From assembly GCA_048939765.1 (NCBI GenBank), contig JBHLPF010000015.1:1-64000 (forward strand): a stretch of 64,000 nt of DNA, in the 5' to 3' direction. This DNA is from Promethearchaeota archaeon. Its GTDB lineage: Archaea; Asgardarchaeota; Thorarchaeia; Thorarchaeales; Thorarchaeaceae. The position numbers and the translations under genes were made by a program. Positions 1 to 64,000 of this stretch are shown piece by piece. The notes under the pieces are model-generated. The model was not told where the DNA came from. It was given only the letters and a program-made list of their open reading frames with translations, and made no database searches. The stretch's first letter is position 1. Each line of letters begins with the position of its first letter.

Positions 1-539
1 CTCACTTCATGTTTTGCGAGGTAGGACGCAAGCAGCAGCATGTCTAGGAGAAGAGTATCACGGTCATCGGTGATGTTCCGAGCTTTCTTAGGGAGTTCTC
101 TGCTAGAATCAGGTTTCTTTGAGAACATCTCTAATAGGAAAGGCATGAGATAGTCTAGGATCTTGAACTCCGCAACCTCTCTTCCAAAGTCTGTAAGCCT
201 CGACAATAATCTACGAATGATGATGCCTTTCTTCCTAAGGTCTCTCTCAGTCTGGTTAAGTTGACCATAGCTGTAAATCTTTCTAAATGGTTTGAGTCTG
301 TCGTAGCTCATCGCACCCTTATTGAGTGCGAGCATTCCAAGAAGGTCCTTTTCTCTGTCTGAGAATGTGCCGAAGACCCTGTCTCTGGTTTCCTTGTCCT
401 TCATCTTTTCGGCGAGCAGGGAAACGAGCTTTGTGCCAGAATCACTCCCACTGACATCGATGTCCCAATACTGGCATGCGAACATCAAGTCCTCTCTCAG
501 TATATGTTCTAGTTCCTTCTGAAGCGATTCTTTGGGCAT
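1..539 (-). CDS. Partial CDS running off the window edge; possible helicase-associated (XPB-partner-like) protein
   Basis: Not in the ORF track. Manual translation from ATG 539 is open to base 1: MPKESLQKELEHILREDLMFACQYWDID...DRDTLLLDMLLLASYLAKHEV. The product call is a weak resemblance only. Confidence 0.6.
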   Translation of the reverse strand, partial: MPKESLQKELEHILREDLMFACQYWDIDVSGSDSGTKLVSLLAEKMKDKETRDRVFGTFSDREKDLLGMLALNKGAMSYDRLKPFRKIYSYGQLNQTERDLRKKGIIIRRLLSRLTDFGREVAEFKILDYLMPFLLEMFSKKPDSSRELPKKARNITDDRDTLLLDMLLLASYLAKHEV

Positions 540-694
540 TGTTTTATTCCCTGACTTGCTAGATATTTGTCAAAGCCGTGTTGCGGCATCCAAGTGCCCT
601 GAGTTTTTATGCATAAGACAATTACGGTCTTGACTATCCATGTATCGCCAAAAGAGGGGCAACCTTATTTTGGTAACATCTGACTGGACAATGG

Positions 695-1816
695 GTGCAT
701 CGATTGGAGCCTCCTCTCTGGAGCGTGAAGTATAGTCCAAAGACATGGGATGACTTCGTCGGACAAGATAATGCCATTGTCAAGCTTCGGAATCTTGCGG
801 ATGCAGGTTCATGTCCTAATATGATACTGTATGGACCATACGGAACTGGGAAGACAAGTGCCGCACAGATCTTTGCCAGAGCGCTTCTCGGTGATTCCAT
901 CACTGCAAACTACAAGATGCTGAATATCCGCGATGTTTCTGATTATTCCGTTGCTAAAGCAAAGCGTGATATCAAAGACTTAGCTAAATTGGACCGCAGC
1001 AAGAGGTCCGAACTAGACGAGTACATGTCTATAGTGTTCAAAAATGCCAAGGCTGAACTGACGATTAAGGGCAGGAAGCGGGATCCAAACAAGTCTCAGC
1101 TGCTTCAGGGTGCTATTAGTCTCTTTGCCTCCACAGTCACGGTTTCTAATGAAATGATAAAAGTGCTAGTTCTCGATGAGGCAGACGCCTTGACCAGTAG
1201 CATGCAACAAGCGCTGCGAAGGACAATGGAGATCTACAACGAGGTCTGTCGGTTCATCTTCACTACACCTACTCTGGCTGGTTGGAGTCCAGCTGTAATT
1301 TCCCGTTCACTGGTTATCAATTTTCCAAGTCCACCAAACAGCGCGATTGTATCATTAGTGAATAGAATTGCTGAATCAGAGAATGTTGAGGTGGACTCAG
1401 GTGGATTGGATGCCATAGCCCATGCGTCCAATGGTGATATGAGACGAGCCATCAACTTACTCCAGATTGTTTCTGCAGCAGGCAAGCCAGTGACCGAGGA
1501 TGAAGTCTATGCTTGCTCTGAAACCACTCTCTCGAAAGGAGTCCGCAATATGATATCTGCAGCAATAGACGGGTCCTTTGTCATTGCTAGAGAATCTCTC
1601 AGAGGTCTCTTAGCTCTTGAGGGGTACTCGCCGAGTGAAGTCATGCTCCAGGTCGAGAGAGAATTGCTGAGTCGTCCGTTTGAACCTGATGTTCTCAGGA
1701 CTCTCCTAGATAGAGTTGCTGAGATTGACTACCGTCTTGTTCAGGCTCGAAACCCATTCATTCAAATTACAGCACTTTTGGCTTCGATAGGAAGAATAGC
1801 AGCTATCTTAAGCTAG
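695..1816 (+). CDS. rfcS: Replication factor C small subunit-like clamp loader (RFCS2-like, with insertion)
   Basis: LWSVKYSP box, Walker A GPYGTGKT, Walker B VLDEADAL, QQALRRTME, GDMRRAINLLQ, C-terminal collar domain. Confidence 0.9.
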   Translation: MHRLEPPLWSVKYSPKTWDDFVGQDNAIVKLRNLADAGSCPNMILYGPYGTGKTSAAQIFARALLGDSITANYKMLNIRDVSDYSVAKAKRDIKDLAKLDRSKRSELDEYMSIVFKNAKAELTIKGRKRDPNKSQLLQGAISLFASTVTVSNEMIKVLVLDEADALTSSMQQALRRTMEIYNEVCRFIFTTPTLAGWSPAVISRSLVINFPSPPNSAIVSLVNRIAESENVEVDSGGLDAIAHASNGDMRRAINLLQIVSAAGKPVTEDEVYACSETTLSKGVRNMISAAIDGSFVIARESLRGLLALEGYSPSEVMLQVERELLSRPFEPDVLRTLLDRVAEIDYRLVQARNPFIQITALLASIGRIAAILS

Positions 1817-2100
1817 ACCAATGGCTCAACGGAGTCCTCGAATTGCATACTTCTGCTAAACCTCGCTGCTTGATTTGGAGAGAGCTTCTGAAGGTCAAAC
1901 ATAAACTCCGCCATAATCTGATCTCCATTTCTTGATATCATTTCACTATTCAGCGCGGCTGAAAGAAGACGTCTGATGTTGCTTGGCTTTCCATATCTGC
2001 ACTTGAACGAGAGGAACTTTACAGCTTCATCTATGGATGTCTGATTGCCTCTGAATCTAAATAGATGTGTCAGAATGAGGAGGACGTCTCTTCCGTTCAT
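1813..2100 (-). CDS. Small hypothetical protein (winged-helix/DUF2240-like)
   Basis: 95-aa ORF with ATG start that fills the gap; its stop overlaps the rfc stop. Confidence 0.6.
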   Translation of the reverse strand: MNGRDVLLILTHLFRFRGNQTSIDEAVKFLSFKCRYGKPSNIRRLLSAALNSEMISRNGDQIMAEFMFDLQKLSPNQAARFSRSMQFEDSVEPLV

Positions 2101-2130
2101 AGGCGATGCGGCTGATTGGATACTCTTTAA

Positions 2131-3117
2131 GTGCTTCGTGTCCTTGATATTATCGCGCCGATGACGGGTTATGATCTCAAAGCCTATGGGTATATCAAGG
2201 AGAATCTAGAGTTTCTTTTCAGTGATGCTTTAGATATCCCAAATATCTCAATAGAACGAACCCTAGGTGGCATGTCCAATATCAATATGCTTGCTCATTG
2301 CGAGCCGGAACGCCTAGTACTAAGGATTCCCACGCTATTGATGGAGTATCCATCAACTCATTACGCGCAAGAGTTTCTTGTATTATATGAAGCAGCTCGA
2401 AATGGACTCAGTCCTCGTCCAATGACATATGGGACTCTTCCAAACAAGAATCAAACTCCTTTCTTGGTCTATTATTATGAGCCCGGAGTAGTTCATTCAA
2501 GCCTGAGTTCAATTGGTATTGACGAGTTTCGCAGACTGGAAATAAGCTTGGATCAACTTCAGAGTCTTGAAGTTTCTGGAGTGCCTGTCTATTCATTTGC
2601 CGTGGAGTACCTAAATTATCTCTATTCAAGAGTCGACTTAATCTTGTCAGACTCGGGGCTCCACTCAGAAAGGATGAAACGCGCTAGAGTAACAATTGAC
2701 GAGTTCTATAGTTCCCTTGAAACCATTTTGGAAGGTGTGAGCTTGTCTACAGGTGCTATGCATGGCGACCTTCGCCCGAGTAATGCCATATTCCAAGAAG
2801 ATCGCGTCTTGCTTTTGGATTGGAGTGAGTTCTGCAGAGGATTTACCAACTATGACATAGCCTATCTCCTCTCGGAGCCAATTGAGCCGTTTTCTTCTGA
2901 TATACTGGTGAGCTTCTCATCAAGAGATCCGACCCAGATGCTTCGATTGAGAGGTCTTGCACTATTCTCATGCATCTCTTGGACTCTGGAACGATTGATT
3001 CGGTGTGAAATCGGACAGGTACCTTCAATTCTGAATAGTGATGACTTAGTGGAATCAATGGAATCCTACAACAGGATGCAGATTGATGAGCTAATTCAGG
3101 TATTGAACCAATTCTAA
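2131..3117 (+). CDS. Aminoglycoside phosphotransferase/choline kinase-like protein
   Basis: GGMSN loop, LVLR, Brenner motif HGDLRPSN, LLDW; the start may be ATG 2161. Confidence 0.8.
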   Translation: MLRVLDIIAPMTGYDLKAYGYIKENLEFLFSDALDIPNISIERTLGGMSNINMLAHCEPERLVLRIPTLLMEYPSTHYAQEFLVLYEAARNGLSPRPMTYGTLPNKNQTPFLVYYYEPGVVHSSLSSIGIDEFRRLEISLDQLQSLEVSGVPVYSFAVEYLNYLYSRVDLILSDSGLHSERMKRARVTIDEFYSSLETILEGVSLSTGAMHGDLRPSNAIFQEDRVLLLDWSEFCRGFTNYDIAYLLSEPIEPFSSDILVSFSSRDPTQMLRLRGLALFSCISWTLERLIRCEIGQVPSILNSDDLVESMESYNRMQIDELIQVLNQF

Positions 3118-4817
3118 AAGAAGCTCTCTGGAGCTCTCTCCCAGATGTCTTCATCAACTGATGCAATCACATATTGATAGCCCTGTTCTGTTAGAAAGAG
3201 CTGACGCTTCGCTGCAAAGTCCATGTCTCGAGTGTCCTTTGTGATGAGTGAGTAGAATCTTGCAAAGCTACCATCTGTCTTTGGTCTTAGAATTCTACCA
3301 AGTCGTTGTGCTTCCTCCTGTCGAGACCCAAATGTGCCCGACACTTGAATGGCCACATTGGCATCGGGAAGATCAAGTGCGAAATTGGCGACCTTCGACA
3401 CTACGAGAATTTTCTGTTCTCCTACCCTAAATGCTTCATATAATCTCTGACGTTCTGAGTTGGGCGTTTTACCAGTAATTAGAGGCGCCTCTATCTCCTC
3501 TGCAATAATCTTGAGCTGGTTGAGATACATCCCGATGATCAGAACATTGTCTTCTTCGTGATAAGCTACCAGAGTCTTGATGAGTTTGTTCTTCTCTGGG
3601 TTCTCTGCGGCAATTCTGTATTTCTTCCTGTCCTCAGCAAGAGCATACTTTCTTCTCATTGGGTCCGGCAACTCAAGGCGTATCTCATAGCATATAGCGG
3701 TGGCAATCCATCCCTGGTCCTCAAGGAGCTTCCAAGGCATGTCATATCGCTTCGGCCCAATTAGGCTGAATACATCTTCCTCTCGCCCGTCCTCACGGAC
3801 AAGAGTGGCGGTCAGTCCAAGCCGCCGAGTTGCTTGTATAGTCGCAGTCGCTCTAAAAACTGGAGCTGGAAGAAGGTGGACTTCGTCATATATGATTAGT
3901 CCCCAATTCCTGGCCTCGAAGATGCCAAAGTGCTCAAAGGAGTCTTCTCGAGATTTCCGCCATGTGAGTATCTGATAGGTAGCAACAGTAATCGGTCGCA
4001 CCTCTTTCAAGTCGCCGGTGTACTCACCTATGTCCTCAGGCTTCAAATCCGTTTTATCAAGAAGCTCTTGAATCCATTGTCGAACTGCAATCACATTGGG
4101 GCAAAGAATGAGAGTAGATGTCTGCAGCTTGTCTATCGCGCCCATCCCGACCATAGTCTTGCCCGCTCCACAAGGCAATACAACAACTCCCGACCCCCCT
4201 TTGACACCTCCGCCAGCATAGAAGGTATCCACGGCATCCCTCTGATATCTCCGCAGTCCCCATGATTTCCCTTCAAGTGTCACATCCCGCATTCTTAGGG
4301 CGAGGGAGTCTCCTTCTACATAGCCAGCGAGGTCCTCTACTGGATGGCCCAGCTCAAGTAGCGCGTGCTTCAGAAATCCCCTTTGACCTTCAACAACTAG
4401 AAATGATCTCTCATCGATTCGTTCTTCAAGATACTGCTCAAGTTTTGTCTGGGCCCCAATCTCTTCAGCCAAGTCTTCTTCCTCACACTCCAATATGAGG
4501 TCTGGACCCTCCATGTACAATGTGATTTGACCATACCTGGACATGTACTCGATAATCTCGCGCTTGATATTGTCAGGAATTGGATACTTTGCATATTTCT
4601 CCAGGGCATCAATGACTTCTCTGGCAGTCATGCCCATTGCGGCAGAGTTCCACAGGCTCAATGGAGTAACTCGGTAGGTGTGTACATACTCTGGACTCTT
4701 CACTAGCTCTGCAAACCTGGCTAGAGAGTCCCTGGCTTCTTCATATTTGGGATTGTCCACTTCAAGAAGGACTGACTTGTCAGACTGAACTATCAAAGGG
4801 TTCATTGGGTTTGGCAT
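3114..4817 (-). CDS. xpb: XPB/Ssl2/Rad25 SF2 DNA helicase with N-terminal helicase-associated domain
   Basis: LRRYQ, VLPCGAGKT, DEVH, GLTATLVRED (RED motif), QRLGRILR; N-terminal PLIVQSD...HTYRVTPLSLWN. Confidence 0.93.
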   Translation of the reverse strand: MPNPMNPLIVQSDKSVLLEVDNPKYEEARDSLARFAELVKSPEYVHTYRVTPLSLWNSAAMGMTAREVIDALEKYAKYPIPDNIKREIIEYMSRYGQITLYMEGPDLILECEEEDLAEEIGAQTKLEQYLEERIDERSFLVVEGQRGFLKHALLELGHPVEDLAGYVEGDSLALRMRDVTLEGKSWGLRRYQRDAVDTFYAGGGVKGGSGVVVLPCGAGKTMVGMGAIDKLQTSTLILCPNVIAVRQWIQELLDKTDLKPEDIGEYTGDLKEVRPITVATYQILTWRKSREDSFEHFGIFEARNWGLIIYDEVHLLPAPVFRATATIQATRRLGLTATLVREDGREEDVFSLIGPKRYDMPWKLLEDQGWIATAICYEIRLELPDPMRRKYALAEDRKKYRIAAENPEKNKLIKTLVAYHEEDNVLIIGMYLNQLKIIAEEIEAPLITGKTPNSERQRLYEAFRVGEQKILVVSKVANFALDLPDANVAIQVSGTFGSRQEEAQRLGRILRPKTDGSFARFYSLITKDTRDMDFAAKRQLFLTEQGYQYVIASVDEDIWERAPESFF

Positions 4818-4998
4818 TTAGATTCCTCTTGCTGGGCAGCGGTTTCACTCCTTAACTTAGAAGGGTCAATTCGTGAGTTGGAAACCGAAGGACGGCGAGA
4901 TGACTTTAAAATAAATCCTTCCTTTCAACACAATTTTCTCAACATGGGCATCTATATTAGCAGGTCTTCAGCGCTTCGTGAAACGATGGTGAAGCCAA

Positions 4999-6399
4999 GT
5001 GGGACGAATCAATCCCAGCCGTTTATACACAAATCTTAGCGTCATGGTTCTCTCATTTGACGCGCTTTTGATTATGCTAGGATTTGGGATTATTGCTCCT
5101 TCGATGGCTTTCTATCTTATCGCTCTTGAAGGAGGACTTACTCAGCCGCCTGGTCCCGGATATATAGTTCCAGACGAGGTTGTGGCTTCGTTTGCGATTA
5201 TTCTGGGCATAATGATGGCCGCGTTCATGTTCTCACGAACAATCTTTGCTAGATACTTCGGCGGCCTTTCGGACACTCGAGGTCGCAAGCCCCTATTGAT
5301 GATAGGCCTGCTGGGCTATTTCCTTCTGCTCTTGCTCTTCGGTCTTGCTCGGTCATGGATTGATCTCCTTATCATTCGCTTTCTCCAAGGGATTGTTTCT
5401 GGGATGGTATGGCCAGTAGCAGAAGCTTCACTCATGGATATAGTGGGTTTCGACCGAAGAGGGGAAGGGCTCGGAATCTATATGTTCGTTTCAAATATTG
5501 GGTTTGTGGCTGGACCCGGACTTGGAGGCATCCTCTACAATTTCTGTCGTGACTTCCTTCTTCTTCCAGTGCCGGATGTTTTTAGGGTGCCATATTTCAT
5601 GGCGGCCCTCATCGTTCTGCCTGCAGTCTTACTGACGGGGATTAGTCTCAAAGAAACATCTCCCTTGAAGATACGGGAGAAGAAACCGACTGAACAGCCT
5701 CAGGAGATGGAGCTTGAGCCTTCTCGTCTTATGCTGTCCGATAATGAAATTGCACCGAGCACCCGTAGGATGATCAATGTGCTCTACGTTATGGCCATGA
5801 TGAATGGAATTGCCATGGGGCTGGGGCAGCCTCTATTCCAGTTGTTTCTCATGAGCAAGATAACAACAGACATTGGTTTGATTGGCTTTATCATTTCGGG
5901 AGCCGGAGCAATAGGTATGTTATTCACTGTACCTGCCGGGCGATATGCTGATAGACGTGGTCGAAAGGGTCTAGCTGTTTGGGGTGCTGTTGGCGCCAGA
6001 GCAAGTCTCGCGATATTGCCCGCGACAACGAATGTTCTTCAGACTGGAGCTGTGTGGATAGCTCAGAGCGCATCTATGTCTGCATCGCAACCAGCAATGC
6101 GCGCGATACAGGCAGATATAGTGCCTTGGAGTCTTCGCGGCAAGCTATTTGGTACGATTCAAGCTTTCTTCAATGCGGGAGCAACAATAGGACCGCTCGT
6201 TGGCGGGACAATCTATGCCTACTTCTCGCTTCTGACATTCAACTTTGGAGTTGCGATTATTGAAGGCTTTATGGTTCCTTTCTGGTTAGCTGCAGGGCTA
6301 GGTCTGATAGGGGCGTTCTTGGTATGGAAGTATATCGAAGAAACTTCTCCGGTACAGGTGCTGCTAGAAGAACCAAGTGAAGTTGCTGACGCAACTTGA
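4999..6399 (+). CDS. MFS transporter
   Basis: About 12 TM segments; motif A GGLSDTRGRK and GRYADRRGRK. Confidence 0.9.
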   Translation: MGRINPSRLYTNLSVMVLSFDALLIMLGFGIIAPSMAFYLIALEGGLTQPPGPGYIVPDEVVASFAIILGIMMAAFMFSRTIFARYFGGLSDTRGRKPLLMIGLLGYFLLLLLFGLARSWIDLLIIRFLQGIVSGMVWPVAEASLMDIVGFDRRGEGLGIYMFVSNIGFVAGPGLGGILYNFCRDFLLLPVPDVFRVPYFMAALIVLPAVLLTGISLKETSPLKIREKKPTEQPQEMELEPSRLMLSDNEIAPSTRRMINVLYVMAMMNGIAMGLGQPLFQLFLMSKITTDIGLIGFIISGAGAIGMLFTVPAGRYADRRGRKGLAVWGAVGARASLAILPATTNVLQTGAVWIAQSASMSASQPAMRAIQADIVPWSLRGKLFGTIQAFFNAGATIGPLVGGTIYAYFSLLTFNFGVAIIEGFMVPFWLAAGLGLIGAFLVWKYIEETSPVQVLLEEPSEVADAT

Positions 6400-6482
6400 A
6401 ACTGCATGACGCTGACCACAAATCCTTTATAGAAAATTCCGTGAGCAGGACCTGCATGACTCGAAAGGAGGTGCAGTTCCAT

Positions 6483-6542
6483 ATGATGGTAATAGAATTG
6501 GTTAATGCAGTGGACACTTGCACCCGCATTGAGGGTGTCTAA
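6483..6542 (+). CDS. Putative 19-aa leader peptide MMVIELVNAVDTCTRIEGV
   Basis: Strong Shine-Dalgarno AAAGGAGGTG (6464-6473) 9 nt before ATG 6483; TATA-like TTTATAGA at 6426-6433. Confidence 0.4.
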   Translation: MMVIELVNAVDTCTRIEGV

Positions 6543-6557
6543 TAGAACGGCATCCGC

Positions 6558-6717
6558 TGTTTCTTTGTGCTAGCATTCATTTCACGCATCATGATTGTGA
6601 TGCTCATTGACGCACATAGCGCGTGGCTAGTTGTCTGCTGACCTTGGTCTGATGTGCTTAGAATGTAAGATGCGTACCAGCTCAGTCAATGAGAGTGAAA
6701 TCAGAAGTTGAGAAACA
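6558..6717 (+). ncRNA. Candidate structured RNA element upstream of the RIO kinase
   Basis: Nested complementary segments: TGTTTCT/AGAAACA, ATTTCAC/GTGAAAT, CTCATTGAC/GTCAATGAG, GCACAT/ATGTGC, plus hairpin GCATCA/TGATGC. Confidence 0.4.
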
Positions 6718-6763
6718 AAACGACACAAGGAATGCTGGGCTCACATTACAGTAGGTGTGAACT

Positions 6764-7600
6764 GTGAGCCGAGTCGAGAAGCATAATCCCTTGAAGAGTG
6801 GCGCAATCGCTCAAAAGCGTGCCGCTCTAAGGGCAGAGACCTCTGGTAGGATAACTGAAATCAAAGAGCTCACCTTTGATACTGTCCGTGAAGATGCGAT
6901 ACAATACGGTCTTGCCACGGACGTCATCTATCAGATCAACGCTGGAAAGGAAGCCTCGATCTTCCTCGCTCAATGGAGAGGACACCATATAATTCTGAAA
7001 GCATATCGTCTATGGCAATCCTCTCACAAGATGTCGAAGAAGAGGGGATACGTTGCACAGGGCACAGGCAAGAGAACGTACTTCATTCTTGGAATGATGG
7101 AGGACTTGGCCGTCATGGAGTACGATTATCTCATGAACTGCTTCAGAGCAGGGGTTCATGTTCCTACTCCCATTGGTCGAGTTGGAAACTACCTCACAAT
7201 GAGATTCATAGGCGATGAAACCCAGCCTGCACCCCAGCTCAAAGATGTCAATCTTGAGAATCCTGAGAATGTCCTAGATCAGATACTGGATGACTATCTC
7301 TTGATGTATGGCAAAGCTCACTATGTCCATGGAGACCTCAGCAAGTACAATGTACTCTGGTGGCAAGACCGCCCTTGGATTATTGATGTTCCGCAAGCGG
7401 TCACTGTCAACAAGTGGTCTGATATGCTGAGGGTTGAGAAGTTACTCATGAGGGACATCAAGAATGTACTAGATCATTTCGAGAGCTACGGCATTCATCG
7501 AGACCCAGACCTTATCCTCGACGTCTTCCTCTCTGAGTATATCCCTGAGAATCTCAAGAACTACAGAGAACTCGAGTCGGAAGGTATTGAGTTGCTTTAG
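6764..7600 (+). CDS. RIO1-family atypical Ser/Thr kinase
   Basis: GKEASIF P-loop, VPTP, HGDLSKYNVL catalytic loop, IDVPQ. Confidence 0.9.
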   Translation: MSRVEKHNPLKSGAIAQKRAALRAETSGRITEIKELTFDTVREDAIQYGLATDVIYQINAGKEASIFLAQWRGHHIILKAYRLWQSSHKMSKKRGYVAQGTGKRTYFILGMMEDLAVMEYDYLMNCFRAGVHVPTPIGRVGNYLTMRFIGDETQPAPQLKDVNLENPENVLDQILDDYLLMYGKAHYVHGDLSKYNVLWWQDRPWIIDVPQAVTVNKWSDMLRVEKLLMRDIKNVLDHFESYGIHRDPDLILDVFLSEYIPENLKNYRELESEGIELL

Positions 7601-7753
7601 AGGAGAGTGGTCGAGAATCCGTCGGCACGCCTTTATGGCGTATGGGGTGAACCATTCTAGGTATTCAAAGTACAAGTTCTATACTATCAGAGTGTGCCTT
7701 ATTGTAGCTGTTTCTCATCCCGAGGTTATTAGGAAAAACCGACACAATACGGT

Positions 7754-7978
7754 ATGAAAGATAGTGCTGGCAAGTGGGTGGTCGTCAACGGACGAGTTTT
7801 CAGACTCGAGCGAGTTGTTGATGAAGTCTGCACCGCGCTGCTTCTCCAGAGGACTCTTTCCGTACTATGTGATGTCCACCTGAAGCGCACCGACGATGGA
7901 AGATGGGCTGTATATTGGAGATCTAAAAAGGACAGAATTGAATGCACACCAAGGGCTATAGTAACTCCTATGGAATAA
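7754..7978 (+). CDS. Small hypothetical protein
   Basis: 74-aa ORF in an otherwise empty gap, followed by a hairpin. Confidence 0.5.
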   Translation: MKDSAGKWVVVNGRVFRLERVVDEVCTALLLQRTLSVLCDVHLKRTDDGRWAVYWRSKKDRIECTPRAIVTPME

Positions 7979-7998
7979 AAACAAAAAGAAGGTGTAGT

Positions 7999-8017
7999 CG
8001 GAGTGGTTCGCACTCCG
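7999..8017. terminator. Hairpin between convergent genes
   Basis: CGGAGTG-GTTCG-CACTCCG, with an A-tract at about 7977-7990 (U-tract on the minus strand). Confidence 0.5.
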
Positions 8018-8083
8018 CGTTCATTTGGGTAGATAGCTTCTCTCCGGTCCAATGAAAGAGGGAAACAAATCTGGCGATCCTTA

Positions 8084-8500
8084 CTAGTCTACCTTGCGCA
8101 GCACAACCCTAGAAACACCAGGTATCTTCCTGAGGCTCTCCTCAAGCTCCTTCAGTGTAACAACGAGCTGATCCGGTACAAAGTAACACTCGTAGTAGCA
8201 TTTTTCGCCCCTGAGACAAACGCCAGTCGTGAAAATGATGTCACTAAGCTTGGCATCGTTGAAAGCGAAGTTCAGCTGCTTCAAGAAGTTCCTTGACAGA
8301 TCACTGATTTCAATTCGAAGCAGGTAAATATCATCGCTAGAAACCGGAAAGATCTTCATAACTCTGTCCTTGTGATGCAACACGGTCAGAGCCGCTCGCT
8401 CCCCAATGTCGGCGACAAAATCTTGAGGAAATTCTACGGGCTTCCCCTCAGTGAAGTGAAGTATGATTGCGCTTGTTGCTCCCTCACGGTCTATAGTCAC
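8084..8500 (-). CDS. Hypothetical protein (possible ACT-like C-terminal domain)
   Basis: 138-aa ORF ending LEESLRKIPGVSRVVL, as seen in ACT/ferredoxin-like folds. Confidence 0.65.
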   Translation of the reverse strand: MTIDREGATSAIILHFTEGKPVEFPQDFVADIGERAALTVLHHKDRVMKIFPVSSDDIYLLRIEISDLSRNFLKQLNFAFNDAKLSDIIFTTGVCLRGEKCYYECYFVPDQLVVTLKELEESLRKIPGVSRVVLRKVD

Positions 8501-8690
8501 GGTCTTTTACACGTCCTTTCAGGGTGTGGTACTCGGTGACATGACGTTCTCTCTTTATTAAAGATTCTGTCGTAAATGCCCGCGAATCACGCCTGCTTTG
8601 TTTAGAGAAGTGATTGTACATTTAGTCGAAAAATGGGATACAAATCTATAATTGCAGGGGTGTTGAAGGCAAAATTGGAGTCTGCTTGCC

Positions 8691-9404
8691 GTGAATCCAC
8701 GTCTATCTCAGTTTCTAGGAGTCATTTTTCTCGTCATATGTCTTGCAATGTCCTATATCGTATACCAATCTACCATTCAGGTCGGTGGAGATGTGGGGAC
8801 TCTCATTACATCAGGCATTATCGCATGGGGGATTCTTGGTCTGCCTGAATTGGCAATCGGACTTTGGCTCATCATAAAGGGGACTCGAGACGCACGAGTC
8901 GGCGACATCTCCGGAAAGCTTATTCTCCTTGTACAGAAGGAAGGTCGAATTGGTGTGGCTGAAGCTGCAAGAGAGCTTGGCGTAGGTCCATCAGATGTCG
9001 CAGATGCTGCAGAGAAGCTAGCACGTAGGCGTCTTCCTCTTGTCTATCTTGACAGAGGGAAAAATGAGATTGTCAGTCCGTCTGCAGTGTCCCTCGAAGA
9101 GAGTCTTTTGCATCTACTACATGCCCAGCGGCGAATGACATTCGATCAGATTTCGAATGTTGCCAATGCGACCGATAATCAGATTGTCGAAGCCCTTGAG
9201 CATCTATCCAGCAAGGGAAAATTCAGGGGCACTATCGACAAGAACTCCCGAGTGGTATATACATCGGAAGCAGTCGAACAGCTCCCTAAAGCTGTAACTG
9301 CATGTCCGAATTGTGGTGGCAGGCTTCCAAATCCAATACTCCCTGGAGAAGAGGAAAACTGCCCATTCTGCGGACATTCCATTGTCAACCGTTTGGATAT
9401 CTAG
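8691..9404 (+). CDS. Membrane protein with 2 TM, tandem winged-helix (PCI-like) domains and a C-terminal zinc ribbon
   Basis: Two hydrophobic helices; GRIGVAEAARELG and RRMTFDQISNVAN...GKFRGTID wHTH-like repeats; CPNCG...CPFCG. Confidence 0.75.
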   Translation: MNPRLSQFLGVIFLVICLAMSYIVYQSTIQVGGDVGTLITSGIIAWGILGLPELAIGLWLIIKGTRDARVGDISGKLILLVQKEGRIGVAEAARELGVGPSDVADAAEKLARRRLPLVYLDRGKNEIVSPSAVSLEESLLHLLHAQRRMTFDQISNVANATDNQIVEALEHLSSKGKFRGTIDKNSRVVYTSEAVEQLPKAVTACPNCGGRLPNPILPGEEENCPFCGHSIVNRLDI

Positions 9405-9414
9405 TGCCGTGGCA

Positions 9415-10545
9415 TTATCTGTCCATATACGTTTCCCAGATATCTAGAATCTCATCACCAGAGGTCGCGTAGAATCTACTTGAGAGATTAGCTGCAAGAC
9501 ATGAGTGATTCGGTAGGATTCTGACACGATTTCCAGGAACTAGGCCCTTCAAAGGTGAGCCCTTGCCTATCTTCACTTTTCCATGTTCTTGAGAGAGTCC
9601 TGTTATGTCAGTGTATTTCGCGAAGTCCCCCTCGTGATAGTCTGAAATGATTTTTCCAAATCCACAGTCTGGATGGAGATGCCTGGGCCCTGTGTCTAAC
9701 GAGAGTGCTGTTGCACCGGCATCAAGAATGACTCTATCAGGATATGCGCTTATGATACTCGAGAGAACCGTTAGCGAACAGTGGTATGGTTTGCAGACTC
9801 CCAGTGCAACCTGTGTATAGTCAAAGAAGACATAGCTGCCTGGGCGAACTTCTGTTATGCCCTTTTTGATAGAGTCACTCAACATCATAGCTGGAGTAGA
9901 GCCAATGCTGACTATCCTTGGCGCAAGCGCTTTGCTCCTTTTTCTCAAATCTCTGGCAAACTTGAGCATAATATCCTGCTCTTCCTCAGCGATAAATTTG
10001 ATTTCATCAACTGACTTGGCATAATATGAATGGCCACTATGAGTTAGGATTCCAGCGAAGTTGAGTCCTCGCGCCTGGTGAATCTTTTCTGCAAGAGCTA
10101 AGGAACCCTTCTTCGAGGGATCTACACCACTTCGATGATAGTTGCAGTCAACTTTGAGAAGTACATCAAGCTCCTCTTTGGCTTTCCTAAATCTTGATCT
10201 CAGTTCTTTGAGTGCTGCAGGATGGTCGATAATTACCCGGAATTTGATCTTGATGGCAAGCTTGGCTGCGGCACTTATCTTATCCGGGGCTAGGGGCACT
10301 GCCAATGTAATGTCATCAAATCCGTTCTCCGCAAAGAACATTGCTTCACCCATTGTTGAGACTGTGATGCCCGAGGCTCCATAGTTCCTTTGAATCTCTG
10401 CAATCTCAACACACTTGTGTGTCTTGACATGCGGTCTCAGAGCTACTTGGTGTTCGCGTGCCTTGTTTGCCATGTTTTTGATGTTTTGCACGAGTCTGTC
10501 ATAGTCTATCAAGGTCGCTGGAGTTGTCAGGTCATCAACGCGCAT
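9415..10545 (-). CDS. PLP fold-type III enzyme, D-serine dehydratase/D-threonine aldolase (DSD1-like) family
   Basis: TPA, LRPHVKTHK PLP-lysine motif, HSGH, GSTP, EVRPGSYVFFD, SQEHG, PNHSC; start set to ATG 10545. Confidence 0.88.
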   Translation of the reverse strand: MRVDDLTTPATLIDYDRLVQNIKNMANKAREHQVALRPHVKTHKCVEIAEIQRNYGASGITVSTMGEAMFFAENGFDDITLAVPLAPDKISAAAKLAIKIKFRVIIDHPAALKELRSRFRKAKEELDVLLKVDCNYHRSGVDPSKKGSLALAEKIHQARGLNFAGILTHSGHSYYAKSVDEIKFIAEEEQDIMLKFARDLRKRSKALAPRIVSIGSTPAMMLSDSIKKGITEVRPGSYVFFDYTQVALGVCKPYHCSLTVLSSIISAYPDRVILDAGATALSLDTGPRHLHPDCGFGKIISDYHEGDFAKYTDITGLSQEHGKVKIGKGSPLKGLVPGNRVRILPNHSCLAANLSSRFYATSGDEILDIWETYMDR

Positions 10546-10592
10546 GTCATTTCCGAAGCTAACGCCCCTCAAAACCGTTGTTGTGCTGTCCT

Positions 10593-12014
10593 CTAAGTTA
10601 TGCCATGTTGGTCGCCACGGATTCTTCTTCTCAGACTAAGCCTTGCCTCATCTACCTTAGAAGCAACACGACTCTTCCTAGGCCAATACTCCTTGATCTC
10701 TTCATATCCTTGGACATCCCAGTACAGTGGACAAGCGCCAAAGCAATAATCAAAATGAGTGCATACCTTGCAGCCCTCAGCCGCGAAGTCTTTGCTCCTC
10801 CAGAATCTAGATGCTCGATTGTTCCACACTTTGTCAAAGGATTCTTCCAATAGATTACCCACTGGATCGCTGAAGCTAGAGCAAGGAAGAAGCCCTCCTT
10901 CTGAATCTACGGACAATAAGCCGTCACATGCGGCGCAGCTCTTTGCACCTAATCCAAGCGAAATAGGATTGAATACGCATACTGGAGTAGGAGCATACCA
11001 GACGAATTGCACCCCTTTCTTGTTTGCCCTCTTTTTGACTCGCTTCACGATCTCTCCGATGTCTTCATACTTTACCTGTAACCTATCTCTGAGTTTTGCG
11101 GCGGTGCCAGTATAGATGACCATGTTCATGCTGAAATAACTCAGTTCCAATTCATCAGCAATGAAATCAACCAATTCTTCAAGTTTGTCAACATTGGGCC
11201 TGCAAATTGTAGTATTGCAATGGGTGTAGATTTCAGTTTCTTTCAGATTCCTGATTCCTTGAACTGTTTGCCCAAAGGACCCTGGAGCGCCAGCAATTTC
11301 GTCATGCGTCTTTGCATCGGGACCCTCGATTGATACCTGGGCACTGTTCAAATCCGCTTGAACTAGTCTTTGAACGAAATTTGGGTCTGCACACCTTCGG
11401 CCGTTTGTGATAAGATTGACACGGAGCCCTTTCTCTCGCGCATATGCTATGAGCTCAAAAAGGTCCTCACGTAGAGTTGGTTCACCTCCAGTGAAGGAAA
11501 GACTTGGAACGTGGGCCTCATTAACAATGATGTCAATAATCCGCTTCACCTCGTCTGTGGTCATCTCTTTGGTCTCTCGATGCGGGGAGAATGCATAGCA
11601 GAATTGACATTCATTGTTACATCGGTAGGTTAGGGCAATCTCACTCAATACTGGATATTTGATATCGCCTTCTCCAAAAGGTACAATTTTGGCAGTCTTG
11701 TATGAGTAGATGTTCTGATTCCCCATCACCATGCTTCTTAGGTCATCAACAAAGGCGGCCAGATCATTTAGTACTTGCTGTTCATCAGCCTCAAAGTTCC
11801 TCACAAAGTGGTTTCTGACCTCTTCTGCGGTTGCGCCATCAAGCAGCATCCGTAACATTACTGTCCCCGTTTCATTGAGGTGCATGACCTTGTTTGGACG
11901 CAGTATCAAGAGGTTATCCTGCGGCCTTACAAAGAAATAATCCTTGACCTCCTGCATGAAATTGACTATCCAGCTGAGGTCCTCTAGTTTGTAGTCGTAC
12001 CTTGGCTGATGCAT
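10593..12014 (-). CDS. Radical SAM/SPASM peptide maturase with N-terminal PqqD-like RRE
   Basis: CNNECQFC (CxxxCxxC), FTGGEP; SPASM cysteines CAAC...PC and CKVC..FDYCFGACP; N-terminal LNETG..ML..L.GATAEEV...DLAAFVDDL PqqD pattern. Confidence 0.9.
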   Translation of the reverse strand: MHQPRYDYKLEDLSWIVNFMQEVKDYFFVRPQDNLLILRPNKVMHLNETGTVMLRMLLDGATAEEVRNHFVRNFEADEQQVLNDLAAFVDDLRSMVMGNQNIYSYKTAKIVPFGEGDIKYPVLSEIALTYRCNNECQFCYAFSPHRETKEMTTDEVKRIIDIIVNEAHVPSLSFTGGEPTLREDLFELIAYAREKGLRVNLITNGRRCADPNFVQRLVQADLNSAQVSIEGPDAKTHDEIAGAPGSFGQTVQGIRNLKETEIYTHCNTTICRPNVDKLEELVDFIADELELSYFSMNMVIYTGTAAKLRDRLQVKYEDIGEIVKRVKKRANKKGVQFVWYAPTPVCVFNPISLGLGAKSCAACDGLLSVDSEGGLLPCSSFSDPVGNLLEESFDKVWNNRASRFWRSKDFAAEGCKVCTHFDYCFGACPLYWDVQGYEEIKEYWPRKSRVASKVDEARLSLRRRIRGDQHGIT

Positions 12015-12123
12015 CGTTCGTGAGGGCTTAGCTGGATGTGTCTTAAGGATTCGCCTACAACCTGAAAGGCTTATCAGCCTCTATATCCGAGTAGAGGCAA
12101 GGCACCGTTAAGGAGTGTGTCAT

Positions 12124-12516
12124 ATGAGTTCCGAAATGAAGTTGCCATATGGAACAATCAGCAAGAAGAAGCTGATTATGCATTTCAGCGCCTTTGATAT
12201 CGATTTGCCAGTGATTGCTGCTGGAATCAGAGAGAGGATGGATGTCTTGCGAGAGCTTGAGGTTGCTTTTGCAGGGTTTGGAACAGAGATACCAGCAGAG
12301 ATGACTGAACAGACACCAGCCACGGTAAAGGCATTCTTCGAGTATGTGGGAAAGGGGACTGACGCTGATGTCATCCTCAAGCGAGTCTATCATCTTATCT
12401 GGGGAGGCATGATTCAGGAGTTTCCAGACCTTGATGAGTGGGCTGCAGCAAAGGCCGATTTATCAAATCTAACAATCGCTCAAGCAGATGTGCTGCGTGC
12501 ACGCAGAGGAGAATAG
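12124..12516 (+). CDS. Hypothetical protein
   Basis: Globular ORF of about 130 aa with an AAGGAG SD upstream. Confidence 0.75.
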   Translation: MSSEMKLPYGTISKKKLIMHFSAFDIDLPVIAAGIRERMDVLRELEVAFAGFGTEIPAEMTEQTPATVKAFFEYVGKGTDADVILKRVYHLIWGGMIQEFPDLDEWAAAKADLSNLTIAQADVLRARRGE

Positions 12517-12599
12517 TGGAGCCACCTTTGAGATGTTTACTACCAGTACAGTAGCTCGAAAGGGATACGATCTGGAATATTGGTGTAGGGGTTGATATA

Positions 12600-14759
12600 T
12601 TGAAGCGTAGTCTAGCTCTTGCCTTCACATTTGGGTTCATTCTTTTTGCTATTGCTCCTTTATGCGTGACAGGTACAATAGTTAGCCAGAGCCCAGTTAT
12701 CAACCTTGACAGCATTTATGTCGACGTGGTGGTTCTCGAAAATGGCCGAATAAATGTCACATATTGGATAAACATATCCGTAATTGAGAATTCCTTGGGC
12801 GGATTCGATTTAGCGGGGATTCAAGAAACCACGATTTATGATCCGGATCGCGCGTACGCTGAGGTGGATGGAAACCGCTACAATCTGATCGTTGGACAGC
12901 TCTCAAATGGCTATGCTCTAGACTGGACTCCCCGGACTCAAGCTGGAGAAACAGTCACCGTAGTATTCGGGTATTTCAGTACAAACAGGGTCCTAGAGAT
13001 GACGACTGGAACATTTACTCTAGAGGGCTCTGGTCTGCAAGTCACCGGCGATTTGGCTGTCTTCAACTGGGCTCCGGTCCAGTGGAGTGTACCTCTTGAT
13101 TATGAGAATGTGAGAGTTATCTATCCCATTGAAATGCAGGCTTCATGGATCACAGGGGAAAGTGGAATTACACCAGAAGGCGCTGACTACGCAGGCTATG
13201 TTGTGGACGGTCATCAAAGGCTCGAGGATAATTATGGCAGCTTCTTCGCCTTCGATGAGCAGAATCTTCTTGCTTATCCTTCATCAGCTTCTGCTGACCC
13301 TCGCTATTTCAGTGTCAGTTTAGGACATTCCAATCTAGGCTCCTATGATCACTTTCGTGTTTTTCACTATACCAATTGGAGTTTTTATGCTCCATATCTC
13401 GAACCGGGTGCTATTGCCTATAGTACTCAGGAGAATATCAATGCAGATGCAAACACGGAATTCTCAGTTGGCGTGGATGTGTTCAATATAGGAGATGCTC
13501 CGCTCAATGATGTCACGGTGACACTCTCAATTCCAGATAATCTCACCTTGACCTCTGGCCAAGTTTCTACCTATGTTGGGGCACTTGATGGCGGGGAGAA
13601 CTCCCATTTGACATACCAATTCATCCCCGATAATATTCCAGAGATTCTTCCCCTCACTTTTCAGATATCATCTTCCAGTCTCAACACTAGCGATTGGGTT
13701 ACATTTACAATCAACATCTACGTGCGGGAGATCATTCCTCCCTTGATACCTCCGAATCTCCTGATTTGGGGATCTGCTGGAATAACGGCCATAGCTGTTG
13801 TTTCTCTTGGCTATCGTCGAATAATGGGTGGATATGGAGCAAAATGGGAAGTTGATGAAACAACCAAGGCATATCAGAGCCCGGAGATAGCCATCCAGAC
13901 TTTTGGCACACCAGGAACTGTTGCAGATCTTGATCCTGTTGAGAGCGCGTTCTTTGTCAACACGAATCGCAAGAAACTGGTGTCAATGATCCTTATGTCC
14001 TGCGTGAAGAAGGGTGCAGTAAGGATGCTTTCAACGGATCCATTGCGCCTTTCAGATACGGGCCTGAGGTTCGAGGACCTCACTTACTATGAAGAGATGT
14101 TTGTCGGCTCCATTGACAACAACGAGCTTGACCCCGACAAGATTGATGATATGTTGGAAGAACTCGCTGAGAAGGTCCAGGAGAAATCTTGGGATGCGGA
14201 CTTCGAGGCCACAAAAACCCATCATGAGGAGATGGTCGATGGTGCTTGGGAGGAACTTGAAAGCGATCCGACACTTGATGGGCGTGTAGATTACTACTTC
14301 AATCGGAGATACCACGACACATGGGCTTGGTACTGGTTCTACATGCATCCTCATCACAACCAAAGAATCGGACACGTGTTCACTCCCCCAGGTGGGACGA
14401 TTGCCCCACCAAGGATACCTGACTGGTTTGGTCAGATTGCTGATGCTGCTGGCCATTCAATTGGCGAAGTTGGACGTGTGGTTGGAGATGTAGCTTCCAC
14501 CACGGGCCAAATCATGACTAATGTGACAAATACCATTGGAGATGTCCTTTCGGGAGTTGGTAACATTATCCGAGAACCGCTGAAACCAATCTTGGAAGAG
14601 ACCAGTCGTTGCGTGTCTCATGATGCCTGCCACTCTGCATGCGTTTCGCACGATGCATGTCATAGTGCCTGTCACAGCGCATGCCATAGTGCCTGTGTAT
14701 GCCATAGCGCCTGTCATAGTGCATGCCACAGTGCATGTGTTTCTGGAGGATTTAGATAA
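12600..14759 (+). CDS. DUF2207-like membrane protein with Ig-like domain and C-terminal Cys/His repeat tail
   Basis: Signal peptide; VDVVVLENGRINVTY DUF2207-like start; VFNIGDAPLNDVTVTL Ig/CARDB-like domain; one TM; LDPVESA...VKKGAV region; (CHSA)n tail. Confidence 0.85.
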   Translation: MKRSLALAFTFGFILFAIAPLCVTGTIVSQSPVINLDSIYVDVVVLENGRINVTYWINISVIENSLGGFDLAGIQETTIYDPDRAYAEVDGNRYNLIVGQLSNGYALDWTPRTQAGETVTVVFGYFSTNRVLEMTTGTFTLEGSGLQVTGDLAVFNWAPVQWSVPLDYENVRVIYPIEMQASWITGESGITPEGADYAGYVVDGHQRLEDNYGSFFAFDEQNLLAYPSSASADPRYFSVSLGHSNLGSYDHFRVFHYTNWSFYAPYLEPGAIAYSTQENINADANTEFSVGVDVFNIGDAPLNDVTVTLSIPDNLTLTSGQVSTYVGALDGGENSHLTYQFIPDNIPEILPLTFQISSSSLNTSDWVTFTINIYVREIIPPLIPPNLLIWGSAGITAIAVVSLGYRRIMGGYGAKWEVDETTKAYQSPEIAIQTFGTPGTVADLDPVESAFFVNTNRKKLVSMILMSCVKKGAVRMLSTDPLRLSDTGLRFEDLTYYEEMFVGSIDNNELDPDKIDDMLEELAEKVQEKSWDADFEATKTHHEEMVDGAWEELESDPTLDGRVDYYFNRRYHDTWAWYWFYMHPHHNQRIGHVFTPPGGTIAPPRIPDWFGQIADAAGHSIGEVGRVVGDVASTTGQIMTNVTNTIGDVLSGVGNIIREPLKPILEETSRCVSHDACHSACVSHDACHSACHSACHSACVCHSACHSACHSACVSGGFR
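14610..14759 (+). repeat. Coding tandem repeat: 7x CHSA and 2x CVSHDA
   Basis: 12-bp units such as TGCCACTCTGCA, TGTCATAGTGCC and TGTCACAGCGCA differ only synonymously. Confidence 0.95.
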
Positions 14760-15526
14760 TGGGAGAAACTATCAAGACAATATTTCATTTGAGCGATATC
14801 CACATTGGAGAACAAGGAGTATCTTTAGGGGACTTCCGTGAAGTAATCGAGAGTATTGAGAAGCGTGCTCCGCATATGACCTCGCCTCTTATTCTTATCA
14901 CGGGCGATCTAACAGGGGAGGGACTTAGAGAGGAGTATGAAGCATTCTCTAATGTTGTATCTAGTATAGAAACTCCTCTCATAATCGTGCCTGGAAACCA
15001 TGACGAGCGCAACTACGGTGCTGCGCACTTCGAGGAGATGTTTGGAGAGCGTTTCAAGACTTACGAGGATGAATCAATTGCGTTGTACGCAGCAGACAGT
15101 GCAGAACCAGACAACGATGCAGGACATGTTGGGCGGACCAAGTACAATGAGATACATGACTTTCTCGGAGGGGCGAAGGAGAAGGTGCGCATATTCGCAT
15201 TGCATCATCATCTGATACCGGTCCCAAACACTGGGAGGGAACACAACGTTGTGGAGGACTCTGGTGCTGTCCTAGGCCTATTGGATCGGACGCAATGCTC
15301 ATTGGTCCTAAATGGTCATCGTCACGTCCCCTGGATGTGGAATCTGAATGATATGATTGTATACACAACAGGTACCCTGCTATCCCGTCGCGTTCGTGGA
15401 GCCACTACTCAAGTCTATACGCTCATCGAGCTTAGCAAGACCGATGCCACATTTACATTGGTCGAGAAGTCCGGTTCTGCAAGTCTATTCTCGCGCGCTG
15501 AGCTTCGTCCAGCTGTCCTTGGATAG
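14759..15526 (+). CDS. Calcineurin-like metallophosphoesterase (Icc/CpdA-like)
   Basis: SDIH, TGDL, PGNHD, HHH, GHRH; start overlaps the upstream stop (TAATG). Confidence 0.92.
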   Translation: MGETIKTIFHLSDIHIGEQGVSLGDFREVIESIEKRAPHMTSPLILITGDLTGEGLREEYEAFSNVVSSIETPLIIVPGNHDERNYGAAHFEEMFGERFKTYEDESIALYAADSAEPDNDAGHVGRTKYNEIHDFLGGAKEKVRIFALHHHLIPVPNTGREHNVVEDSGAVLGLLDRTQCSLVLNGHRHVPWMWNLNDMIVYTTGTLLSRRVRGATTQVYTLIELSKTDATFTLVEKSGSASLFSRAELRPAVLG

Positions 15527-15535
15527 TCCCAATCA

Positions 15536-15895
15536 TCATTGGAAAATGATGACTGCTCGCAGTGAGGTGACATCAGATAATGTAAGTAGAGAGGACACTG
15601 TTCCTGTGACTACTACGATTGAATGTTCAGGCGGAATCCAACCGTCCCATGTAAAGAGTAGGCCTTGGAAGCCTCCCTCGGGAGGAGTGACAATGAAACT
15701 GTTCCCCAGCACATAGATCAATTCTCCTTTCACTGTTACTACAGTCCCACTTGATACACTCCCACCGTTGATATCCTCAATAGCCGTTGCACCAATCACG
15801 CCGTCGTGCCACGCAATAACTGCGACAGCTATTAAAATAATCCCCAGTAGGGCTCCGAGGATCCTTCCAGTCGAACTTCTCTTTCGTTTTAGCAT
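15536..15895 (-). CDS. Small membrane-anchored protein, OB-fold-like
   Basis: Basic N-terminus plus TM, then GTVVTVKGE...VVVTGTV strands. Confidence 0.65.
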   Translation of the reverse strand: MLKRKRSSTGRILGALLGIILIAVAVIAWHDGVIGATAIEDINGGSVSSGTVVTVKGELIYVLGNSFIVTPPEGGFQGLLFTWDGWIPPEHSIVVVTGTVSSLLTLSDVTSLRAVIIFQ

Positions 15896-16010
15896 GCTTC
15901 TACCCTTATCATCTTCAAGCAAGATTGACTAAAAGATGTTGTCACGGAAAAGTGGTCTAGTTTCGCCGGTAGATTCTATAGCCAGTTAAATTCGTGTTTC
16001 ATTGATTCTA

Positions 16011-17228
16011 ATGGACGTTAGCAGAGAATTCATACGGCTTTGCGGAGAGGCAGGCAATTTTTCAAGAAACGTGACCGGTTTAAGCATTGTTGACGCATAT
16101 TATGGACCAGATGAACTGGCACCAGACAGGCAGGCAACTAATCGCAAACCAGAGATTATTCTGGATGAGTTATCAGTCTTGGCAGATAATGTCAAGGATC
16201 AGATTGACCTGCCTCTGCGCTCGAAGTATCTTATTACGGAAATTCATTCATTGCAATCTGTAGTCAAATGGATGGCAGGAGAGGAAATGTCCTATGTCGA
16301 CATAGTGGAGAATGTCTATGGCATCAAACCAACCAGATTCTCCGAGAAAGAGGTAGAGGCAGCAATGAAGGAAGTAGAGATTGCATTCTCAGACTGTCCT
16401 GGCAATGACACGAGAGAGCAGGTGGAACTATTCAGGCTTGACGGACAGGTGCAAGGAGATGCCGCAAAGAACTACATTGAAGGAGAATTACAGCAAAGCG
16501 CGAAGAATGTAGGAATACTGTTTCAGAAAAAGGTCTATGCTCTCATGGATGCTGCGGTGACAGATAATGGTGTTGAGTACAAAGCAGTGACTGACAAGCC
16601 CTGGGGAGCATATAACTACTACCAAGGAAACTACAGGTCAAAAAACGAGTTCAATGTTGATCGTCCATTTAGTAGGCACGGACTGGCTGCTGTAATCTAC
16701 CATGAGTATGAGCATCATGTTTCGAATCTGTGGAGAGAGAAGGCATATCGCGAGAACGATTGGACTGACCTCTCAATCGTCCCACTGACGGGAAGATGCG
16801 TTATTTCAGAGGGAACTGCAGATACTGCCATGGACTTTCTTGAACTTGGCGAAGAATCTGATGATTCTCGTAGGAATCGAGCCTTGAGGACCCTTTCTCA
16901 AATGTGTAGCATGAATGCGGCACTAATGCTGAATCGTGAGCACGCCTCGGAAGATGATGCTGTTGAATATCTGGTTGAGCGGACCTTCGGCAAGGAAGAG
17001 CGCATAAGGCCCTCTCTTGAATTCTCTCGGATTAGGACTGAAGAAGGAAAACTGAATCTTTGGGCTCCTTACATTTTCAATTATCTCATAGGTAGAAAGG
17101 AGTTTGTCCTTCCAACATTTCTCAAAGCCAAGGAAAATGATATGCTTTCAGACTTCTTCAGAACAGTCTATCTTAACCCTTATTCGGGTTCAAGCAGAAC
17201 TTGGAACGCAGCTTTCGACTGGCTCTAG
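16011..17228 (+). CDS. Putative zincin metallopeptidase (DUF885-like)
   Basis: VDAYYGP, HEYEH (HExxH), downstream ISEGTA third-ligand motif. Confidence 0.7.
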   Translation: MDVSREFIRLCGEAGNFSRNVTGLSIVDAYYGPDELAPDRQATNRKPEIILDELSVLADNVKDQIDLPLRSKYLITEIHSLQSVVKWMAGEEMSYVDIVENVYGIKPTRFSEKEVEAAMKEVEIAFSDCPGNDTREQVELFRLDGQVQGDAAKNYIEGELQQSAKNVGILFQKKVYALMDAAVTDNGVEYKAVTDKPWGAYNYYQGNYRSKNEFNVDRPFSRHGLAAVIYHEYEHHVSNLWREKAYRENDWTDLSIVPLTGRCVISEGTADTAMDFLELGEESDDSRRNRALRTLSQMCSMNAALMLNREHASEDDAVEYLVERTFGKEERIRPSLEFSRIRTEEGKLNLWAPYIFNYLIGRKEFVLPTFLKAKENDMLSDFFRTVYLNPYSGSSRTWNAAFDWL

Positions 17229-17236
17229 ACTGCATC

Positions 17237-17491
17237 ATGGGGTCATGGGAATTGCGTAGTGAGAAGAAGAAGCCTAGCGACGCTAAGAGTCGAAGGAACC
17301 ACCAACTTTTCTTTGTGCTAAACATCACTTTTCTGATTATTCTCTGGCTTCTGACGCGTTACTATCCTATTCCACCTGTAGAGCTAGTGCTGTTTTGGCT
17401 GTTCATCACGATTATTATGATTGTAATCCTTTGGTTCGTCGACCGAAGAGCTGCTCGAATGGTCCTTGATGATTTTGGCCCCAATCCATGA
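17237..17491 (+). CDS. Small 2-TM membrane protein
   Basis: Two hydrophobic helices flanked by basic residues. Confidence 0.6.
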   Translation: MGSWELRSEKKKPSDAKSRRNHQLFFVLNITFLIILWLLTRYYPIPPVELVLFWLFITIIMIVILWFVDRRAARMVLDDFGPNP

Positions 17492-17521
17492 GATGAAAAT
17501 GCAGAAGAAAAAGTGAGGGGT

Positions 17522-17547
17522 GTGTGATGATCAAAAGACCATCACAC
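17522..17547 (-). terminator. Hairpin terminator downstream of CDS 17563-18960
   Basis: GTGTGATG/CATCACAC stem followed on the minus strand by TTTTTCTTCT. Confidence 0.55.
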
Positions 17548-17562
17548 TGAGCTTGAGTTCCT

Positions 17563-18960
17563 TTATTGGCTAGTTTGCGCTCGTGAGTATGCACCCTCGA
17601 GTTCTCTTTCCATTGCCGACGGAATCACAGTCTTGGTGAAGTCGCCATCCTTCTTTCTGATGAAGACGTAGAGCAAGGTGACATACACTATGTCAAACGT
17701 GCGCAATACTAGTGATACTGGAATTCCTGCCAATACTGCGAAGACAACTCCTAGCACTATAGCTGCAATCAGATCCCCAGAAAAAGCAACCCAGCCTACG
17801 ACTGCGCCTCCAAGTGCAAAACCAAGGAAGAATATGACCGCCAGAACAGCAAAACCCCATCTTACTGCGGTCTCTTTGATCATGACATCTACAAAATTGT
17901 TCTTGACGAGACCTGCACTTCTCTTGATGCCATCCTTGGCCCCAAGTTCCTCAGCCACCATTGCAGGGATCGTGAAGTAATTCAGGAGCGCCCAAATCCA
18001 TCCTATTATCCCACCTGCTGCGCGACCAACCGCTGCTCCTCCAGCGCCGCCAACTTCTCGTCCCAGCCGTTGAAGAATCAATCTTACAATGACGACTAGC
18101 ACACTCATAATGCTGAGAGCAATGATGCCAGTGATAACACCCAAAGATGACCTGACCCCGTCACCTAGGTCGGGGTCTCTGCCCCGCATGTAGAGGTATA
18201 CCATCGCAGATGAGGTACCATATGCGAAGTTGTAGAAGAATATTGTAGCAAAGAGATACAGGACGATACCAATGCCTGCAACCCATCCAGTTTCTATGGT
18301 TAGGTCTTGAGCGCCTGAAATTATCTGCAGTGCACTTCCTCCAGATAGGACATCAATTGAATAGAAGGCAATTCCTCCAAACATTACTGCTGAAATTAGG
18401 GTGAAGATCATCACGAACGTTGGCGGAACGAAGACGCCTTTTTCATCAAGACATACTTGCCCGGTCAGTTTAATGATCTCGCCTGCACGGCGGACTCTAT
18501 CTCGAAACACTGTGAACAGCAGAATCGTGAGAAATAGTGTAAAGAGTCCTGGTATCAGGACTGGCCAAGAAAATGGACCTCCAACAGCCAGAATCACAAT
18601 TGGAATGGCTAGTGTCATTAGGTTCATGAAGAAAGCGCCAACGTAGATCAGTGTCCCTCCCAATCTCTTTGCCAGCCATGAGGCACCGAATGCTACAAAG
18701 AGACTCAGTAGGATGATCCCAAACACAATAGCTGCAATTGCTATCGCGGCATCAGTCGGTGATATCACTAGGCTCACGACTGACAGGATGTCGTTGATGG
18801 CATTCATCACTTGGGTTCCATAGGAAGCCCAGATTCCCATCAACGAATAGATGCCTGCTGCGATGAAAGCTCCAAGAACGATTACAACTCCAAGCACTGC
18901 TTTTCCGTGGCTTGGATAATTCTGATTATCATGATACTCTATCACATCAGTACGTGCCAA
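17563..18960 (-). CDS. Polytopic membrane protein, DUF6159/choline transporter-like (CTL)
   Basis: About 10 TM; RDRVRRAGEIIK and W.LLNYFTIPAMVAE..G.KDGIKRS motifs. Confidence 0.7.
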   Translation of the reverse strand: MARTDVIEYHDNQNYPSHGKAVLGVVIVLGAFIAAGIYSLMGIWASYGTQVMNAINDILSVVSLVISPTDAAIAIAAIVFGIILLSLFVAFGASWLAKRLGGTLIYVGAFFMNLMTLAIPIVILAVGGPFSWPVLIPGLFTLFLTILLFTVFRDRVRRAGEIIKLTGQVCLDEKGVFVPPTFVMIFTLISAVMFGGIAFYSIDVLSGGSALQIISGAQDLTIETGWVAGIGIVLYLFATIFFYNFAYGTSSAMVYLYMRGRDPDLGDGVRSSLGVITGIIALSIMSVLVVIVRLILQRLGREVGGAGGAAVGRAAGGIIGWIWALLNYFTIPAMVAEELGAKDGIKRSAGLVKNNFVDVMIKETAVRWGFAVLAVIFFLGFALGGAVVGWVAFSGDLIAAIVLGVVFAVLAGIPVSLVLRTFDIVYVTLLYVFIRKKDGDFTKTVIPSAMERELEGAYSRAQTSQ

Positions 18961-19106
18961 CTAATCTCCTCCAATTAGTAGTAAACACTTGACTCAACTT
19001 CTCATCTGTTACAGTTAAATCTTAGCAACGGTAGCCACAGAGAAGCATAGTAAGCTGCAAAACACCTATGCCAATATATTTCAGAGGGATAAAGGAACGT
19101 AATGCC

Positions 19107-19580
19107 ATGGAATCTATAACTTACTGTGAACCAGACCACATCTTCTGCAGGGCAAATAAAATCCTCTTTGCTGGTGATGGTAGTGAAAATGCCGCCAAAG
19201 CAATGAAGGTGGCAATTGAGCTTGCAGAGCTGACGAATTCCAAGCTCTTCATTGTTCATGTTGTACCCACACCAACAGTCAAGCAGATGGCAGTGATGAC
19301 TAGTATGAGCCAAGAGGAAGTCATGGACAAGTATGTTAAGAATGGAGAGATTCTCTTGAAAGGCTACAAAGATTCGGCATTGGAATACAATCTTAATGTC
19401 GAAACAATTCTTGAGAGAAGCGCGCCATCAGAGGGAATTCTTGCAGTAGCTAAGGCTAAGGAAGTGGACCTAATTGTGATTGGTTCAAGAGGTGCATCTG
19501 GCGGAAGACGTGCCGGCATGGGCAGCAATACAGAACGAATTGTAATGAACTCCGAATGTCCAGTTCTGGTAGTGAAGTAG
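19107..19580 (+). CDS. Universal stress protein (UspA family)
   Basis: KILFAGDGS, IVHVV, DLIVIGSRG, GSNTERIV...CPVLVV; start uncertain. Confidence 0.9.
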   Translation: MESITYCEPDHIFCRANKILFAGDGSENAAKAMKVAIELAELTNSKLFIVHVVPTPTVKQMAVMTSMSQEEVMDKYVKNGEILLKGYKDSALEYNLNVETILERSAPSEGILAVAKAKEVDLIVIGSRGASGGRRAGMGSNTERIVMNSECPVLVVK

Positions 19581-19692
19581 TGCCTAGGAAATGATGGCAA
19601 ACAAGGAACTCGAATTACTCTAACTCCCTTATCTGATGGCAAGCGAAATCCGTTTAATAGCGATTGCTTCCCAACTCGTATTGTGACTAGAG

Positions 19693-21108
19693 ATGAATAA
19701 AGAGGAGAGGCAACATGCTCACGTGAATGTGAAGCCACTCCGCCAGCTATTTCATTTCTCACACTTCTCGCATTTCTACAGGCTTTATGTTCCTGCATCT
19801 CTGCTGATTGGCATCGTCTGCGGATTGTTCATGGCAATCTTTCAGTTTCTCATAGACCAGACTACTAATGCGTTCGCCGGACTGCCTGTGTTCCTTGTTC
19901 CGCTCCTTGGAGGAGGGTTCTCTGGCTTGATGATATACTTCGGCCGAAGAGAGATTGAAGGAAGTGGTATCTCAAAGGCCATTGAACTCACGCATGATCC
20001 GCAAGAACTCGTGTCTTCTACTGCTGTCACGAAGATGATTGCTACATCGGTTTCAATTGGGACCGGAAATCCTGTAGGCCGGGAAGGTCCTGCAGTCCTT
20101 ATTGGTGCCGCTCTAGGGAATTATATCGGGAGGCAGATTGGATATGACAATCCCGCCCATCTTCGTGTCTTCATTATGATGGGTTCGGCAGCCTGCACTG
20201 CTGGGATTTACAAAGCTCCCCTTGGAGGCGCGTTGTTCGCCTCAGAAGCCCCGTACAAACGTGATGCGCGGTTGGGCTATTTTGTACCCACAGTCTTAGC
20301 GGCAATAACATCCTACATCATCTTTGCTGTAATCTATGGGATAGATTCGCTCCTCAGTCTACAGATTGATTTCACTATGACGCTCGAAGTCATTCCACTA
20401 GTCCTCCTTTTGGGTATCTTTGCTGGAGTAATATCACTATTCTTCTCAGTCTTTCTAATGGCCACCCGCAATTTCTTCTCGCTTAGACTGCCCGACTGGG
20501 CTGACCCGGTGGCTGGCTCATTATGTGCATGTGCAATATTGTTCCTTGCTGGTCTATGGTTGGATCCGCGATACACTATTGCAGGACTTGGCTACGATGT
20601 TATCGAGCTTATCGCATCTCCTAGCACCTCACTACCTATCACAGCCTTGCTCTTGTTGATGATTGGCAAACTCCTAGCTTCTTCGTTTGTAGTGGCTGGA
20701 AGAGTGTCAGGTGGCGTACTTGCATCATCGATTTTCGTCGGCGCAATGCTAGGGGCTGCATTCGGTCATATATTTGCTCCCCATTATCTTGCTGCTTTTG
20801 TCGTTCTCGGCATGGGCGCAGTGCTTGCAGCAACAACAAATACACCGGTCGCTACCATAGTTCTGATTCTTGAGATCAGTCATTCGTTTGACCTTCTTAT
20901 TCCAATAGCAATCTGCATCTGTGTATCTTATCTCCTGGCAGGTGGAACATCTCTCTATGAAGGGCAGAAAGTCACCAGAGATGACGAAGATCCTGGGTAC
21001 TATGCCAACATCAATGTACAACCAGAAGAGATGGCTCTGGACCTCTTTCACGACGATGCAAATCCTGTCAATCATGAGCCCTCTCGCAATCTAGATGTTG
21101 ATGATTGA
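19693..21108 (+). CDS. CLC-family chloride channel/antiporter
   Basis: GSGIS, GREGP, APLGGALF.SE, many TMs, SLY motif; no CBS domains. Confidence 0.92.
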   Translation: MNKEERQHAHVNVKPLRQLFHFSHFSHFYRLYVPASLLIGIVCGLFMAIFQFLIDQTTNAFAGLPVFLVPLLGGGFSGLMIYFGRREIEGSGISKAIELTHDPQELVSSTAVTKMIATSVSIGTGNPVGREGPAVLIGAALGNYIGRQIGYDNPAHLRVFIMMGSAACTAGIYKAPLGGALFASEAPYKRDARLGYFVPTVLAAITSYIIFAVIYGIDSLLSLQIDFTMTLEVIPLVLLLGIFAGVISLFFSVFLMATRNFFSLRLPDWADPVAGSLCACAILFLAGLWLDPRYTIAGLGYDVIELIASPSTSLPITALLLLMIGKLLASSFVVAGRVSGGVLASSIFVGAMLGAAFGHIFAPHYLAAFVVLGMGAVLAATTNTPVATIVLILEISHSFDLLIPIAICICVSYLLAGGTSLYEGQKVTRDDEDPGYYANINVQPEEMALDLFHDDANPVNHEPSRNLDVDD

Positions 21109-21211
21109 TACCCGCTACTTGAATAAGTTAATAGGCGCATACATCAAGAGCCTATTTCGGCCCCTTTTCCGGGGATGATTCGCCAGTATTGCGTCCCAGG
21201 AGGATTCTGAT

Positions 21212-23881
21212 ATGAGAAAAGGTCTGATTTGCACGCTGCTCCTCACGCTGTTTCTAATCCCGCTTATCCCCTCCCTTCCAACCTATTTTGGTGCAGAGGA
21301 TTCTGACACTCAACTTAACTCACGAATCAAGCCTATTGATTTTCACGCCATGACTGAAACCTTTGGTTCTGAGATTCCTTTAGTAGTCGAGTTTGCTCAA
21401 CCATTGACAGAGATTCAGATTTTGAATCTTGAAGCGAATGGTATTAGATTCACTTTTGGCACTCCATCAATGAGTCAAGTTGGGAACCACTATCTAATCA
21501 GAGGCTCTCCTGATGGCTTGACAACAATGTATGAGTCAGGAGTCTTTGATAGTGTATCCTTCGAGACTCCTATGAAGCACTTGCATGCACCAAGAGATGT
21601 ATCGATTCCTGAGATCGGTGCTGATGACGTTTGGGCTACTCTTGATGACCTGAGTCAAAATGTTACCGGCAAAGGACTCCTCATAGCTGACTTGGATTCT
21701 GGAGTTGACTGGACTCATCCTGATCTATGGTTTGCTGATGGTGGTTCATACGACTGGCTAGATGGTGTCCCTGATTCATTATTCACCAATGGAAGCGACG
21801 GAGTAGATCTCAACTTCGACCTAGCTCTACAACCAGATGAAACCCTCTACGCTATTGATTTAGATCGAGATGGGATTTTTGATACCACTACTGAATGGAT
21901 TTGGGCTGATAATGTCACCCAAGATGGCCAGATTCAGATAGGAGAGCCATTCTTCGTTGTAAATGATACCAATGACAATGGACAACTAGATCTTGGTGAG
22001 CAACTCGTTATGCTAAAAACACCAAAGACAAAGTACATCGTGGAGGGAGATGGTACACCTGCAAGCAATGAACAAGTCTGGGTACGGGGAGTTAATCTCA
22101 CAACAAGTACACATGTAGACGATAATGGACACGGAACGGCAGTATCAGGCATTCTCCTTGGTGGACAACTCGGATTCAGGAAATACATGGGCGTCGCCCC
22201 TGATGCAGAATTAATGATGATAAAGGTCCTCAGTGAGAACTATACTAAGTATGACTGGCTCTATGTTGAGGATGGCCTAACCTATGCGTACACTCATGGA
22301 GCAGATGTCATTCTCACAGAGATTGGCTCTTGGACGTACGAATTCTTGGATGGAAGTTCAGCCGCTGCTACATTAATCGATACAATAGTGGCTGCTGGAA
22401 TTCCAGTTATATCTCCAAGTGGAAACCTTGGAGGTAGCAACAAACATGCACGTTTTACTGCTATTTCAAATACGCCATATTACGTCGATTTCGACCTACC
22501 TTCTACAATTGAGATCTATGATGTCTACCTAACGGTATTATCGATTAACGACACTGATTTTGCAGCATGCAATTTCAGCCTGATCTTCAATCTTCAATCT
22601 TGGAGTGCAGGGACCGGCCATGTTGTGTTCCTTCACCCTGGCATTGGATATCCAAGTATATTCACTCAGAAAGTGATTACTGTAGGTGTCAAGGATCTAT
22701 GGGTTGAGTCCTTCATAGACACTTCATCTCGTGGCACGAGAATGATTGGTATCCATATCTGGGCCACCGATCCTGGATCTCCACTCCCCGGCTCCATCAT
22801 TCCCTTGCCGGTCATCACCGGGCCTCCATTTGATCAACTGAATATCACTGCACCTTTTGACACCACCTTCCACGCATATATCTCCGACTCAGCTACATCC
22901 TGGTCTGGAGGAGCCACCTGGATCACAGATGCAACTGACGACTATCATATTACTTGGCCGTCGACTGCTGACTCCGCCTTGAGTGTCGCAAGCTATCGTA
23001 CTCGTAATCTCGTTTCTCCTGAGGTCATAGGTGACATAGCGAGCTTCTCATCACGTGGCCCTAGGATTGATGAAACTGAGAAGCAGGGCATTGCAGCCCC
23101 TGGCGGATTTGACATTGTCACTGACTACACAAACGATTCAGCGTGGACTTCGTGGTATAATGATGGGGGCAGTCTTCCTTTTGATGAGAGATTTGGAAGC
23201 TATCGTCTATTCAGCGGTACAAGCGCATCAGGCCCACACGTTGCAGGTACAGCTGCTTTGATGCTTCAGGTTGACTCCTCTGTAGGCAGTATGGTTGCTG
23301 ACATCATCAAGGGCACAGCACGCAGAGATGCATACACAGGTGCAGTACATAATCCAATTTGGGGATATGGGAAGCTGAATGCATCTGCAGCGGTTGAATT
23401 CACATCTCAAGATCTGGTGGGACCAGCTATAGGAGTTCCCGATTATGAGCCTCCGCATCCTACTGATGCAGATGATGTGAACGTCAGTGTAACTGTGACG
23501 GACTTTAGTGGAGTCGATTCAGTTATACTCGCATACCACAATGGAACTCATTGGAACAACGTGACTATGGTATGGAATGGAACCCATTATGTCGCGACCA
23601 TCCCCGCTCTATCGATAGGTACTACTGTAACATATCGGATATACTCGAATGACACGTTAGACAATTGGTCCACTTCATCTGATTACCAGTATATAGTTGG
23701 GTCACCAATCACAACCCCAACAACCCCAACAACCCCGACAACCACAACGACAAGTGCGCCTACAACAACGCCGCCTCCGATTCCAGAGATCCCTAATTAC
23801 TTGAGAATAGCCATCATGCTTGGATTCATCCTGTTACTGATTGTCTTCTCAATAGTACTCTCCAGAAGACGGGCAAAATAG
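21212..23881 (+). CDS. Secreted, C-terminally anchored S8 subtilase
   Basis: Signal peptide; catalytic DLDSG, HGT, GTSAS; Thr/Pro linker; C-terminal TM plus RRRAK. Confidence 0.92.
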   Translation: MRKGLICTLLLTLFLIPLIPSLPTYFGAEDSDTQLNSRIKPIDFHAMTETFGSEIPLVVEFAQPLTEIQILNLEANGIRFTFGTPSMSQVGNHYLIRGSPDGLTTMYESGVFDSVSFETPMKHLHAPRDVSIPEIGADDVWATLDDLSQNVTGKGLLIADLDSGVDWTHPDLWFADGGSYDWLDGVPDSLFTNGSDGVDLNFDLALQPDETLYAIDLDRDGIFDTTTEWIWADNVTQDGQIQIGEPFFVVNDTNDNGQLDLGEQLVMLKTPKTKYIVEGDGTPASNEQVWVRGVNLTTSTHVDDNGHGTAVSGILLGGQLGFRKYMGVAPDAELMMIKVLSENYTKYDWLYVEDGLTYAYTHGADVILTEIGSWTYEFLDGSSAAATLIDTIVAAGIPVISPSGNLGGSNKHARFTAISNTPYYVDFDLPSTIEIYDVYLTVLSINDTDFAACNFSLIFNLQSWSAGTGHVVFLHPGIGYPSIFTQKVITVGVKDLWVESFIDTSSRGTRMIGIHIWATDPGSPLPGSIIPLPVITGPPFDQLNITAPFDTTFHAYISDSATSWSGGATWITDATDDYHITWPSTADSALSVASYRTRNLVSPEVIGDIASFSSRGPRIDETEKQGIAAPGGFDIVTDYTNDSAWTSWYNDGGSLPFDERFGSYRLFSGTSASGPHVAGTAALMLQVDSSVGSMVADIIKGTARRDAYTGAVHNPIWGYGKLNASAAVEFTSQDLVGPAIGVPDYEPPHPTDADDVNVSVTVTDFSGVDSVILAYHNGTHWNNVTMVWNGTHYVATIPALSIGTTVTYRIYSNDTLDNWSTSSDYQYIVGSPITTPTTPTTPTTTTTSAPTTTPPPIPEIPNYLRIAIMLGFILLLIVFSIVLSRRRAK
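23711..23770 (+). repeat. Thr/Pro-rich coding linker repeat
   Basis: ACAACCCC(A/G) x3 then a Thr run, encoding TTPTTPTTPTTTTTSAPTTT. Confidence 0.8.
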
Positions 23882-23971
23882 TCGGAATGACTAGTCCATG
23901 CTACATACTACACCGATGGAATGTGTTATATGACTAGCATTCCTCGTGAGCCTGAACTCTAACATGAAGGA

Positions 23972-24337
23972 ATGGGATTCAAATTGAAGCGCCTCGGCGG
24001 ATTTAACCTTCGCTTGGAATGGTCTTTGAGGTCCCCGCGGAAATCCATCCCAGTTGAGGTGCTGGTGGATACTGAGAATACAATCATAGTCTTGGACTGT
24101 AGTTGTTGCGAGGAACTCCTAGCGAGTCGGCTACCAGGGGGAGTACTGATTCCAATTGCTTCAAGCCTCAAGTCCTTCTTTGGCACCAAAGACATGCGAA
24201 ACATCGAAGTTCAGGTGACTGGTACTCTAATGAGGCGGACCTATAAGGGAATATGCATGGAAGATACAGTTCCGGAGATTAGGAGTGTATTAGAAGGTGC
24301 TGTTTCCAAGTATAACAAGAAGCGGAAGAAACGATAA
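23972..24337 (+). CDS. Hypothetical protein
   Basis: 121-aa ORF with CSCC motif and basic C-terminus. Confidence 0.7.
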   Translation: MGFKLKRLGGFNLRLEWSLRSPRKSIPVEVLVDTENTIIVLDCSCCEELLASRLPGGVLIPIASSLKSFFGTKDMRNIEVQVTGTLMRRTYKGICMEDTVPEIRSVLEGAVSKYNKKRKKR

Positions 24338-24343
24338 GGAATC

Positions 24344-24383
24344 TGCAGAGAAAAGAGAAGGATTTCGAGCCCTTCTCTCTGCA
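24344..24383. terminator. Hairpin between convergent genes
   Basis: AGAGAAGG/CCTTCTCT stem; alternative outer pairing TGCAGAG/CTCTGCA. Confidence 0.55.
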
Positions 24384-24386
24384 TTC

Positions 24387-25472
24387 TTATTCGTGCTTCT
24401 CTTTGAACTCCACTAAAAAGGCCGCTAAAGCTTCAACACCTGCCTTAGGCATCGCGTTGTAAATTGATGCTCTCATTCCGCCAACTGATCTGTGGCCTTT
24501 GAGTCCAACGAGCCCTCTAGCTGTGCTTTCTTCTGCGAATTCCTTCTCGAGGTCCTCTGATGGCAATCTGAATGTTACATTCATGAGTGACCTCGAATCC
24601 TTTCTAGCATGACCACTGTAGAAGCCATCAGAAGAGTCGATTGCATCATATAGAATCTTGGCCTTCGCCCTATTCCTCTTCTCAATCTCCACGATTCCGC
24701 CCTCACCTTTCCAATAGTCAAGTGCAAGTTTGCAAACATATATCGCGAAGCAGGGAGGGGTATGAAACAGTGAGTTCTTTTCAGCCTCAGTCTTCCACTT
24801 GAGTAGAGTTGGTGTGTCTGCTGGTACTCTATCTAAAAGATCTTCTCTGACAATAACGAGTGTGACACCTGCAGGTCCGAGGTTCTTCTGTGCACCTGCG
24901 AATATCACGCCGAAATCGTTCACATCTATTTCTCTCGCCATCATGTCTGATGAGAAATCACACACCAATGGGACGTCATCCGGTACATCGGGCCATTCAT
25001 GCCATTCCGTGCCGTAGATTGTATTGTTACTGGCAATATGCCCGTATGATGCATTTTCACTGAATCTTACACCACGCGGGATGTAGCTGTATTTCTCATC
25101 TGCAGAAGATGCTATTATTTCAACGTCTTCATAGAGCTTCGCCTCCTTGATCGCCTTTGAGGTCCATGCTCCGGTGTCAGCAAATTGGATTGGTTTTCCA
25201 GGGATGTGCAGATTCACAGGAACCATATAGAATTGAGTTGATGCGCCACCTTGAAGCCAGAGAATCTTGTAGTTTTCAGGGACTCCCATGAGTTCCCGAA
25301 CCAAATCACTCGCTTCATCATGCACCTTATCATACTCCTTCGACCTGTGGGAAATCTCAAGAATCGACATACCTGTACCAGCGAAATCCAATAGCTCCTC
25401 CTGCGCTTTCTCCAATGCGGGCAGTGGGAGAGTTGCAGGTCCTGCATAGAAATTGTATACACGTTTAACCAT
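24387..25472 (-). CDS. serC: Phosphoserine aminotransferase (bacterial-type)
   Basis: NFYAGPATLP, EISHRS, QGGAS, NNTIYG, GAQKNLGPAG, GHRSVGGMRASIYNA. Confidence 0.96.
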   Translation of the reverse strand: MVKRVYNFYAGPATLPLPALEKAQEELLDFAGTGMSILEISHRSKEYDKVHDEASDLVRELMGVPENYKILWLQGGASTQFYMVPVNLHIPGKPIQFADTGAWTSKAIKEAKLYEDVEIIASSADEKYSYIPRGVRFSENASYGHIASNNTIYGTEWHEWPDVPDDVPLVCDFSSDMMAREIDVNDFGVIFAGAQKNLGPAGVTLVIVREDLLDRVPADTPTLLKWKTEAEKNSLFHTPPCFAIYVCKLALDYWKGEGGIVEIEKRNRAKAKILYDAIDSSDGFYSGHARKDSRSLMNVTFRLPSEDLEKEFAEESTARGLVGLKGHRSVGGMRASIYNAMPKAGVEALAAFLVEFKEKHE

Positions 25473-25481
25473 TCAAATCAC

Positions 25482-26813
25482 CTAAAGCAGCTTGTTTATC
25501 GTGAACCCTGTCCAGACTTTGGGATGGAAGAATGTGCTCTTTTGAGGCATGACTTCGATGTTACGCGATACTGCTTCAACTTCTTCAATCCGGGTCGGGT
25601 TCATGAAGAACACGGCTTGAGCTTCTCCTTTCACAGAATTAATTGCTTCATCCACAGCATCTCCAATTCCTTTGACATAAACGACGTATCCACCGCCCTT
25701 CATAGTTCCTTGAGCGAGTTTCTCTTTATCGATTCCAAGCATCGTGTCCAGAATCAGAGTGTGAAGTATTGCTACATCCAGTCTTTTATGTTCAATGGAT
25801 TTGTCTGGCAAGACACCATCCATTACCCTAGAATCCTTCATTGTCAGGCCATAGAATTTGCCGTCATCAATGAATAATCCAAAGGCATGTTCTCCACTGA
25901 TGAACTTCTTGTTCATCAAAGAGAACATCTCGTTCTTATTATCGAACTCTGATATCTCGAAATGTTCCTCGATTGAATCTAGGAGCGTCTTCTTGGAAAA
26001 CTCCTCCAAGTTTTGTACAATGCGATGAGTCGGAAGAACAACAAGTCCTGGATTCGAGATATTCACGAAGGTAAGCATCCTGTGTTTTGCTGATTCCAAT
26101 TCAGGATTTTCCTTTGAGAGAGCGAGCGCGGTTTTGTAGCGATGATGTCCGTCAGCAATGATCACATACTTGTCCTCCATATATTTCGTCACCAGACTTG
26201 TGTCCTCTGGATTGTCAATAATCCAAAGCCTATGACGCACATCATTATTGTCCACCATATCAACGGCAGGCTTCTCGTTCATAGCCTTCTCCAGCACGCT
26301 ATCCACCTGACCTTCATGATCTGGATATATAACGAATATTTGGCCAAATTGAGCCATACATGCCCTGCATAGACTGAGTCTGTCTTGGATGTCCTTTGGG
26401 AGTGTTTCTTCATGTTGAAGCACTCCAGAGAATACATCCTTTCTGGGCGCCTCAGTGGCGAATTCTTCCAGCCGGATGAGACCTATGAATCCGAATCTGA
26501 ACAACTCTTGATCATTCACTTTGAAGTTCTGGCCGTATACATAGAACGACTCCTTGTCGTCTTGCTTCAGAATTCCACTATCCACCCAATTCTTTAGAAG
26601 ATCACGTGCTCTTGTATATTGGTTGACTCTATCTGTATCGCCTTCCTCCGGCTTGTTCTTAATAATCCAAGAGATGTTATACTCTGAAAGAGCCTGAAGT
26701 TCATCCACCATCTTTCCTTTGATAATGTCATAGGGTGGAGTAACTACCCTACTGATTTCTCTCACTTTCGACTCATTATATCTGAATGCTTTGAATGGAA
26801 CAACCCGGACCAA
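25482..26813 (-). CDS. DUF1015 family protein
   Basis: V.PFKAFRY, PPYD, HEETLP, IADGHHR, MPQKSTFFHPK; start reassigned to TTG 26813 after an AGGAGG SD. Confidence 0.9.
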   Translation of the reverse strand: MVRVVPFKAFRYNESKVREISRVVTPPYDIIKGKMVDELQALSEYNISWIIKNKPEEGDTDRVNQYTRARDLLKNWVDSGILKQDDKESFYVYGQNFKVNDQELFRFGFIGLIRLEEFATEAPRKDVFSGVLQHEETLPKDIQDRLSLCRACMAQFGQIFVIYPDHEGQVDSVLEKAMNEKPAVDMVDNNDVRHRLWIIDNPEDTSLVTKYMEDKYVIIADGHHRYKTALALSKENPELESAKHRMLTFVNISNPGLVVLPTHRIVQNLEEFSKKTLLDSIEEHFEISEFDNKNEMFSLMNKKFISGEHAFGLFIDDGKFYGLTMKDSRVMDGVLPDKSIEHKRLDVAILHTLILDTMLGIDKEKLAQGTMKGGGYVVYVKGIGDAVDEAINSVKGEAQAVFFMNPTRIEEVEAVSRNIEVMPQKSTFFHPKVWTGFTINKLL

Positions 26814-26999
26814 TAATACGCTCCTCCTTAGGAAGATGTCCACAGATGTGAATGAAACGCCCGCCGCGTCATCTTCGACATAAGTGTTTCTTTTCCAACC
26901 ATGTTTGATTCGGGAAAAGGGAATTCCGGTACAACAGGCAAACTTAAATGAAAAACGTGAACGAGCACGAGAGCTAAAACCATTAACGAGGAGAGCACT

Positions 27000-27260
27000 G
27001 TGGAGTTCTGCGAGAAGTGCGGTGCAATGATGATCCCCAAGAAGAAGGATGGCAAGCCTATTCTGCAATGTAGAGAATGTGGGCATGAAAGATCAGTAAA
27101 AGCCCCACCTCAATACAAGGTCGAATATCGAATAAAGCATAGTCCTAGAGAGAAGATTGTCGTCTTTGAAGAGAACGAAACTCGTCGGGAAGAAATGACC
27201 GAAGACGAAAGAAGAGAGCGAAGAAAAGAGATTCTAGAGCATTATGAGTCGGAGGATTAA
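27000..27260 (+). CDS. TFS/RpoM/Rpb9-like protein with only the N-terminal zinc ribbon
   Basis: MEFCEKCGAMM.P...LQCRECG; no C-terminal TFIIS ribbon. Confidence 0.8.
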   Translation: MEFCEKCGAMMIPKKKDGKPILQCRECGHERSVKAPPQYKVEYRIKHSPREKIVVFEENETRREEMTEDERRERRKEILEHYESED

Positions 27261-27393
27261 ATCATTCTAGATAATGCTTTAAGCTTGGACAACCATATTG
27301 TACCATCTAAGTAGAAGGGCTGTTGAACTATTGCTGGTTAATCTAGGAGGTGCTCTTCTCATACTGGTCTTCTAGTTTCCAGGAGGTATTCTA

Positions 27394-28272
27394 ATGAGTG
27401 AACATAGTGCTAACCATTTCTATGACTTAGAGAGTTACATCATTGAGCAAGGCAACGTAGCAGATATCCTGCGGCTCATAGCAGCAGGATACAATATTGA
27501 TGATGAAATTGTGAATTCTGTGCTGAACGAAGTTGAAAGTATGCTGAACAGAGATGGAGGAGTTCCTTTTGGTCTGGAAGAAGGCAATCCCAGCTCAGTC
27601 AAAGAAACATCAGAGTTATTGCCGCTTCTTTTGAAGTTTAGGAAAACTCATGAACATCTCATTCAGAGGATGGCAGATTTCTTGGTGTCGCGTCAGAAGA
27701 AAGATGGTGGATTTGCGGAAACAATGAATCTTGACTATTTGATTGAAGATCGTTATGGAGCAAAATGGGGGAGTGAGTTCTATCCAGTAGGCAAGAGCGT
27801 CACATGGCTTACTGGAAAGGCCTTGGAAGCGTTATCATTAGCGAAGCACAACGACGAGCTCCGCTTGCGAAGGGCCCGCGATTTCCTGTTGAATTCCCAA
27901 AATGAGGATGGAAATTGGCCTGATTTCATAAACATGGGCCAATCCGATCCCTTGGCAACGGGCAACATTCTTACGGGATTGCGAGCGGCTGGAGTTGATT
28001 CTAAAGAAAGAGCCTACAGGGATGCTAGAGCGGCTCTATACCAACATCTCAAGGAGGCTCTCGAGTCCAAGTCAACTGACGATATGATTGACCTGACGGC
28101 AGTGTGCCCTGCCGAAACTGACAAAGAACGCGATGTCATTAGAGGAGCGCTAGAACTCATTATAGAAACTCAGAATCATGATGGTGGTTGGCAGCCTCTG
28201 GGTTCAAAAAAGAGTGATTCTGAATTGAGTTCCATTCTCGGTTTCGTTTTAAAGGAATGCGAGAAGTACTGA
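27394..28272 (+). CDS. Prenyltransferase/terpene cyclase alpha-alpha toroid repeat protein
   Basis: QW-like repeats NRDGG, QKKDGGF, QNEDGNW, QNHDGGW. Confidence 0.82.
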   Translation: MSEHSANHFYDLESYIIEQGNVADILRLIAAGYNIDDEIVNSVLNEVESMLNRDGGVPFGLEEGNPSSVKETSELLPLLLKFRKTHEHLIQRMADFLVSRQKKDGGFAETMNLDYLIEDRYGAKWGSEFYPVGKSVTWLTGKALEALSLAKHNDELRLRRARDFLLNSQNEDGNWPDFINMGQSDPLATGNILTGLRAAGVDSKERAYRDARAALYQHLKEALESKSTDDMIDLTAVCPAETDKERDVIRGALELIIETQNHDGGWQPLGSKKSDSELSSILGFVLKECEKY

Positions 28273-28282
28273 AGGTCTAGTC

Positions 28283-28789
28283 ATGCAAGAGAAGAGATCT
28301 GCAATTCTGCAAAGAGATGGAAAATGCATAGCTGGTGTCTTTACATCTTCAGGCCTTTTTGCCACGACAATACCCAGGAAGAGCTGCAAAGAAGCTTTGC
28401 TAGCTGTCAAGGGGAATGACTTGAAACGTAGCGAATCGAGAGAAGACCTTGAGGTACTAAATACAGTCTTTGATATTGCAGAAGGGCTCGAAGTCCCTGA
28501 TGTCGACAAGATCAAGCTAGACCTTTCTGAGATGACAGAGAAACAGCGTCAAGTAGTCATAGCGACCCTTTCAATCCCTCGTGGGGAAACCGCTACATAC
28601 GGCGAAGTTGCTAGAAAGGCTGGACTCCCTGGGGCCGCACGTTTTGTCGGAAATGTTATGGCAACCAACCGATTATACCCTCTTGTCCCGTGTCACAGAG
28701 TGATTTCGTCTTCAGGCCTTGGTGGATATGGCTTGGGCATAAAGAAAAAGATAGAACTCCTAAGGCGCGAAGGAGCATTCGCGGATTAG
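28283..28789 (+). CDS. ogt: O6-methylguanine-DNA methyltransferase
   Basis: IPRGETATYGEVA, AARFVG, active site PCHRV, LGGY. Confidence 0.93.
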   Translation: MQEKRSAILQRDGKCIAGVFTSSGLFATTIPRKSCKEALLAVKGNDLKRSESREDLEVLNTVFDIAEGLEVPDVDKIKLDLSEMTEKQRQVVIATLSIPRGETATYGEVARKAGLPGAARFVGNVMATNRLYPLVPCHRVISSSGLGGYGLGIKKKIELLRREGAFAD

Positions 28790-28859
28790 TTTCTCATAAC
28801 GTTTTAAATAGCTTCTAATAGTTCACAATGTGGGACCTATCTCTACGGAGTGTGTGTGG

Positions 28860-29333
28860 TTGAACCTAAAAGTACGCAGAGAAGATGAAACTGTAGAATT
28901 GCGCAAGGTTGAGCTTGAATCTCTAAGTCCACCACTATTTCGAACTTTTATCGGCTATAACTCTTTGAAGCGATTAGGATATTCCATATCCTTCATACGC
29001 CCCAAGAAGAGCTCCAGCGGCGATTTCGAGAGAATACGCTACAATTTCATGGAGCGAGGCGTTATGACTCGTCAACTTGAAGATGAGCTTGAGCCAGACA
29101 TGAAACGAGGGATTTTAAATCAGCTCCCACGCGGAAATTTCAGCATTGTATTGCTGCTCACTCAAGTACCTCGTCGAGGTGTAAACATCAGGCTTGACAA
29201 GTTCATGTACAACTTCCTCGGCTGCATTCTAATGCGCAACGATGAGGTGCTTGATGTTGTTATGAATACGACCCCCACAAGAGACATTCTGATGCCAATG
29301 TACGAGCAACAGGTGGAATCAGTAGAGGCCTAG
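28860..29333 (+). CDS. Hypothetical protein
   Basis: ORF of about 160 aa; start uncertain (GTG 28830 or TTG 28860). Confidence 0.65.
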   Translation: MNLKVRREDETVELRKVELESLSPPLFRTFIGYNSLKRLGYSISFIRPKKSSSGDFERIRYNFMERGVMTRQLEDELEPDMKRGILNQLPRGNFSIVLLLTQVPRRGVNIRLDKFMYNFLGCILMRNDEVLDVVMNTTPTRDILMPMYEQQVESVEA

Positions 29334-29401
29334 TTCGCGTAGTCTGCAATCAATCTTATCAGGCACCAGAGCAAGCGTGTACACGCTGTGGTGTTCAAGT
29401 C

Positions 29402-31096
29402 ATGTCACGTAGTGCCAGGGATGTGCCGAAAGAAATCGCGGCGTTTGGGCAGAGACAATTTCGAGAAACTGGGGCTTCTGCTGTCGAGGTTCTTCGCGTT
29501 AAAGCTTCAACAATGAGGAAGCATTTCTCAAAGCTAAAGGGGATTACATTTCTTGTTGCTGTCGTCAGCAAAGATCGAGTGCGTGTTTATTTCTTTAATT
29601 CCGCAGGGATTATGCTTCTTGGTGAGAACATCGAAATCGAGAAGTATGGAGGAATCCGCAAGACTTCAAAGCTTGTCGCTAGGTTTGAGAAGCCTAGGCC
29701 TCTCACCAAAGAGGAACTCAGAATCGAAGCAACAGAAGAACTTAGGCAGGATCTGTCTAGAACTCTGAAACGTGTCGTAAGATTTCTTGGAAGGAAAGAG
29801 CCTGAATTCCCGGTGATCTTTGTTACAAGAGAGGCATCCATTGGCACTAATCAAGGATTTGGGCTTTTGGCAGAAGACGACGGCACTTTGGTCTTTGAGC
29901 AGGGCATTCTTGAGTCGAAATGGCGTGATGGGCTTATAGCTCGTGCCTGTGTTCTCCAGCTTCTTGATGAAAACAAACGGAGTTTGGATTTCAGCTCGAC
30001 CATTGGAAATGCTATCGCCTTCGCTTCTCTAGATGAGCAGAAGAGAGTTGATTGGCTAGAGAAATGGAACAAGAGAGCCAATGAAACCTCGTTCGCGCCT
30101 ATTGTCAACCATTTATCTAAACATTCAGCCTCCTATTCGTGGGCTGGATTTGCGAGAATTCTAGATTTGATCGAAGGAGTTCCGGAACTGACAGAAGACA
30201 AATGGAAACTGGCGTTGAATGAGATCCATGAATCTGTCGAAGTACCGCTTGGAACGGAGGAACAACTCTCGATACAGAGTTTCTGTAAGAGTCTGTCCAA
30301 ACACAGAAAGCTAGCAGCCAAGCGTCATACTCTGGAATCAATCCATCTCGCCCCAAGAGCTTTGTGCGATCCCACCTCATTGGGCTTGATCTTATCAGTT
30401 GGTGAGGAGAGGTCGAAAGATGAGCCTTGGCTGTGGATAGAGTATATTGATGGAGCGGAACAGAAATTCCTTGCGATAACCGAAGGAGAAGAGAATCCGC
30501 TTTCGCAAATTGTGTATACACTGAATATGGAAGACATTTTTCCAAAGACAGGAGGAGTGCTAGGCAAGGGCAAAGATGTCCTCAGCTGGATTCTCAAGAC
30601 ACTCGGTGTGGAAAAAGAGAGGAACTACACATTCCAAGCCACCATCGAATTCTCGAAGAAGCAAGTGTCCGGAGCTGAGAATGCAGTTCTTGAGCGACTG
30701 ATAGGCGGGAGTCTAAGGGTTCTGTCAGATTCCCTTGTTGGATCTCCCCAAAGAATGGATGCATTGGTGAAGAGTGGTGCAGTTGCCCTTTTGCCTGATT
30801 TCAATCACATTGGCTTTGGTCCGAATCTATTGCTTCAGGGAGAATATACCCAGCTTGTTGACGTTGTTTCACACAGCATTGAATCCACTATCTTTCGAGC
30901 TGCCACACACAGCTTTGCTTTAGCTAGCGCTCCATCATCATGGAGGCGCCTAGTAATAGCCAGTGCCTCTGAAAATGAGATTGCTGTCTGGCCAGTTATC
31001 CTAGCAAGATCAATGAGAAGAATGATCCGTTCCGAGGACGTGTTCCCCAAGAGTTCTGAGATGCTATTTTGGAGTGAGGGAAGGTTCAAGAAATAA
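29402..31096 (+). CDS. Hypothetical protein
   Basis: 564-aa ORF with no motif recognised. Confidence 0.75.
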   Translation: MSRSARDVPKEIAAFGQRQFRETGASAVEVLRVKASTMRKHFSKLKGITFLVAVVSKDRVRVYFFNSAGIMLLGENIEIEKYGGIRKTSKLVARFEKPRPLTKEELRIEATEELRQDLSRTLKRVVRFLGRKEPEFPVIFVTREASIGTNQGFGLLAEDDGTLVFEQGILESKWRDGLIARACVLQLLDENKRSLDFSSTIGNAIAFASLDEQKRVDWLEKWNKRANETSFAPIVNHLSKHSASYSWAGFARILDLIEGVPELTEDKWKLALNEIHESVEVPLGTEEQLSIQSFCKSLSKHRKLAAKRHTLESIHLAPRALCDPTSLGLILSVGEERSKDEPWLWIEYIDGAEQKFLAITEGEENPLSQIVYTLNMEDIFPKTGGVLGKGKDVLSWILKTLGVEKERNYTFQATIEFSKKQVSGAENAVLERLIGGSLRVLSDSLVGSPQRMDALVKSGAVALLPDFNHIGFGPNLLLQGEYTQLVDVVSHSIESTIFRAATHSFALASAPSSWRRLVIASASENEIAVWPVILARSMRRMIRSEDVFPKSSEMLFWSEGRFKK

Positions 31097-32750
31097 CCTC
31101 TACAACTGTTCCAATCGCTCTTGTGTTTGCTTCTCGTAGCACAATCTTGTCGCCTAGCTCTATCGGTTCTGGGAATGACATGAATTCTAACCTCACTCTG
31201 GCGAAGTCGCCCACACTAAGATATTCCGCATCATAGATGTGTTTCAAGACAACTGTGTGTTGAATCGTATGGCATTGAAGGACAGGTGAATATCCCACTG
31301 AGATCCTGGTTGGATGTCTTGTGACAACGATGTTGGCTTCGAATATTCGGCAGCTCTTAATGGTGTCATCAGGGTCAGCTACGACTTGCCCTCTTCTCAC
31401 GCCATGTTTGTCTACGTCTTTGATATCAAACCCGAAGAGGTCTCCAGCACGGACAGAGCCAATTCTCTGCTTGAACATCTCAATACTGAATAGCCTTCCT
31501 TCCTGCATATCCCCATTCTCATCTGGACCGAGGATGACGCTCTGTCCCTTCTTGAACACACCTGTTCTGACTGTGCCGGTGATTACTGCATTTGTGCCTC
31601 GAATCCCGAGATAGACCTTGTCTATATATGCACGAGCAGGTCTCGTCAGGTCTACATTCTTGGAGTTTGAGGGCAACCTCCGCAACAGCTCCGTAAGAAG
31701 GGCGAGGGACTCTTTTTTAGTGGAAGCAATTTCAATCATAGGCACAACAACCCTGTGCTCTATCTCGCTCACCAAGGTGTCTATCTCATCATTACTCTTT
31801 AGAGTAACAGGTATCTTCCCAATCTCCCTGAGTGTGTTCCGGACAACTTTGTTGACGAGTACGATGTCGTTCGGATTCGTCTTATCTACTTTCGATAAGA
31901 TGACGATGAATGGGGCCTCTTGGTTTGCCATCAATATGAGGTGCTCGCGCGTGATATCATCTAGCCTTCTGAGGCCAGTCTTCCCTTCTTCACTACGAAT
32001 CAGGTTGGCTTCTTCTGGACCGGGAACCAGCACTAATCCATACTGCGCATCTGCCCCCAAGATGCTCCTTATCATTGTCTTACTATACTCCTGATGTCCA
32101 GGTGCATCAAAAAAGGTAAGGATTCTAGCTGACGCGTCTAGCACCCTGGCAGCCTCTTCCTTGTTTCTTGGATTATCTAGATGTATGGTCTTCCCATCTG
32201 TAGTGAACCCCATGAATGCTAGATGAATGTCCGCAGTCTGCCCACGTGTAATCTCCTGTGGATGAGTAAGGAGAAATGATCGTGATTTCCCTGAACCATT
32301 ATCTGGGGAACCAGTGACCAAAGAGCCAATGAGTGTCGATTTGCCCGAGTTCACTCGACCTGCCACATTGAAAGAGCAGGTTTCCTTCACTTCAAGTGCT
32401 GCTATTCTTTTGAGAAGATACTTGCCCACCATTCCTTGTTCTGTTTCAATTCGCTCCTCTTCTATTATCTCGACCTCGGCTTCTTTGCATAATTCAATGA
32501 GCACTGTTTCAGCCGTCTTAATCCTGTCTTCGGATAATCCGTATATCTCCCATGTCTTTCCAGCTAAGTCTTCAATACCGATGAGAAATATGCCTTCAAA
32601 GGGATTTTCGCATGTCATATATCTTATTCGAGTAACTAGCTTCTGACGCCGATCAGATTTGAGGTCTGCCTTCGTGAGACTCCGCTTGAATTCCATATTG
32701 CGGGCTTCTCCCTTACGAAGTATCTCTGCGATTTCCTCAACCGATGTCAT
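31086..32750 (-). CDS. GTPBP1/GP-1-like translational GTPase with N-terminal AlbA/Schlafen-like domain
   Basis: GE..NMEFK...IGIED N-domain; G1 GRVNSGKST, G2 GQT, G3 DAPGH, G4 SKVD; EF-Tu-like domains II and III. Confidence 0.88.
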   Translation of the reverse strand: MTSVEEIAEILRKGEARNMEFKRSLTKADLKSDRRQKLVTRIRYMTCENPFEGIFLIGIEDLAGKTWEIYGLSEDRIKTAETVLIELCKEAEVEIIEEERIETEQGMVGKYLLKRIAALEVKETCSFNVAGRVNSGKSTLIGSLVTGSPDNGSGKSRSFLLTHPQEITRGQTADIHLAFMGFTTDGKTIHLDNPRNKEEAARVLDASARILTFFDAPGHQEYSKTMIRSILGADAQYGLVLVPGPEEANLIRSEEGKTGLRRLDDITREHLILMANQEAPFIVILSKVDKTNPNDIVLVNKVVRNTLREIGKIPVTLKSNDEIDTLVSEIEHRVVVPMIEIASTKKESLALLTELLRRLPSNSKNVDLTRPARAYIDKVYLGIRGTNAVITGTVRTGVFKKGQSVILGPDENGDMQEGRLFSIEMFKQRIGSVRAGDLFGFDIKDVDKHGVRRGQVVADPDDTIKSCRIFEANIVVTRHPTRISVGYSPVLQCHTIQHTVVLKHIYDAEYLSVGDFARVRLEFMSFPEPIELGDKIVLREANTRAIGTVVEVIS

Positions 32751-33014
32751 TTGGGCTACATCCGAGTATCTCCTCTGTATATAGATGCGGTTATAAGCGC
32801 TAGCAAAAGATTCGTCGTTAGACTAGGGTCCGCCTTAAAGCATAATCACAGGCACCTACATCGCAGTCGCTATGTCGGATCTTGGGGCTATTTTACGGCT
32901 ACTATCGTAAGATGTGCCTAGCAATATGTGTGCTAGATATACCGAGTTCGTTAGGCAAAAGCATATCAGAGTCATAATCTGAACGACCAAAGAGTCCATC
33001 CAGAGGGTACACCA

Positions 33015-36000
33015 ATGCTCAGACACTATCTAATCCTTGGATTGTTCATTGTTTCTCTATTAGTCCCAGCGACTCCCACTGCTTCTGCTGCTGACATCAA
33101 GCCGTATTCAACTGGGCCCTCTATAGGATCTCAACTCAAGATGGAGCTTTCAAAAGGCACTGTCATCCAGGAGAGCCGTCGCACGATCCTCCAGTTCGAG
33201 CATCAATTGTCTGATCAAGAGATTGATTTTGCTGAGTCAATGGGCGTTGAGTTCGAAAGAAATAGTGGCTCCATTGTAAATGTGGGGCGAGTCTACTCAG
33301 CTCGAGCCAGCACTCTAGAATCTCTTCAAGCACTTGCTGAAATTGGACTCCTACGTGCCTCTTCCGGAGAGAAACAGTATGTTCCCTCTTTGATCTCATC
33401 CGTTCCTGCCACAAAGGCTCCCGATGTCTGGGCATATCTAAAGGAGAATGGCAACAGTATCAATGGAACAGGAATGACTGTTGCTGTAATCGATACAGGC
33501 GTCAATATGAATCATCCTAGCTTCTGGCGGCAGTCTGGAGGGCCATACCATGTCCTTGATGAATTCGATGGATATTATGTTGATGTCGATGGCGATTCAT
33601 CACCTGATGCCGATGAAGGTCCAATCAGTCATATAGACCTCCAGAGTCCCTCTACTATAGAGTGGACGAATGAGTACATGTTCATTGACATTGATGGCAA
33701 CAATGTCTTCGAGTACGATGAAGGTGATCGCTGGCTTGGTGGAATAGATGATAATACCAATGGTCGAATTGACCTACCTTCTGAGGACGTGGTCATATTC
33801 GGCGAGTCGAAAATCGCCCTTCTCTATGACCAGGAAGATGGCAATATCTATGTGAGGGGTAGCAATCTCACTACAATGGGCATTTTTGTGACCGACACTG
33901 ACGGACACGGTACACATGTGGCATCAACGATTCTTGGTGGCCAGCCTGGGTACACAAGCTACGTTGGAGTTGCTCCTGGTGCCGATCTGATTGCAATTAA
34001 GAGTCCACTGAAATCAAGTGATATATTGAACGCGATCCACTTCGCTATAGAGAATGGTGCAGATATTATCAACATGTCCTTCTCAAGTTACCTTGGCTTT
34101 CTGGATGGAACAGATATCGAAGACCTTGCAGTCACTGAGGCGTTCCTACGATATGGTGTTCTAAGCGCTATTGCGGCGGGAAACCTAGGAAATCCAATGA
34201 CAACTCCGAAGCATGCACACTTCACAGTTCCAGCTGGAGGCAACGCAAGTGCAGGTCTCACAGTTGGAACACCTCCTGATGCCTCCTTTATCAGCTTCCT
34301 ATGGAGAAGCACCGACCGAGATGAGCATGTCTTCCTCAAGACCCCAAGTGGTGCGACGATAGATACCGGAAAATTCTCAGATATAGATGGTAGCTCCTTT
34401 GTGATTGAAGAACCAGAGCTCTATGCATATGCTTTCGCAGAAACTAGTCTTCGTGGTCTGCACAACCTTCTGATTCAGGTGTCTGAGGATAATCATAACT
34501 GGACCTCAGGCACGTGGTCAGTTGGACTTGTGAATCCGACGGGAAACATGATTACCGTCGATGCCTATGCATGGGACAATAAGTGGGCTGGTCCTAATCT
34601 GAAATTCACAACCAACATCGACAACACCAGGACAATCAGTTCTCCAGGAACTGCAGACCTCGCGGTGACTGTGGGTTGTTATGATGATGGAACGAGTGGG
34701 ATTTATGGCTCATCGAGTAGAGGCCCGCGAATTGATGAAGCCAAGACTATCACGGTTGCCGCACCTGGAGTAAGCATTGAAGCAGCATTTCCAGACCTGT
34801 CCGACCTCTGGGATACACGTAGCGGCACAAGTATGGCAAGTCCTCATGTTGCTGGAATTCTAGCATTAATCAGGCAAGCCTCTCCTGAACAGAGTGCTTG
34901 GTCTGACCTCACTGCTCTTACTGCTGGTGCAGGCGGACAAGGGCTTCATTATAGCCCGGCTGATGATTCATGGGGATATGGCCCTGTAGACTCTGTTTGG
35001 TCTGTTAGACATGTCCTTAGTTCACCAATATCTTATGGGATGAGTCTTGCAGAATGGACAGGCTACAATGATATCCTGCTATCTAACACTGACCTCTCGC
35101 TTGGTGGCGACCTTGATATTATAAGCATAAAGGCACATCAAAGCACTGAGCGTTTGGTCATAGCAGCTACAATGAGATCAACTGCTGACTTCGAGGGCGA
35201 CAATGTCCTGACCCTACACTGGGACACAGATTCAGAGCTTGCGACAGGTCTCCAAGGTGCTGACATTCAAGTGAACCTTACGGGCGGAATTGCCACAGTC
35301 TACGAGTGGAATGGATCCTCTTATTCACCTGCGCCGCTGTCTGTAGACAGATGGACTGACTCACAAACAGCTTTCCTCAGCATAGAGAAGAGCAGCGGTG
35401 ATATCCGAGGTAGAATCTTTCTTTCAACCAGCAATCTTACCATGTCACCAGCGGACCAGACTGGTTTGGCTGTACTGACGAACCAATGGAGGCCATTGGT
35501 GTCATCCCTCGAAGTCGAATCGATGGATGGCATGTTCGACGTATCGATCAGAATGTCGGATAGAGATGATCCGGTCGAGTCGTTCACAATCCAATGGAGT
35601 GTCCTAAATGAGGATTATGAAGTTGTCAGCACGGATTTGGAGACTGGGCATGAGAATGCAACAGTTGAAGTCCAAGTGGATATGCCAAACTACTCTCGTC
35701 CATACTCTGTTGTCTTCAATGTGAGTGACTCGCATTACATTGGCTATTTACCGCCCGTAATGTTGGGTGTAGAGTTTACTACTCTTCGAATCTCTAGTGC
35801 ATCAATTGACCAAGAGGAAGTCCATATTGGTCCATTTCTAATCGCCCGCGTTACAGGGGAAATTGTAATAGAAGGCTACATCTTAGCTGATAGAGTCTGG
35901 GTAAGCTTCCAGCGCAGTGCTAGTGAAGGTCTCAATTTCACATTGAACGGAGCTGGAGGAATTTATCCCATTGACATAGTACCTTCATCATTCGTCGCAG

Positions 36001-36191
36001 GCGAATACGACGTTTATGCTGCCGCTTCTAGTATCACGGGGCAATCAGTAGAGTTACATATCGGCACGCTACTCATTATAGAAGACAATTCGATGATTGT
36101 CCTGCTTGCAGGAGTAGCAATTGGAGCCATTGTAATTTTGTATTATGTCCCTCGAGCAATCTCTAGAAGAAGAGGTGAGGCATCAAAATGA
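33015..36191 (+). CDS. Secreted, C-terminally anchored S8 subtilase (paralog of 21212-23881)
   Basis: Signal peptide; VIDTG, HGTHVA, AAGN, GTSMASPHVAG; C-terminal TM. Confidence 0.93.
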   Translation: MLRHYLILGLFIVSLLVPATPTASAADIKPYSTGPSIGSQLKMELSKGTVIQESRRTILQFEHQLSDQEIDFAESMGVEFERNSGSIVNVGRVYSARASTLESLQALAEIGLLRASSGEKQYVPSLISSVPATKAPDVWAYLKENGNSINGTGMTVAVIDTGVNMNHPSFWRQSGGPYHVLDEFDGYYVDVDGDSSPDADEGPISHIDLQSPSTIEWTNEYMFIDIDGNNVFEYDEGDRWLGGIDDNTNGRIDLPSEDVVIFGESKIALLYDQEDGNIYVRGSNLTTMGIFVTDTDGHGTHVASTILGGQPGYTSYVGVAPGADLIAIKSPLKSSDILNAIHFAIENGADIINMSFSSYLGFLDGTDIEDLAVTEAFLRYGVLSAIAAGNLGNPMTTPKHAHFTVPAGGNASAGLTVGTPPDASFISFLWRSTDRDEHVFLKTPSGATIDTGKFSDIDGSSFVIEEPELYAYAFAETSLRGLHNLLIQVSEDNHNWTSGTWSVGLVNPTGNMITVDAYAWDNKWAGPNLKFTTNIDNTRTISSPGTADLAVTVGCYDDGTSGIYGSSSRGPRIDEAKTITVAAPGVSIEAAFPDLSDLWDTRSGTSMASPHVAGILALIRQASPEQSAWSDLTALTAGAGGQGLHYSPADDSWGYGPVDSVWSVRHVLSSPISYGMSLAEWTGYNDILLSNTDLSLGGDLDIISIKAHQSTERLVIAATMRSTADFEGDNVLTLHWDTDSELATGLQGADIQVNLTGGIATVYEWNGSSYSPAPLSVDRWTDSQTAFLSIEKSSGDIRGRIFLSTSNLTMSPADQTGLAVLTNQWRPLVSSLEVESMDGMFDVSIRMSDRDDPVESFTIQWSVLNEDYEVVSTDLETGHENATVEVQVDMPNYSRPYSVVFNVSDSHYIGYLPPVMLGVEFTTLRISSASIDQEEVHIGPFLIARVTGEIVIEGYILADRVWVSFQRSASEGLNFTLNGAGGIYPIDIVPSSFVAGEYDVYAAASSITGQSVELHIGTLLIIEDNSMIVLLAGVAIGAIVILYYVPRAISRRRGEASK

Positions 36192-37471
36192 AAATCGTGA
36201 TCATTGGATACGGTCCTGGAGGTGTTGCGGCAGCTACAGCGGCTAAGACATTCGATCCAAGCTCGGAGATTATGATAATCACAGAGGAAACGATTCCCGC
36301 TCATAAGAAACCCGGCGCTACGTTGGCGCTTGAGCATCCTGAAACCCGTGAGCTAGAAATTCGCGATTGGTCCTACGATTCTCTCAAGAAGAGAGGGATT
36401 GAGATCAAAACGGGTGTGAAAGTTGTCGGTGGTGACTTGGATAGAAAGAGCTTGGACCTTATTTCAAGTGATGGTAAATCCTCAGTCATTCAATTCGACC
36501 GTCTGATTATCGCGACAGGTGGAGTTCCGTCTGTTCCTGATTTGCCCGGTAAAGGCCTCCTAGGAGTCTACACAATCCAGTCGATGGCCGAAACCTCTGT
36601 CATAGGCAAGGAGTTGGAGAAGGCAGACACAGTCGTTATTGTAGGTGCTGGATTCAGTGGTCTTGAAACGGCAGAACGCCTTCACAAAATGGGAAAGGAA
36701 GTCCATCTTATTATCAGGTCCCGACTAATGCGAAAACAGCTAGAAGAGGACATGAGTGAAGCCCTTTTATCGCGTATTCCTCATGGAATTGAACTACATA
36801 TTGGCTCCGCTCCCAAATCCATTATTGGTAAAGAGCGTGTAACTGGGATAGAAGTTGGAGGGGAAACAATAGACACAAGCATTGTCCTATTCATGACAGG
36901 TGTCCGTCCGAATTCCGTATTGGCGGAGAAATTTGGTCTCAAGGTGGGTGCTCTTGGTGGCATTGCCATAAACAGTCTGACTGAGACGGGCAAGGATGGA
37001 GTCTATGCAGTTGGCGACTGTGTTGAGATGATAGATTCGCTGACCGGTACTCCTCGACTAATGCCAATAGGCAGTACTGCTGCTAGGGCAGGAAGACAAG
37101 CTGGTGTAGCAGCAGTGGGAAGGGACAAAATTTACAGTGACACATCAATAATGCTGCAATATGATCGAATCTTCGGTACTGACATTGTGTGTGTCGGTCA
37201 TTCCACCACAACTGCAAAGGATGCAGGTCTTGAAACTGATGTCACGTATCTGGAAGACTCCAATGAAGCGATGAAGGTCGCCTTGGTGACTAACAAGGAA
37301 GGTCGCTTAATTGGTGGGCAAGTCCTCTCTGCAAGGATGGGTGCTCGAGTAGGCTATGAGATTCTCAATAGAGTGGAAGCTGGGTCTACTTTAGAAGAAA
37401 GACCTTTGCTCCAAAGCCGACATGAGCAAATTCTGTCTCTGATGGAGCGAACCTTTGGACCTATGAAATAG
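36188..37471 (+). CDS. FAD/NAD(P)-dependent oxidoreductase (NADH oxidase/CoA-disulfide reductase-like)
   Basis: GYGPGG FAD site, IIATG, GAGFSGLE NAD site, VYAVGDC; ATGA overlap with the upstream gene. Confidence 0.88.
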   Translation: MKIVIIGYGPGGVAAATAAKTFDPSSEIMIITEETIPAHKKPGATLALEHPETRELEIRDWSYDSLKKRGIEIKTGVKVVGGDLDRKSLDLISSDGKSSVIQFDRLIIATGGVPSVPDLPGKGLLGVYTIQSMAETSVIGKELEKADTVVIVGAGFSGLETAERLHKMGKEVHLIIRSRLMRKQLEEDMSEALLSRIPHGIELHIGSAPKSIIGKERVTGIEVGGETIDTSIVLFMTGVRPNSVLAEKFGLKVGALGGIAINSLTETGKDGVYAVGDCVEMIDSLTGTPRLMPIGSTAARAGRQAGVAAVGRDKIYSDTSIMLQYDRIFGTDIVCVGHSTTTAKDAGLETDVTYLEDSNEAMKVALVTNKEGRLIGGQVLSARMGARVGYEILNRVEAGSTLEERPLLQSRHEQILSLMERTFGPMK

Positions 37472-40358
37472 ACGGCGGAGGAGTACGACTATCGGGCTGT
37501 GGCTCCGGCTGAAACTCAATAACTGTCCGTCGTTTCGGTTTCCTTCTAATTATTACGACATAAAGCAGTGATACGCCTACCACGCCTAGCAGGCCAAAAG
37601 TCACCACATTGATGAACAGATCATCTGCTGGGTCAAGTGGAACAAGGAATAGCTTGTTGAAGGTCTTAACATTGTCATTTGCATCAGTAGCAACAATGGT
37701 GACTTCAAAGAAACCACCGCTTGAAAGTATGAAATCTGTTGAGTATTTGTACCCTAGTGACTCTGCTACATCCCCCGTGATATCCTCGCCATTGGGGCCA
37801 AGAATGGTGATTGTGACATCCACTAGGTCGTCGTCGAACACATATGTTGTTAAATTGGCTTGATCTCCTATTCGATCCGTTTCAAGGTCGACATTATAGA
37901 TTCTCGGAGCTTCGGATTGAATAGCATGAGCCAGATTCCTGAGCAGGTTAAGATTGTCTGCTCCACCGCGAATAGCATCATACAAGATGTCATCATATAG
38001 CGTGGAACCATCAGAGATCACGATAACTCGTCCCTCACCTGATTCAGCGACTGCTACGATGGCCCTTGTCTTTGCAGCATCCAGCCAGAATAGTCCCCTG
38101 GCACCCGCTACAGAGGCATCGACTTTTAGAGTGCTCCCCCAGAGAATATAGAGGTTTGAAACCCCCTCCATTAGAGGGTCTGCCTCTACCGTTCCTCCGA
38201 AATCCTCACCGTAGAAGGCTCCTATTAATGTGGTGGGACCTTCTCCAATACCTTCTCTCAGGCATTCGATTCCATATGGCTCTAGAATTCTATTGTAGTC
38301 GACAAGTCCAAATGAAGCCTGCCCAGTGGTTTCGTTGTAGTATTCAGAGAGTACAATGAGCGTCCCGCCCTGGTCCACAAAATCATGCAAGGCTTGAATC
38401 TCACTAGAGCTATACGATGTTTCTGTGTCCATAATCATGAAGGCTTCAGTTGTTGCTAGGTCGCTGAGCGCTATACTTGGCTGAGTAAAGAAAGATTCTC
38501 CGCCAAACTGGTCTAGAACTACTCCCTGCTCTCGAAGGTAGTCCTGAAAGTATCTGTATGCTGAGGGGTCATCATAGTCTTCATCATGATGCGCCATGTC
38601 AACGAGAAGCCGACCACCGTATGTCGTGATTGAGAACTCGATTTCAAGACTCGTATAGTTCTGTCCACCGGAAGTAAGCTTCAGTTCTCCTGAATAGAAT
38701 CCTATGGAGCTCAAAGGAAGACCTGTGTGAACGTCCAATCCAATCGAAAGATAGCTGTAGCCTATCCCAACCTGTATCTGGTTCTGCTCCACTCGAACAA
38801 ACTGACTGGCATTTCCCTCAACGACCACATCCACCAATCCTAGTGAGTGTGTTGAGATGATAGTAATATTCTGGTCTGGCCGATCCTCTCCAATAATCTG
38901 AACAGATGCTGTCCCGGGCAATGTTGGATACTTTCGAGGTGTCATTATTGTAAGTTCACCTGAACCTGCGGCGATTATCTCAGAAGAGCGTGTGACATTC
39001 GGCAATCCCCAGCCCTGCGCCATTGAGTCCGCCCCGAGATCAGTCGCTCCAGCCATCAACGCAATCTTGACCTCAGTTGGAGTAAGACCGGAATGTTTCT
39101 GTATCAACATGGCGACGAGTCCAGCAACTTGTGGTGCTGATGCTGAGGTGCCAGACCACTGTGTATATAGCTCCCCATAATCAGCCAGGTCATAGACTGG
39201 ATACTCCAACGGATCAGAGTCAATCCATCGTGCTGATACAACCGATAACCCGGGCGCTACCACGTCTGGCTTGGCATAAAGCCCCAAGGGATCATTAATA
39301 TTCCTCTCAACTGGACCTCTGCTGCTGAATGCTACTACCCCCGCTGAACCAGCTGAAGCCCCCACCGTTATTGCTTCTTGAGTAATGCCAGGCGAATTTA
39401 TCGAGAACGAAGCTGGACCCGAATTCCCTGCCGCTACAACTACAGGAACTCCCTGGTTCACTGCTGCAGCAATAGCTAGGACAGAGGGCTCGACAATGAA
39501 TTGGCTCTCCGTCCAAGGGCCGCCTAAACTAATACTGATGACATCAACCCCTTGGTCCACTGCAAACTCGATGCCTTGTGCAATGACAGAGTCCACTCCT
39601 GAACCATCACTTTCCAGCACCTTGATTACCAGAAGATTCGCTCCAGGTGCAGTTCCTGTGAAATTGCCCCCACTCGCCGCACCTGTTCCCGCAGCGTTTG
39701 AGGCCACTGCAGTCCCATGTCCATTGTCATCATAAGCATCGATTCCATCGCCTGGATTCATATCAGTGCCGAGTCCAATGAAATCTTTGAAACCTATTAG
39801 TTGTCCCTGAAGATCGGGATGGTCTCCCTGGGCGCCACTATCAAGTATAGCTATCGTTGTTCCATTGCCATAGTACCCCTCTGCCCACATCCCATCCGCT
39901 GCTAGGGTTGTGGTGAAGTGCTCATAGTCCAGATCTTGGCTCATTGCATGGTACTCGATGGGCTCTCCTGTCAACACTTGCTTCTTGACATCAAGAGCGA
40001 TCCCTTGGACGAAAGAGAGGCTAGATAGGGTATCAATCTCACTTGCAGATGCATAGAGTGACACAGCAGGTATCAAATGGAAGACATGACGCATATTGTC
40101 GCCATTTACCCCTAGACCATTGATTGCGGCAAAGATACTGGCCGCGGAGGTTCCATCTGGGAAATATGCCACAATCGGCAGCTTCTCTCCTGCTGGTAGG
40201 TCGTTGATAGCTGCCGCAAGCAAAGGATCAACTATCGGGCTTGCAGAAGGAATCTCTGATTTGGCTTCCACGAGAATTAGAGATGTTGGTGCCAACAATG
40301 TGAAGATGAGAAGAACTGCAAGGAGTCTTGTTTTGAAAATGCGATAGTAGCTCACCAT
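37461..40358 (-). CDS. Membrane-anchored S8 subtilase with Site-1 protease-like C-terminal domains
   Basis: ILDSG, HGT, AAGN, GTSAS; Ig-like region; RLLVDMAH...DTE...EI..L..FV..GGTLIVLSEY domain; C-terminal TM; start moved to ATG 40358. Confidence 0.9.
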   Translation of the reverse strand: MVSYYRIFKTRLLAVLLIFTLLAPTSLILVEAKSEIPSASPIVDPLLAAAINDLPAGEKLPIVAYFPDGTSAASIFAAINGLGVNGDNMRHVFHLIPAVSLYASASEIDTLSSLSFVQGIALDVKKQVLTGEPIEYHAMSQDLDYEHFTTTLAADGMWAEGYYGNGTTIAILDSGAQGDHPDLQGQLIGFKDFIGLGTDMNPGDGIDAYDDNGHGTAVASNAAGTGAASGGNFTGTAPGANLLVIKVLESDGSGVDSVIAQGIEFAVDQGVDVISISLGGPWTESQFIVEPSVLAIAAAVNQGVPVVVAAGNSGPASFSINSPGITQEAITVGASAGSAGVVAFSSRGPVERNINDPLGLYAKPDVVAPGLSVVSARWIDSDPLEYPVYDLADYGELYTQWSGTSASAPQVAGLVAMLIQKHSGLTPTEVKIALMAGATDLGADSMAQGWGLPNVTRSSEIIAAGSGELTIMTPRKYPTLPGTASVQIIGEDRPDQNITIISTHSLGLVDVVVEGNASQFVRVEQNQIQVGIGYSYLSIGLDVHTGLPLSSIGFYSGELKLTSGGQNYTSLEIEFSITTYGGRLLVDMAHHDEDYDDPSAYRYFQDYLREQGVVLDQFGGESFFTQPSIALSDLATTEAFMIMDTETSYSSSEIQALHDFVDQGGTLIVLSEYYNETTGQASFGLVDYNRILEPYGIECLREGIGEGPTTLIGAFYGEDFGGTVEADPLMEGVSNLYILWGSTLKVDASVAGARGLFWLDAAKTRAIVAVAESGEGRVIVISDGSTLYDDILYDAIRGGADNLNLLRNLAHAIQSEAPRIYNVDLETDRIGDQANLTTYVFDDDLVDVTITILGPNGEDITGDVAESLGYKYSTDFILSSGGFFEVTIVATDANDNVKTFNKLFLVPLDPADDLFINVVTFGLLGVVGVSLLYVVIIRRKPKRRTVIEFQPEPQPDSRTPPPSIS

Positions 40359-40533
40359 GTGTCTGTCCGTCCACGCGGGGTGTTTCGACAAATCAGATAA
40401 GGGTTTTCTTGGGTGCCAGCTTGTACGAATGGCTACAGCTCGGTGGCGCCGAGAAATGGAAGTATATCCATTTTTGCATACCATTATGTGAGGATAGTCA
40501 GGAGGACTTGTCCTGTTAGAGGTGCTGAGTAAA

Positions 40534-40824
40534 ATGAGTACAAAACCGCGGATATACGAACGCCGACTTCAGATCAAGCATTTCTTTGATGATCGGGACA
40601 CCGGTGCTAAGAGAAGGACTTGGCTTGAGGTTCAGCTTCAACCCCCGGAGAAGACCGAAGAGGGTTGGGTAAATGATGGCAAGATCCGCATTTCATTGGG
40701 CGAGGATCGCGATGTCAAGGGTGCTTTTCTTCTGAATATTGACGAGGCCAGCAGGCTGTTCAAAACCCTTGAAACAGTAGTTGAGGACCATGAAAGAATG
40801 AAGGGTGAGCTCTGGAAGAGATAG
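40534..40824 (+). CDS. Small hypothetical protein (beta-sheet plus C-terminal helix)
   Basis: 96-aa ORF with a GAGGTG SD. Confidence 0.7.
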   Translation: MSTKPRIYERRLQIKHFFDDRDTGAKRRTWLEVQLQPPEKTEEGWVNDGKIRISLGEDRDVKGAFLLNIDEASRLFKTLETVVEDHERMKGELWKR

Positions 40825-40956
40825 ACGCTCAACCAGTTCTGTCCCTCAGTTCTCTGTGGGGCAGGACGCCATAATTTTCTATTTGTATCTAGATACCCAG
40901 AATATACTTATTCAGCGATTTTCATCATACTCTCTAGCGTAACAGGAGGATATGCA

Positions 40957-42015
40957 ATGGCGAATCCCAATATCGTTGCTGGCTTCCAAGCATTAATCGA
41001 CATCGAGTTTCCTGAAGTGGACGTTCTAGCAGTGACTCCCTATGTCCTGCCACTTATCTTCATTGGTGCCATGATATTGCTGTATCAGAGGCATCTGCCT
41101 CAGGACTCAACAAGACGTAACCTACTTGTAGCTGGCGGTGGGGGATGTCTTCTTGTTGCCATAGTAGTCCTAGTTTACGCAGCATTTGGAGGGACTCCAT
41201 GGATTGATTTCCAGGACTTTGGTTCTTGGGCACAAGTAATGGGAATTGTTCAGCTTCTCACTGATACACTGTATGGCTCCATTTGGATGGGAGTAATCTA
41301 TCTAATTCTCATTTCAAGCGTCTTTGTAGGAGTTGCCTATCGCACCATAGCTCCTCCGGATCCGGACTTCGTTGCACTCAGAGATGTGCTAAAAGAGGCA
41401 CAGAACAAAATGAAGTCCATGAAAGACAATGTACAGAAAATTGAGGGCGAGAACAAGGAGCTGAACGAGTTTCTCTCCGAGAAGGAGAACTCACTCACTG
41501 CACTGCAGGGACAGTTGGATGCTATTAAGGAGGAAGTCGCTGAGAGAGAAGCAGCTATGAAGGCAATGGAGGCTAGTCTAAGCTCTGCAGGCATGAGCGC
41601 TGATCAAGAACAGGAGCTTCTGCAGACTATTTCAGTTAAGGACCAGACCATCAGCAATCTTCAGGCGGAGATCGAGATGTTGAAGGAGTCGGGAGCTGCA
41701 ACTGGTGCTGTAGACGCTGATATCATGGCAAAGCTGCAGGACTATATTCGCAGGGCAGAAACGGCCTCAGAAGTATCGGACAGTGTAATCTCAGACCTTG
41801 CTGAACTGATCTCTCAGGTCGAGAGCAGTCCATTGGACGTGTCTGCGCAAATTGCTCTGACTAGTCTAATCAAGACAATGGGAAGGGCAATGGGCAGAGT
41901 GTCTGCGCCACCTAGTGGACTAGTAAAGGCAGACCCCAAAATCGAGTTGATTGGCGCTGTAATGATAGCTCATGAGATTGTTGATGGAATAAAGAAGATG
42001 ACACGGGGAACCTAA
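40957..42015 (+). CDS. Membrane protein with long coiled coil
   Basis: Three TM segments then a heptad-rich region; AGGAGG SD. Confidence 0.8.
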   Translation: MANPNIVAGFQALIDIEFPEVDVLAVTPYVLPLIFIGAMILLYQRHLPQDSTRRNLLVAGGGGCLLVAIVVLVYAAFGGTPWIDFQDFGSWAQVMGIVQLLTDTLYGSIWMGVIYLILISSVFVGVAYRTIAPPDPDFVALRDVLKEAQNKMKSMKDNVQKIEGENKELNEFLSEKENSLTALQGQLDAIKEEVAEREAAMKAMEASLSSAGMSADQEQELLQTISVKDQTISNLQAEIEMLKESGAATGAVDADIMAKLQDYIRRAETASEVSDSVISDLAELISQVESSPLDVSAQIALTSLIKTMGRAMGRVSAPPSGLVKADPKIELIGAVMIAHEIVDGIKKMTRGT

Positions 42016-42091
42016 TTCTATATTCTCTCGCTTCTTCTCCTGTTAGGCACACACAGATTCCAACCCTCACGTCGATTGAATGAGTCGATGA

Positions 42092-42622
42092 CTAGAATTT
42101 CTCTGATACCACCACTTGTGTCATAGGTCTACGTGGTCTTTTCTCTGGCATAGCCCCAGCTATATGGCCAATCGGAATTATGGCAACAGGCCGCATCTCA
42201 TCGGGAACTGACACTGCTTTTGCCGCCAGGTCTTCATCAAATGCTCCTATCCAACATGCGCCATATCCTTTCATATGAGCTGCTAGGAGCAAGTTCAGTG
42301 TCAAGGCGGCGGTGTCTTGGAGAACGTATAGTGTTTCACCCCTCTTTCCATATCTCTCGGCTGATTCCTTCGGAACAGCGCATACAACCAAGACGACAGG
42401 TGCCTGGGCAAGAAATTTCTGGTTAAGCGCAGCCTCGACAAGAGAGGCCTTGGTTTTCTTGTTCCTGACAACAACTACACGCCATGGTTGTCTATTGCCA
42501 GCAGATGGGGCACTGAATCCCACCTCAAGTATTTCATTCACATTCTCTTCACTGATATCTATGCTATCGAACTTTCTAATCGAGCGTCTCCTCTTTATTG
42601 TGTCCAAACAGCTTTCATTCAT
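42092..42622 (-). CDS. Nitroreductase family protein
   Basis: RRSIRKF, APSAGNRQPW, GYGACWIG. Confidence 0.93.
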   Translation of the reverse strand: MNESCLDTIKRRRSIRKFDSIDISEENVNEILEVGFSAPSAGNRQPWRVVVVRNKKTKASLVEAALNQKFLAQAPVVLVVCAVPKESAERYGKRGETLYVLQDTAALTLNLLLAAHMKGYGACWIGAFDEDLAAKAVSVPDEMRPVAIIPIGHIAGAMPEKRPRRPMTQVVVSEKF

Positions 42623-43598
42623 TCTTGTACGCCTCCGGATTCACAATGTTTGGCGGAGTTTCACCTTGAAGGGCAGCTATCAAATTCGCAGCGCTCATCT
42701 TTGCCATCTTTGCTCGTGTGTCTATGCTTGCACTCCCAATGTGCGGCAAAATAACGACATTATCAAGCTTAAGTAATCTGCTTTTCATTGGGATGGGCTC
42801 CTCTGTGAATACATCAAGACCCGCACCCGCAATCAATCCTGTTTCCAGCGCTTGAGTCAAAGCGTCCTCATCAATCACCGGACCCCTTGAGGTATTCACT
42901 AGCACTGCAGACGGCTTCATCATCTGCAACTCGTCGATTCCAATCATCCCTCGGGTATCATCTGTCAAGGGAACGTGAACGGAAACAACGTCTGACTCGC
43001 GAAGAAGTGTTTCTAGATCTGTTCTCAAAGCGTCCAATTCAGACTCAATCTCCTTCTTCCTGGACCTGGAGTGATAGAGTATCTTCATCGAGAATCCAGA
43101 TGCCCGTCGGGCTACAGCAGTGCCTATTCGACCCATTCCTATGATTCCAAGTGTCGATCCGAAGATATCCCTTCCAAGAAGCATCATAGGATCCCATGCA
43201 ACTCTCCAATGGCCATTCCTCACGTATCGATCGGCCTCGGGAACCCTTCGACATGCAGCTAGGATTAGAGCCCAGGTTAGGTCTGCAGTTGTTTCTGTGA
43301 GAATCCCTGGTGTGTTCGTGACAGCAATATTTCTTTCAGTCGCGTTTCGAACGTCGATGTTGTCATAGCCCACGGCGCATTGTGCAACAACTCTCAGGCT
43401 AGGAAGGGAATCCATCAGCTCAGCATCAATTGGGTCTGAGAGGAGTGTGACAAGTCCCTTACACCCTTGAGCACCCTTGATTATTTCAGCCTTTGATGGT
43501 GGTTGATTCTCGGTCCAGACAATAGCATCAAAATTCGCCTTTATCTGTTCTAGACCATCCTCCGGTATTCTTCTAGTTACAAATACACGATCTCTCAT
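42615..43598 (-). CDS. gyaR: Glyoxylate reductase / D-2-hydroxyacid dehydrogenase
   Basis: AVGYDNID, TNTPGILTETTAD, GMGRIG, NTSRG, LDVFTEEP, PHIGS. Confidence 0.9.
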   Translation of the reverse strand: MRDRVFVTRRIPEDGLEQIKANFDAIVWTENQPPSKAEIIKGAQGCKGLVTLLSDPIDAELMDSLPSLRVVAQCAVGYDNIDVRNATERNIAVTNTPGILTETTADLTWALILAACRRVPEADRYVRNGHWRVAWDPMMLLGRDIFGSTLGIIGMGRIGTAVARRASGFSMKILYHSRSRKKEIESELDALRTDLETLLRESDVVSVHVPLTDDTRGMIGIDELQMMKPSAVLVNTSRGPVIDEDALTQALETGLIAGAGLDVFTEEPIPMKSRLLKLDNVVILPHIGSASIDTRAKMAKMSAANLIAALQGETPPNIVNPEAYKNE

Positions 43599-43832
43599 TT
43601 TGGATTACTCGGATTCTCTTTGTCTTGATGATAATTCGACTTCGACTATCCTCCACTTGAATACTCCCTTGTTACCACACTTTCTCCATTATTGTCACGT
43701 AAGATCCGCCGGATTTGTAGTAGAGTAACTACTCAAAGATGGAGCATTCTGCTTTGAACTATTGTCTTATATTGCGTAGAGAGAATATATGTCGTGGAAG
43801 GTTATAGCCCGAAAGAGGGCGAGTGGTGAACA

Positions 43833-44099
43833 ATGTCCTTAGAGCTACCAAGAAGTGCAATTATAATCCTCGACAAGCTGACGCATGATGGTCCTCTGAC
43901 CCCTAAAGACATATCCACCCGAGTGGATCTTGCTCCGCGAACAGTTTCATTTGCGCTACGCAAGTTGATGGGGCAGAGACTCTGCAGAAAAATCCCAAAC
44001 CTCCAAGATATGAGGCAGCCCCTCTATCTGGCCGATGTAGAGAGAGCCAGAGAGCTTCGAATGAGGTTCGAGCATGTATTCCGTCAGGTTCTCAGGTAA
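43833..44099 (+). CDS. Winged-helix (MarR-like) DNA-binding protein
   Basis: GPLTPKDI...LAPRTVSFALRKL helix-turn-helix; PNLQDMRQPLY wing. Confidence 0.82.
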   Translation: MSLELPRSAIIILDKLTHDGPLTPKDISTRVDLAPRTVSFALRKLMGQRLCRKIPNLQDMRQPLYLADVERARELRMRFEHVFRQVLR

Positions 44100-44214
44100 T
44101 AGTAGGACCCTGCCCGTTTTTTCTGCCTTTTGTTGAGTTTGAGATTCTCGGTCATCGAAAACATTCAAGTAGAGTTAATAGTGAGGACTGAATTTCCGCC
44201 CTGGATGCATTGAC

Positions 44215-44400
44215 ATGGCGCACGAAGGAATTGTTTCTCTGCTGGTCGTTTTGGGAATTATCCTCATTGTATCGTATCAACTCGGCCCAAGTAAAGAAGT
44301 TCGTGAGGTAAAACGGCTCGAAGCGAAGGCAATGACTTTGCCATCTGCAATCCTGCTATTTATTCTTGCAGCGATTTTGTTTAGTGGAATTCTAGGCTAG
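44215..44400 (+). CDS. Small 2-TM membrane protein
   Basis: 61 aa, two hydrophobic helices; stop overlaps the convergent stop. Confidence 0.6.
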   Translation: MAHEGIVSLLVVLGIILIVSYQLGPSKEVREVKRLEAKAMTLPSAILLFILAAILFSGILG

Positions 44401-45371
44401 GTCTTTCCAAACTCCATTGCAACAAGCTTGCAGAAAATCGCTGCTGACACAAAATCCGCTGTTGTGCCGGGGTTTAGAAGATTTCCTTCCTTTCTCAACT
44501 CATCATCTAGATGCGCGAGTAAGTCTTCACTCTCTATGCCATTCATGCCATTTCCAACAATTCTCTCAGCGAGAGATCTGACTTGTTCAGCTCTCTTAAT
44601 CCCCGCTTTCTTCAGGATAAGCCCATCATGTTCCCGTGATAATTGCCAGATGAATGTTCTAACGATGCCTTCTTCTAAGTCCTCAAGACATTTGGCCACT
44701 TCATCCAAGTAAGGAAAGACCTGACCGAGAATGCCCTGATAATATTCTGACCATTCTCGAGAAATGGGATCAACATTGGCTGACATTTTGAAGAGATCTC
44801 GCAGAGTCATGTTGTCTTCTCTAATATTGTCAAACACCTCAGGATTCTCGACATCAAATCTGTCGTGAAGCTCAGTCCAAGTAGCATCTGCCCTGCTCAA
44901 TTGCCCTCCTGGTAGGATTAGATGGAATGCTCTATAGAGATCAATTGTATCTTCACATGTTGTACTGTCAATAATTCGTCTGATCCAGGAGCTCATCTCG
45001 CTTGAAACGAATTTCTTTGAGGCGGCAATGGTTGCTCCAGCCGCGATGACGAGTGGCACATGTAGAAGAATGGATCCAAAGATCGTATTCCGCTGATTCA
45101 AACCAGAAAATACATCCTTGGAAAACTCGTGGATGATGCTGCCGATTTTCACATCTTCCGGACTGATAATCTCCTCGGCTAGTTCTTGCCCTCTTGATGC
45201 TGCTAAATACAAGCCCCTGGAGGCGAGAGATGCACTGGCTAGAAAATGTCGGTATCCAGTGTCAGAGAATCTTCTAAGCCTGCTCACATTTCCTGGCTTG
45301 GGGGAACTAACCTCCATTAGAATGGAAAGCTGTCCTAGACTTGCAATTTTCCATGGTATATTCGTTTTCAA
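44397..45371 (-). CDS. citG: Triphosphoribosyl-dephospho-CoA synthase (CitG family, archaeal type)
   Basis: EVSSPKPGNV, NTIFG.ILL..PL, NPGTTAD. Confidence 0.85.
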   Translation of the reverse strand: MKTNIPWKIASLGQLSILMEVSSPKPGNVSRLRRFSDTGYRHFLASASLASRGLYLAASRGQELAEEIISPEDVKIGSIIHEFSKDVFSGLNQRNTIFGSILLHVPLVIAAGATIAASKKFVSSEMSSWIRRIIDSTTCEDTIDLYRAFHLILPGGQLSRADATWTELHDRFDVENPEVFDNIREDNMTLRDLFKMSANVDPISREWSEYYQGILGQVFPYLDEVAKCLEDLEEGIVRTFIWQLSREHDGLILKKAGIKRAEQVRSLAERIVGNGMNGIESEDLLAHLDDELRKEGNLLNPGTTADFVSAAIFCKLVAMEFGKT

Positions 45372-45464
45372 AGCGAGAAGTTGGGATATGCACCTTCGTT
45401 TAAGGGATTCGCATCCGGGAGAAAAGGCTATTTGCCCAGCATTTTTCCAAGAATGTGAATCGCA

Positions 45465-45803
45465 ATGAATGCACCAATCCTCTCCGCGCGCTTGACTTTC
45501 TCACAGATTGGCCTGTTCATAGCAATAATCATCTATCTGGCGGTCAGAGGCTTCTTTGTGATACTCAACATCGGTATCCTATGGACCACAGTGGGTGGCT
45601 TTCTTGCAATAGCGATCCCTCCAATCTCAACCATTGTGATGGGATTCACAGCATGTGTTATTGCCTATGGATATTCGTACTTGGGTCTCTGGCTAATGGA
45701 CAAGAACAAACATCTCTTAGGATTGATAACAATATTTATGGCAGTGATATTTCTACCAGGCTTGCTTGGGGCTTACTCATATCTTGCATTCCCACCAGTC
45801 TAG
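45465..45803 (+). CDS. Small 3-TM membrane protein
   Basis: Hydrophobic 112-aa ORF; stop overlaps the sirtuin stop. Confidence 0.6.
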   Translation: MNAPILSARLTFSQIGLFIAIIIYLAVRGFFVILNIGILWTTVGGFLAIAIPPISTIVMGFTACVIAYGYSYLGLWLMDKNKHLLGLITIFMAVIFLPGLLGAYSYLAFPPV

Positions 45804-46546
45804 ATGTTGGTGATTGCAGGTACAATATCGGATGCCCTACCTCGAAGTACCAAGTCGGCCATGTGATCTTTATTCGTACCTGTCAGATTGACAATTATGA
45901 TTTTGGCTCCTTCATTCTTGGCTAGTTGTGGAAGAAAAGCAACAGGAAACACTGTCAGGCTTGCGCCAATTACTAGCATCAGGTCCGCAGAGCGGCACAT
46001 TTCTATGGCCTCTTGCATGGGCGTTTCAGGAAGAGGCTCGCCAAACAAGATTGCTTCAGACTTCAGGACCCCGCCACATTGGTCGCATATTGGTGGAATC
46101 TCGCCCTCTGCCACACGTCGATGAATTTCCTCTCCTATATATTGCATTCCGCAGTTCATGCAATAGGCTCGTAGATAATTACCATGCAGCTCTATGACTT
46201 TCTTGCTTCCTGCCAACTGGTGCAAGTTGTCGATGTTCGATGTAATGATTCCGCTAAGCTTACCAGTCTCTTCTAGTCTTGCAAGTCCAATATGGGCGGC
46301 ATTAGGCTCTGCCTTTAGAATTACTTCAGCTAGTTCTTGTCCCATCTGCCAGAATTTCTCGGGATTCCTTAGGAATGAATCGTAGGTGGCATATTCATGA
46401 GGGTCGTATCTTTCCCAGAGACCGCCCTCTGAGCGAAAATCCGGGATTCCTGAATCGACACTGATTCCAGCGCCGGTTAGTGCAACAATGCGTTCAGCCT
46501 TTTTGATGTGATCAATTGCTTGCTGGAGGTCTTCTTTGCTTGCCAT
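45800..46546 (-). CDS. cobB: NAD-dependent protein deacylase (sirtuin)
   Basis: GAGISVDSGIPDFR, NIDNLH, ELHG, two CxxC, GASL.V.P. Confidence 0.95.
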   Translation of the reverse strand: MASKEDLQQAIDHIKKAERIVALTGAGISVDSGIPDFRSEGGLWERYDPHEYATYDSFLRNPEKFWQMGQELAEVILKAEPNAAHIGLARLEETGKLSGIITSNIDNLHQLAGSKKVIELHGNYLRAYCMNCGMQYIGEEIHRRVAEGEIPPICDQCGGVLKSEAILFGEPLPETPMQEAIEMCRSADLMLVIGASLTVFPVAFLPQLAKNEGAKIIIVNLTGTNKDHMADLVLRGRASDIVPAITNI

Positions 46547-46720
46547 GGCACTTCATCAAACGCTTGGCCTAAAAGGCGTTTTCGGTCAGTTCGAAAAGTT
46601 TTTCTTCGAAAATGGAAAGACGGCCGACAGCCGGGGTGAGGTATAGACATTTCTCTCTATCACCTTATGGATTCCAGCCCCAGAAGCACCTGTTTGAGTT
46701 TGAGAACAAGTAGTTGATAG

Positions 46721-47344
46721 GTGGAACTGCGAAGAATGCAGGGCGAGCGTGAAAATGAGCCAAGAGAAGTCGATTTGACCGCTGAGGACGAAGAGGAGGA
46801 CTTCGAGCTCATTCCTACATCGAAGGATGATGAGATTGAGCAAGCGGATTTGAAATCTGAGGAGCTTTTCGATAAACTTCAGCGTTTGCAGGCTGAATTT
46901 GATAATTACCGCAAGCGGATGGAAAACCGCTTCAGTGAGGCTGCGAAATTCGCTTCTGAAGGAATCCTACTGAGAGTTCTTGAGGTCTATGATAACCTTG
47001 AACGAGCGCTCGAAGTTGACTTCTCTAAGAATCCCAAAGCCGCAAGGGAAGGTGTTGGCGCAATAGAGAAGCAAGTCAGGAACCTGCTAGAACGGGAAGG
47101 TGTCAAACCCAAGGAATCTATGGGAATGCCCTTTGATCCTTACTACCAACATGCTGTGGGGACCGCGAACGATGCTGACAAGCCTGATGGCTCAGTGGTA
47201 GATGTATTCCAGAAGGGATACATGTTGAAGGAGAAAGTACTGAGACCAGCGCTTGTTGTCGTGAACCGGCATGAACTCCCTCCAGATTCGGAGGGTCAAG
47301 ACGATACAGTTGATGAAGAATCGAAGAATAACGGTGATGAATGA
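46721..47344 (+). CDS. grpE: Nucleotide exchange factor GrpE
   Basis: [26 protein letters not shown]....VLRPA.V. Confidence 0.96.
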
Positions 47345-49206
47345 TGGCCAAAGTTGTTGGAATTGATCTTGGGACCACGAATAGCGGTATTGCATATATG
47401 GAAGGCGGAAAGCCGACCATTATTCCAAATGCAGAGGGAGGTCGATTGACTCCTTCAGTTGTGGGAATCACCCCGAAAGGTGAGATTGTAGTGGGCGAGC
47501 TTGCGAAGCGCCAGGCGGTTTCAATGCCAGAACGTACGGTGCGATCCATCAAGCGCAAAATGGGACAAGACTACAAGGTTAAGATTGGCGACAAGGAGTA
47601 TTCCCCCCAAGAAATCTCAGCTATGATTCTCACAAAGATGAAGAAGGATGCTGAAGCGTTCCTTGGCGAGTCTGTTCAGCAAGCAGTGATTACAGTCCCA
47701 GCCTATTTCAATGACAGTCAGAGACAAGCCACAAAGGACGCTGGTAGAATAGCAGGACTTGATGTACTTCGCATTGTCAATGAACCAACTGCATCCGCAT
47801 TGGCCTATAATCTTGATAAAGGTGAAGAAATCAACGTTCTTGTGTATGACTTAGGGGGTGGCACTTTTGATGTGTCCATTCTTGACATCGGAGAAGATGT
47901 TTACAAGGTGCTTTCAACCAGCGGAAACACCCACCTGGGCGGGGATGACTGGGACCAGCGCATCATTGACTGGGTCGTTGAAGACTTCAACAAGAAAACT
48001 GGTATGGATATTACAAAGGACCTCTCTGCTATGCAGAGGATAAGAGACGCTGCTGAGCAAGCGAAGATTGAGCTGTCAACTGTCACAAAGACAACGATTA
48101 ACTTGCCCTATATAACAGCAGATCAAAGTGGCCCAAAGCATATTGACGTAGAAATAAATCGGTCGCAACTTGAGAAGATGACTGATGATCTAGTGCAGGC
48201 TACCATTGGTCCTATTCGTCAAGCCCTATCAGATGCAAAGATGGAAGCTGAGCAGGTTAACAAGATTCTGCTTGTTGGCGGGGCGACTCGAATGCCGATG
48301 ATTCAGGAAGCTGTTCGCGCAATCTTTGGGAAGGCAGGCGATAAAAGCATTAATCCTGATGAAGTCGTAGCATTGGGAGCTGGAGCACAGGCAGGTGTAA
48401 TTACTGGCGAAACTGACATCCTTCTTCTTGATGTGACACCCCTTACACTGAGTATTGAAACTCTCGGAGGTGTAGCTACTCCTCTTATCGAAAGAAACAC
48501 AACCATACCCACGCGTAAGAGCAAGAAGTTCTCCACAGCAGCCGACAATCAGCCTGCCGTTGATATCCATGTCACACAAGGTGAGAGACCCATGTCGAAG
48601 GACAATATGACACTGGGTCGGTTTCAGCTCGTTGGGATTCCTCCCGCACCACGTGGCATTCCGCAGATAGAGGTGACGTTTGACATCAATGCTGACGGCA
48701 TTGTGCAAGTCACCGCAAAGGACTTGGCGACCGGCAACGAGCAGTCTATTGAAATCACAGCGACAACAAATCTATCTGATGGCGACGTAGAACGCATGGT
48801 AAAAGAGGCTGAAGAATATGCTGAGGATGATGCAAAGCGGAAGGCGCAGGCAGACACCTTGAATGCAGCCGACCAGATTATATGGCAGGGAGAGAAGCTA
48901 GTCAAGGACCTCGGTGACAAAGTCCCTGATGATTTAAAGAAGGAACTCGAATCGAAATCGGCCGAGCTTAGAAAAGCTATTGAATCTGAGGACTATGAAA
49001 AGATGAAGTCTGGGACTGAGGAAGTGCAGCAGGTACTATACAAGATTTCAGAGAAAGCCTATGGGCAACAGGGACCTGGTGGAGCGGGATTCGATCCAAG
49101 CCAGATGGGAGCGGCCTTCGGTCAGCAGGCGGCTGGCGGAACTACTGAAAAGACTGAAGAGGACTCTGAAGATGTCGTCGATGTAGACTTCGAGGACCTC
49201 GATTAA
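47341..49206 (+). CDS. dnaK: Chaperone DnaK (Hsp70)
   Basis: [32 protein letters not shown]; lacks the N-domain insert found in Gram-negative DnaK. Confidence 0.99.
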
Positions 49207-49227
49207 CCTCAATAATGGTGGTACTAT

Positions 49228-50268
49228 TTGGCTTCGGATGACCTATACGAACGTCTTGGTGTGAGCAGGAGCGCGACACAGGACGAAATCAAGAAAGCAT
49301 ATCGCAGTCTTGCCAAGAAGTATCACCCGGATCGAAATCCTGGCAATGCCAAAGCTGAGGATATCTTCAAAGGCATTAATGAGGCATACGAGGTCCTAAG
49401 CGACCCTGAGAAGCGAGCGAATTATGACAGATATGGCACTGCTGACTTTCAAGGTATTGACATGGGTGGCTTTGGTGATATCTTTGGTGACATATTCAGA
49501 GGATTTGGCTTCGGCGACTTTGGTATGGGTAGACGAGGGCGAGCAGGCCCTCCTCCTGGTCAGACACTCAGACTCACAATCCCTCTCACTTTCGAAGAGG
49601 CTTTCTTTGGGGTTGAGAAAGAGATAGCATTCAATAGACAGATCCACTGTGAAACCTGTAAAGGTAGCGGTGCCAGTCCTGGTTCCTCACCCAGGACATG
49701 TTCTTCTTGCAGAGGACGAGGGCAGGTGATGCGTTCCATGGGTGGGTTCATGACGGTTTCCCAGACCTGCCCCACCTGTGGTGGCCAAGGTGAAGTGATA
49801 GACTCACCATGCTCTGAATGTCGCGGTTCTGGGCTTCAGAAGGACAGACGTGAGATCAAGATTCCCATTCCTCCCGGAGTAGAGGACGGGCAAGGTATTA
49901 GAATTCAGGGAGGAGGTAGTGCCGGACAAAGAGGCGGGCCCTATGGCGACCTAATTCTAATGTTCACAGTTGAGCCTCACGAGATTTTTGTTAGGCGGGG
50001 TCTCCATGTCTACATGGAAACTGAGGTTCCATTCTCGCTTGCTGTTATGGGCGGAGAAATGGATGTACCGACCATGCGCGGCTTGAGTAAGATGAAGATA
50101 AACAAAGGGACAAGGGGTGGCACTGTCCTTAGGATGAAGGGTAAGGGTGTTCAAACTGAGGACGGTCGCTTAGGTGACCAACTGGTGAGGATTTCGATAA
50201 AAATACCAAAGAAGCTATCGAAAGAACAGAAAGAGTACCTGAAGAAGTTTGAGGACATATTTGACTAG
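49228..50268 (+). CDS. dnaJ: Chaperone DnaJ
   Basis: J-domain HPD, G/F-rich region, four CxxCxGxG repeats. Confidence 0.98.
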
Positions 50269-50834
50269 AACGTCAAAGGCTTGCATATGCATGCCTTCAT
50301 CTTCAATTCTGGGAATCTATTTGTATTTGCAGGATTGACAAGCCATGCAGTGTCCGCTCCAAAACTAGTACCAGCAATACAGACTACATCCTCATCAACT
50401 CTAACAAGACCTGCATCTGCTGCCATCATCGCTATCTCTGCGCAGACCTTCGTACCTTCACAGAAGGTTCTGTACGCCAACGCTATCATCTCGGTCGGTG
50501 TCCACGTTCCAACATGCTTTCTGATTCCTCTAGCAACTCCTGCAAACGCATGAGTTGCGGTGAGAAGTTGGGCCCCGCTTTTCTCAATTTCCATTCTTTC
50601 AGCATCGCCAATCTCATTCTCATTGAGAGCTGAGAACCCAGTATGATGAGAAACAACGATGACTTCACGCTCAGAGAATCTTTTTGCTGCGGCCGCCCCA
50701 GTGGCACCAGTTGTTGTTGCTACAACTATTCTCCTAATCTCCTCGTGTTCCCTAAGAAATGCTTCAACAGCTTCGAATACCATTTCTGTGTGTTCTGATG
50801 AAGCCTCATCAAAGTAAATAGTCTTGATGGTCAT
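50265..50834 (-). CDS. Pyruvate kinase C-terminal-like domain protein (MTH1675-like)
   Basis: [32 protein letters not shown]. Confidence 0.85.
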
Positions 50835-50871
50835 ATTTCGGTCTATGGCTTTACGGACTCTTTAGGATTGC

Positions 50872-51096
50872 CTATTCAGTTTCAATGATTCCAAAATGAA
50901 ATGATTCTCCGGCTTGCCATGCTCTGACATCCCATTCAAGAAGTCCATCGATACGCTCTTCAAGCTCACGTAGGATCCCATATCCATGGATGCCTTCTTG
51001 ATGGCGCTTGACGATGGCTAGGACCGCGTATTGGAGAAGACCTCTTCTGATCTACACCTTCAAAGTATCCTCAAAACTGAGGTTCCTCTTCGACAA
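50872..51096 (-). pseudogene. PadR-family regulator pseudogene
   Basis: Manual translation LSKRNLSFEDTLKV*IRRGLLQYAVLAIVKRHQEGIHGYGILRELEERIDG...; in-frame TAG at 51052-51054; recognition helix and wing absent. Confidence 0.7.
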
Positions 51097-51157
51097 ACGC
51101 AAGCCCCACTGGCAGTGTCAAGCAACTTCTGCCTTAACGTCCTTAGGTATGTCTGTT

Positions 51158-52537
51158 TCAATCAATGTCTCTATCGAATCTTCGGCGCAGAATCCATGAC
51201 CTTATTTCCATCCTCATATTGGAAGAATACTCTCTGGGCTCACGCAAAAAGACATAGAGAGAAGATGAAAAGAGCCGCATCACTCCACTTAACAGAAGCA
51301 TGGTGAAAACAGCAAAATATCGGCTTGTTCCTATTGATATCCAATCACCCACAATTCCGCTGAAAAGGGAACCACAGAAATACACTATTCCAGCTAGTGT
51401 GTTGAAAACTGCTAGATGGGAACTTCTCTCTTCCTCAGGAGCCACATCATAGATGTATGCAGTGATTGAGTTGAAACTAGACGCAACCGAAAAACCAGCC
51501 AACGCGTTTGCAATATAAATGATGTACACATTCGATGCAAAAGCATAGAGAATCGGGACCAAGAAGAGCAGACTCCTTCCTATCACAATGAGAGGCTTTC
51601 TTCCTATTCTGTCACTCAGCTGCCCCATAGGCATTGTGAAAATAACCGTTGTAGCAGTCATAACCACTGAGGCTATCGCCACCTCTAGATTCGTATTTCC
51701 AAGCCATTCTCTTTGTACAACCATGAAGTAAGGCCATGCTATTGACATGGAGAACGAGAATAGGATTGAGATTACCCAGAGTCTTCTGAAGTCTCCTGGT
51801 TGAGTCGCAATATTCAGTAGATTCGGAAATCTAGCTTCTCCTTCTTTCTCACGCTCTCCTTCTTGAATCGTTAATGCGGCAATTGATGCCAGAATACCAA
51901 CTATTGCGGTAAGATAGAAGGGTATATAGTATGCTTCTCTCCAAGATTCAACAGCAGGGAATAGGATTAGGCCAAGATCTCCAAAGAATCCCCGGATTAA
52001 TGATATGAGAAAGGGAAATCCGGCGATGAATCCTGAAAGAAGCGTTGCACAGAGCGCCGCAACATTTACTGCCACGCCAAGTCTACCTAATTCAGTGCCT
52101 CGATTCTCCTCCTCCATAAGTCCCCCGAGAAGAGATTGCCACGTGGGGATTTGCATGCTGAAAAGAATTGATTGAATTGCATAGAGCACAATCATCTCAC
52201 TGGGTGAGCCAGCCCACAGAAACATCAGCACCATTATCATGCCTGTGAATGTGCCAAATACCACAAACGCCTTTGCTCTTCGAATTCTATCGCATAGTGC
52301 TCCCCAAGCTGGTTGAAGTGCATTTGGCGCAGCACTCCCAACGCTCCGGAAGAGTCCAAGCTGTCCTAGAGTTGCACCCATATCAATTACGTACACTTGC
52401 AGAAATGGCTGATACAATCCAACTGCAAACTGTGTCATTGCTCCAACAGCATAGACCTTTGGTGGAAGCTTCTTCTTTGATAAGCTCGCATCCACCACAT
52501 CCTCCATTGTTTCACACCTTGGAGGGTCTGAAGCCAC
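51158..52537 (-). CDS. MFS transporter
   Basis: WGALCDRIRR, GQLSDRIGRKP, about 12 TM. Confidence 0.9.
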   Translation of the reverse strand: MASDPPRCETMEDVVDASLSKKKLPPKVYAVGAMTQFAVGLYQPFLQVYVIDMGATLGQLGLFRSVGSAAPNALQPAWGALCDRIRRAKAFVVFGTFTGMIMVLMFLWAGSPSEMIVLYAIQSILFSMQIPTWQSLLGGLMEEENRGTELGRLGVAVNVAALCATLLSGFIAGFPFLISLIRGFFGDLGLILFPAVESWREAYYIPFYLTAIVGILASIAALTIQEGEREKEGEARFPNLLNIATQPGDFRRLWVISILFSFSMSIAWPYFMVVQREWLGNTNLEVAIASVVMTATTVIFTMPMGQLSDRIGRKPLIVIGRSLLFLVPILYAFASNVYIIYIANALAGFSVASSFNSITAYIYDVAPEEERSSHLAVFNTLAGIVYFCGSLFSGIVGDWISIGTSRYFAVFTMLLLSGVMRLFSSSLYVFLREPREYSSNMRMEIRSWILRRRFDRDID

Positions 52538-52629
52538 GCGACCTGCATTTAACTCTAGTTCTCATGACCAAGACCGTCATCGTTAATACCAGTCGTGGAT
52601 GTTCACTTCTCAGTTGTGGGCGTCAAAAA

Positions 52630-53739
52630 ATGCTCGATAGCAAAGTGTACATAGAACGTATGAAGCGAGTCACTGCATTCCTTGAAGAACAGAACATGGA
52701 CTTCGGAATTATGGCTCCCTCTGCTGCTTTCCTTTATCTTACAGGGATTCGTCGGGAATTGTCTGAGCGGCTTATTGCGCTTGTTGTGGCTCCCGATAGA
52801 GATCCCCAGATTATAGCACCCGCATTTGAGGTTTCTACACTTGCTGAACAGACATGGATCAAGGAAATTCTGCCCTGGGCTGAGGATGAAGACCCATACA
52901 GAGTTGTCGCAAATACAATTGGTCCCATTGAGGGCAAGAAATCAGTCGCTTTCGAGGAAACCCTACCACTTGGCATCTATTGGTCTCTTGAGAATGCCGT
53001 TGGCGGAATAAAAGGACAAACATCCTTGACACCACTTATTGATGAGATGCGGCTCTCTAAGAAAGAAAATGAGCTTGTACCAATGAGGAAAGCTGGAAGG
53101 ATCATCAGTGATGCCGTGCTAAAAGCGTTCAACAAAGCAGAGTTGGGAATGACAGAACTAGAGGTGCAGCAAATGGTACGAGCTGAAATAACCAAGCTAG
53201 GAGCCATTTCTACCTTTTCTGCAATTCAATTTGGCGAGAATAGCGCATTGCCTCACGCATCAGCCGGGTCTCGCGAGCTCAAGAAAGGCGATATGGTCCT
53301 GATGGACTGCGGATGCATCGTGGAGGGCTATAATACAGATATGACTCGAGTTGGAGTTGTGGGCTCTCCATCTGCTGAGCAGGGAAAGATTTACTCCATT
53401 GTTCTGAAGGCTCAGCAGGAGGCTATTGAGAGAATAAGCGAAGGGCTGGCTTGCGGTGCTGCTGACGGAATTGCTAGAAGAGTAATTGAAGAAGCTGGTT
53501 ATGGGGAATACTTCACCCACAGACTCGGGCATGGCATTGGACTAGAAGTCCATGAGCCGCCCTATCTTGTGAGAGGAAACTCGACCGAACTCAAGCGTGG
53601 AATGACACACAGTGTTGAGCCAGGAATCTACCTCGAGGGGAAATTTGGAGTGAGAATCGAAGACTTGGTCTGTGTGACAGAAAAAGATCCAGAGCTTCTG
53701 ACCTATATGCCTAGAGATTTAGCAACTATTGAAGGCTAA
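52630..53739 (+). CDS. Xaa-Pro aminopeptidase/prolidase (M24B)
   Basis: PHA, D.G....GYNTDMTR, HRLGHGIGLEVHE, EPGIY, GVRIED; start set to ATG 52630. Confidence 0.94.
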   Translation: MLDSKVYIERMKRVTAFLEEQNMDFGIMAPSAAFLYLTGIRRELSERLIALVVAPDRDPQIIAPAFEVSTLAEQTWIKEILPWAEDEDPYRVVANTIGPIEGKKSVAFEETLPLGIYWSLENAVGGIKGQTSLTPLIDEMRLSKKENELVPMRKAGRIISDAVLKAFNKAELGMTELEVQQMVRAEITKLGAISTFSAIQFGENSALPHASAGSRELKKGDMVLMDCGCIVEGYNTDMTRVGVVGSPSAEQGKIYSIVLKAQQEAIERISEGLACGAADGIARRVIEEAGYGEYFTHRLGHGIGLEVHEPPYLVRGNSTELKRGMTHSVEPGIYLEGKFGVRIEDLVCVTEKDPELLTYMPRDLATIEG

Positions 53740-54392
53740 TCGGAGTCTTTATCGTCTGCAGGCGATTCTCTAGTTCTTGAGAGGAGTTCTTCCATCTGCT
53801 TTCTGTCATCTTCAGACATTCTTTCCATGGCTTCGGCGGATTGTCTAATCATGGGCTCCATGACAAGCGAGTATGCAGCAGGAAGTGTCGTTATTGTTTC
53901 CACTCTTTCCTCGTAGTCCTGTTCTGCAAGCTCCTTGGCCTCTTTGAGTGCGTCCTTTGTTACATCACCTTGGCCGATTCCGGGGCAGTTTTTGCTGCTG
54001 AGGTAGTACTTGGTTCCATTATACTCCAGAGGAAATGTTCTGCAGGAAATGGGACGAGAGTATCTAATGATGCAGCCATTTGCTTCATCATCGAAGAAGA
54101 TACATGCGGTTCCTTCTGATTCGTCCTTCAACGATTTTCTCTTGGTTTCAATTGTCATCGGATCGGTTTCTTTCTCTGGAGGGATTATTGATAGTCCGCC
54201 GATGATATTGGCAATATAGCCCTGTATTGTCCATCTACTAAGATCTCCAAATGTCACGTTGACATGTGGTCGAATATGGCAATCACGTGTTGTGCATTTC
54301 TGCTCCATGCACTTGAAACGGTATTTTGGGGTAGCCTTTTCTCCTGCCGTTTCCTCAACCTTCTCCTCAGTCGGTTCCTTCTCATCAGGCAC
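53736..54392 (-). CDS. YkgJ-family cysteine-cluster protein
   Basis: FKC...C...DC, CIFF....GC.I...RP..CRTFP, CPGIG. Confidence 0.85.
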   Translation of the reverse strand: MPDEKEPTEEKVEETAGEKATPKYRFKCMEQKCTTRDCHIRPHVNVTFGDLSRWTIQGYIANIIGGLSIIPPEKETDPMTIETKRKSLKDESEGTACIFFDDEANGCIIRYSRPISCRTFPLEYNGTKYYLSSKNCPGIGQGDVTKDALKEAKELAEQDYEERVETITTLPAAYSLVMEPMIRQSAEAMERMSEDDRKQMEELLSRTRESPADDKDSD

Positions 54393-54566
54393 AGCTCTTC
54401 ACCTTTCGTCTGAACGGCTGCTGCTGGAATCGTCAATCTCTTAATGTTTTCGAATAAGACTACATGTAGTTTTGTGACATGCCGAAAGGTATTTTTCCCT
54501 ACATGGAGGGCGCTAGTCAGCCACGAGGGAGAATGCTAACTCGGCGGGTGCTGTGGAGTCCACAAA

Positions 54567-57359
54567 ATGGTTGAAGGTCAATGGTACAATAACGACCTCG
54601 AGCACATAGTGAAAGCGCTCGAAACGACAACAGACGGGCTGACCGAGGAAGAGGCTGTTCAGCGCATCGAGGAATTCGGGTATAATGAGCTCATTGAAAC
54701 CGGTACTGTAAATCCCATTGTCATGTTTCTAAGGCAGTTCACCGATCCAATGGTATTGATACTCATCGTCGCTATTGCGATTTCTATCATAACTGGTTTA
54801 TTCTCCCACGAAGGCGAATCGGGCTTTATTGATGCAATTGTAATTGGAGCTATTGTAGTCTTCAATGCTGTGTTTGGGTTCGTACAAGAATATAGATCAG
54901 AAAAAGCGCTAGACGCCCTCAAGGAAATGGCCGCACCCCGGGCAAGAGTAAAACGCGATGGACTATGGAAGGAGATTGACTCACGATATGTCGTTCCAGG
55001 TGATTTGCTTGGCTTTGAAACTGGAGACAAGGTTGCTACTGATGCCAGAGTTTCCTATGCAGTGGGTCTCTCCGCTGATGAGGCTGTCCTCACGGGCGAG
55101 TCACTGGCTGTTAGAAAAGTGACTGATCCTCTAAGTCTGATTTCGCCAGCTGTTGGCGACTTGAAGAACATGGTCTTCCAAGGCACCACGATTGTATCGG
55201 GCAAGGGTCAGGCAATTGCTATTGCCACGGGGATGCAAACAAGATTCGGCAAAATCGCAGAGATGGTTCAAGAGAGTGAGAAGGGCATGACCCCACTCCA
55301 GCAAGACCTGGCGGATCTGGGAAAGAAACTGGGGCTACTGGTCATTGCACTCTGCATCATTGTATTCGCAGCTGAGTTGTTATCAAGTGTTGCCTCAAAT
55401 CCGATAGAGGCACTGTTGGCAGCAATTGCGCTTGCAGTTTCTGCTATACCTGAAGGGCTTCCCGCAGTGGTAACTATCACTCTGGCAATAGGCGTGCAAA
55501 TGATGGTTGACCGCAATGCTATAGTCAGACGACTGCCTTCTGTCGAAACGCTTGGATCAACAACTGTTATAGCTTCGGACAAGACTGGTACAATCACGAA
55601 GAATGAGATGACTGTTAAGAGACTCTTCACGAATGGCATAACAATCAATGTCACCGGAGTCGGTTACAATCGCGTTGGTGGCTTTTACAGAGCTAGCACT
55701 GTGTTCGACGCAAAGGCAGATCCACACACGTCGCGACTTCTTGAAATCGGTCAGTTGTGTACGAACTCTCTTCTACAACCTGGCCCATTAGGTTCTGATG
55801 ATTGGTCCATCGTGGGCGATCCTACAGAGGGGGCTCTTCTGGTGGTCGCTGAAAAAGCGGGAATCTCCTTTGAAGACACTCGCTCAAAGTATCAAGAGAT
55901 TTCAGAGATATCATTCGACTCCACGCGCAAACGGATGACTACTATATGCAGAGACCAGGAGGGGGCTATCTGGGCTTTCTCCAAGGGTGCACCAGAGATT
56001 CTTCTCCCACTCTGTGACAAGGGGTATGAGCATGATGCCTTTTGCGACTTGACTGAGAGAAACCGTGAGACCATCCTCGCCATAAGTGCGGGATTTGCAG
56101 CTAATGCTCTTAGGGTACTTGCATTCGCTTATCGTCGCCTCGATGAAGAGCTCGAAGAGTGGGATCCAGAGGAAGTCGAACGAAATCTGATCTTCGTAGG
56201 TCTTGTGGGAATGATAGATCCTGCTCGAGGCGAGGTGTCTGAAGCAATCCGGACCTGTCTGCATGCGGGCATACGACCAATCATGATTACCGGCGACCAT
56301 GAGCTGACCGCCAGAGCGATAGCCATTGAGGTGGGCTTGATCGAGCGAGATGCTACTGTCGTAACTGGCGCAATGATGGAGCAGATGTCTAATGAAGAAA
56401 TCAGGAATGTAGTTCGTGATATAGATGTCTATGCTAGGGTTTCGCCTGATCATAAGCTCAAGATTGTGAGTGCGCTTAAGTCTCATAATGAAGTAGTCGC
56501 AATGACAGGTGATGGTGTCAATGACGCTCCCGCAGTGAAGACAGCTGACGTTGGCGTGTCCATGGGAGTCCGCGGAGCGGATGTCACAAAGGAGGCATCC
56601 GATGTCATCCTCACAGATGATAACTTCGCGACCATTGTAAAAGCTGTAGAGAAAGGGCGAGAGATATACTCCAACATCCGCAAATTTGTCCGATTCCTCT
56701 TGGCGGCGAACTTTGATGAGATATTTCTCATATTTACCATCGTGCTAATAGGGTTGCCTTTGCCAATAACGCCTATCCAGATACTCTGGCTCAATCTCGC
56801 CACTGACGGTTTCCCGGCCTTAGCTCTAGGCGTTGACCCTCCTGAAGAGGGTGTTATGGATCGGCCACCGCGAAAGCCTGGAAAGAAAATGATGGACCGG
56901 GGGATGATCATGTTCGTGGTCATTGCAGGCTTTGTCGCTTTCCTCGCTTCAGCTTCCGTCTTTCTTTTGGCTCTAACAGTCGATGGTGGTTGGATCCCTG
57001 GTGTAACGGGACCCCTTGTCAACTGGGAAATCGCACCTTGGAACAATATTCTGACTCATGCTCGTACGACAGTATTTGTGAGTGTGGTGACATTTGAGCT
57101 ACTATTCGTGTGGAACTGCAGGGATGAATATCGTCCTGTTTGGAAGACTCACATTACCGGCTCGAAAGCGCTCTTGGGTGCAGTGGCACTCTCAGTCCTC
57201 CTGACTCTAGCCACTGTCTATGTCCCCTTCATGTGGCCGCTCTTCGGGACTATGCCTCTCAACGTAGTCGACTGGGGAATCATCCTTTTGACTTGTCTCC
57301 CAGCTTTGTTGATACCGCCCCATATTATCTTCGGACACAGGAGAGAGAATGCGGACTAG
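54567..57359 (+). CDS. P-type II cation (Ca2+-type) ATPase
   Basis: LTGES, AIPEGLP, DKTGT, KGAPE, TGD, GDGVND, LWLNL.TDG.PA. Confidence 0.96.
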   Translation: MVEGQWYNNDLEHIVKALETTTDGLTEEEAVQRIEEFGYNELIETGTVNPIVMFLRQFTDPMVLILIVAIAISIITGLFSHEGESGFIDAIVIGAIVVFNAVFGFVQEYRSEKALDALKEMAAPRARVKRDGLWKEIDSRYVVPGDLLGFETGDKVATDARVSYAVGLSADEAVLTGESLAVRKVTDPLSLISPAVGDLKNMVFQGTTIVSGKGQAIAIATGMQTRFGKIAEMVQESEKGMTPLQQDLADLGKKLGLLVIALCIIVFAAELLSSVASNPIEALLAAIALAVSAIPEGLPAVVTITLAIGVQMMVDRNAIVRRLPSVETLGSTTVIASDKTGTITKNEMTVKRLFTNGITINVTGVGYNRVGGFYRASTVFDAKADPHTSRLLEIGQLCTNSLLQPGPLGSDDWSIVGDPTEGALLVVAEKAGISFEDTRSKYQEISEISFDSTRKRMTTICRDQEGAIWAFSKGAPEILLPLCDKGYEHDAFCDLTERNRETILAISAGFAANALRVLAFAYRRLDEELEEWDPEEVERNLIFVGLVGMIDPARGEVSEAIRTCLHAGIRPIMITGDHELTARAIAIEVGLIERDATVVTGAMMEQMSNEEIRNVVRDIDVYARVSPDHKLKIVSALKSHNEVVAMTGDGVNDAPAVKTADVGVSMGVRGADVTKEASDVILTDDNFATIVKAVEKGREIYSNIRKFVRFLLAANFDEIFLIFTIVLIGLPLPITPIQILWLNLATDGFPALALGVDPPEEGVMDRPPRKPGKKMMDRGMIMFVVIAGFVAFLASASVFLLALTVDGGWIPGVTGPLVNWEIAPWNNILTHARTTVFVSVVTFELLFVWNCRDEYRPVWKTHITGSKALLGAVALSVLLTLATVYVPFMWPLFGTMPLNVVDWGIILLTCLPALLIPPHIIFGHRRENAD

Positions 57360-58198
57360 GAAGGCAGACGCTTTTGTAACCATCCATACATATCGGCCAG
57401 GACCATGTCCTTCTCAGGTTCCTCATGAAGCTCATGATAGAGCCCGTCATACATCCTGAGCGTCTTGTCCTTGGATGCAATCGATTCAAAGAACTCCTTG
57501 CTTCTCTCAGGAGAAATCAGCTTATCTTCTCCCGCTTGCTGATAGAAGACAGGAAGAGTGATCCTCTCTCCTTCCTTGAAGGTCTGTTCAGAAGCCTTCA
57601 GCGCCTCTATCCCCAACCTTGGTGTAACGCCATATACTCTTAGGGGATCTGTCTCATGCCGCCTGATGACCTCTGGACTGCGAGAGCCATCAGCCAAATC
57701 GACATCGCCCTCAAAATACCTTTTCACATTCAGAAGAGAGAGGATATTCGCAAAGAACCTCCTCACAGGGCTTATGTCCAGAGTCTGTGCCACTGCTGGA
57801 CACTGCAACAGGATTCCATCAACGGTCCTGGGGTATGCCATGACATATCGAAGAACCATGAGTCCGCCCAGCGATGCTCCGAACAGAAAGGTGATCCTGT
57901 TCAGAAACCTGTCCTTGACCTGCATCACAAGATTCTGAATGTCCTCTATGTATTCACTGAAACGCATCACATGCGCCTTTTGCCCTTCGAAATGGCCAAA
58001 GCCTCTCATATCAGGCGCAAAAACTGCGATCCCTTTCTCGGCCATGAACTCCCCAATTGTAGCCAAATCCACTCCATGGCTGCCCAGTCCATGAATCGCA
58101 ATCATCAATGCACGAGGCTTTTCGTTATCAGGTATCCAAGATGCCATAAACATCCGCATGCCGTCGAAGCCAACATACTTTGTTTCCTTGAATTTCAT
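57356..58198 (-). CDS. Alpha/beta hydrolase, lysophospholipase/monoacylglycerol lipase-like
   Basis: HGLG, DMRGFG, GASLGG nucleophile elbow, catalytic D and YHE. Confidence 0.9.
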   Translation of the reverse strand: MKFKETKYVGFDGMRMFMASWIPDNEKPRALMIAIHGLGSHGVDLATIGEFMAEKGIAVFAPDMRGFGHFEGQKAHVMRFSEYIEDIQNLVMQVKDRFLNRITFLFGASLGGLMVLRYVMAYPRTVDGILLQCPAVAQTLDISPVRRFFANILSLLNVKRYFEGDVDLADGSRSPEVIRRHETDPLRVYGVTPRLGIEALKASEQTFKEGERITLPVFYQQAGEDKLISPERSKEFFESIASKDKTLRMYDGLYHELHEEPEKDMVLADMYGWLQKRLPS

Positions 58199-58259
58199 AG
58201 AGATTCACAATTAATGACGAAGTCTTGGCACTATTAATGTTGCCACATAGATAGAGGCA

Positions 58260-58284
58260 GGAGTGACCTTGTGAAGGCCACTCC
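58260..58284 (-). terminator. Hairpin downstream of hbd
   Basis: Minus strand GGAGTGGCCTT-CAC-AAGGTCACTCC, an 11-bp stem with one G-U pair. Confidence 0.55.
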
Positions 58285-58294
58285 GAATCGGGGG

Positions 58295-59176
58295 CTAGAA
58301 TCTATTGGGAACTGGCTTTTCGCCAGAATAGTCGTAGAACCCCCTGCCAGATTTTCTACCCAACCAACCTGCACGAACCATTTTTCTTAGCAATGCAGGT
58401 GCTCTGTACTTGCTGTCTTTGAACTCATCCACAAAGTAGTCAGATATGTAGAGCATCGTGTCAAGGCCAACAAAATCAGCAAGAGTAAGAGGTCCCATAG
58501 GCCAGTTGAGTCCAAGATGAATTGCCTTATCCATGTCCTCGACAGTCGCAATACCTTCTTGGATTGCAAATACTGCCTCATTCAGCGCCGGAACCAGCAA
58601 GCGATTGACCGCGAATCCTGGTGCTTCATTGACCAATACGGTTTCCTTCCCAATCTTGGCAGAAACTTCCTCAATGACCTTAACAGTCGATTCATCGGTT
58701 GCTTGGCCGTTAATGATCTCCACTAGCCCCATCACGGGGACTGGATTGAAGAAGTGCATGCCGATGAATAGATTTGGCCGCTCGGTGACGGCAGCCATTT
58801 GAGTAATGCTGATACTAGAAGTGTTGGAGGCCAAGATCGCATGCTTTGGAGCAGCCTCGTCGACTTCTTTCCATGTATCAAGTTTGAGCTTCACAATCTC
58901 AGGAATTGCTTCGATAACAAGATCTGCATCTTTGACAGCGTCTTTCAGGTCAAGAACACCCTCAATCCTTCCTATGGTTGCATCAATCTCCTCCTGAGTA
59001 ATCTTGCCCTTCTTGAGCCCCCGCTCAAGATTCTTCTTTATGATTGCCATCCCCTTGTCAATGAACTTCTGGTCGATGTCTCTCATCTTCACCTCGTATC
59101 CAGCCTGAGCACAAACCTGAGCAATACCATTCCCCATTTGTCCTGCACCCAGAACTGCAATCTTCTTAATCTCCAT
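58295..59176 (-). CDS. hbd: 3-hydroxybutyryl-CoA dehydrogenase
   Basis: GAGQMG, IEAIPE, ASNTSS, GMHFFNP, PGFAVNR, PMGP, GRKSGRGFY. Confidence 0.94.
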   Translation of the reverse strand: MEIKKIAVLGAGQMGNGIAQVCAQAGYEVKMRDIDQKFIDKGMAIIKKNLERGLKKGKITQEEIDATIGRIEGVLDLKDAVKDADLVIEAIPEIVKLKLDTWKEVDEAAPKHAILASNTSSISITQMAAVTERPNLFIGMHFFNPVPVMGLVEIINGQATDESTVKVIEEVSAKIGKETVLVNEAPGFAVNRLLVPALNEAVFAIQEGIATVEDMDKAIHLGLNWPMGPLTLADFVGLDTMLYISDYFVDEFKDSKYRAPALLRKMVRAGWLGRKSGRGFYDYSGEKPVPNRF

Positions 59177-59350
59177 AATTTCAACCTCTTACTGATGGTT
59201 AGTCTGTTTTTGGCTCGGCAATAGGTGGGTAATATGTCTGTTGCTGAGTCGAGTTGGAGGTTGATTCTCGTCCTCCATCGTTAGTCTTATTTCAGACAAG
59301 AATCGACCATCAGTTAACAGGGTACGCGCAAATAGCTTAGAGGTGATAAG

Positions 59351-60295
59351 ATGGCGACACTTATGTCATTATTCCCAGTAATCACCACAATTGTAGCAAC
59401 AATCTTCACCTATTTGGTATTTCAACAATGGAGAAGAAGAAGGAGAATTTACCAGCTACTGTGGTTCATCTCTTTAGTCATGTTCGCTGTCACTGCAGCC
59501 TTCGAAGCAATCTCAGAGTTTCTGGGCTGGAGTGTTCCAGTCTATCGGGTATATCTTGTCCTATCTGCCTCACAAGTCGCAATAATGGGGGCCGGGGCGC
59601 TTTACCTTATTCTAGCGAAGAACGTATTCTCCACCAAGGGCTTATTGGCAATTGATGCCATCCTCATTGGAATCATAGCCTTATTCTCATGGATGATGAC
59701 GTTGAGTTCCATAACCGACTATTCGGCACTGGTCTTTGGATCTATGGAGTATCCCATTGCAGGAATTGGTACATATTTCGTTTTGGTTGTGCTGGCGTTT
59801 ATATTTGGCAGGAACATGCAGCCAAACAGGAAGAAGATGCTTCATGGTCACATCTACATCATATTTGCAATTATATTGACATTGTGGATGGGAGCATATG
59901 CAGCTGTTGCTGTGGTTGATACAGATGCGTTTGTTGCTGGAATCGCAGTGGCAGGTCATGCTATGGCCCAACATGTCAGGAATTTCTCTCCAATGCTTTC
60001 TGTGACTGGCGGATTCCTATTAATCGGCGGAGCATTCTTTTCATTCCTAAAGACGAGATTCACATTCAACCTTTGGATTGCTCTGGGTGGCCTCGCGATT
60101 TCAGTCGCGGGTGCTATTGCTAGAGGAGGTATAGAGTTTGGTAATGTTCTGTATATTGGCGAAGTGATCGGCGTCTTTCTATTGACAAAAGGATTCGTGG
60201 ATTCTGATAAGGTGATTCGAGAGAGAGCTGAACGCTCAAGGCCTGGAAACTCGGATGATCGCTCCCTTTCTAGCGATGAGAGCGCAGATGAATGA
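59351..60295 (+). CDS. Polytopic membrane protein (N-terminus resembles sensor-type TM modules)
   Basis: About 9 TM segments; GAGGTGA SD. Confidence 0.8.
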   Translation: MATLMSLFPVITTIVATIFTYLVFQQWRRRRRIYQLLWFISLVMFAVTAAFEAISEFLGWSVPVYRVYLVLSASQVAIMGAGALYLILAKNVFSTKGLLAIDAILIGIIALFSWMMTLSSITDYSALVFGSMEYPIAGIGTYFVLVVLAFIFGRNMQPNRKKMLHGHIYIIFAIILTLWMGAYAAVAVVDTDAFVAGIAVAGHAMAQHVRNFSPMLSVTGGFLLIGGAFFSFLKTRFTFNLWIALGGLAISVAGAIARGGIEFGNVLYIGEVIGVFLLTKGFVDSDKVIRERAERSRPGNSDDRSLSSDESADE

Positions 60296-60466
60296 TGAGA
60301 AGAAGAGATGATTAGAGCGGTCAATGATGGCTAGGCAAACGGCAACGTTGTTCGAATCCCCTGATTAGTATAGGGAAATGCCATCTGGACAAGATTAATA
60401 CCGCCAAATGTGGATATTGCATAAAGGCCTACAGCCAGAATATAAGAACACGCCAGAGGATTGAAT

Positions 60467-61213
60467 ATGTCAGATCGTCCACAGTTTCTTACAGTCACTT
60501 ATTCGGACCGTGGTCTAGACGCAATGGGCTATGAGCGGAAGATGGTCCGAGAGAAGGATGTCAAGTTTGATGGAGAGGACGGCTCGATTGAGCTCACAGA
60601 TATCAGACTTGTCTGGATAAAGAAGCCGTCAAAATGGGGTGCCGCAAAGAAGTTTGGTGCCCTTGCAGGAGCCGTGGCAGGTGCGGCCTTATTGGAGGGA
60701 ATAGGCAGAGAAATGGGAGGAGTTGGAGGTAGAGCAGTGAGAAGCCTTGGTCGAGGCATAGGCTTTGCTGCAGTGGGTGCAGCAATTTCCACATGGACCT
60801 CAGATTCATTTTATAATAAAGACGCAAACGGTAATACCGAGAGCCTAGCGATACCCATCCTTGCCATAAGCCAAGCCGCTCAGAGCGGAAACGAACTTAT
60901 TATTGATCTAACATCCGGGGGAAATCTCCGTTTCAAATTCAAGCAGAAGAGAGTCATTCCTTCAATCATGGCTAATATCTCATCTGCTCAAGATGCAGGG
61001 AAGTGTCCCTATTGTGGAGCTGGGAATGCATCCGGAGCCAACGCCTGCTCAAAATGTGGTGCACCCCTTGCAGGCGGCGGTGGTGGTCAGGCAGGAGCAC
61101 ACACCGAGAGCGTCACCATATCTACCGGCGGTGGCGGAGGCTTCTGTACAAACTGTGGTCAACCATATCCTGCAGGCGCGAAGTTCTGCGGAAGTTGCGG
61201 CCAGAAAGTCTGA
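60467..61213 (+). CDS. PH/GRAM-like domain protein with glycine-zipper insert and two zinc ribbons
   Basis: DGSIELTDIRLVW strand motif; G/A-rich hairpin; CPYCG..CSKCG and CTNCG..CGSCG. Confidence 0.75.
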   Translation: MSDRPQFLTVTYSDRGLDAMGYERKMVREKDVKFDGEDGSIELTDIRLVWIKKPSKWGAAKKFGALAGAVAGAALLEGIGREMGGVGGRAVRSLGRGIGFAAVGAAISTWTSDSFYNKDANGNTESLAIPILAISQAAQSGNELIIDLTSGGNLRFKFKQKRVIPSIMANISSAQDAGKCPYCGAGNASGANACSKCGAPLAGGGGGQAGAHTESVTISTGGGGGFCTNCGQPYPAGAKFCGSCGQKV

Positions 61214-61258
61214 TTTCTGAAGATCTAGCAAGGTCTGGCGATTCAGCCAGACCTTCTC

Positions 61259-62014
61259 TCATCTGAAGAGGTCTTCCTCTTTTGCTCGTGGTATGTCCTT
61301 AGCTGTTTCATGTCCGCTTCTGTATTTGTAGCCCCTAACCACGACGACTGGCATTCCCTCATCTGCTTGTCCCATCAAGGGTTCTGTTGCTGAAGCTATT
61401 TCGTCAATCTGACAGACCATCGACCTTTGCAGCGGCTTCCCATAGAGGTCCAGCTTTCCTCTGTTATGCTTGAACGCATTGATGCCAGCACATCCAATAG
61501 CAATATTGATTGAGCCCTCTCTCCAAGGTCTCCCCTGCGTATCAGTTATGATGACCGCTAGTTCGAGACCTGTTTGATCCTTGAGATTCGTTAGAATAGA
61601 AGCAGCACTTGCATCGGGGTCTTTTGGAAGCAAGATGAAGCTGTCTGGAGGCGCATTTGATTTGTCGACTCCGCTAAAGTTGCAAATGAGACCTGAATCG
61701 GTTTCAGTGATCAACACACCTCGGTTCCTTAGCACGAGTCGGCTTTCCCTCAATGCCAGCTCGACCTGAACTGGATCAAATCCATTGGATTCTGCAATCT
61801 CCTTTGCTCTGCCGGAAATCTGCACGGAATCGCGGTGTACGACTCTGCCTTCTGCCTTCGAAACAATGGAATGAGCTATGACAAGGATGTCTCCCGCGTT
61901 CAATGCAAGTTTGGATTTGCTAAGGCACTTTAGAATTGCAGATGCTAGATCCATTCCTTTCTCAATCTCAGGGATATTCGGAATGCTGAATAGCTGGATT
62001 CCCACTTGCGGCAA
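61259..62014 (-). CDS. cofE: Coenzyme F420-0:L-glutamate ligase
   Basis: IPEI..G.DL, VSKAEG, GVDKSN, LP.DPDASA, DTQGRPWREG, DEIAS, DLFR. Confidence 0.94.
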   Translation of the reverse strand: MPQVGIQLFSIPNIPEIEKGMDLASAILKCLSKSKLALNAGDILVIAHSIVSKAEGRVVHRDSVQISGRAKEIAESNGFDPVQVELALRESRLVLRNRGVLITETDSGLICNFSGVDKSNAPPDSFILLPKDPDASAASILTNLKDQTGLELAVIITDTQGRPWREGSINIAIGCAGINAFKHNRGKLDLYGKPLQRSMVCQIDEIASATEPLMGQADEGMPVVVVRGYKYRSGHETAKDIPRAKEEDLFR

Positions 62015-62249
62015 CCTCTCGTGTTTCAGATGTCAAATGTGCACGGTAGGCGAAAAACCTACCCTTAGCCAATATATTCTGCCCTAGACTCCTCCCAGAT
62101 GGGTATTATGACGGGAAAACAATAAATGCGATATAGAGGAACTCCTGAGAGTCAAGAAACACCGTATTGTGCCTTATCTGGGGTTATAAGTCGGTAAGGG
62201 AATGTTAAACCAATATGCTTGAGCACAGCTTTCAACGGAGTGAATAGCC

Positions 62250-64000
62250 ATGAGTTCAAAGAAGAAGAAATCCAACCAGGCGAGGAAGAAATCAGCCCCT
62301 CGTAAGCAGTCGGCCTCGGATCCAGTCGCGACAGGAGCAGGGGATATTCGCCAAGGTACAATTGCCAAGTTCATGCGGAAAAGAACTCAGCTAGTGGGCT
62401 TTGAAACTGGCTTAAACAAACATACCCAATTTGCCATCGAGTTCCTAGATAATGCGATTGACGCAGTGGAGAGCTGGTGGTGGAAGGCCAGCCGACACCC
62501 ACGGCTAGATGACCAATTGGATCCAAAATATATCGAGGAAATCCGTACAAAGCTTGATGGAACTCTTCATGATTCAATTGCTCTAAGCAAGCAGCTAGAG
62601 AAGGATGTGAGGGAAGGCAAGGAAGTCGAGATCCCCCCTCGGAGAAGGGAAACTCTGCAGGACCGCCTTACAACCTTCAGGAAGTTTCTGATTCCTTTCA
62701 GGGGATTGATTAGCAGACGAGAGCCCTTCTGCGTCATTCAACTCACTGAGGTTCAGATGCCTGACCTTGTCCCGCTTGACGATGAAGAGGGATTCAAGGT
62801 CTACGAGTTCGCATGCTTCGATAATGGAGTGGGCATGGTTCCGGCCGATTTGGAGAAGTATGGCATATATCTCGCCTCAAGCAAATCTGAGAAGCTAAGG
62901 CAGACTCGAGGGAGTCAGGGATTCGGCGCTCCATCTGCCTTTAGCGATGCCCAGAATACAACTGGGAAGCCCATCTTCACAATTTCAAAGCGTTTCAATG
63001 TAGCAGAGGCTACAGTTACAGACTTCTACACGACAACTGCAAACACAAAGGAGTACGTAAGCGGACCAATCAACATGGAACTACCTTTTGAGCATGGGAC
63101 CTATATCAAACTCAACTATCTGAATATCCAATATCGGCGTGGATATGCTGATACCTACGTTGAGATGGCATCGCTGCTCAACTCTCATGTGACACTCGTC
63201 TTCATTGACCCCTATGGGGACGTCCGTATTTATCCGAGAAGGGTGAAGGAATTTCCTGATGAGCCAAAGTACGCACAGCCTCATCCAGCAAGCATTCGTA
63301 TCGGTGAGTTCCAGGACCTACTCCGTGAATCCCCAGAGCCAGATTTGCGAAGCTTCCTGACAAAAGCCTTTGTGAGGTTGAGTGGAAACAAGGCAAAGAC
63401 CATCATCGGCAATGCAAACAAAGAGTTGCGGAAGCGGCATCAGGATACACTAAGCGCTAAAACACCCACCGATTCCCTGTCAAAGATGGAAATAGAACTG
63501 CTCTACAAGTCATTCTCCGGAGAGGACTACATTGCACCACCAACTGATACAGTAGTCCCAGTTGGAGAAGAGGTCTTTGAGCAGACCATACACATGGCTT
63601 ATGAGCCAGATTTCGCTACAGCAGTTACAAGAAAGCCTACTTCTGGGAAAGGCCTATCTTTTGCGGTAGAGGTGTGTATTGCCTATGGAGGGAGTATCAG
63701 ACCAGCAACTTCTGCCCCAATGGTCCTGTGGCGGTTTGTGAACCGTGTTCCAAAGCTCAGAGACAACAGTGACTGTGCAACTTGGAAGGCAACAGCATCG
63801 GTGAATTGGAAGAACTACAAGGTCCAGACCTTTGACAATGGCATTCCGCGAGGGCCCATTATGGTGTTTATCCATGTGGCAGGAGCATACGTTCACGTGA
63901 TGTTCAAGGGGCAGAGTAAGCAAGCGCTTGCAGAGGATGAAGTGCTGCTACGTGAGATTAAGTTGGCCCTCGAAGATGCAGGTAGAAGATTCAGACGCTT
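62250..64000 (+). CDS. top6B: DNA topoisomerase VI subunit B (partial, runs off the window)
   Basis: Not in the ORF track. Manual translation from ATG 62250 gives GHKL boxes EFLDNAIDA, DNGVGM and QTRGSQGFG, then FAVEVCIAYGG, RFVNRVP and KGQSKQAL. Confidence 0.93.
   Translation, partial: MSSKKKKSNQARKKSAPRKQSASDPVATGAGDIRQGTIAKFMRKRTQLVGFETGLNKHTQFAIEFLDNAIDAVESWWWKASRHPRLDDQLDPKYIEEIRTKLDGTLHDSIALSKQLEKDVREGKEVEIPPRRRETLQDRLTTFRKFLIPFRGLISRREPFCVIQLTEVQMPDLVPLDDEEGFKVYEFACFDNGVGMVPADLEKYGIYLASSKSEKLRQTRGSQGFGAPSAFSDAQNTTGKPIFTISKRFNVAEATVTDFYTTTANTKEYVSGPINMELPFEHGTYIKLNYLNIQYRRGYADTYVEMASLLNSHVTLVFIDPYGDVRIYPRRVKEFPDEPKYAQPHPASIRIGEFQDLLRESPEPDLRSFLTKAFVRLSGNKAKTIIGNANKELRKRHQDTLSAKTPTDSLSKMEIELLYKSFSGEDYIAPPTDTVVPVGEEVFEQTIHMAYEPDFATAVTRKPTSGKGLSFAVEVCIAYGGSIRPATSAPMVLWRFVNRVPKLRDNSDCATWKATASVNWKNYKVQTFDNGIPRGPIMVFIHVAGAYVHVMFKGQSKQALAEDEVLLREIKLALEDAGRRFRR

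Follow-up and report, generated by a model that had tools for sequence, protein, structure and literature searches.

A candidate RRE-dependent radical SAM/SPASM maturase linked to the Cys/His tail of a membrane protein in archaea and bacteria

In the window, a stretch of 64,000 nucleotides from a Promethearchaeota archaeon (GCA_048939765.1, contig JBHLPF010000015.1), we identified a radical SAM/SPASM enzyme with a PqqD-like RRE whose gene lies beside that of a 719-aa membrane protein ending in a Cys/His-rich tail, and we found this pair of genes together in two domains of life. Taking the domains, the topology model, the linkage and the selection on the tail together, we consider it fairly probable that the enzyme modifies the cytoplasmic tail of the 719-aa protein, a kind of modification that we met in none of the papers and curated families searched. 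RRE-bearing radical SAM/SPASM enzymes serve as beacons for small peptide natural products; our data suggest that, in a widespread enzyme clade, the target is instead the terminus of a membrane protein of full size.

The locus and the distribution of the pair

A preliminary description of this DNA had placed four ORFs at the locus, the last two coupled through TAATG, and had seen no small precursor peptide. All four lie where they were placed (Table 1), with the ATG of the phosphoesterase gene overlapping the TAA stop of the 719-aa gene and the enzyme gene divergent from the other three, and the intergenic gaps, of 10-190 bp, hold neither a small Cys-rich ORF nor a separate precursor peptide. 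The names carried by close homologs indicate Thorarchaeota.

Table 1. Features of the locus, in window coordinates.
Feature	Position	Strand	Size or basis
RRE(PqqD)-radical SAM-SPASM enzyme, candidate maturase	10593-12014	-	473 aa; Pfam domains
Small protein	ORF 12115-12516 (133 aa); probable start ATG 12124, giving 130 aa	+	homologs 130-131 aa
Tail protein, DUF2207-like, predicted single-pass membrane protein	12600-14759	+	719 aa, TTG start; AF2 model, homology
Predicted signal peptide, residues 1-25, MKRSLALAFTFGFILFAIAPLCVTG	12600-12674	+	AF2 helix 2-22, then low-confidence linker
Predicted single TM helix, residues 385-408, YRR directly after	13752-13823	+	AF2 and sequence
Cys/His tail, residues 669-719, candidate modification site	14604-14756	+	51 aa
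Metallophosphoesterase	14759-15526	+	255 aa; Pfam Metallophos 58.6 bits
Membrane wHTH/zinc-ribbon protein	8691-9404	+	237 aa; homology to Chloroflexota counterpart

The co-occurrence of this radical SAM subfamily with Cys/His-tailed DUF2207-like proteins, on which the proposal hinged from the start, held in both search directions. Searching from the enzyme, we found a CHSA-type tail, closing an ORF of 150 aa or more, no more than 6 kb away at 68 of the 80 best enzyme loci among species genomes (67 by scan, plus L069, which has an in-frame TAG), and eight of the 12 misses were cut by contig ends. Searching from the tail, we took metagenome contigs that run on for 1.5 kb or more past it; 45 of these 49 also encode the enzyme, and of the four that do not, two are Thorarchaeota-type contigs without upstream room. 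A DNA pattern for 10 tail residues lay without exception at an ORF's 3′ end, and the complete ORFs encoded 500-900 aa. Across 61 relatives, enzyme and tail protein were either both present, and adjacent, or both absent. Within the window's family, the tail protein occurred in 26 and the enzyme in 28 of 36 genomes, and five genomes of 88-98% completeness had neither.

The preliminary description had spoken of a probable Asgard archaeon, but the system reaches beyond the Asgard group: the pair was found in Thorarchaeota, in another Asgard family, in many Anaerolineae/Chloroflexota and in some Thermoproteota. Non-Thorarchaeota matches among the best 80 species-genome loci were mostly Chloroflexota, and a profile-pattern search of species genomes gave at least 549 relatives in Thorarchaeota, Chloroflexota and Thermoproteota. 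Gene order differed among these groups. The two genes are divergent in Thorarchaeota; at most Chloroflexota loci the tail gene precedes the enzyme gene with a gap of ~200 bp or less, often abutting or overlapping it; and in G041 and Thermoproteota the enzyme gene stands ahead of the tail gene. Adjacency might simply be inherited synteny with no functional link, since within Thorarchaeota the wider neighbourhood (a D-Ser-dehydratase-like gene and the 237-aa gene) is syntenic too; we regard this as very improbable, because the pair survives three gene orders and the turnover of all else around it in Thorarchaeota and another Asgard family as well as in Thermoproteota and Chloroflexota, and because presence and absence of the two proteins are correlated.

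Some loci depart from the pattern. In Chloroflexota, five loci whose 6-kb flanks are complete (L109, L113, L117, L126 and L130) carry the enzyme with no tail gene nearby, and one Thorarchaeota locus (L072) has integrase-like genes at the place expected for the tail gene. One genome (G023) instead speaks for the link: its enzyme is truncated, and the tail protein of the same locus has lost its TM helix. Another genome (G004), which appeared to have the tail protein without the enzyme, was ruled out as an exception on account of a scaffold gap.

The membrane protein and its conserved tail

In the AF2 model of the 719-aa protein, the N-terminal hydrophobic helix is followed by beta-sandwich domains (residues 33-376, high pLDDT), one TM helix, a helical part and the tail, whose pLDDT is below 45. 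Because the protein has a predicted signal peptide and a single TM helix, the tail is predicted to be cytoplasmic, the orientation already claimed for it and the one with which the model, also a prediction, agrees. A Foldseek search returned a resemblance to ribophorin I at low TM-score. Pfam DUF2207 (PF09972) gave no match to the protein up to E 0.01. A full-length homolog is the 591-aa Chloroflexota-type protein L061 (C-terminal half, E 1e-46; N-terminal part, E 9e-13), which itself falls just short of DUF2207 (22.8 bits, E 1.2e-4, gathering cut-off 24.4) and which matches TIGR04222, without being a member, in a segment just inside the membrane (16.4 bits, E 0.005, cut-off 43). The conserved segment at this place is a trait of the wider protein family in general. 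The nearest ESM Atlas clusters to the 719-aa protein carry the DUF2207 name, and by these profile comparisons it is a distant DUF2207 relative, not a recognised member.

The tail, which reads as it had earlier been quoted, has 11 Cys and 9 His in the final 51 residues, made up of C-H-S-A units, two CVSHDA units and one CVC, with Cys and His mostly spaced i/i+4. Chance low complexity is ruled out at the level of sequence: 20 homologs of the Thorarchaeota family keep the tail almost unchanged, although elsewhere they are only 56-95% identical. Codon differences were 468 synonymous vs. 9 non-synonymous in the tail and 4351 vs. 3945 in the remainder of the protein, a pattern by which purifying selection on the tail is extreme and no other part of the 719-aa protein is as well conserved. 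In an archaea-bacteria alignment, the tail accounts for most invariant columns, its length is constant to the residue from archaea to bacteria, and the window's own genome has one periodic Cys tail, that of the 719-aa protein. Searched alone, the tail matched no NCBIfam model, even at E 10, and no Pfam repeat-peptide model.

A classic arrangement for binding metal is Cys and His spaced i/i+4, and metal binding alone could account for the conservation of the tail without any modification. The tail would then be an unmodified metal- or Fe-S-binding module, with the enzyme linked to it in some other way (as a membrane tether, or through the supply of metal, cluster or electrons) and acting on another substrate. 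We hold this account to be rather unlikely, though some points favour it: 20 of the final 51 residues are Cys or His, mostly at that spacing; the tail gene is missing near some enzyme loci; the authors of the study of CrpA, a Cys-rich protein of Methanococcus voltae, suspect that it has a metal role (PMC13692751); and bufferins bind copper through modified Cys residues (PMC12452194). The enzyme has an RRE, however, which is a peptide-binding domain, and the only other conserved candidate substrate in both lineages is the wHTH/zinc-ribbon protein. Moreover, metal-binding low-complexity tails usually differ in length among orthologs, whereas this one is fixed to the residue between archaea and bacteria.

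The enzyme, its neighbours and the proposed maturation

The preliminary description had read the enzyme's N-terminus as an RRE and had called it a radical SAM enzyme with SPASM cysteines, and both readings agree with Pfam and with an alignment of 12 relatives. Pfam places, each above its cut-off, a PqqD domain at residues 37-94 (43.1 bits vs. a cut-off of 23.4), a Radical_SAM domain at 128-285 (92.4 bits) and a SPASM domain at 360-419 (28.4 bits vs. a cut-off of 21.5). In the alignment, the CxxxCxxC cysteines (C132, C136, C139) and six SPASM cysteines (C360, C378, C415, C418, C424, C428) are invariant and the seventh (C346) is nearly so; the enzyme thus carries the CxxxCxxC motif, the C-terminal SPASM with its seven Cys for two auxiliary clusters and the PqqD-like RRE by which RRE-dependent radical SAM/SPASM peptide maturases are recognised in sequence. 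Relatives in the Thorarchaeota family show 67-95% identity, and those in Chloroflexota 46-51%. Among solved structures, the nearest are the peptide maturases SkfB, PqqE and CteB together with GDGT-MAS (tetraether synthase); SuiB, another peptide maturase, is also close. The CteB profile match begins at residue 43, a few residues into the PqqD domain.

No NCBIfam model matched the enzyme at its cut-off. Scores were 110.9 bits for the His-Xaa-Ser-system TIGR03977 (cut-off 267.9), 107.6 for StsB (625), 92.7 for the ACGX-system TIGR04340 (400), 87.7 for the PapB ranthipeptide maturase NF047865 (340) and 54.5, at 11112-11639, for TIGR04463 (rSAM_vs_C_rich, the CrpC family; 525), so that the enzyme is a member of none of these families and, being below every curated maturase cut-off, has a reaction type that cannot be read from homology. 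When the enzyme and the C-terminal 110 residues of the tail protein were modelled as a complex, without controls, the score was 0.00, which is neutral on binding.

The composition first claimed for the system stands for the enzyme and the tail protein and fails for the phosphoesterase. The latter, a calcineurin-like member of Pfam Metallophos (PF00149; cut-off 21.5), is encoded at 14 of 36 Thorarchaeota loci and at none of 44 others and is, on this distribution, probably a variable neighbour outside the core system. The 237-aa protein had been overlooked. It is membrane-bound, contains winged-helix domains and ends in a zinc ribbon, and its Chloroflexota counterpart is encoded by a ~164-aa TM+wHTH+Zn-ribbon gene after the enzyme gene (hhalign probability 96.9%, E 1.9e-10; BLASTP E 4e-7). 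With the gene at 30 of 36 Thorarchaeota loci and its counterpart at 34 of 44 other loci, the membrane wHTH/zinc-ribbon protein is, by homology and position, the third conserved partner of the pair.

The small protein is encoded at 33 of 36 Thorarchaeota loci and at none of the 44 others. It has 164 homologs (75-96% identity among the 120 listed), and those bearing names are nearly all from Thorarchaeota or other Asgard MAGs; it matched nothing in Pfam or NCBIfam, showed no similarity to the tail protein, and was modelled by AF2 as an alpha/beta protein with no significant PDB fold match. From its sequence and distribution, we take it to be a Thorarchaeota-specific, cytoplasmic accessory. The accessory in Chloroflexota is a ~394-aa coiled-coil protein; a 408-aa neighbour, considered as a relative of that coiled-coil gene, was ruled out as unrelated.

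One of these neighbours (the wHTH/zinc-ribbon, the 130-aa or the ~394-aa coiled-coil protein) might itself be what the enzyme modifies, with the tail protein as partner or regulator. The wHTH/zinc-ribbon protein accompanies the pair in archaea and bacteria alike and offers four zinc-ribbon cysteines, and the 130-aa protein is conserved as strongly as the enzyme. We nevertheless judge this unlikely: the accessories vary by lineage while the tail is constant; the window's copy of the 130-aa protein, if translated from ATG 12124, lacks cysteine; the zinc-ribbon gene went undetected at 10 of the 44 non-Thorarchaeota loci, with none beside the pair in G041; and at most Chloroflexota loci it is the tail gene that lies directly before the enzyme gene, the usual place of a precursor.

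Our preferred reading, modification of the tail, would make the locus a conserved protein-tail maturation module with a core of the enzyme and a receptor-like single-pass membrane protein. The RRE would dock somewhere on the cytoplasmic portion of the membrane protein, and the radical SAM site, aided by two SPASM clusters, would act along the C-H-S-A units. The likeliest products would be Cys-to-carbon thioether crosslinks of the kind seen in sactipeptides, ranthipeptides and CrpA, each lowering the mass by 2 Da, and the second possibility would be Cys-derived heterocycles. What results would be a rigid, His-lined and probably metal-binding module under the membrane, acting with the membrane wHTH/zinc-ribbon partner and the lineage's accessory (the 130-aa protein in Thorarchaeota, the ~394-aa coiled-coil protein in Chloroflexota). 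More speculatively, and with considerable doubt, the crosslinked or heterocyclised tail may be a cofactor-like module, metal-binding or redox-active, that lies on the inner side of the membrane and forms with the wHTH/zinc-ribbon protein a hitherto undescribed transmembrane sensing or metal-handling device of Asgard archaea and anaerobic bacteria; such a tail, if real, would be a new protein-derived cofactor and not a natural-product pathway.

If tail modification is confirmed, radical SAM thioethers, very recently found on the soluble CrpA, would also extend to substrates anchored in the membrane, one branch among the large DUF2207/TIGR04222-like proteins would gain its first functional handle, and the modification target would be among the most conserved short motifs common to archaea and bacteria. 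The pair is easily tested, as it amounts to two genes and a 50-residue tail.

Comparison with known systems

Curated families (Pfam, NCBIfam) cover neither the enzyme subfamily nor the tail protein, and our literature search found nothing on DUF2207 with radical SAM, on CHSACHSAC or on ACGX with radical SAM, the DUF2207 papers being silent on the pair. The preliminary description had put forward RiPP chemistry on a membrane-anchored protein; as far as modification of a whole protein goes, this idea now has one precedent and one earlier proposal. The closest printed precedent is CrpC, an RRE-radical SAM-SPASM enzyme that puts ranthionine thioethers, shown by mass spectrometry, on the 28.8-kDa Cys-rich CrpA of Methanococcus voltae, with a small accessory protein, CrpB, encoded beside (Dieter et al., 2026, PMC13692751). 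There, as here, such an enzyme stands beside a protein and not a short peptide. CrpC, however, belongs to TIGR04463 and the window's enzyme to another family, and CrpA is soluble, with 17-residue repeats and C-X-X-Q/D motifs, its Cys-rich repeats lying in the C-terminal part, whereas our candidate substrate is the predicted cytoplasmic tail of a single-pass membrane protein built of 4-residue C-H-S-A units; the study mentions no membrane protein, Asgard archaea or DUF2207 (PMC13692751).

The earlier proposal is that the Cys-rich low-complexity tails of TIGR04222 membrane proteins are whole-protein substrates of MNIOs (Microb Genom 2025, PMC12452194), which resembles our case in pairing a membrane protein with a Cys-rich C-terminal tail, and the faint TIGR04222 match of the tail-protein homolog L061 adds to the likeness. 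The enzymes are nonetheless different, an MNIO being an oxygen-dependent multinuclear iron enzyme and not a radical SAM protein, and the tails of the MNIO partners, variable and rich in Ser, Gly and Cys, are predicted to lie in the periplasm, with a looser association found mostly in Actinomycetota (PMC12452194).

Ranthipeptide and sactipeptide systems (PapB/freyrasin, CteB/SCIFF, SkfB, AlbA) share the combination of RRE, radical SAM and SPASM and act on repeated-Cys substrates, but these substrates are short free peptides with leader sequences. PapB substrates have a C-x3-D motif, which the CVSHD of the tail also fits. QhpD, likewise a radical SAM/SPASM enzyme, forms Cys-to-Asp/Glu thioethers within the protein subunit QhpC; QhpC, the quinohemoprotein amine dehydrogenase gamma subunit, differs from the tail protein in being a small, soluble subunit of a periplasmic enzyme, with no repeat tail or membrane anchor. 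QHNDH, the enzyme to which QhpD and QhpC pertain, has been cited as a protein with RiPP-like modifications (PMC13692751).

Finally, DUF2207-like proteins with (Cys-Ala)n-GGGR tails, of which our literature search found no tail/enzyme pair described, belong by profile search to the same superfamily as the tail protein and occur with paralogous RRE-radical SAM-SPASM enzymes. They differ in a tail without His and of period 2 and in enzymes that are only 30-34% identical, and they are not always beside a radical SAM gene, the linkage appearing looser in the few loci examined. The two types nevertheless share their gene arrangement at three loci (G037, G040 and L268), and one further tail (P0167) is a hybrid of the CHSA and (Cys-Ala)n types.

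Locus layout and family placement of the enzyme

The gene layout, domains and tail recorded at 10593-15526 in the preliminary description were confirmed in every detail by ORF reading, Pfam and the tail sequence (the table lists the genes from 8.6 to 15.6 kb and further features), with the ATG of the phosphoesterase gene overlapping the stop of the 719-aa gene as TAATG. The 90-aa ORF opposite the tail is open only through the codon make-up of the repeat, and is very likely not a gene.

Features of the window, followed by those of homologous loci (L-numbers)
Feature	Position	Strand	Basis or remark
237-aa membrane protein	8691-9404	+	ORF reading
D-serine-dehydratase-like gene	9415-10572	-	ORF reading; Ala_racemase_N + D-ser_dehydrat
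Radical SAM enzyme, 473 aa	10593-12014	-	Pfam PqqD + Radical_SAM + SPASM
130-133-aa ORF, divergent from the enzyme gene	12115/12124-12516	+	ORF reading; in no curated family
719-aa ORF with Cys/His tail	12600-14759	+	ORF reading; in no curated family
90-aa ORF opposite the tail	14457-14729	-
Metallophosphoesterase, 255 aa	14759-15526	+	Pfam Metallophos
408-aa protein	16002-17228		HEYEH (HExxH-like) motif
L001, in-frame TAG	4371-4373		Thorarchaeota MAG; same contig as L069
L054, (Cys-Ala)n-GGGR membrane protein	1180-2853		560-600 aa; L054 and L055 from G037, G040
L055, (Cys-Ala)n-GGGR membrane protein	6880-8667		560-600 aa
L268, locus with (Cys-Ala)n-GGGR membrane protein	4001-7181		560-600 aa
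L059, tail-protein gene and truncated radical SAM gene	about 3900-8140		G023:C14:68000-80000

The enzyme matches PqqD (37-94), Radical_SAM (128-285) and SPASM (360-419), all above Pfam gathering scores. No NCBIfam model attains its cut-off; the top matches are generic SPASM families (AhbD, NirJ2, PqqE, ScmE, MftC, HxsC, StsB, PapB and the ACGX system), and TIGR04463 gives 54.5 bits where 525 are required. To our knowledge, no enzyme other than CrpC, of the TIGR04463 family, has been found to modify a Cys-rich protein. The nearest solved structures are SkfB, GDGT-MAS (tetraether synthase), PqqE, CteB and SuiB, the CteB match beginning at residue 43, near the residue at which the Pfam PqqD domain begins (37). 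The sequence thus places the enzyme among RRE-radical SAM-SPASM maturases by functional class and outside all named families. Homology does not reveal its reaction.

Joint distribution of the enzyme and the tail protein

A profile-pattern search over one genome per species returned at least 549 enzyme relatives, of which the best 80 were inspected. The Thorarchaeota among these are 67-89% identical and the many Anaerolineae/Chloroflexota 46-51%; the remainder are a few Thermoproteota, Nitrososphaerota and unclassified archaea, a spread that does not support the earlier emphasis on Asgard archaea. A CHSA-type tail ended an ORF of 150 aa or more within 6 kb of the enzyme in 67 of these 80 loci, and in one further locus (L069) it lay behind an in-frame TAG (68/80 in total). 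Contig ends cut 8 of the remaining 12; a tail gene is genuinely missing inside 6 kb from five loci in Chloroflexota and one in Thorarchaeota, and in the latter, L072, integrase-like genes occupy its place. Starting instead from the tail, a DNA pattern for [10 protein letters not shown], scanned over metagenome contigs, invariably matched at ORF 3' ends (complete ORFs, 500-900 aa), and the enzyme was found in 45 of the 49 contigs that extend 1.5 kb or more past the tail, two of the four misses being Thorarchaeota-type contigs with no upstream room. The proposed co-occurrence of this radical SAM subfamily with Cys-tail proteins thus holds from both directions.

Across 61 genomes related to that of the window, the two genes are present or missing together, and adjacent where contigs allow; neither gene is present in five genomes of the window's family with 88-98% completeness. 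One apparent exception (G004) was rejected as a scaffold gap. Among distant Asgard genomes, G041 encodes a 40% identical enzyme followed directly by a 924-aa membrane protein with a shorter CHSA tail, and G037 and G040 encode 30-34% identical enzymes beside proteins ending in (Cys-Ala)n-GGGR. The two genes are divergent in Thorarchaeota; in most Chloroflexota loci the tail gene precedes the enzyme gene by about 200 bp or less, often abutting or overlapping it, and in G041 and Thermoproteota the enzyme gene comes first. Mere synteny would also place the genes side by side, but the pair is kept across lineages while gene order differs, making this explanation highly improbable. These comparisons show a real and strongly conserved feature whose conserved unit is the pair, not the neighbourhood. 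At L059, only about the first 238 residues of the radical SAM enzyme remain, its gene running straight into the next one, and an in-frame deletion removes the transmembrane helix of the tail protein and retains the tail; the two genes may be decaying together.

That a different neighbour is the substrate is unlikely. In Chloroflexota, a gene for a ~394-aa coiled-coil protein comes next after the enzyme gene in 42 of 44 loci, followed in 34 of 44 by one for a ~164-aa protein (membrane helices, winged helix, zinc ribbon). The window's 237-aa protein is homologous to the latter (hhalign probability 96.9%, E 1.9e-10) and present in 30/36 Thorarchaeota loci, so this membrane wHTH/zinc-ribbon protein is a third component common to both domains of life. 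The D-serine-dehydratase-like gene separates it from the enzyme gene in 28/36 Thorarchaeota loci and in no bacterial locus. The 130-aa protein occurs in 33/36 Thorarchaeota loci and none elsewhere; almost all listed homologs (75-96% identity) come from MAGs of Thorarchaeota or other Asgard archaea, and a fold search gave no known match. The metallophosphoesterase, previously counted as a member, is found in only 14/36 Thorarchaeota loci and none of the others, which does not support membership; the 408-aa protein, without a Pfam or NCBIfam family, is commoner there (21/36).

Architecture of the tail protein and selection on its tail

The 51-residue tail (669-719) holds 11 Cys and 9 His in C-H-S-A units, two CVSHDA units and one CVC. 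An AlphaFold2 model built from 18 homologs has an N-terminal hydrophobic helix (2-22), confident beta-sandwich domains (33-376), one transmembrane helix (385-408), a helical, winged-helix-like cytoplasmic part (446-651) and very low confidence across the tail. Because of the signal peptide and single transmembrane helix, the tail is predicted to be cytoplasmic, within reach of the enzyme. The protein has no Pfam match; a 591-aa Chloroflexota-type homolog scores 22.8 bits on DUF2207 (cut-off 24.4) and E 0.005 on TIGR04222, and the nearest ESM Atlas clusters bear the name DUF2207, so that the protein counts as no more than a distant DUF2207 relative. Foldseek against the PDB (model mea717e1e1916) gave 8b6l_O as top match (E 1.6e-9), with 6s7o_E, 7oci_A and 6ezn_A, at TM-scores of only 0.2-0.3. 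We take these chains to be ribophorin I/Ost1 subunits of the eukaryotic oligosaccharyltransferase; they share with the model two beta-sandwich outer domains, one transmembrane helix and a helical cytoplasmic part, and the likeness may mean that this Asgard archaeon has an ectodomain of DUF2207/ribophorin type.

The family profile matched 686 representatives (E <= 0.001) of a library clustered at 50% identity, with tails of CH[S/D/N]AC type, of (Cys-Ala)n-GGGR type and, in P0167, a hybrid (CHSAC...CACACAGGGW). The (Cys-Ala)n-GGGR type adjoins paralogous enzymes in three inspected loci and a HypE-like gene in another; at L054, L055 and L268 the paralogous PqqD-rSAM-SPASM genes start inside or just past the tail codons.

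Among 20 homologs from the window's archaeal family, the tail shows at most one residue change, and the remainder of the protein falls to 56% identity. Codon by codon, the window differs from 19 homologs by 468 synonymous vs. 9 non-synonymous changes in the tail and 4351 vs. 3945 in the rest, and most invariant columns of the cross-domain alignment fall in the tail, pointing to extreme selection. Repeat number is constant, which speaks against recent DNA slippage and against a mere low-complexity spacer. The TAG in L001 lies 24 codons ahead of the Cys tail, past which the amino acids are intact with many synonymous changes; possible explanations are a sequencing error, read-through and a recent nonsense mutation.

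Proposed modification and known systems

This comparative evidence backs the central idea of the preliminary description, and the tail is probably the substrate of the enzyme. The RRE would dock onto the membrane protein's cytoplasmic portion, and the enzyme would act on the Cys repeat units, with a thioether to a neighbouring carbon as the most plausible product; thioethers specifically are a tentative assignment, somewhat short of even. The product would be a stiff, His-lined module beneath the membrane, probably metal-binding. The main rival, which we consider rather unlikely, is that the tail stays unmodified and serves as a metal or cluster site, with some other functional link to the enzyme.

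Literature searches linking DUF2207 with radical SAM, or for the tail motif, found nothing, and the system appears in none of the papers or curated families searched. Dieter et al., 2026 screened archaeal proteomes for Cys-rich proteins beside rSAM enzymes and demonstrated that CrpC puts ranthionine thioethers on the soluble 28.8-kDa CrpA of Methanococcus voltae (PMC13692751); membrane proteins and Asgard archaea are unmentioned there, and the string DUF2207 occurs only as a surname in the reference list. There a radical SAM enzyme acts on a protein, as is proposed here, but CrpA is soluble and the enzyme family another. A 2025 survey of MNIOs, which are oxygen-dependent, proposed Cys-rich tails of TIGR04222 membrane proteins as substrates (PMC12452194); a membrane-protein tail is likewise the proposed substrate here, but the enzyme class differs and the present tail is far more conserved. 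The system would join these two published ideas by pairing a radical SAM enzyme with the tail of a membrane protein, and is best filed as rSAM/SPASM modification of a protein, here on a membrane-anchored tail.
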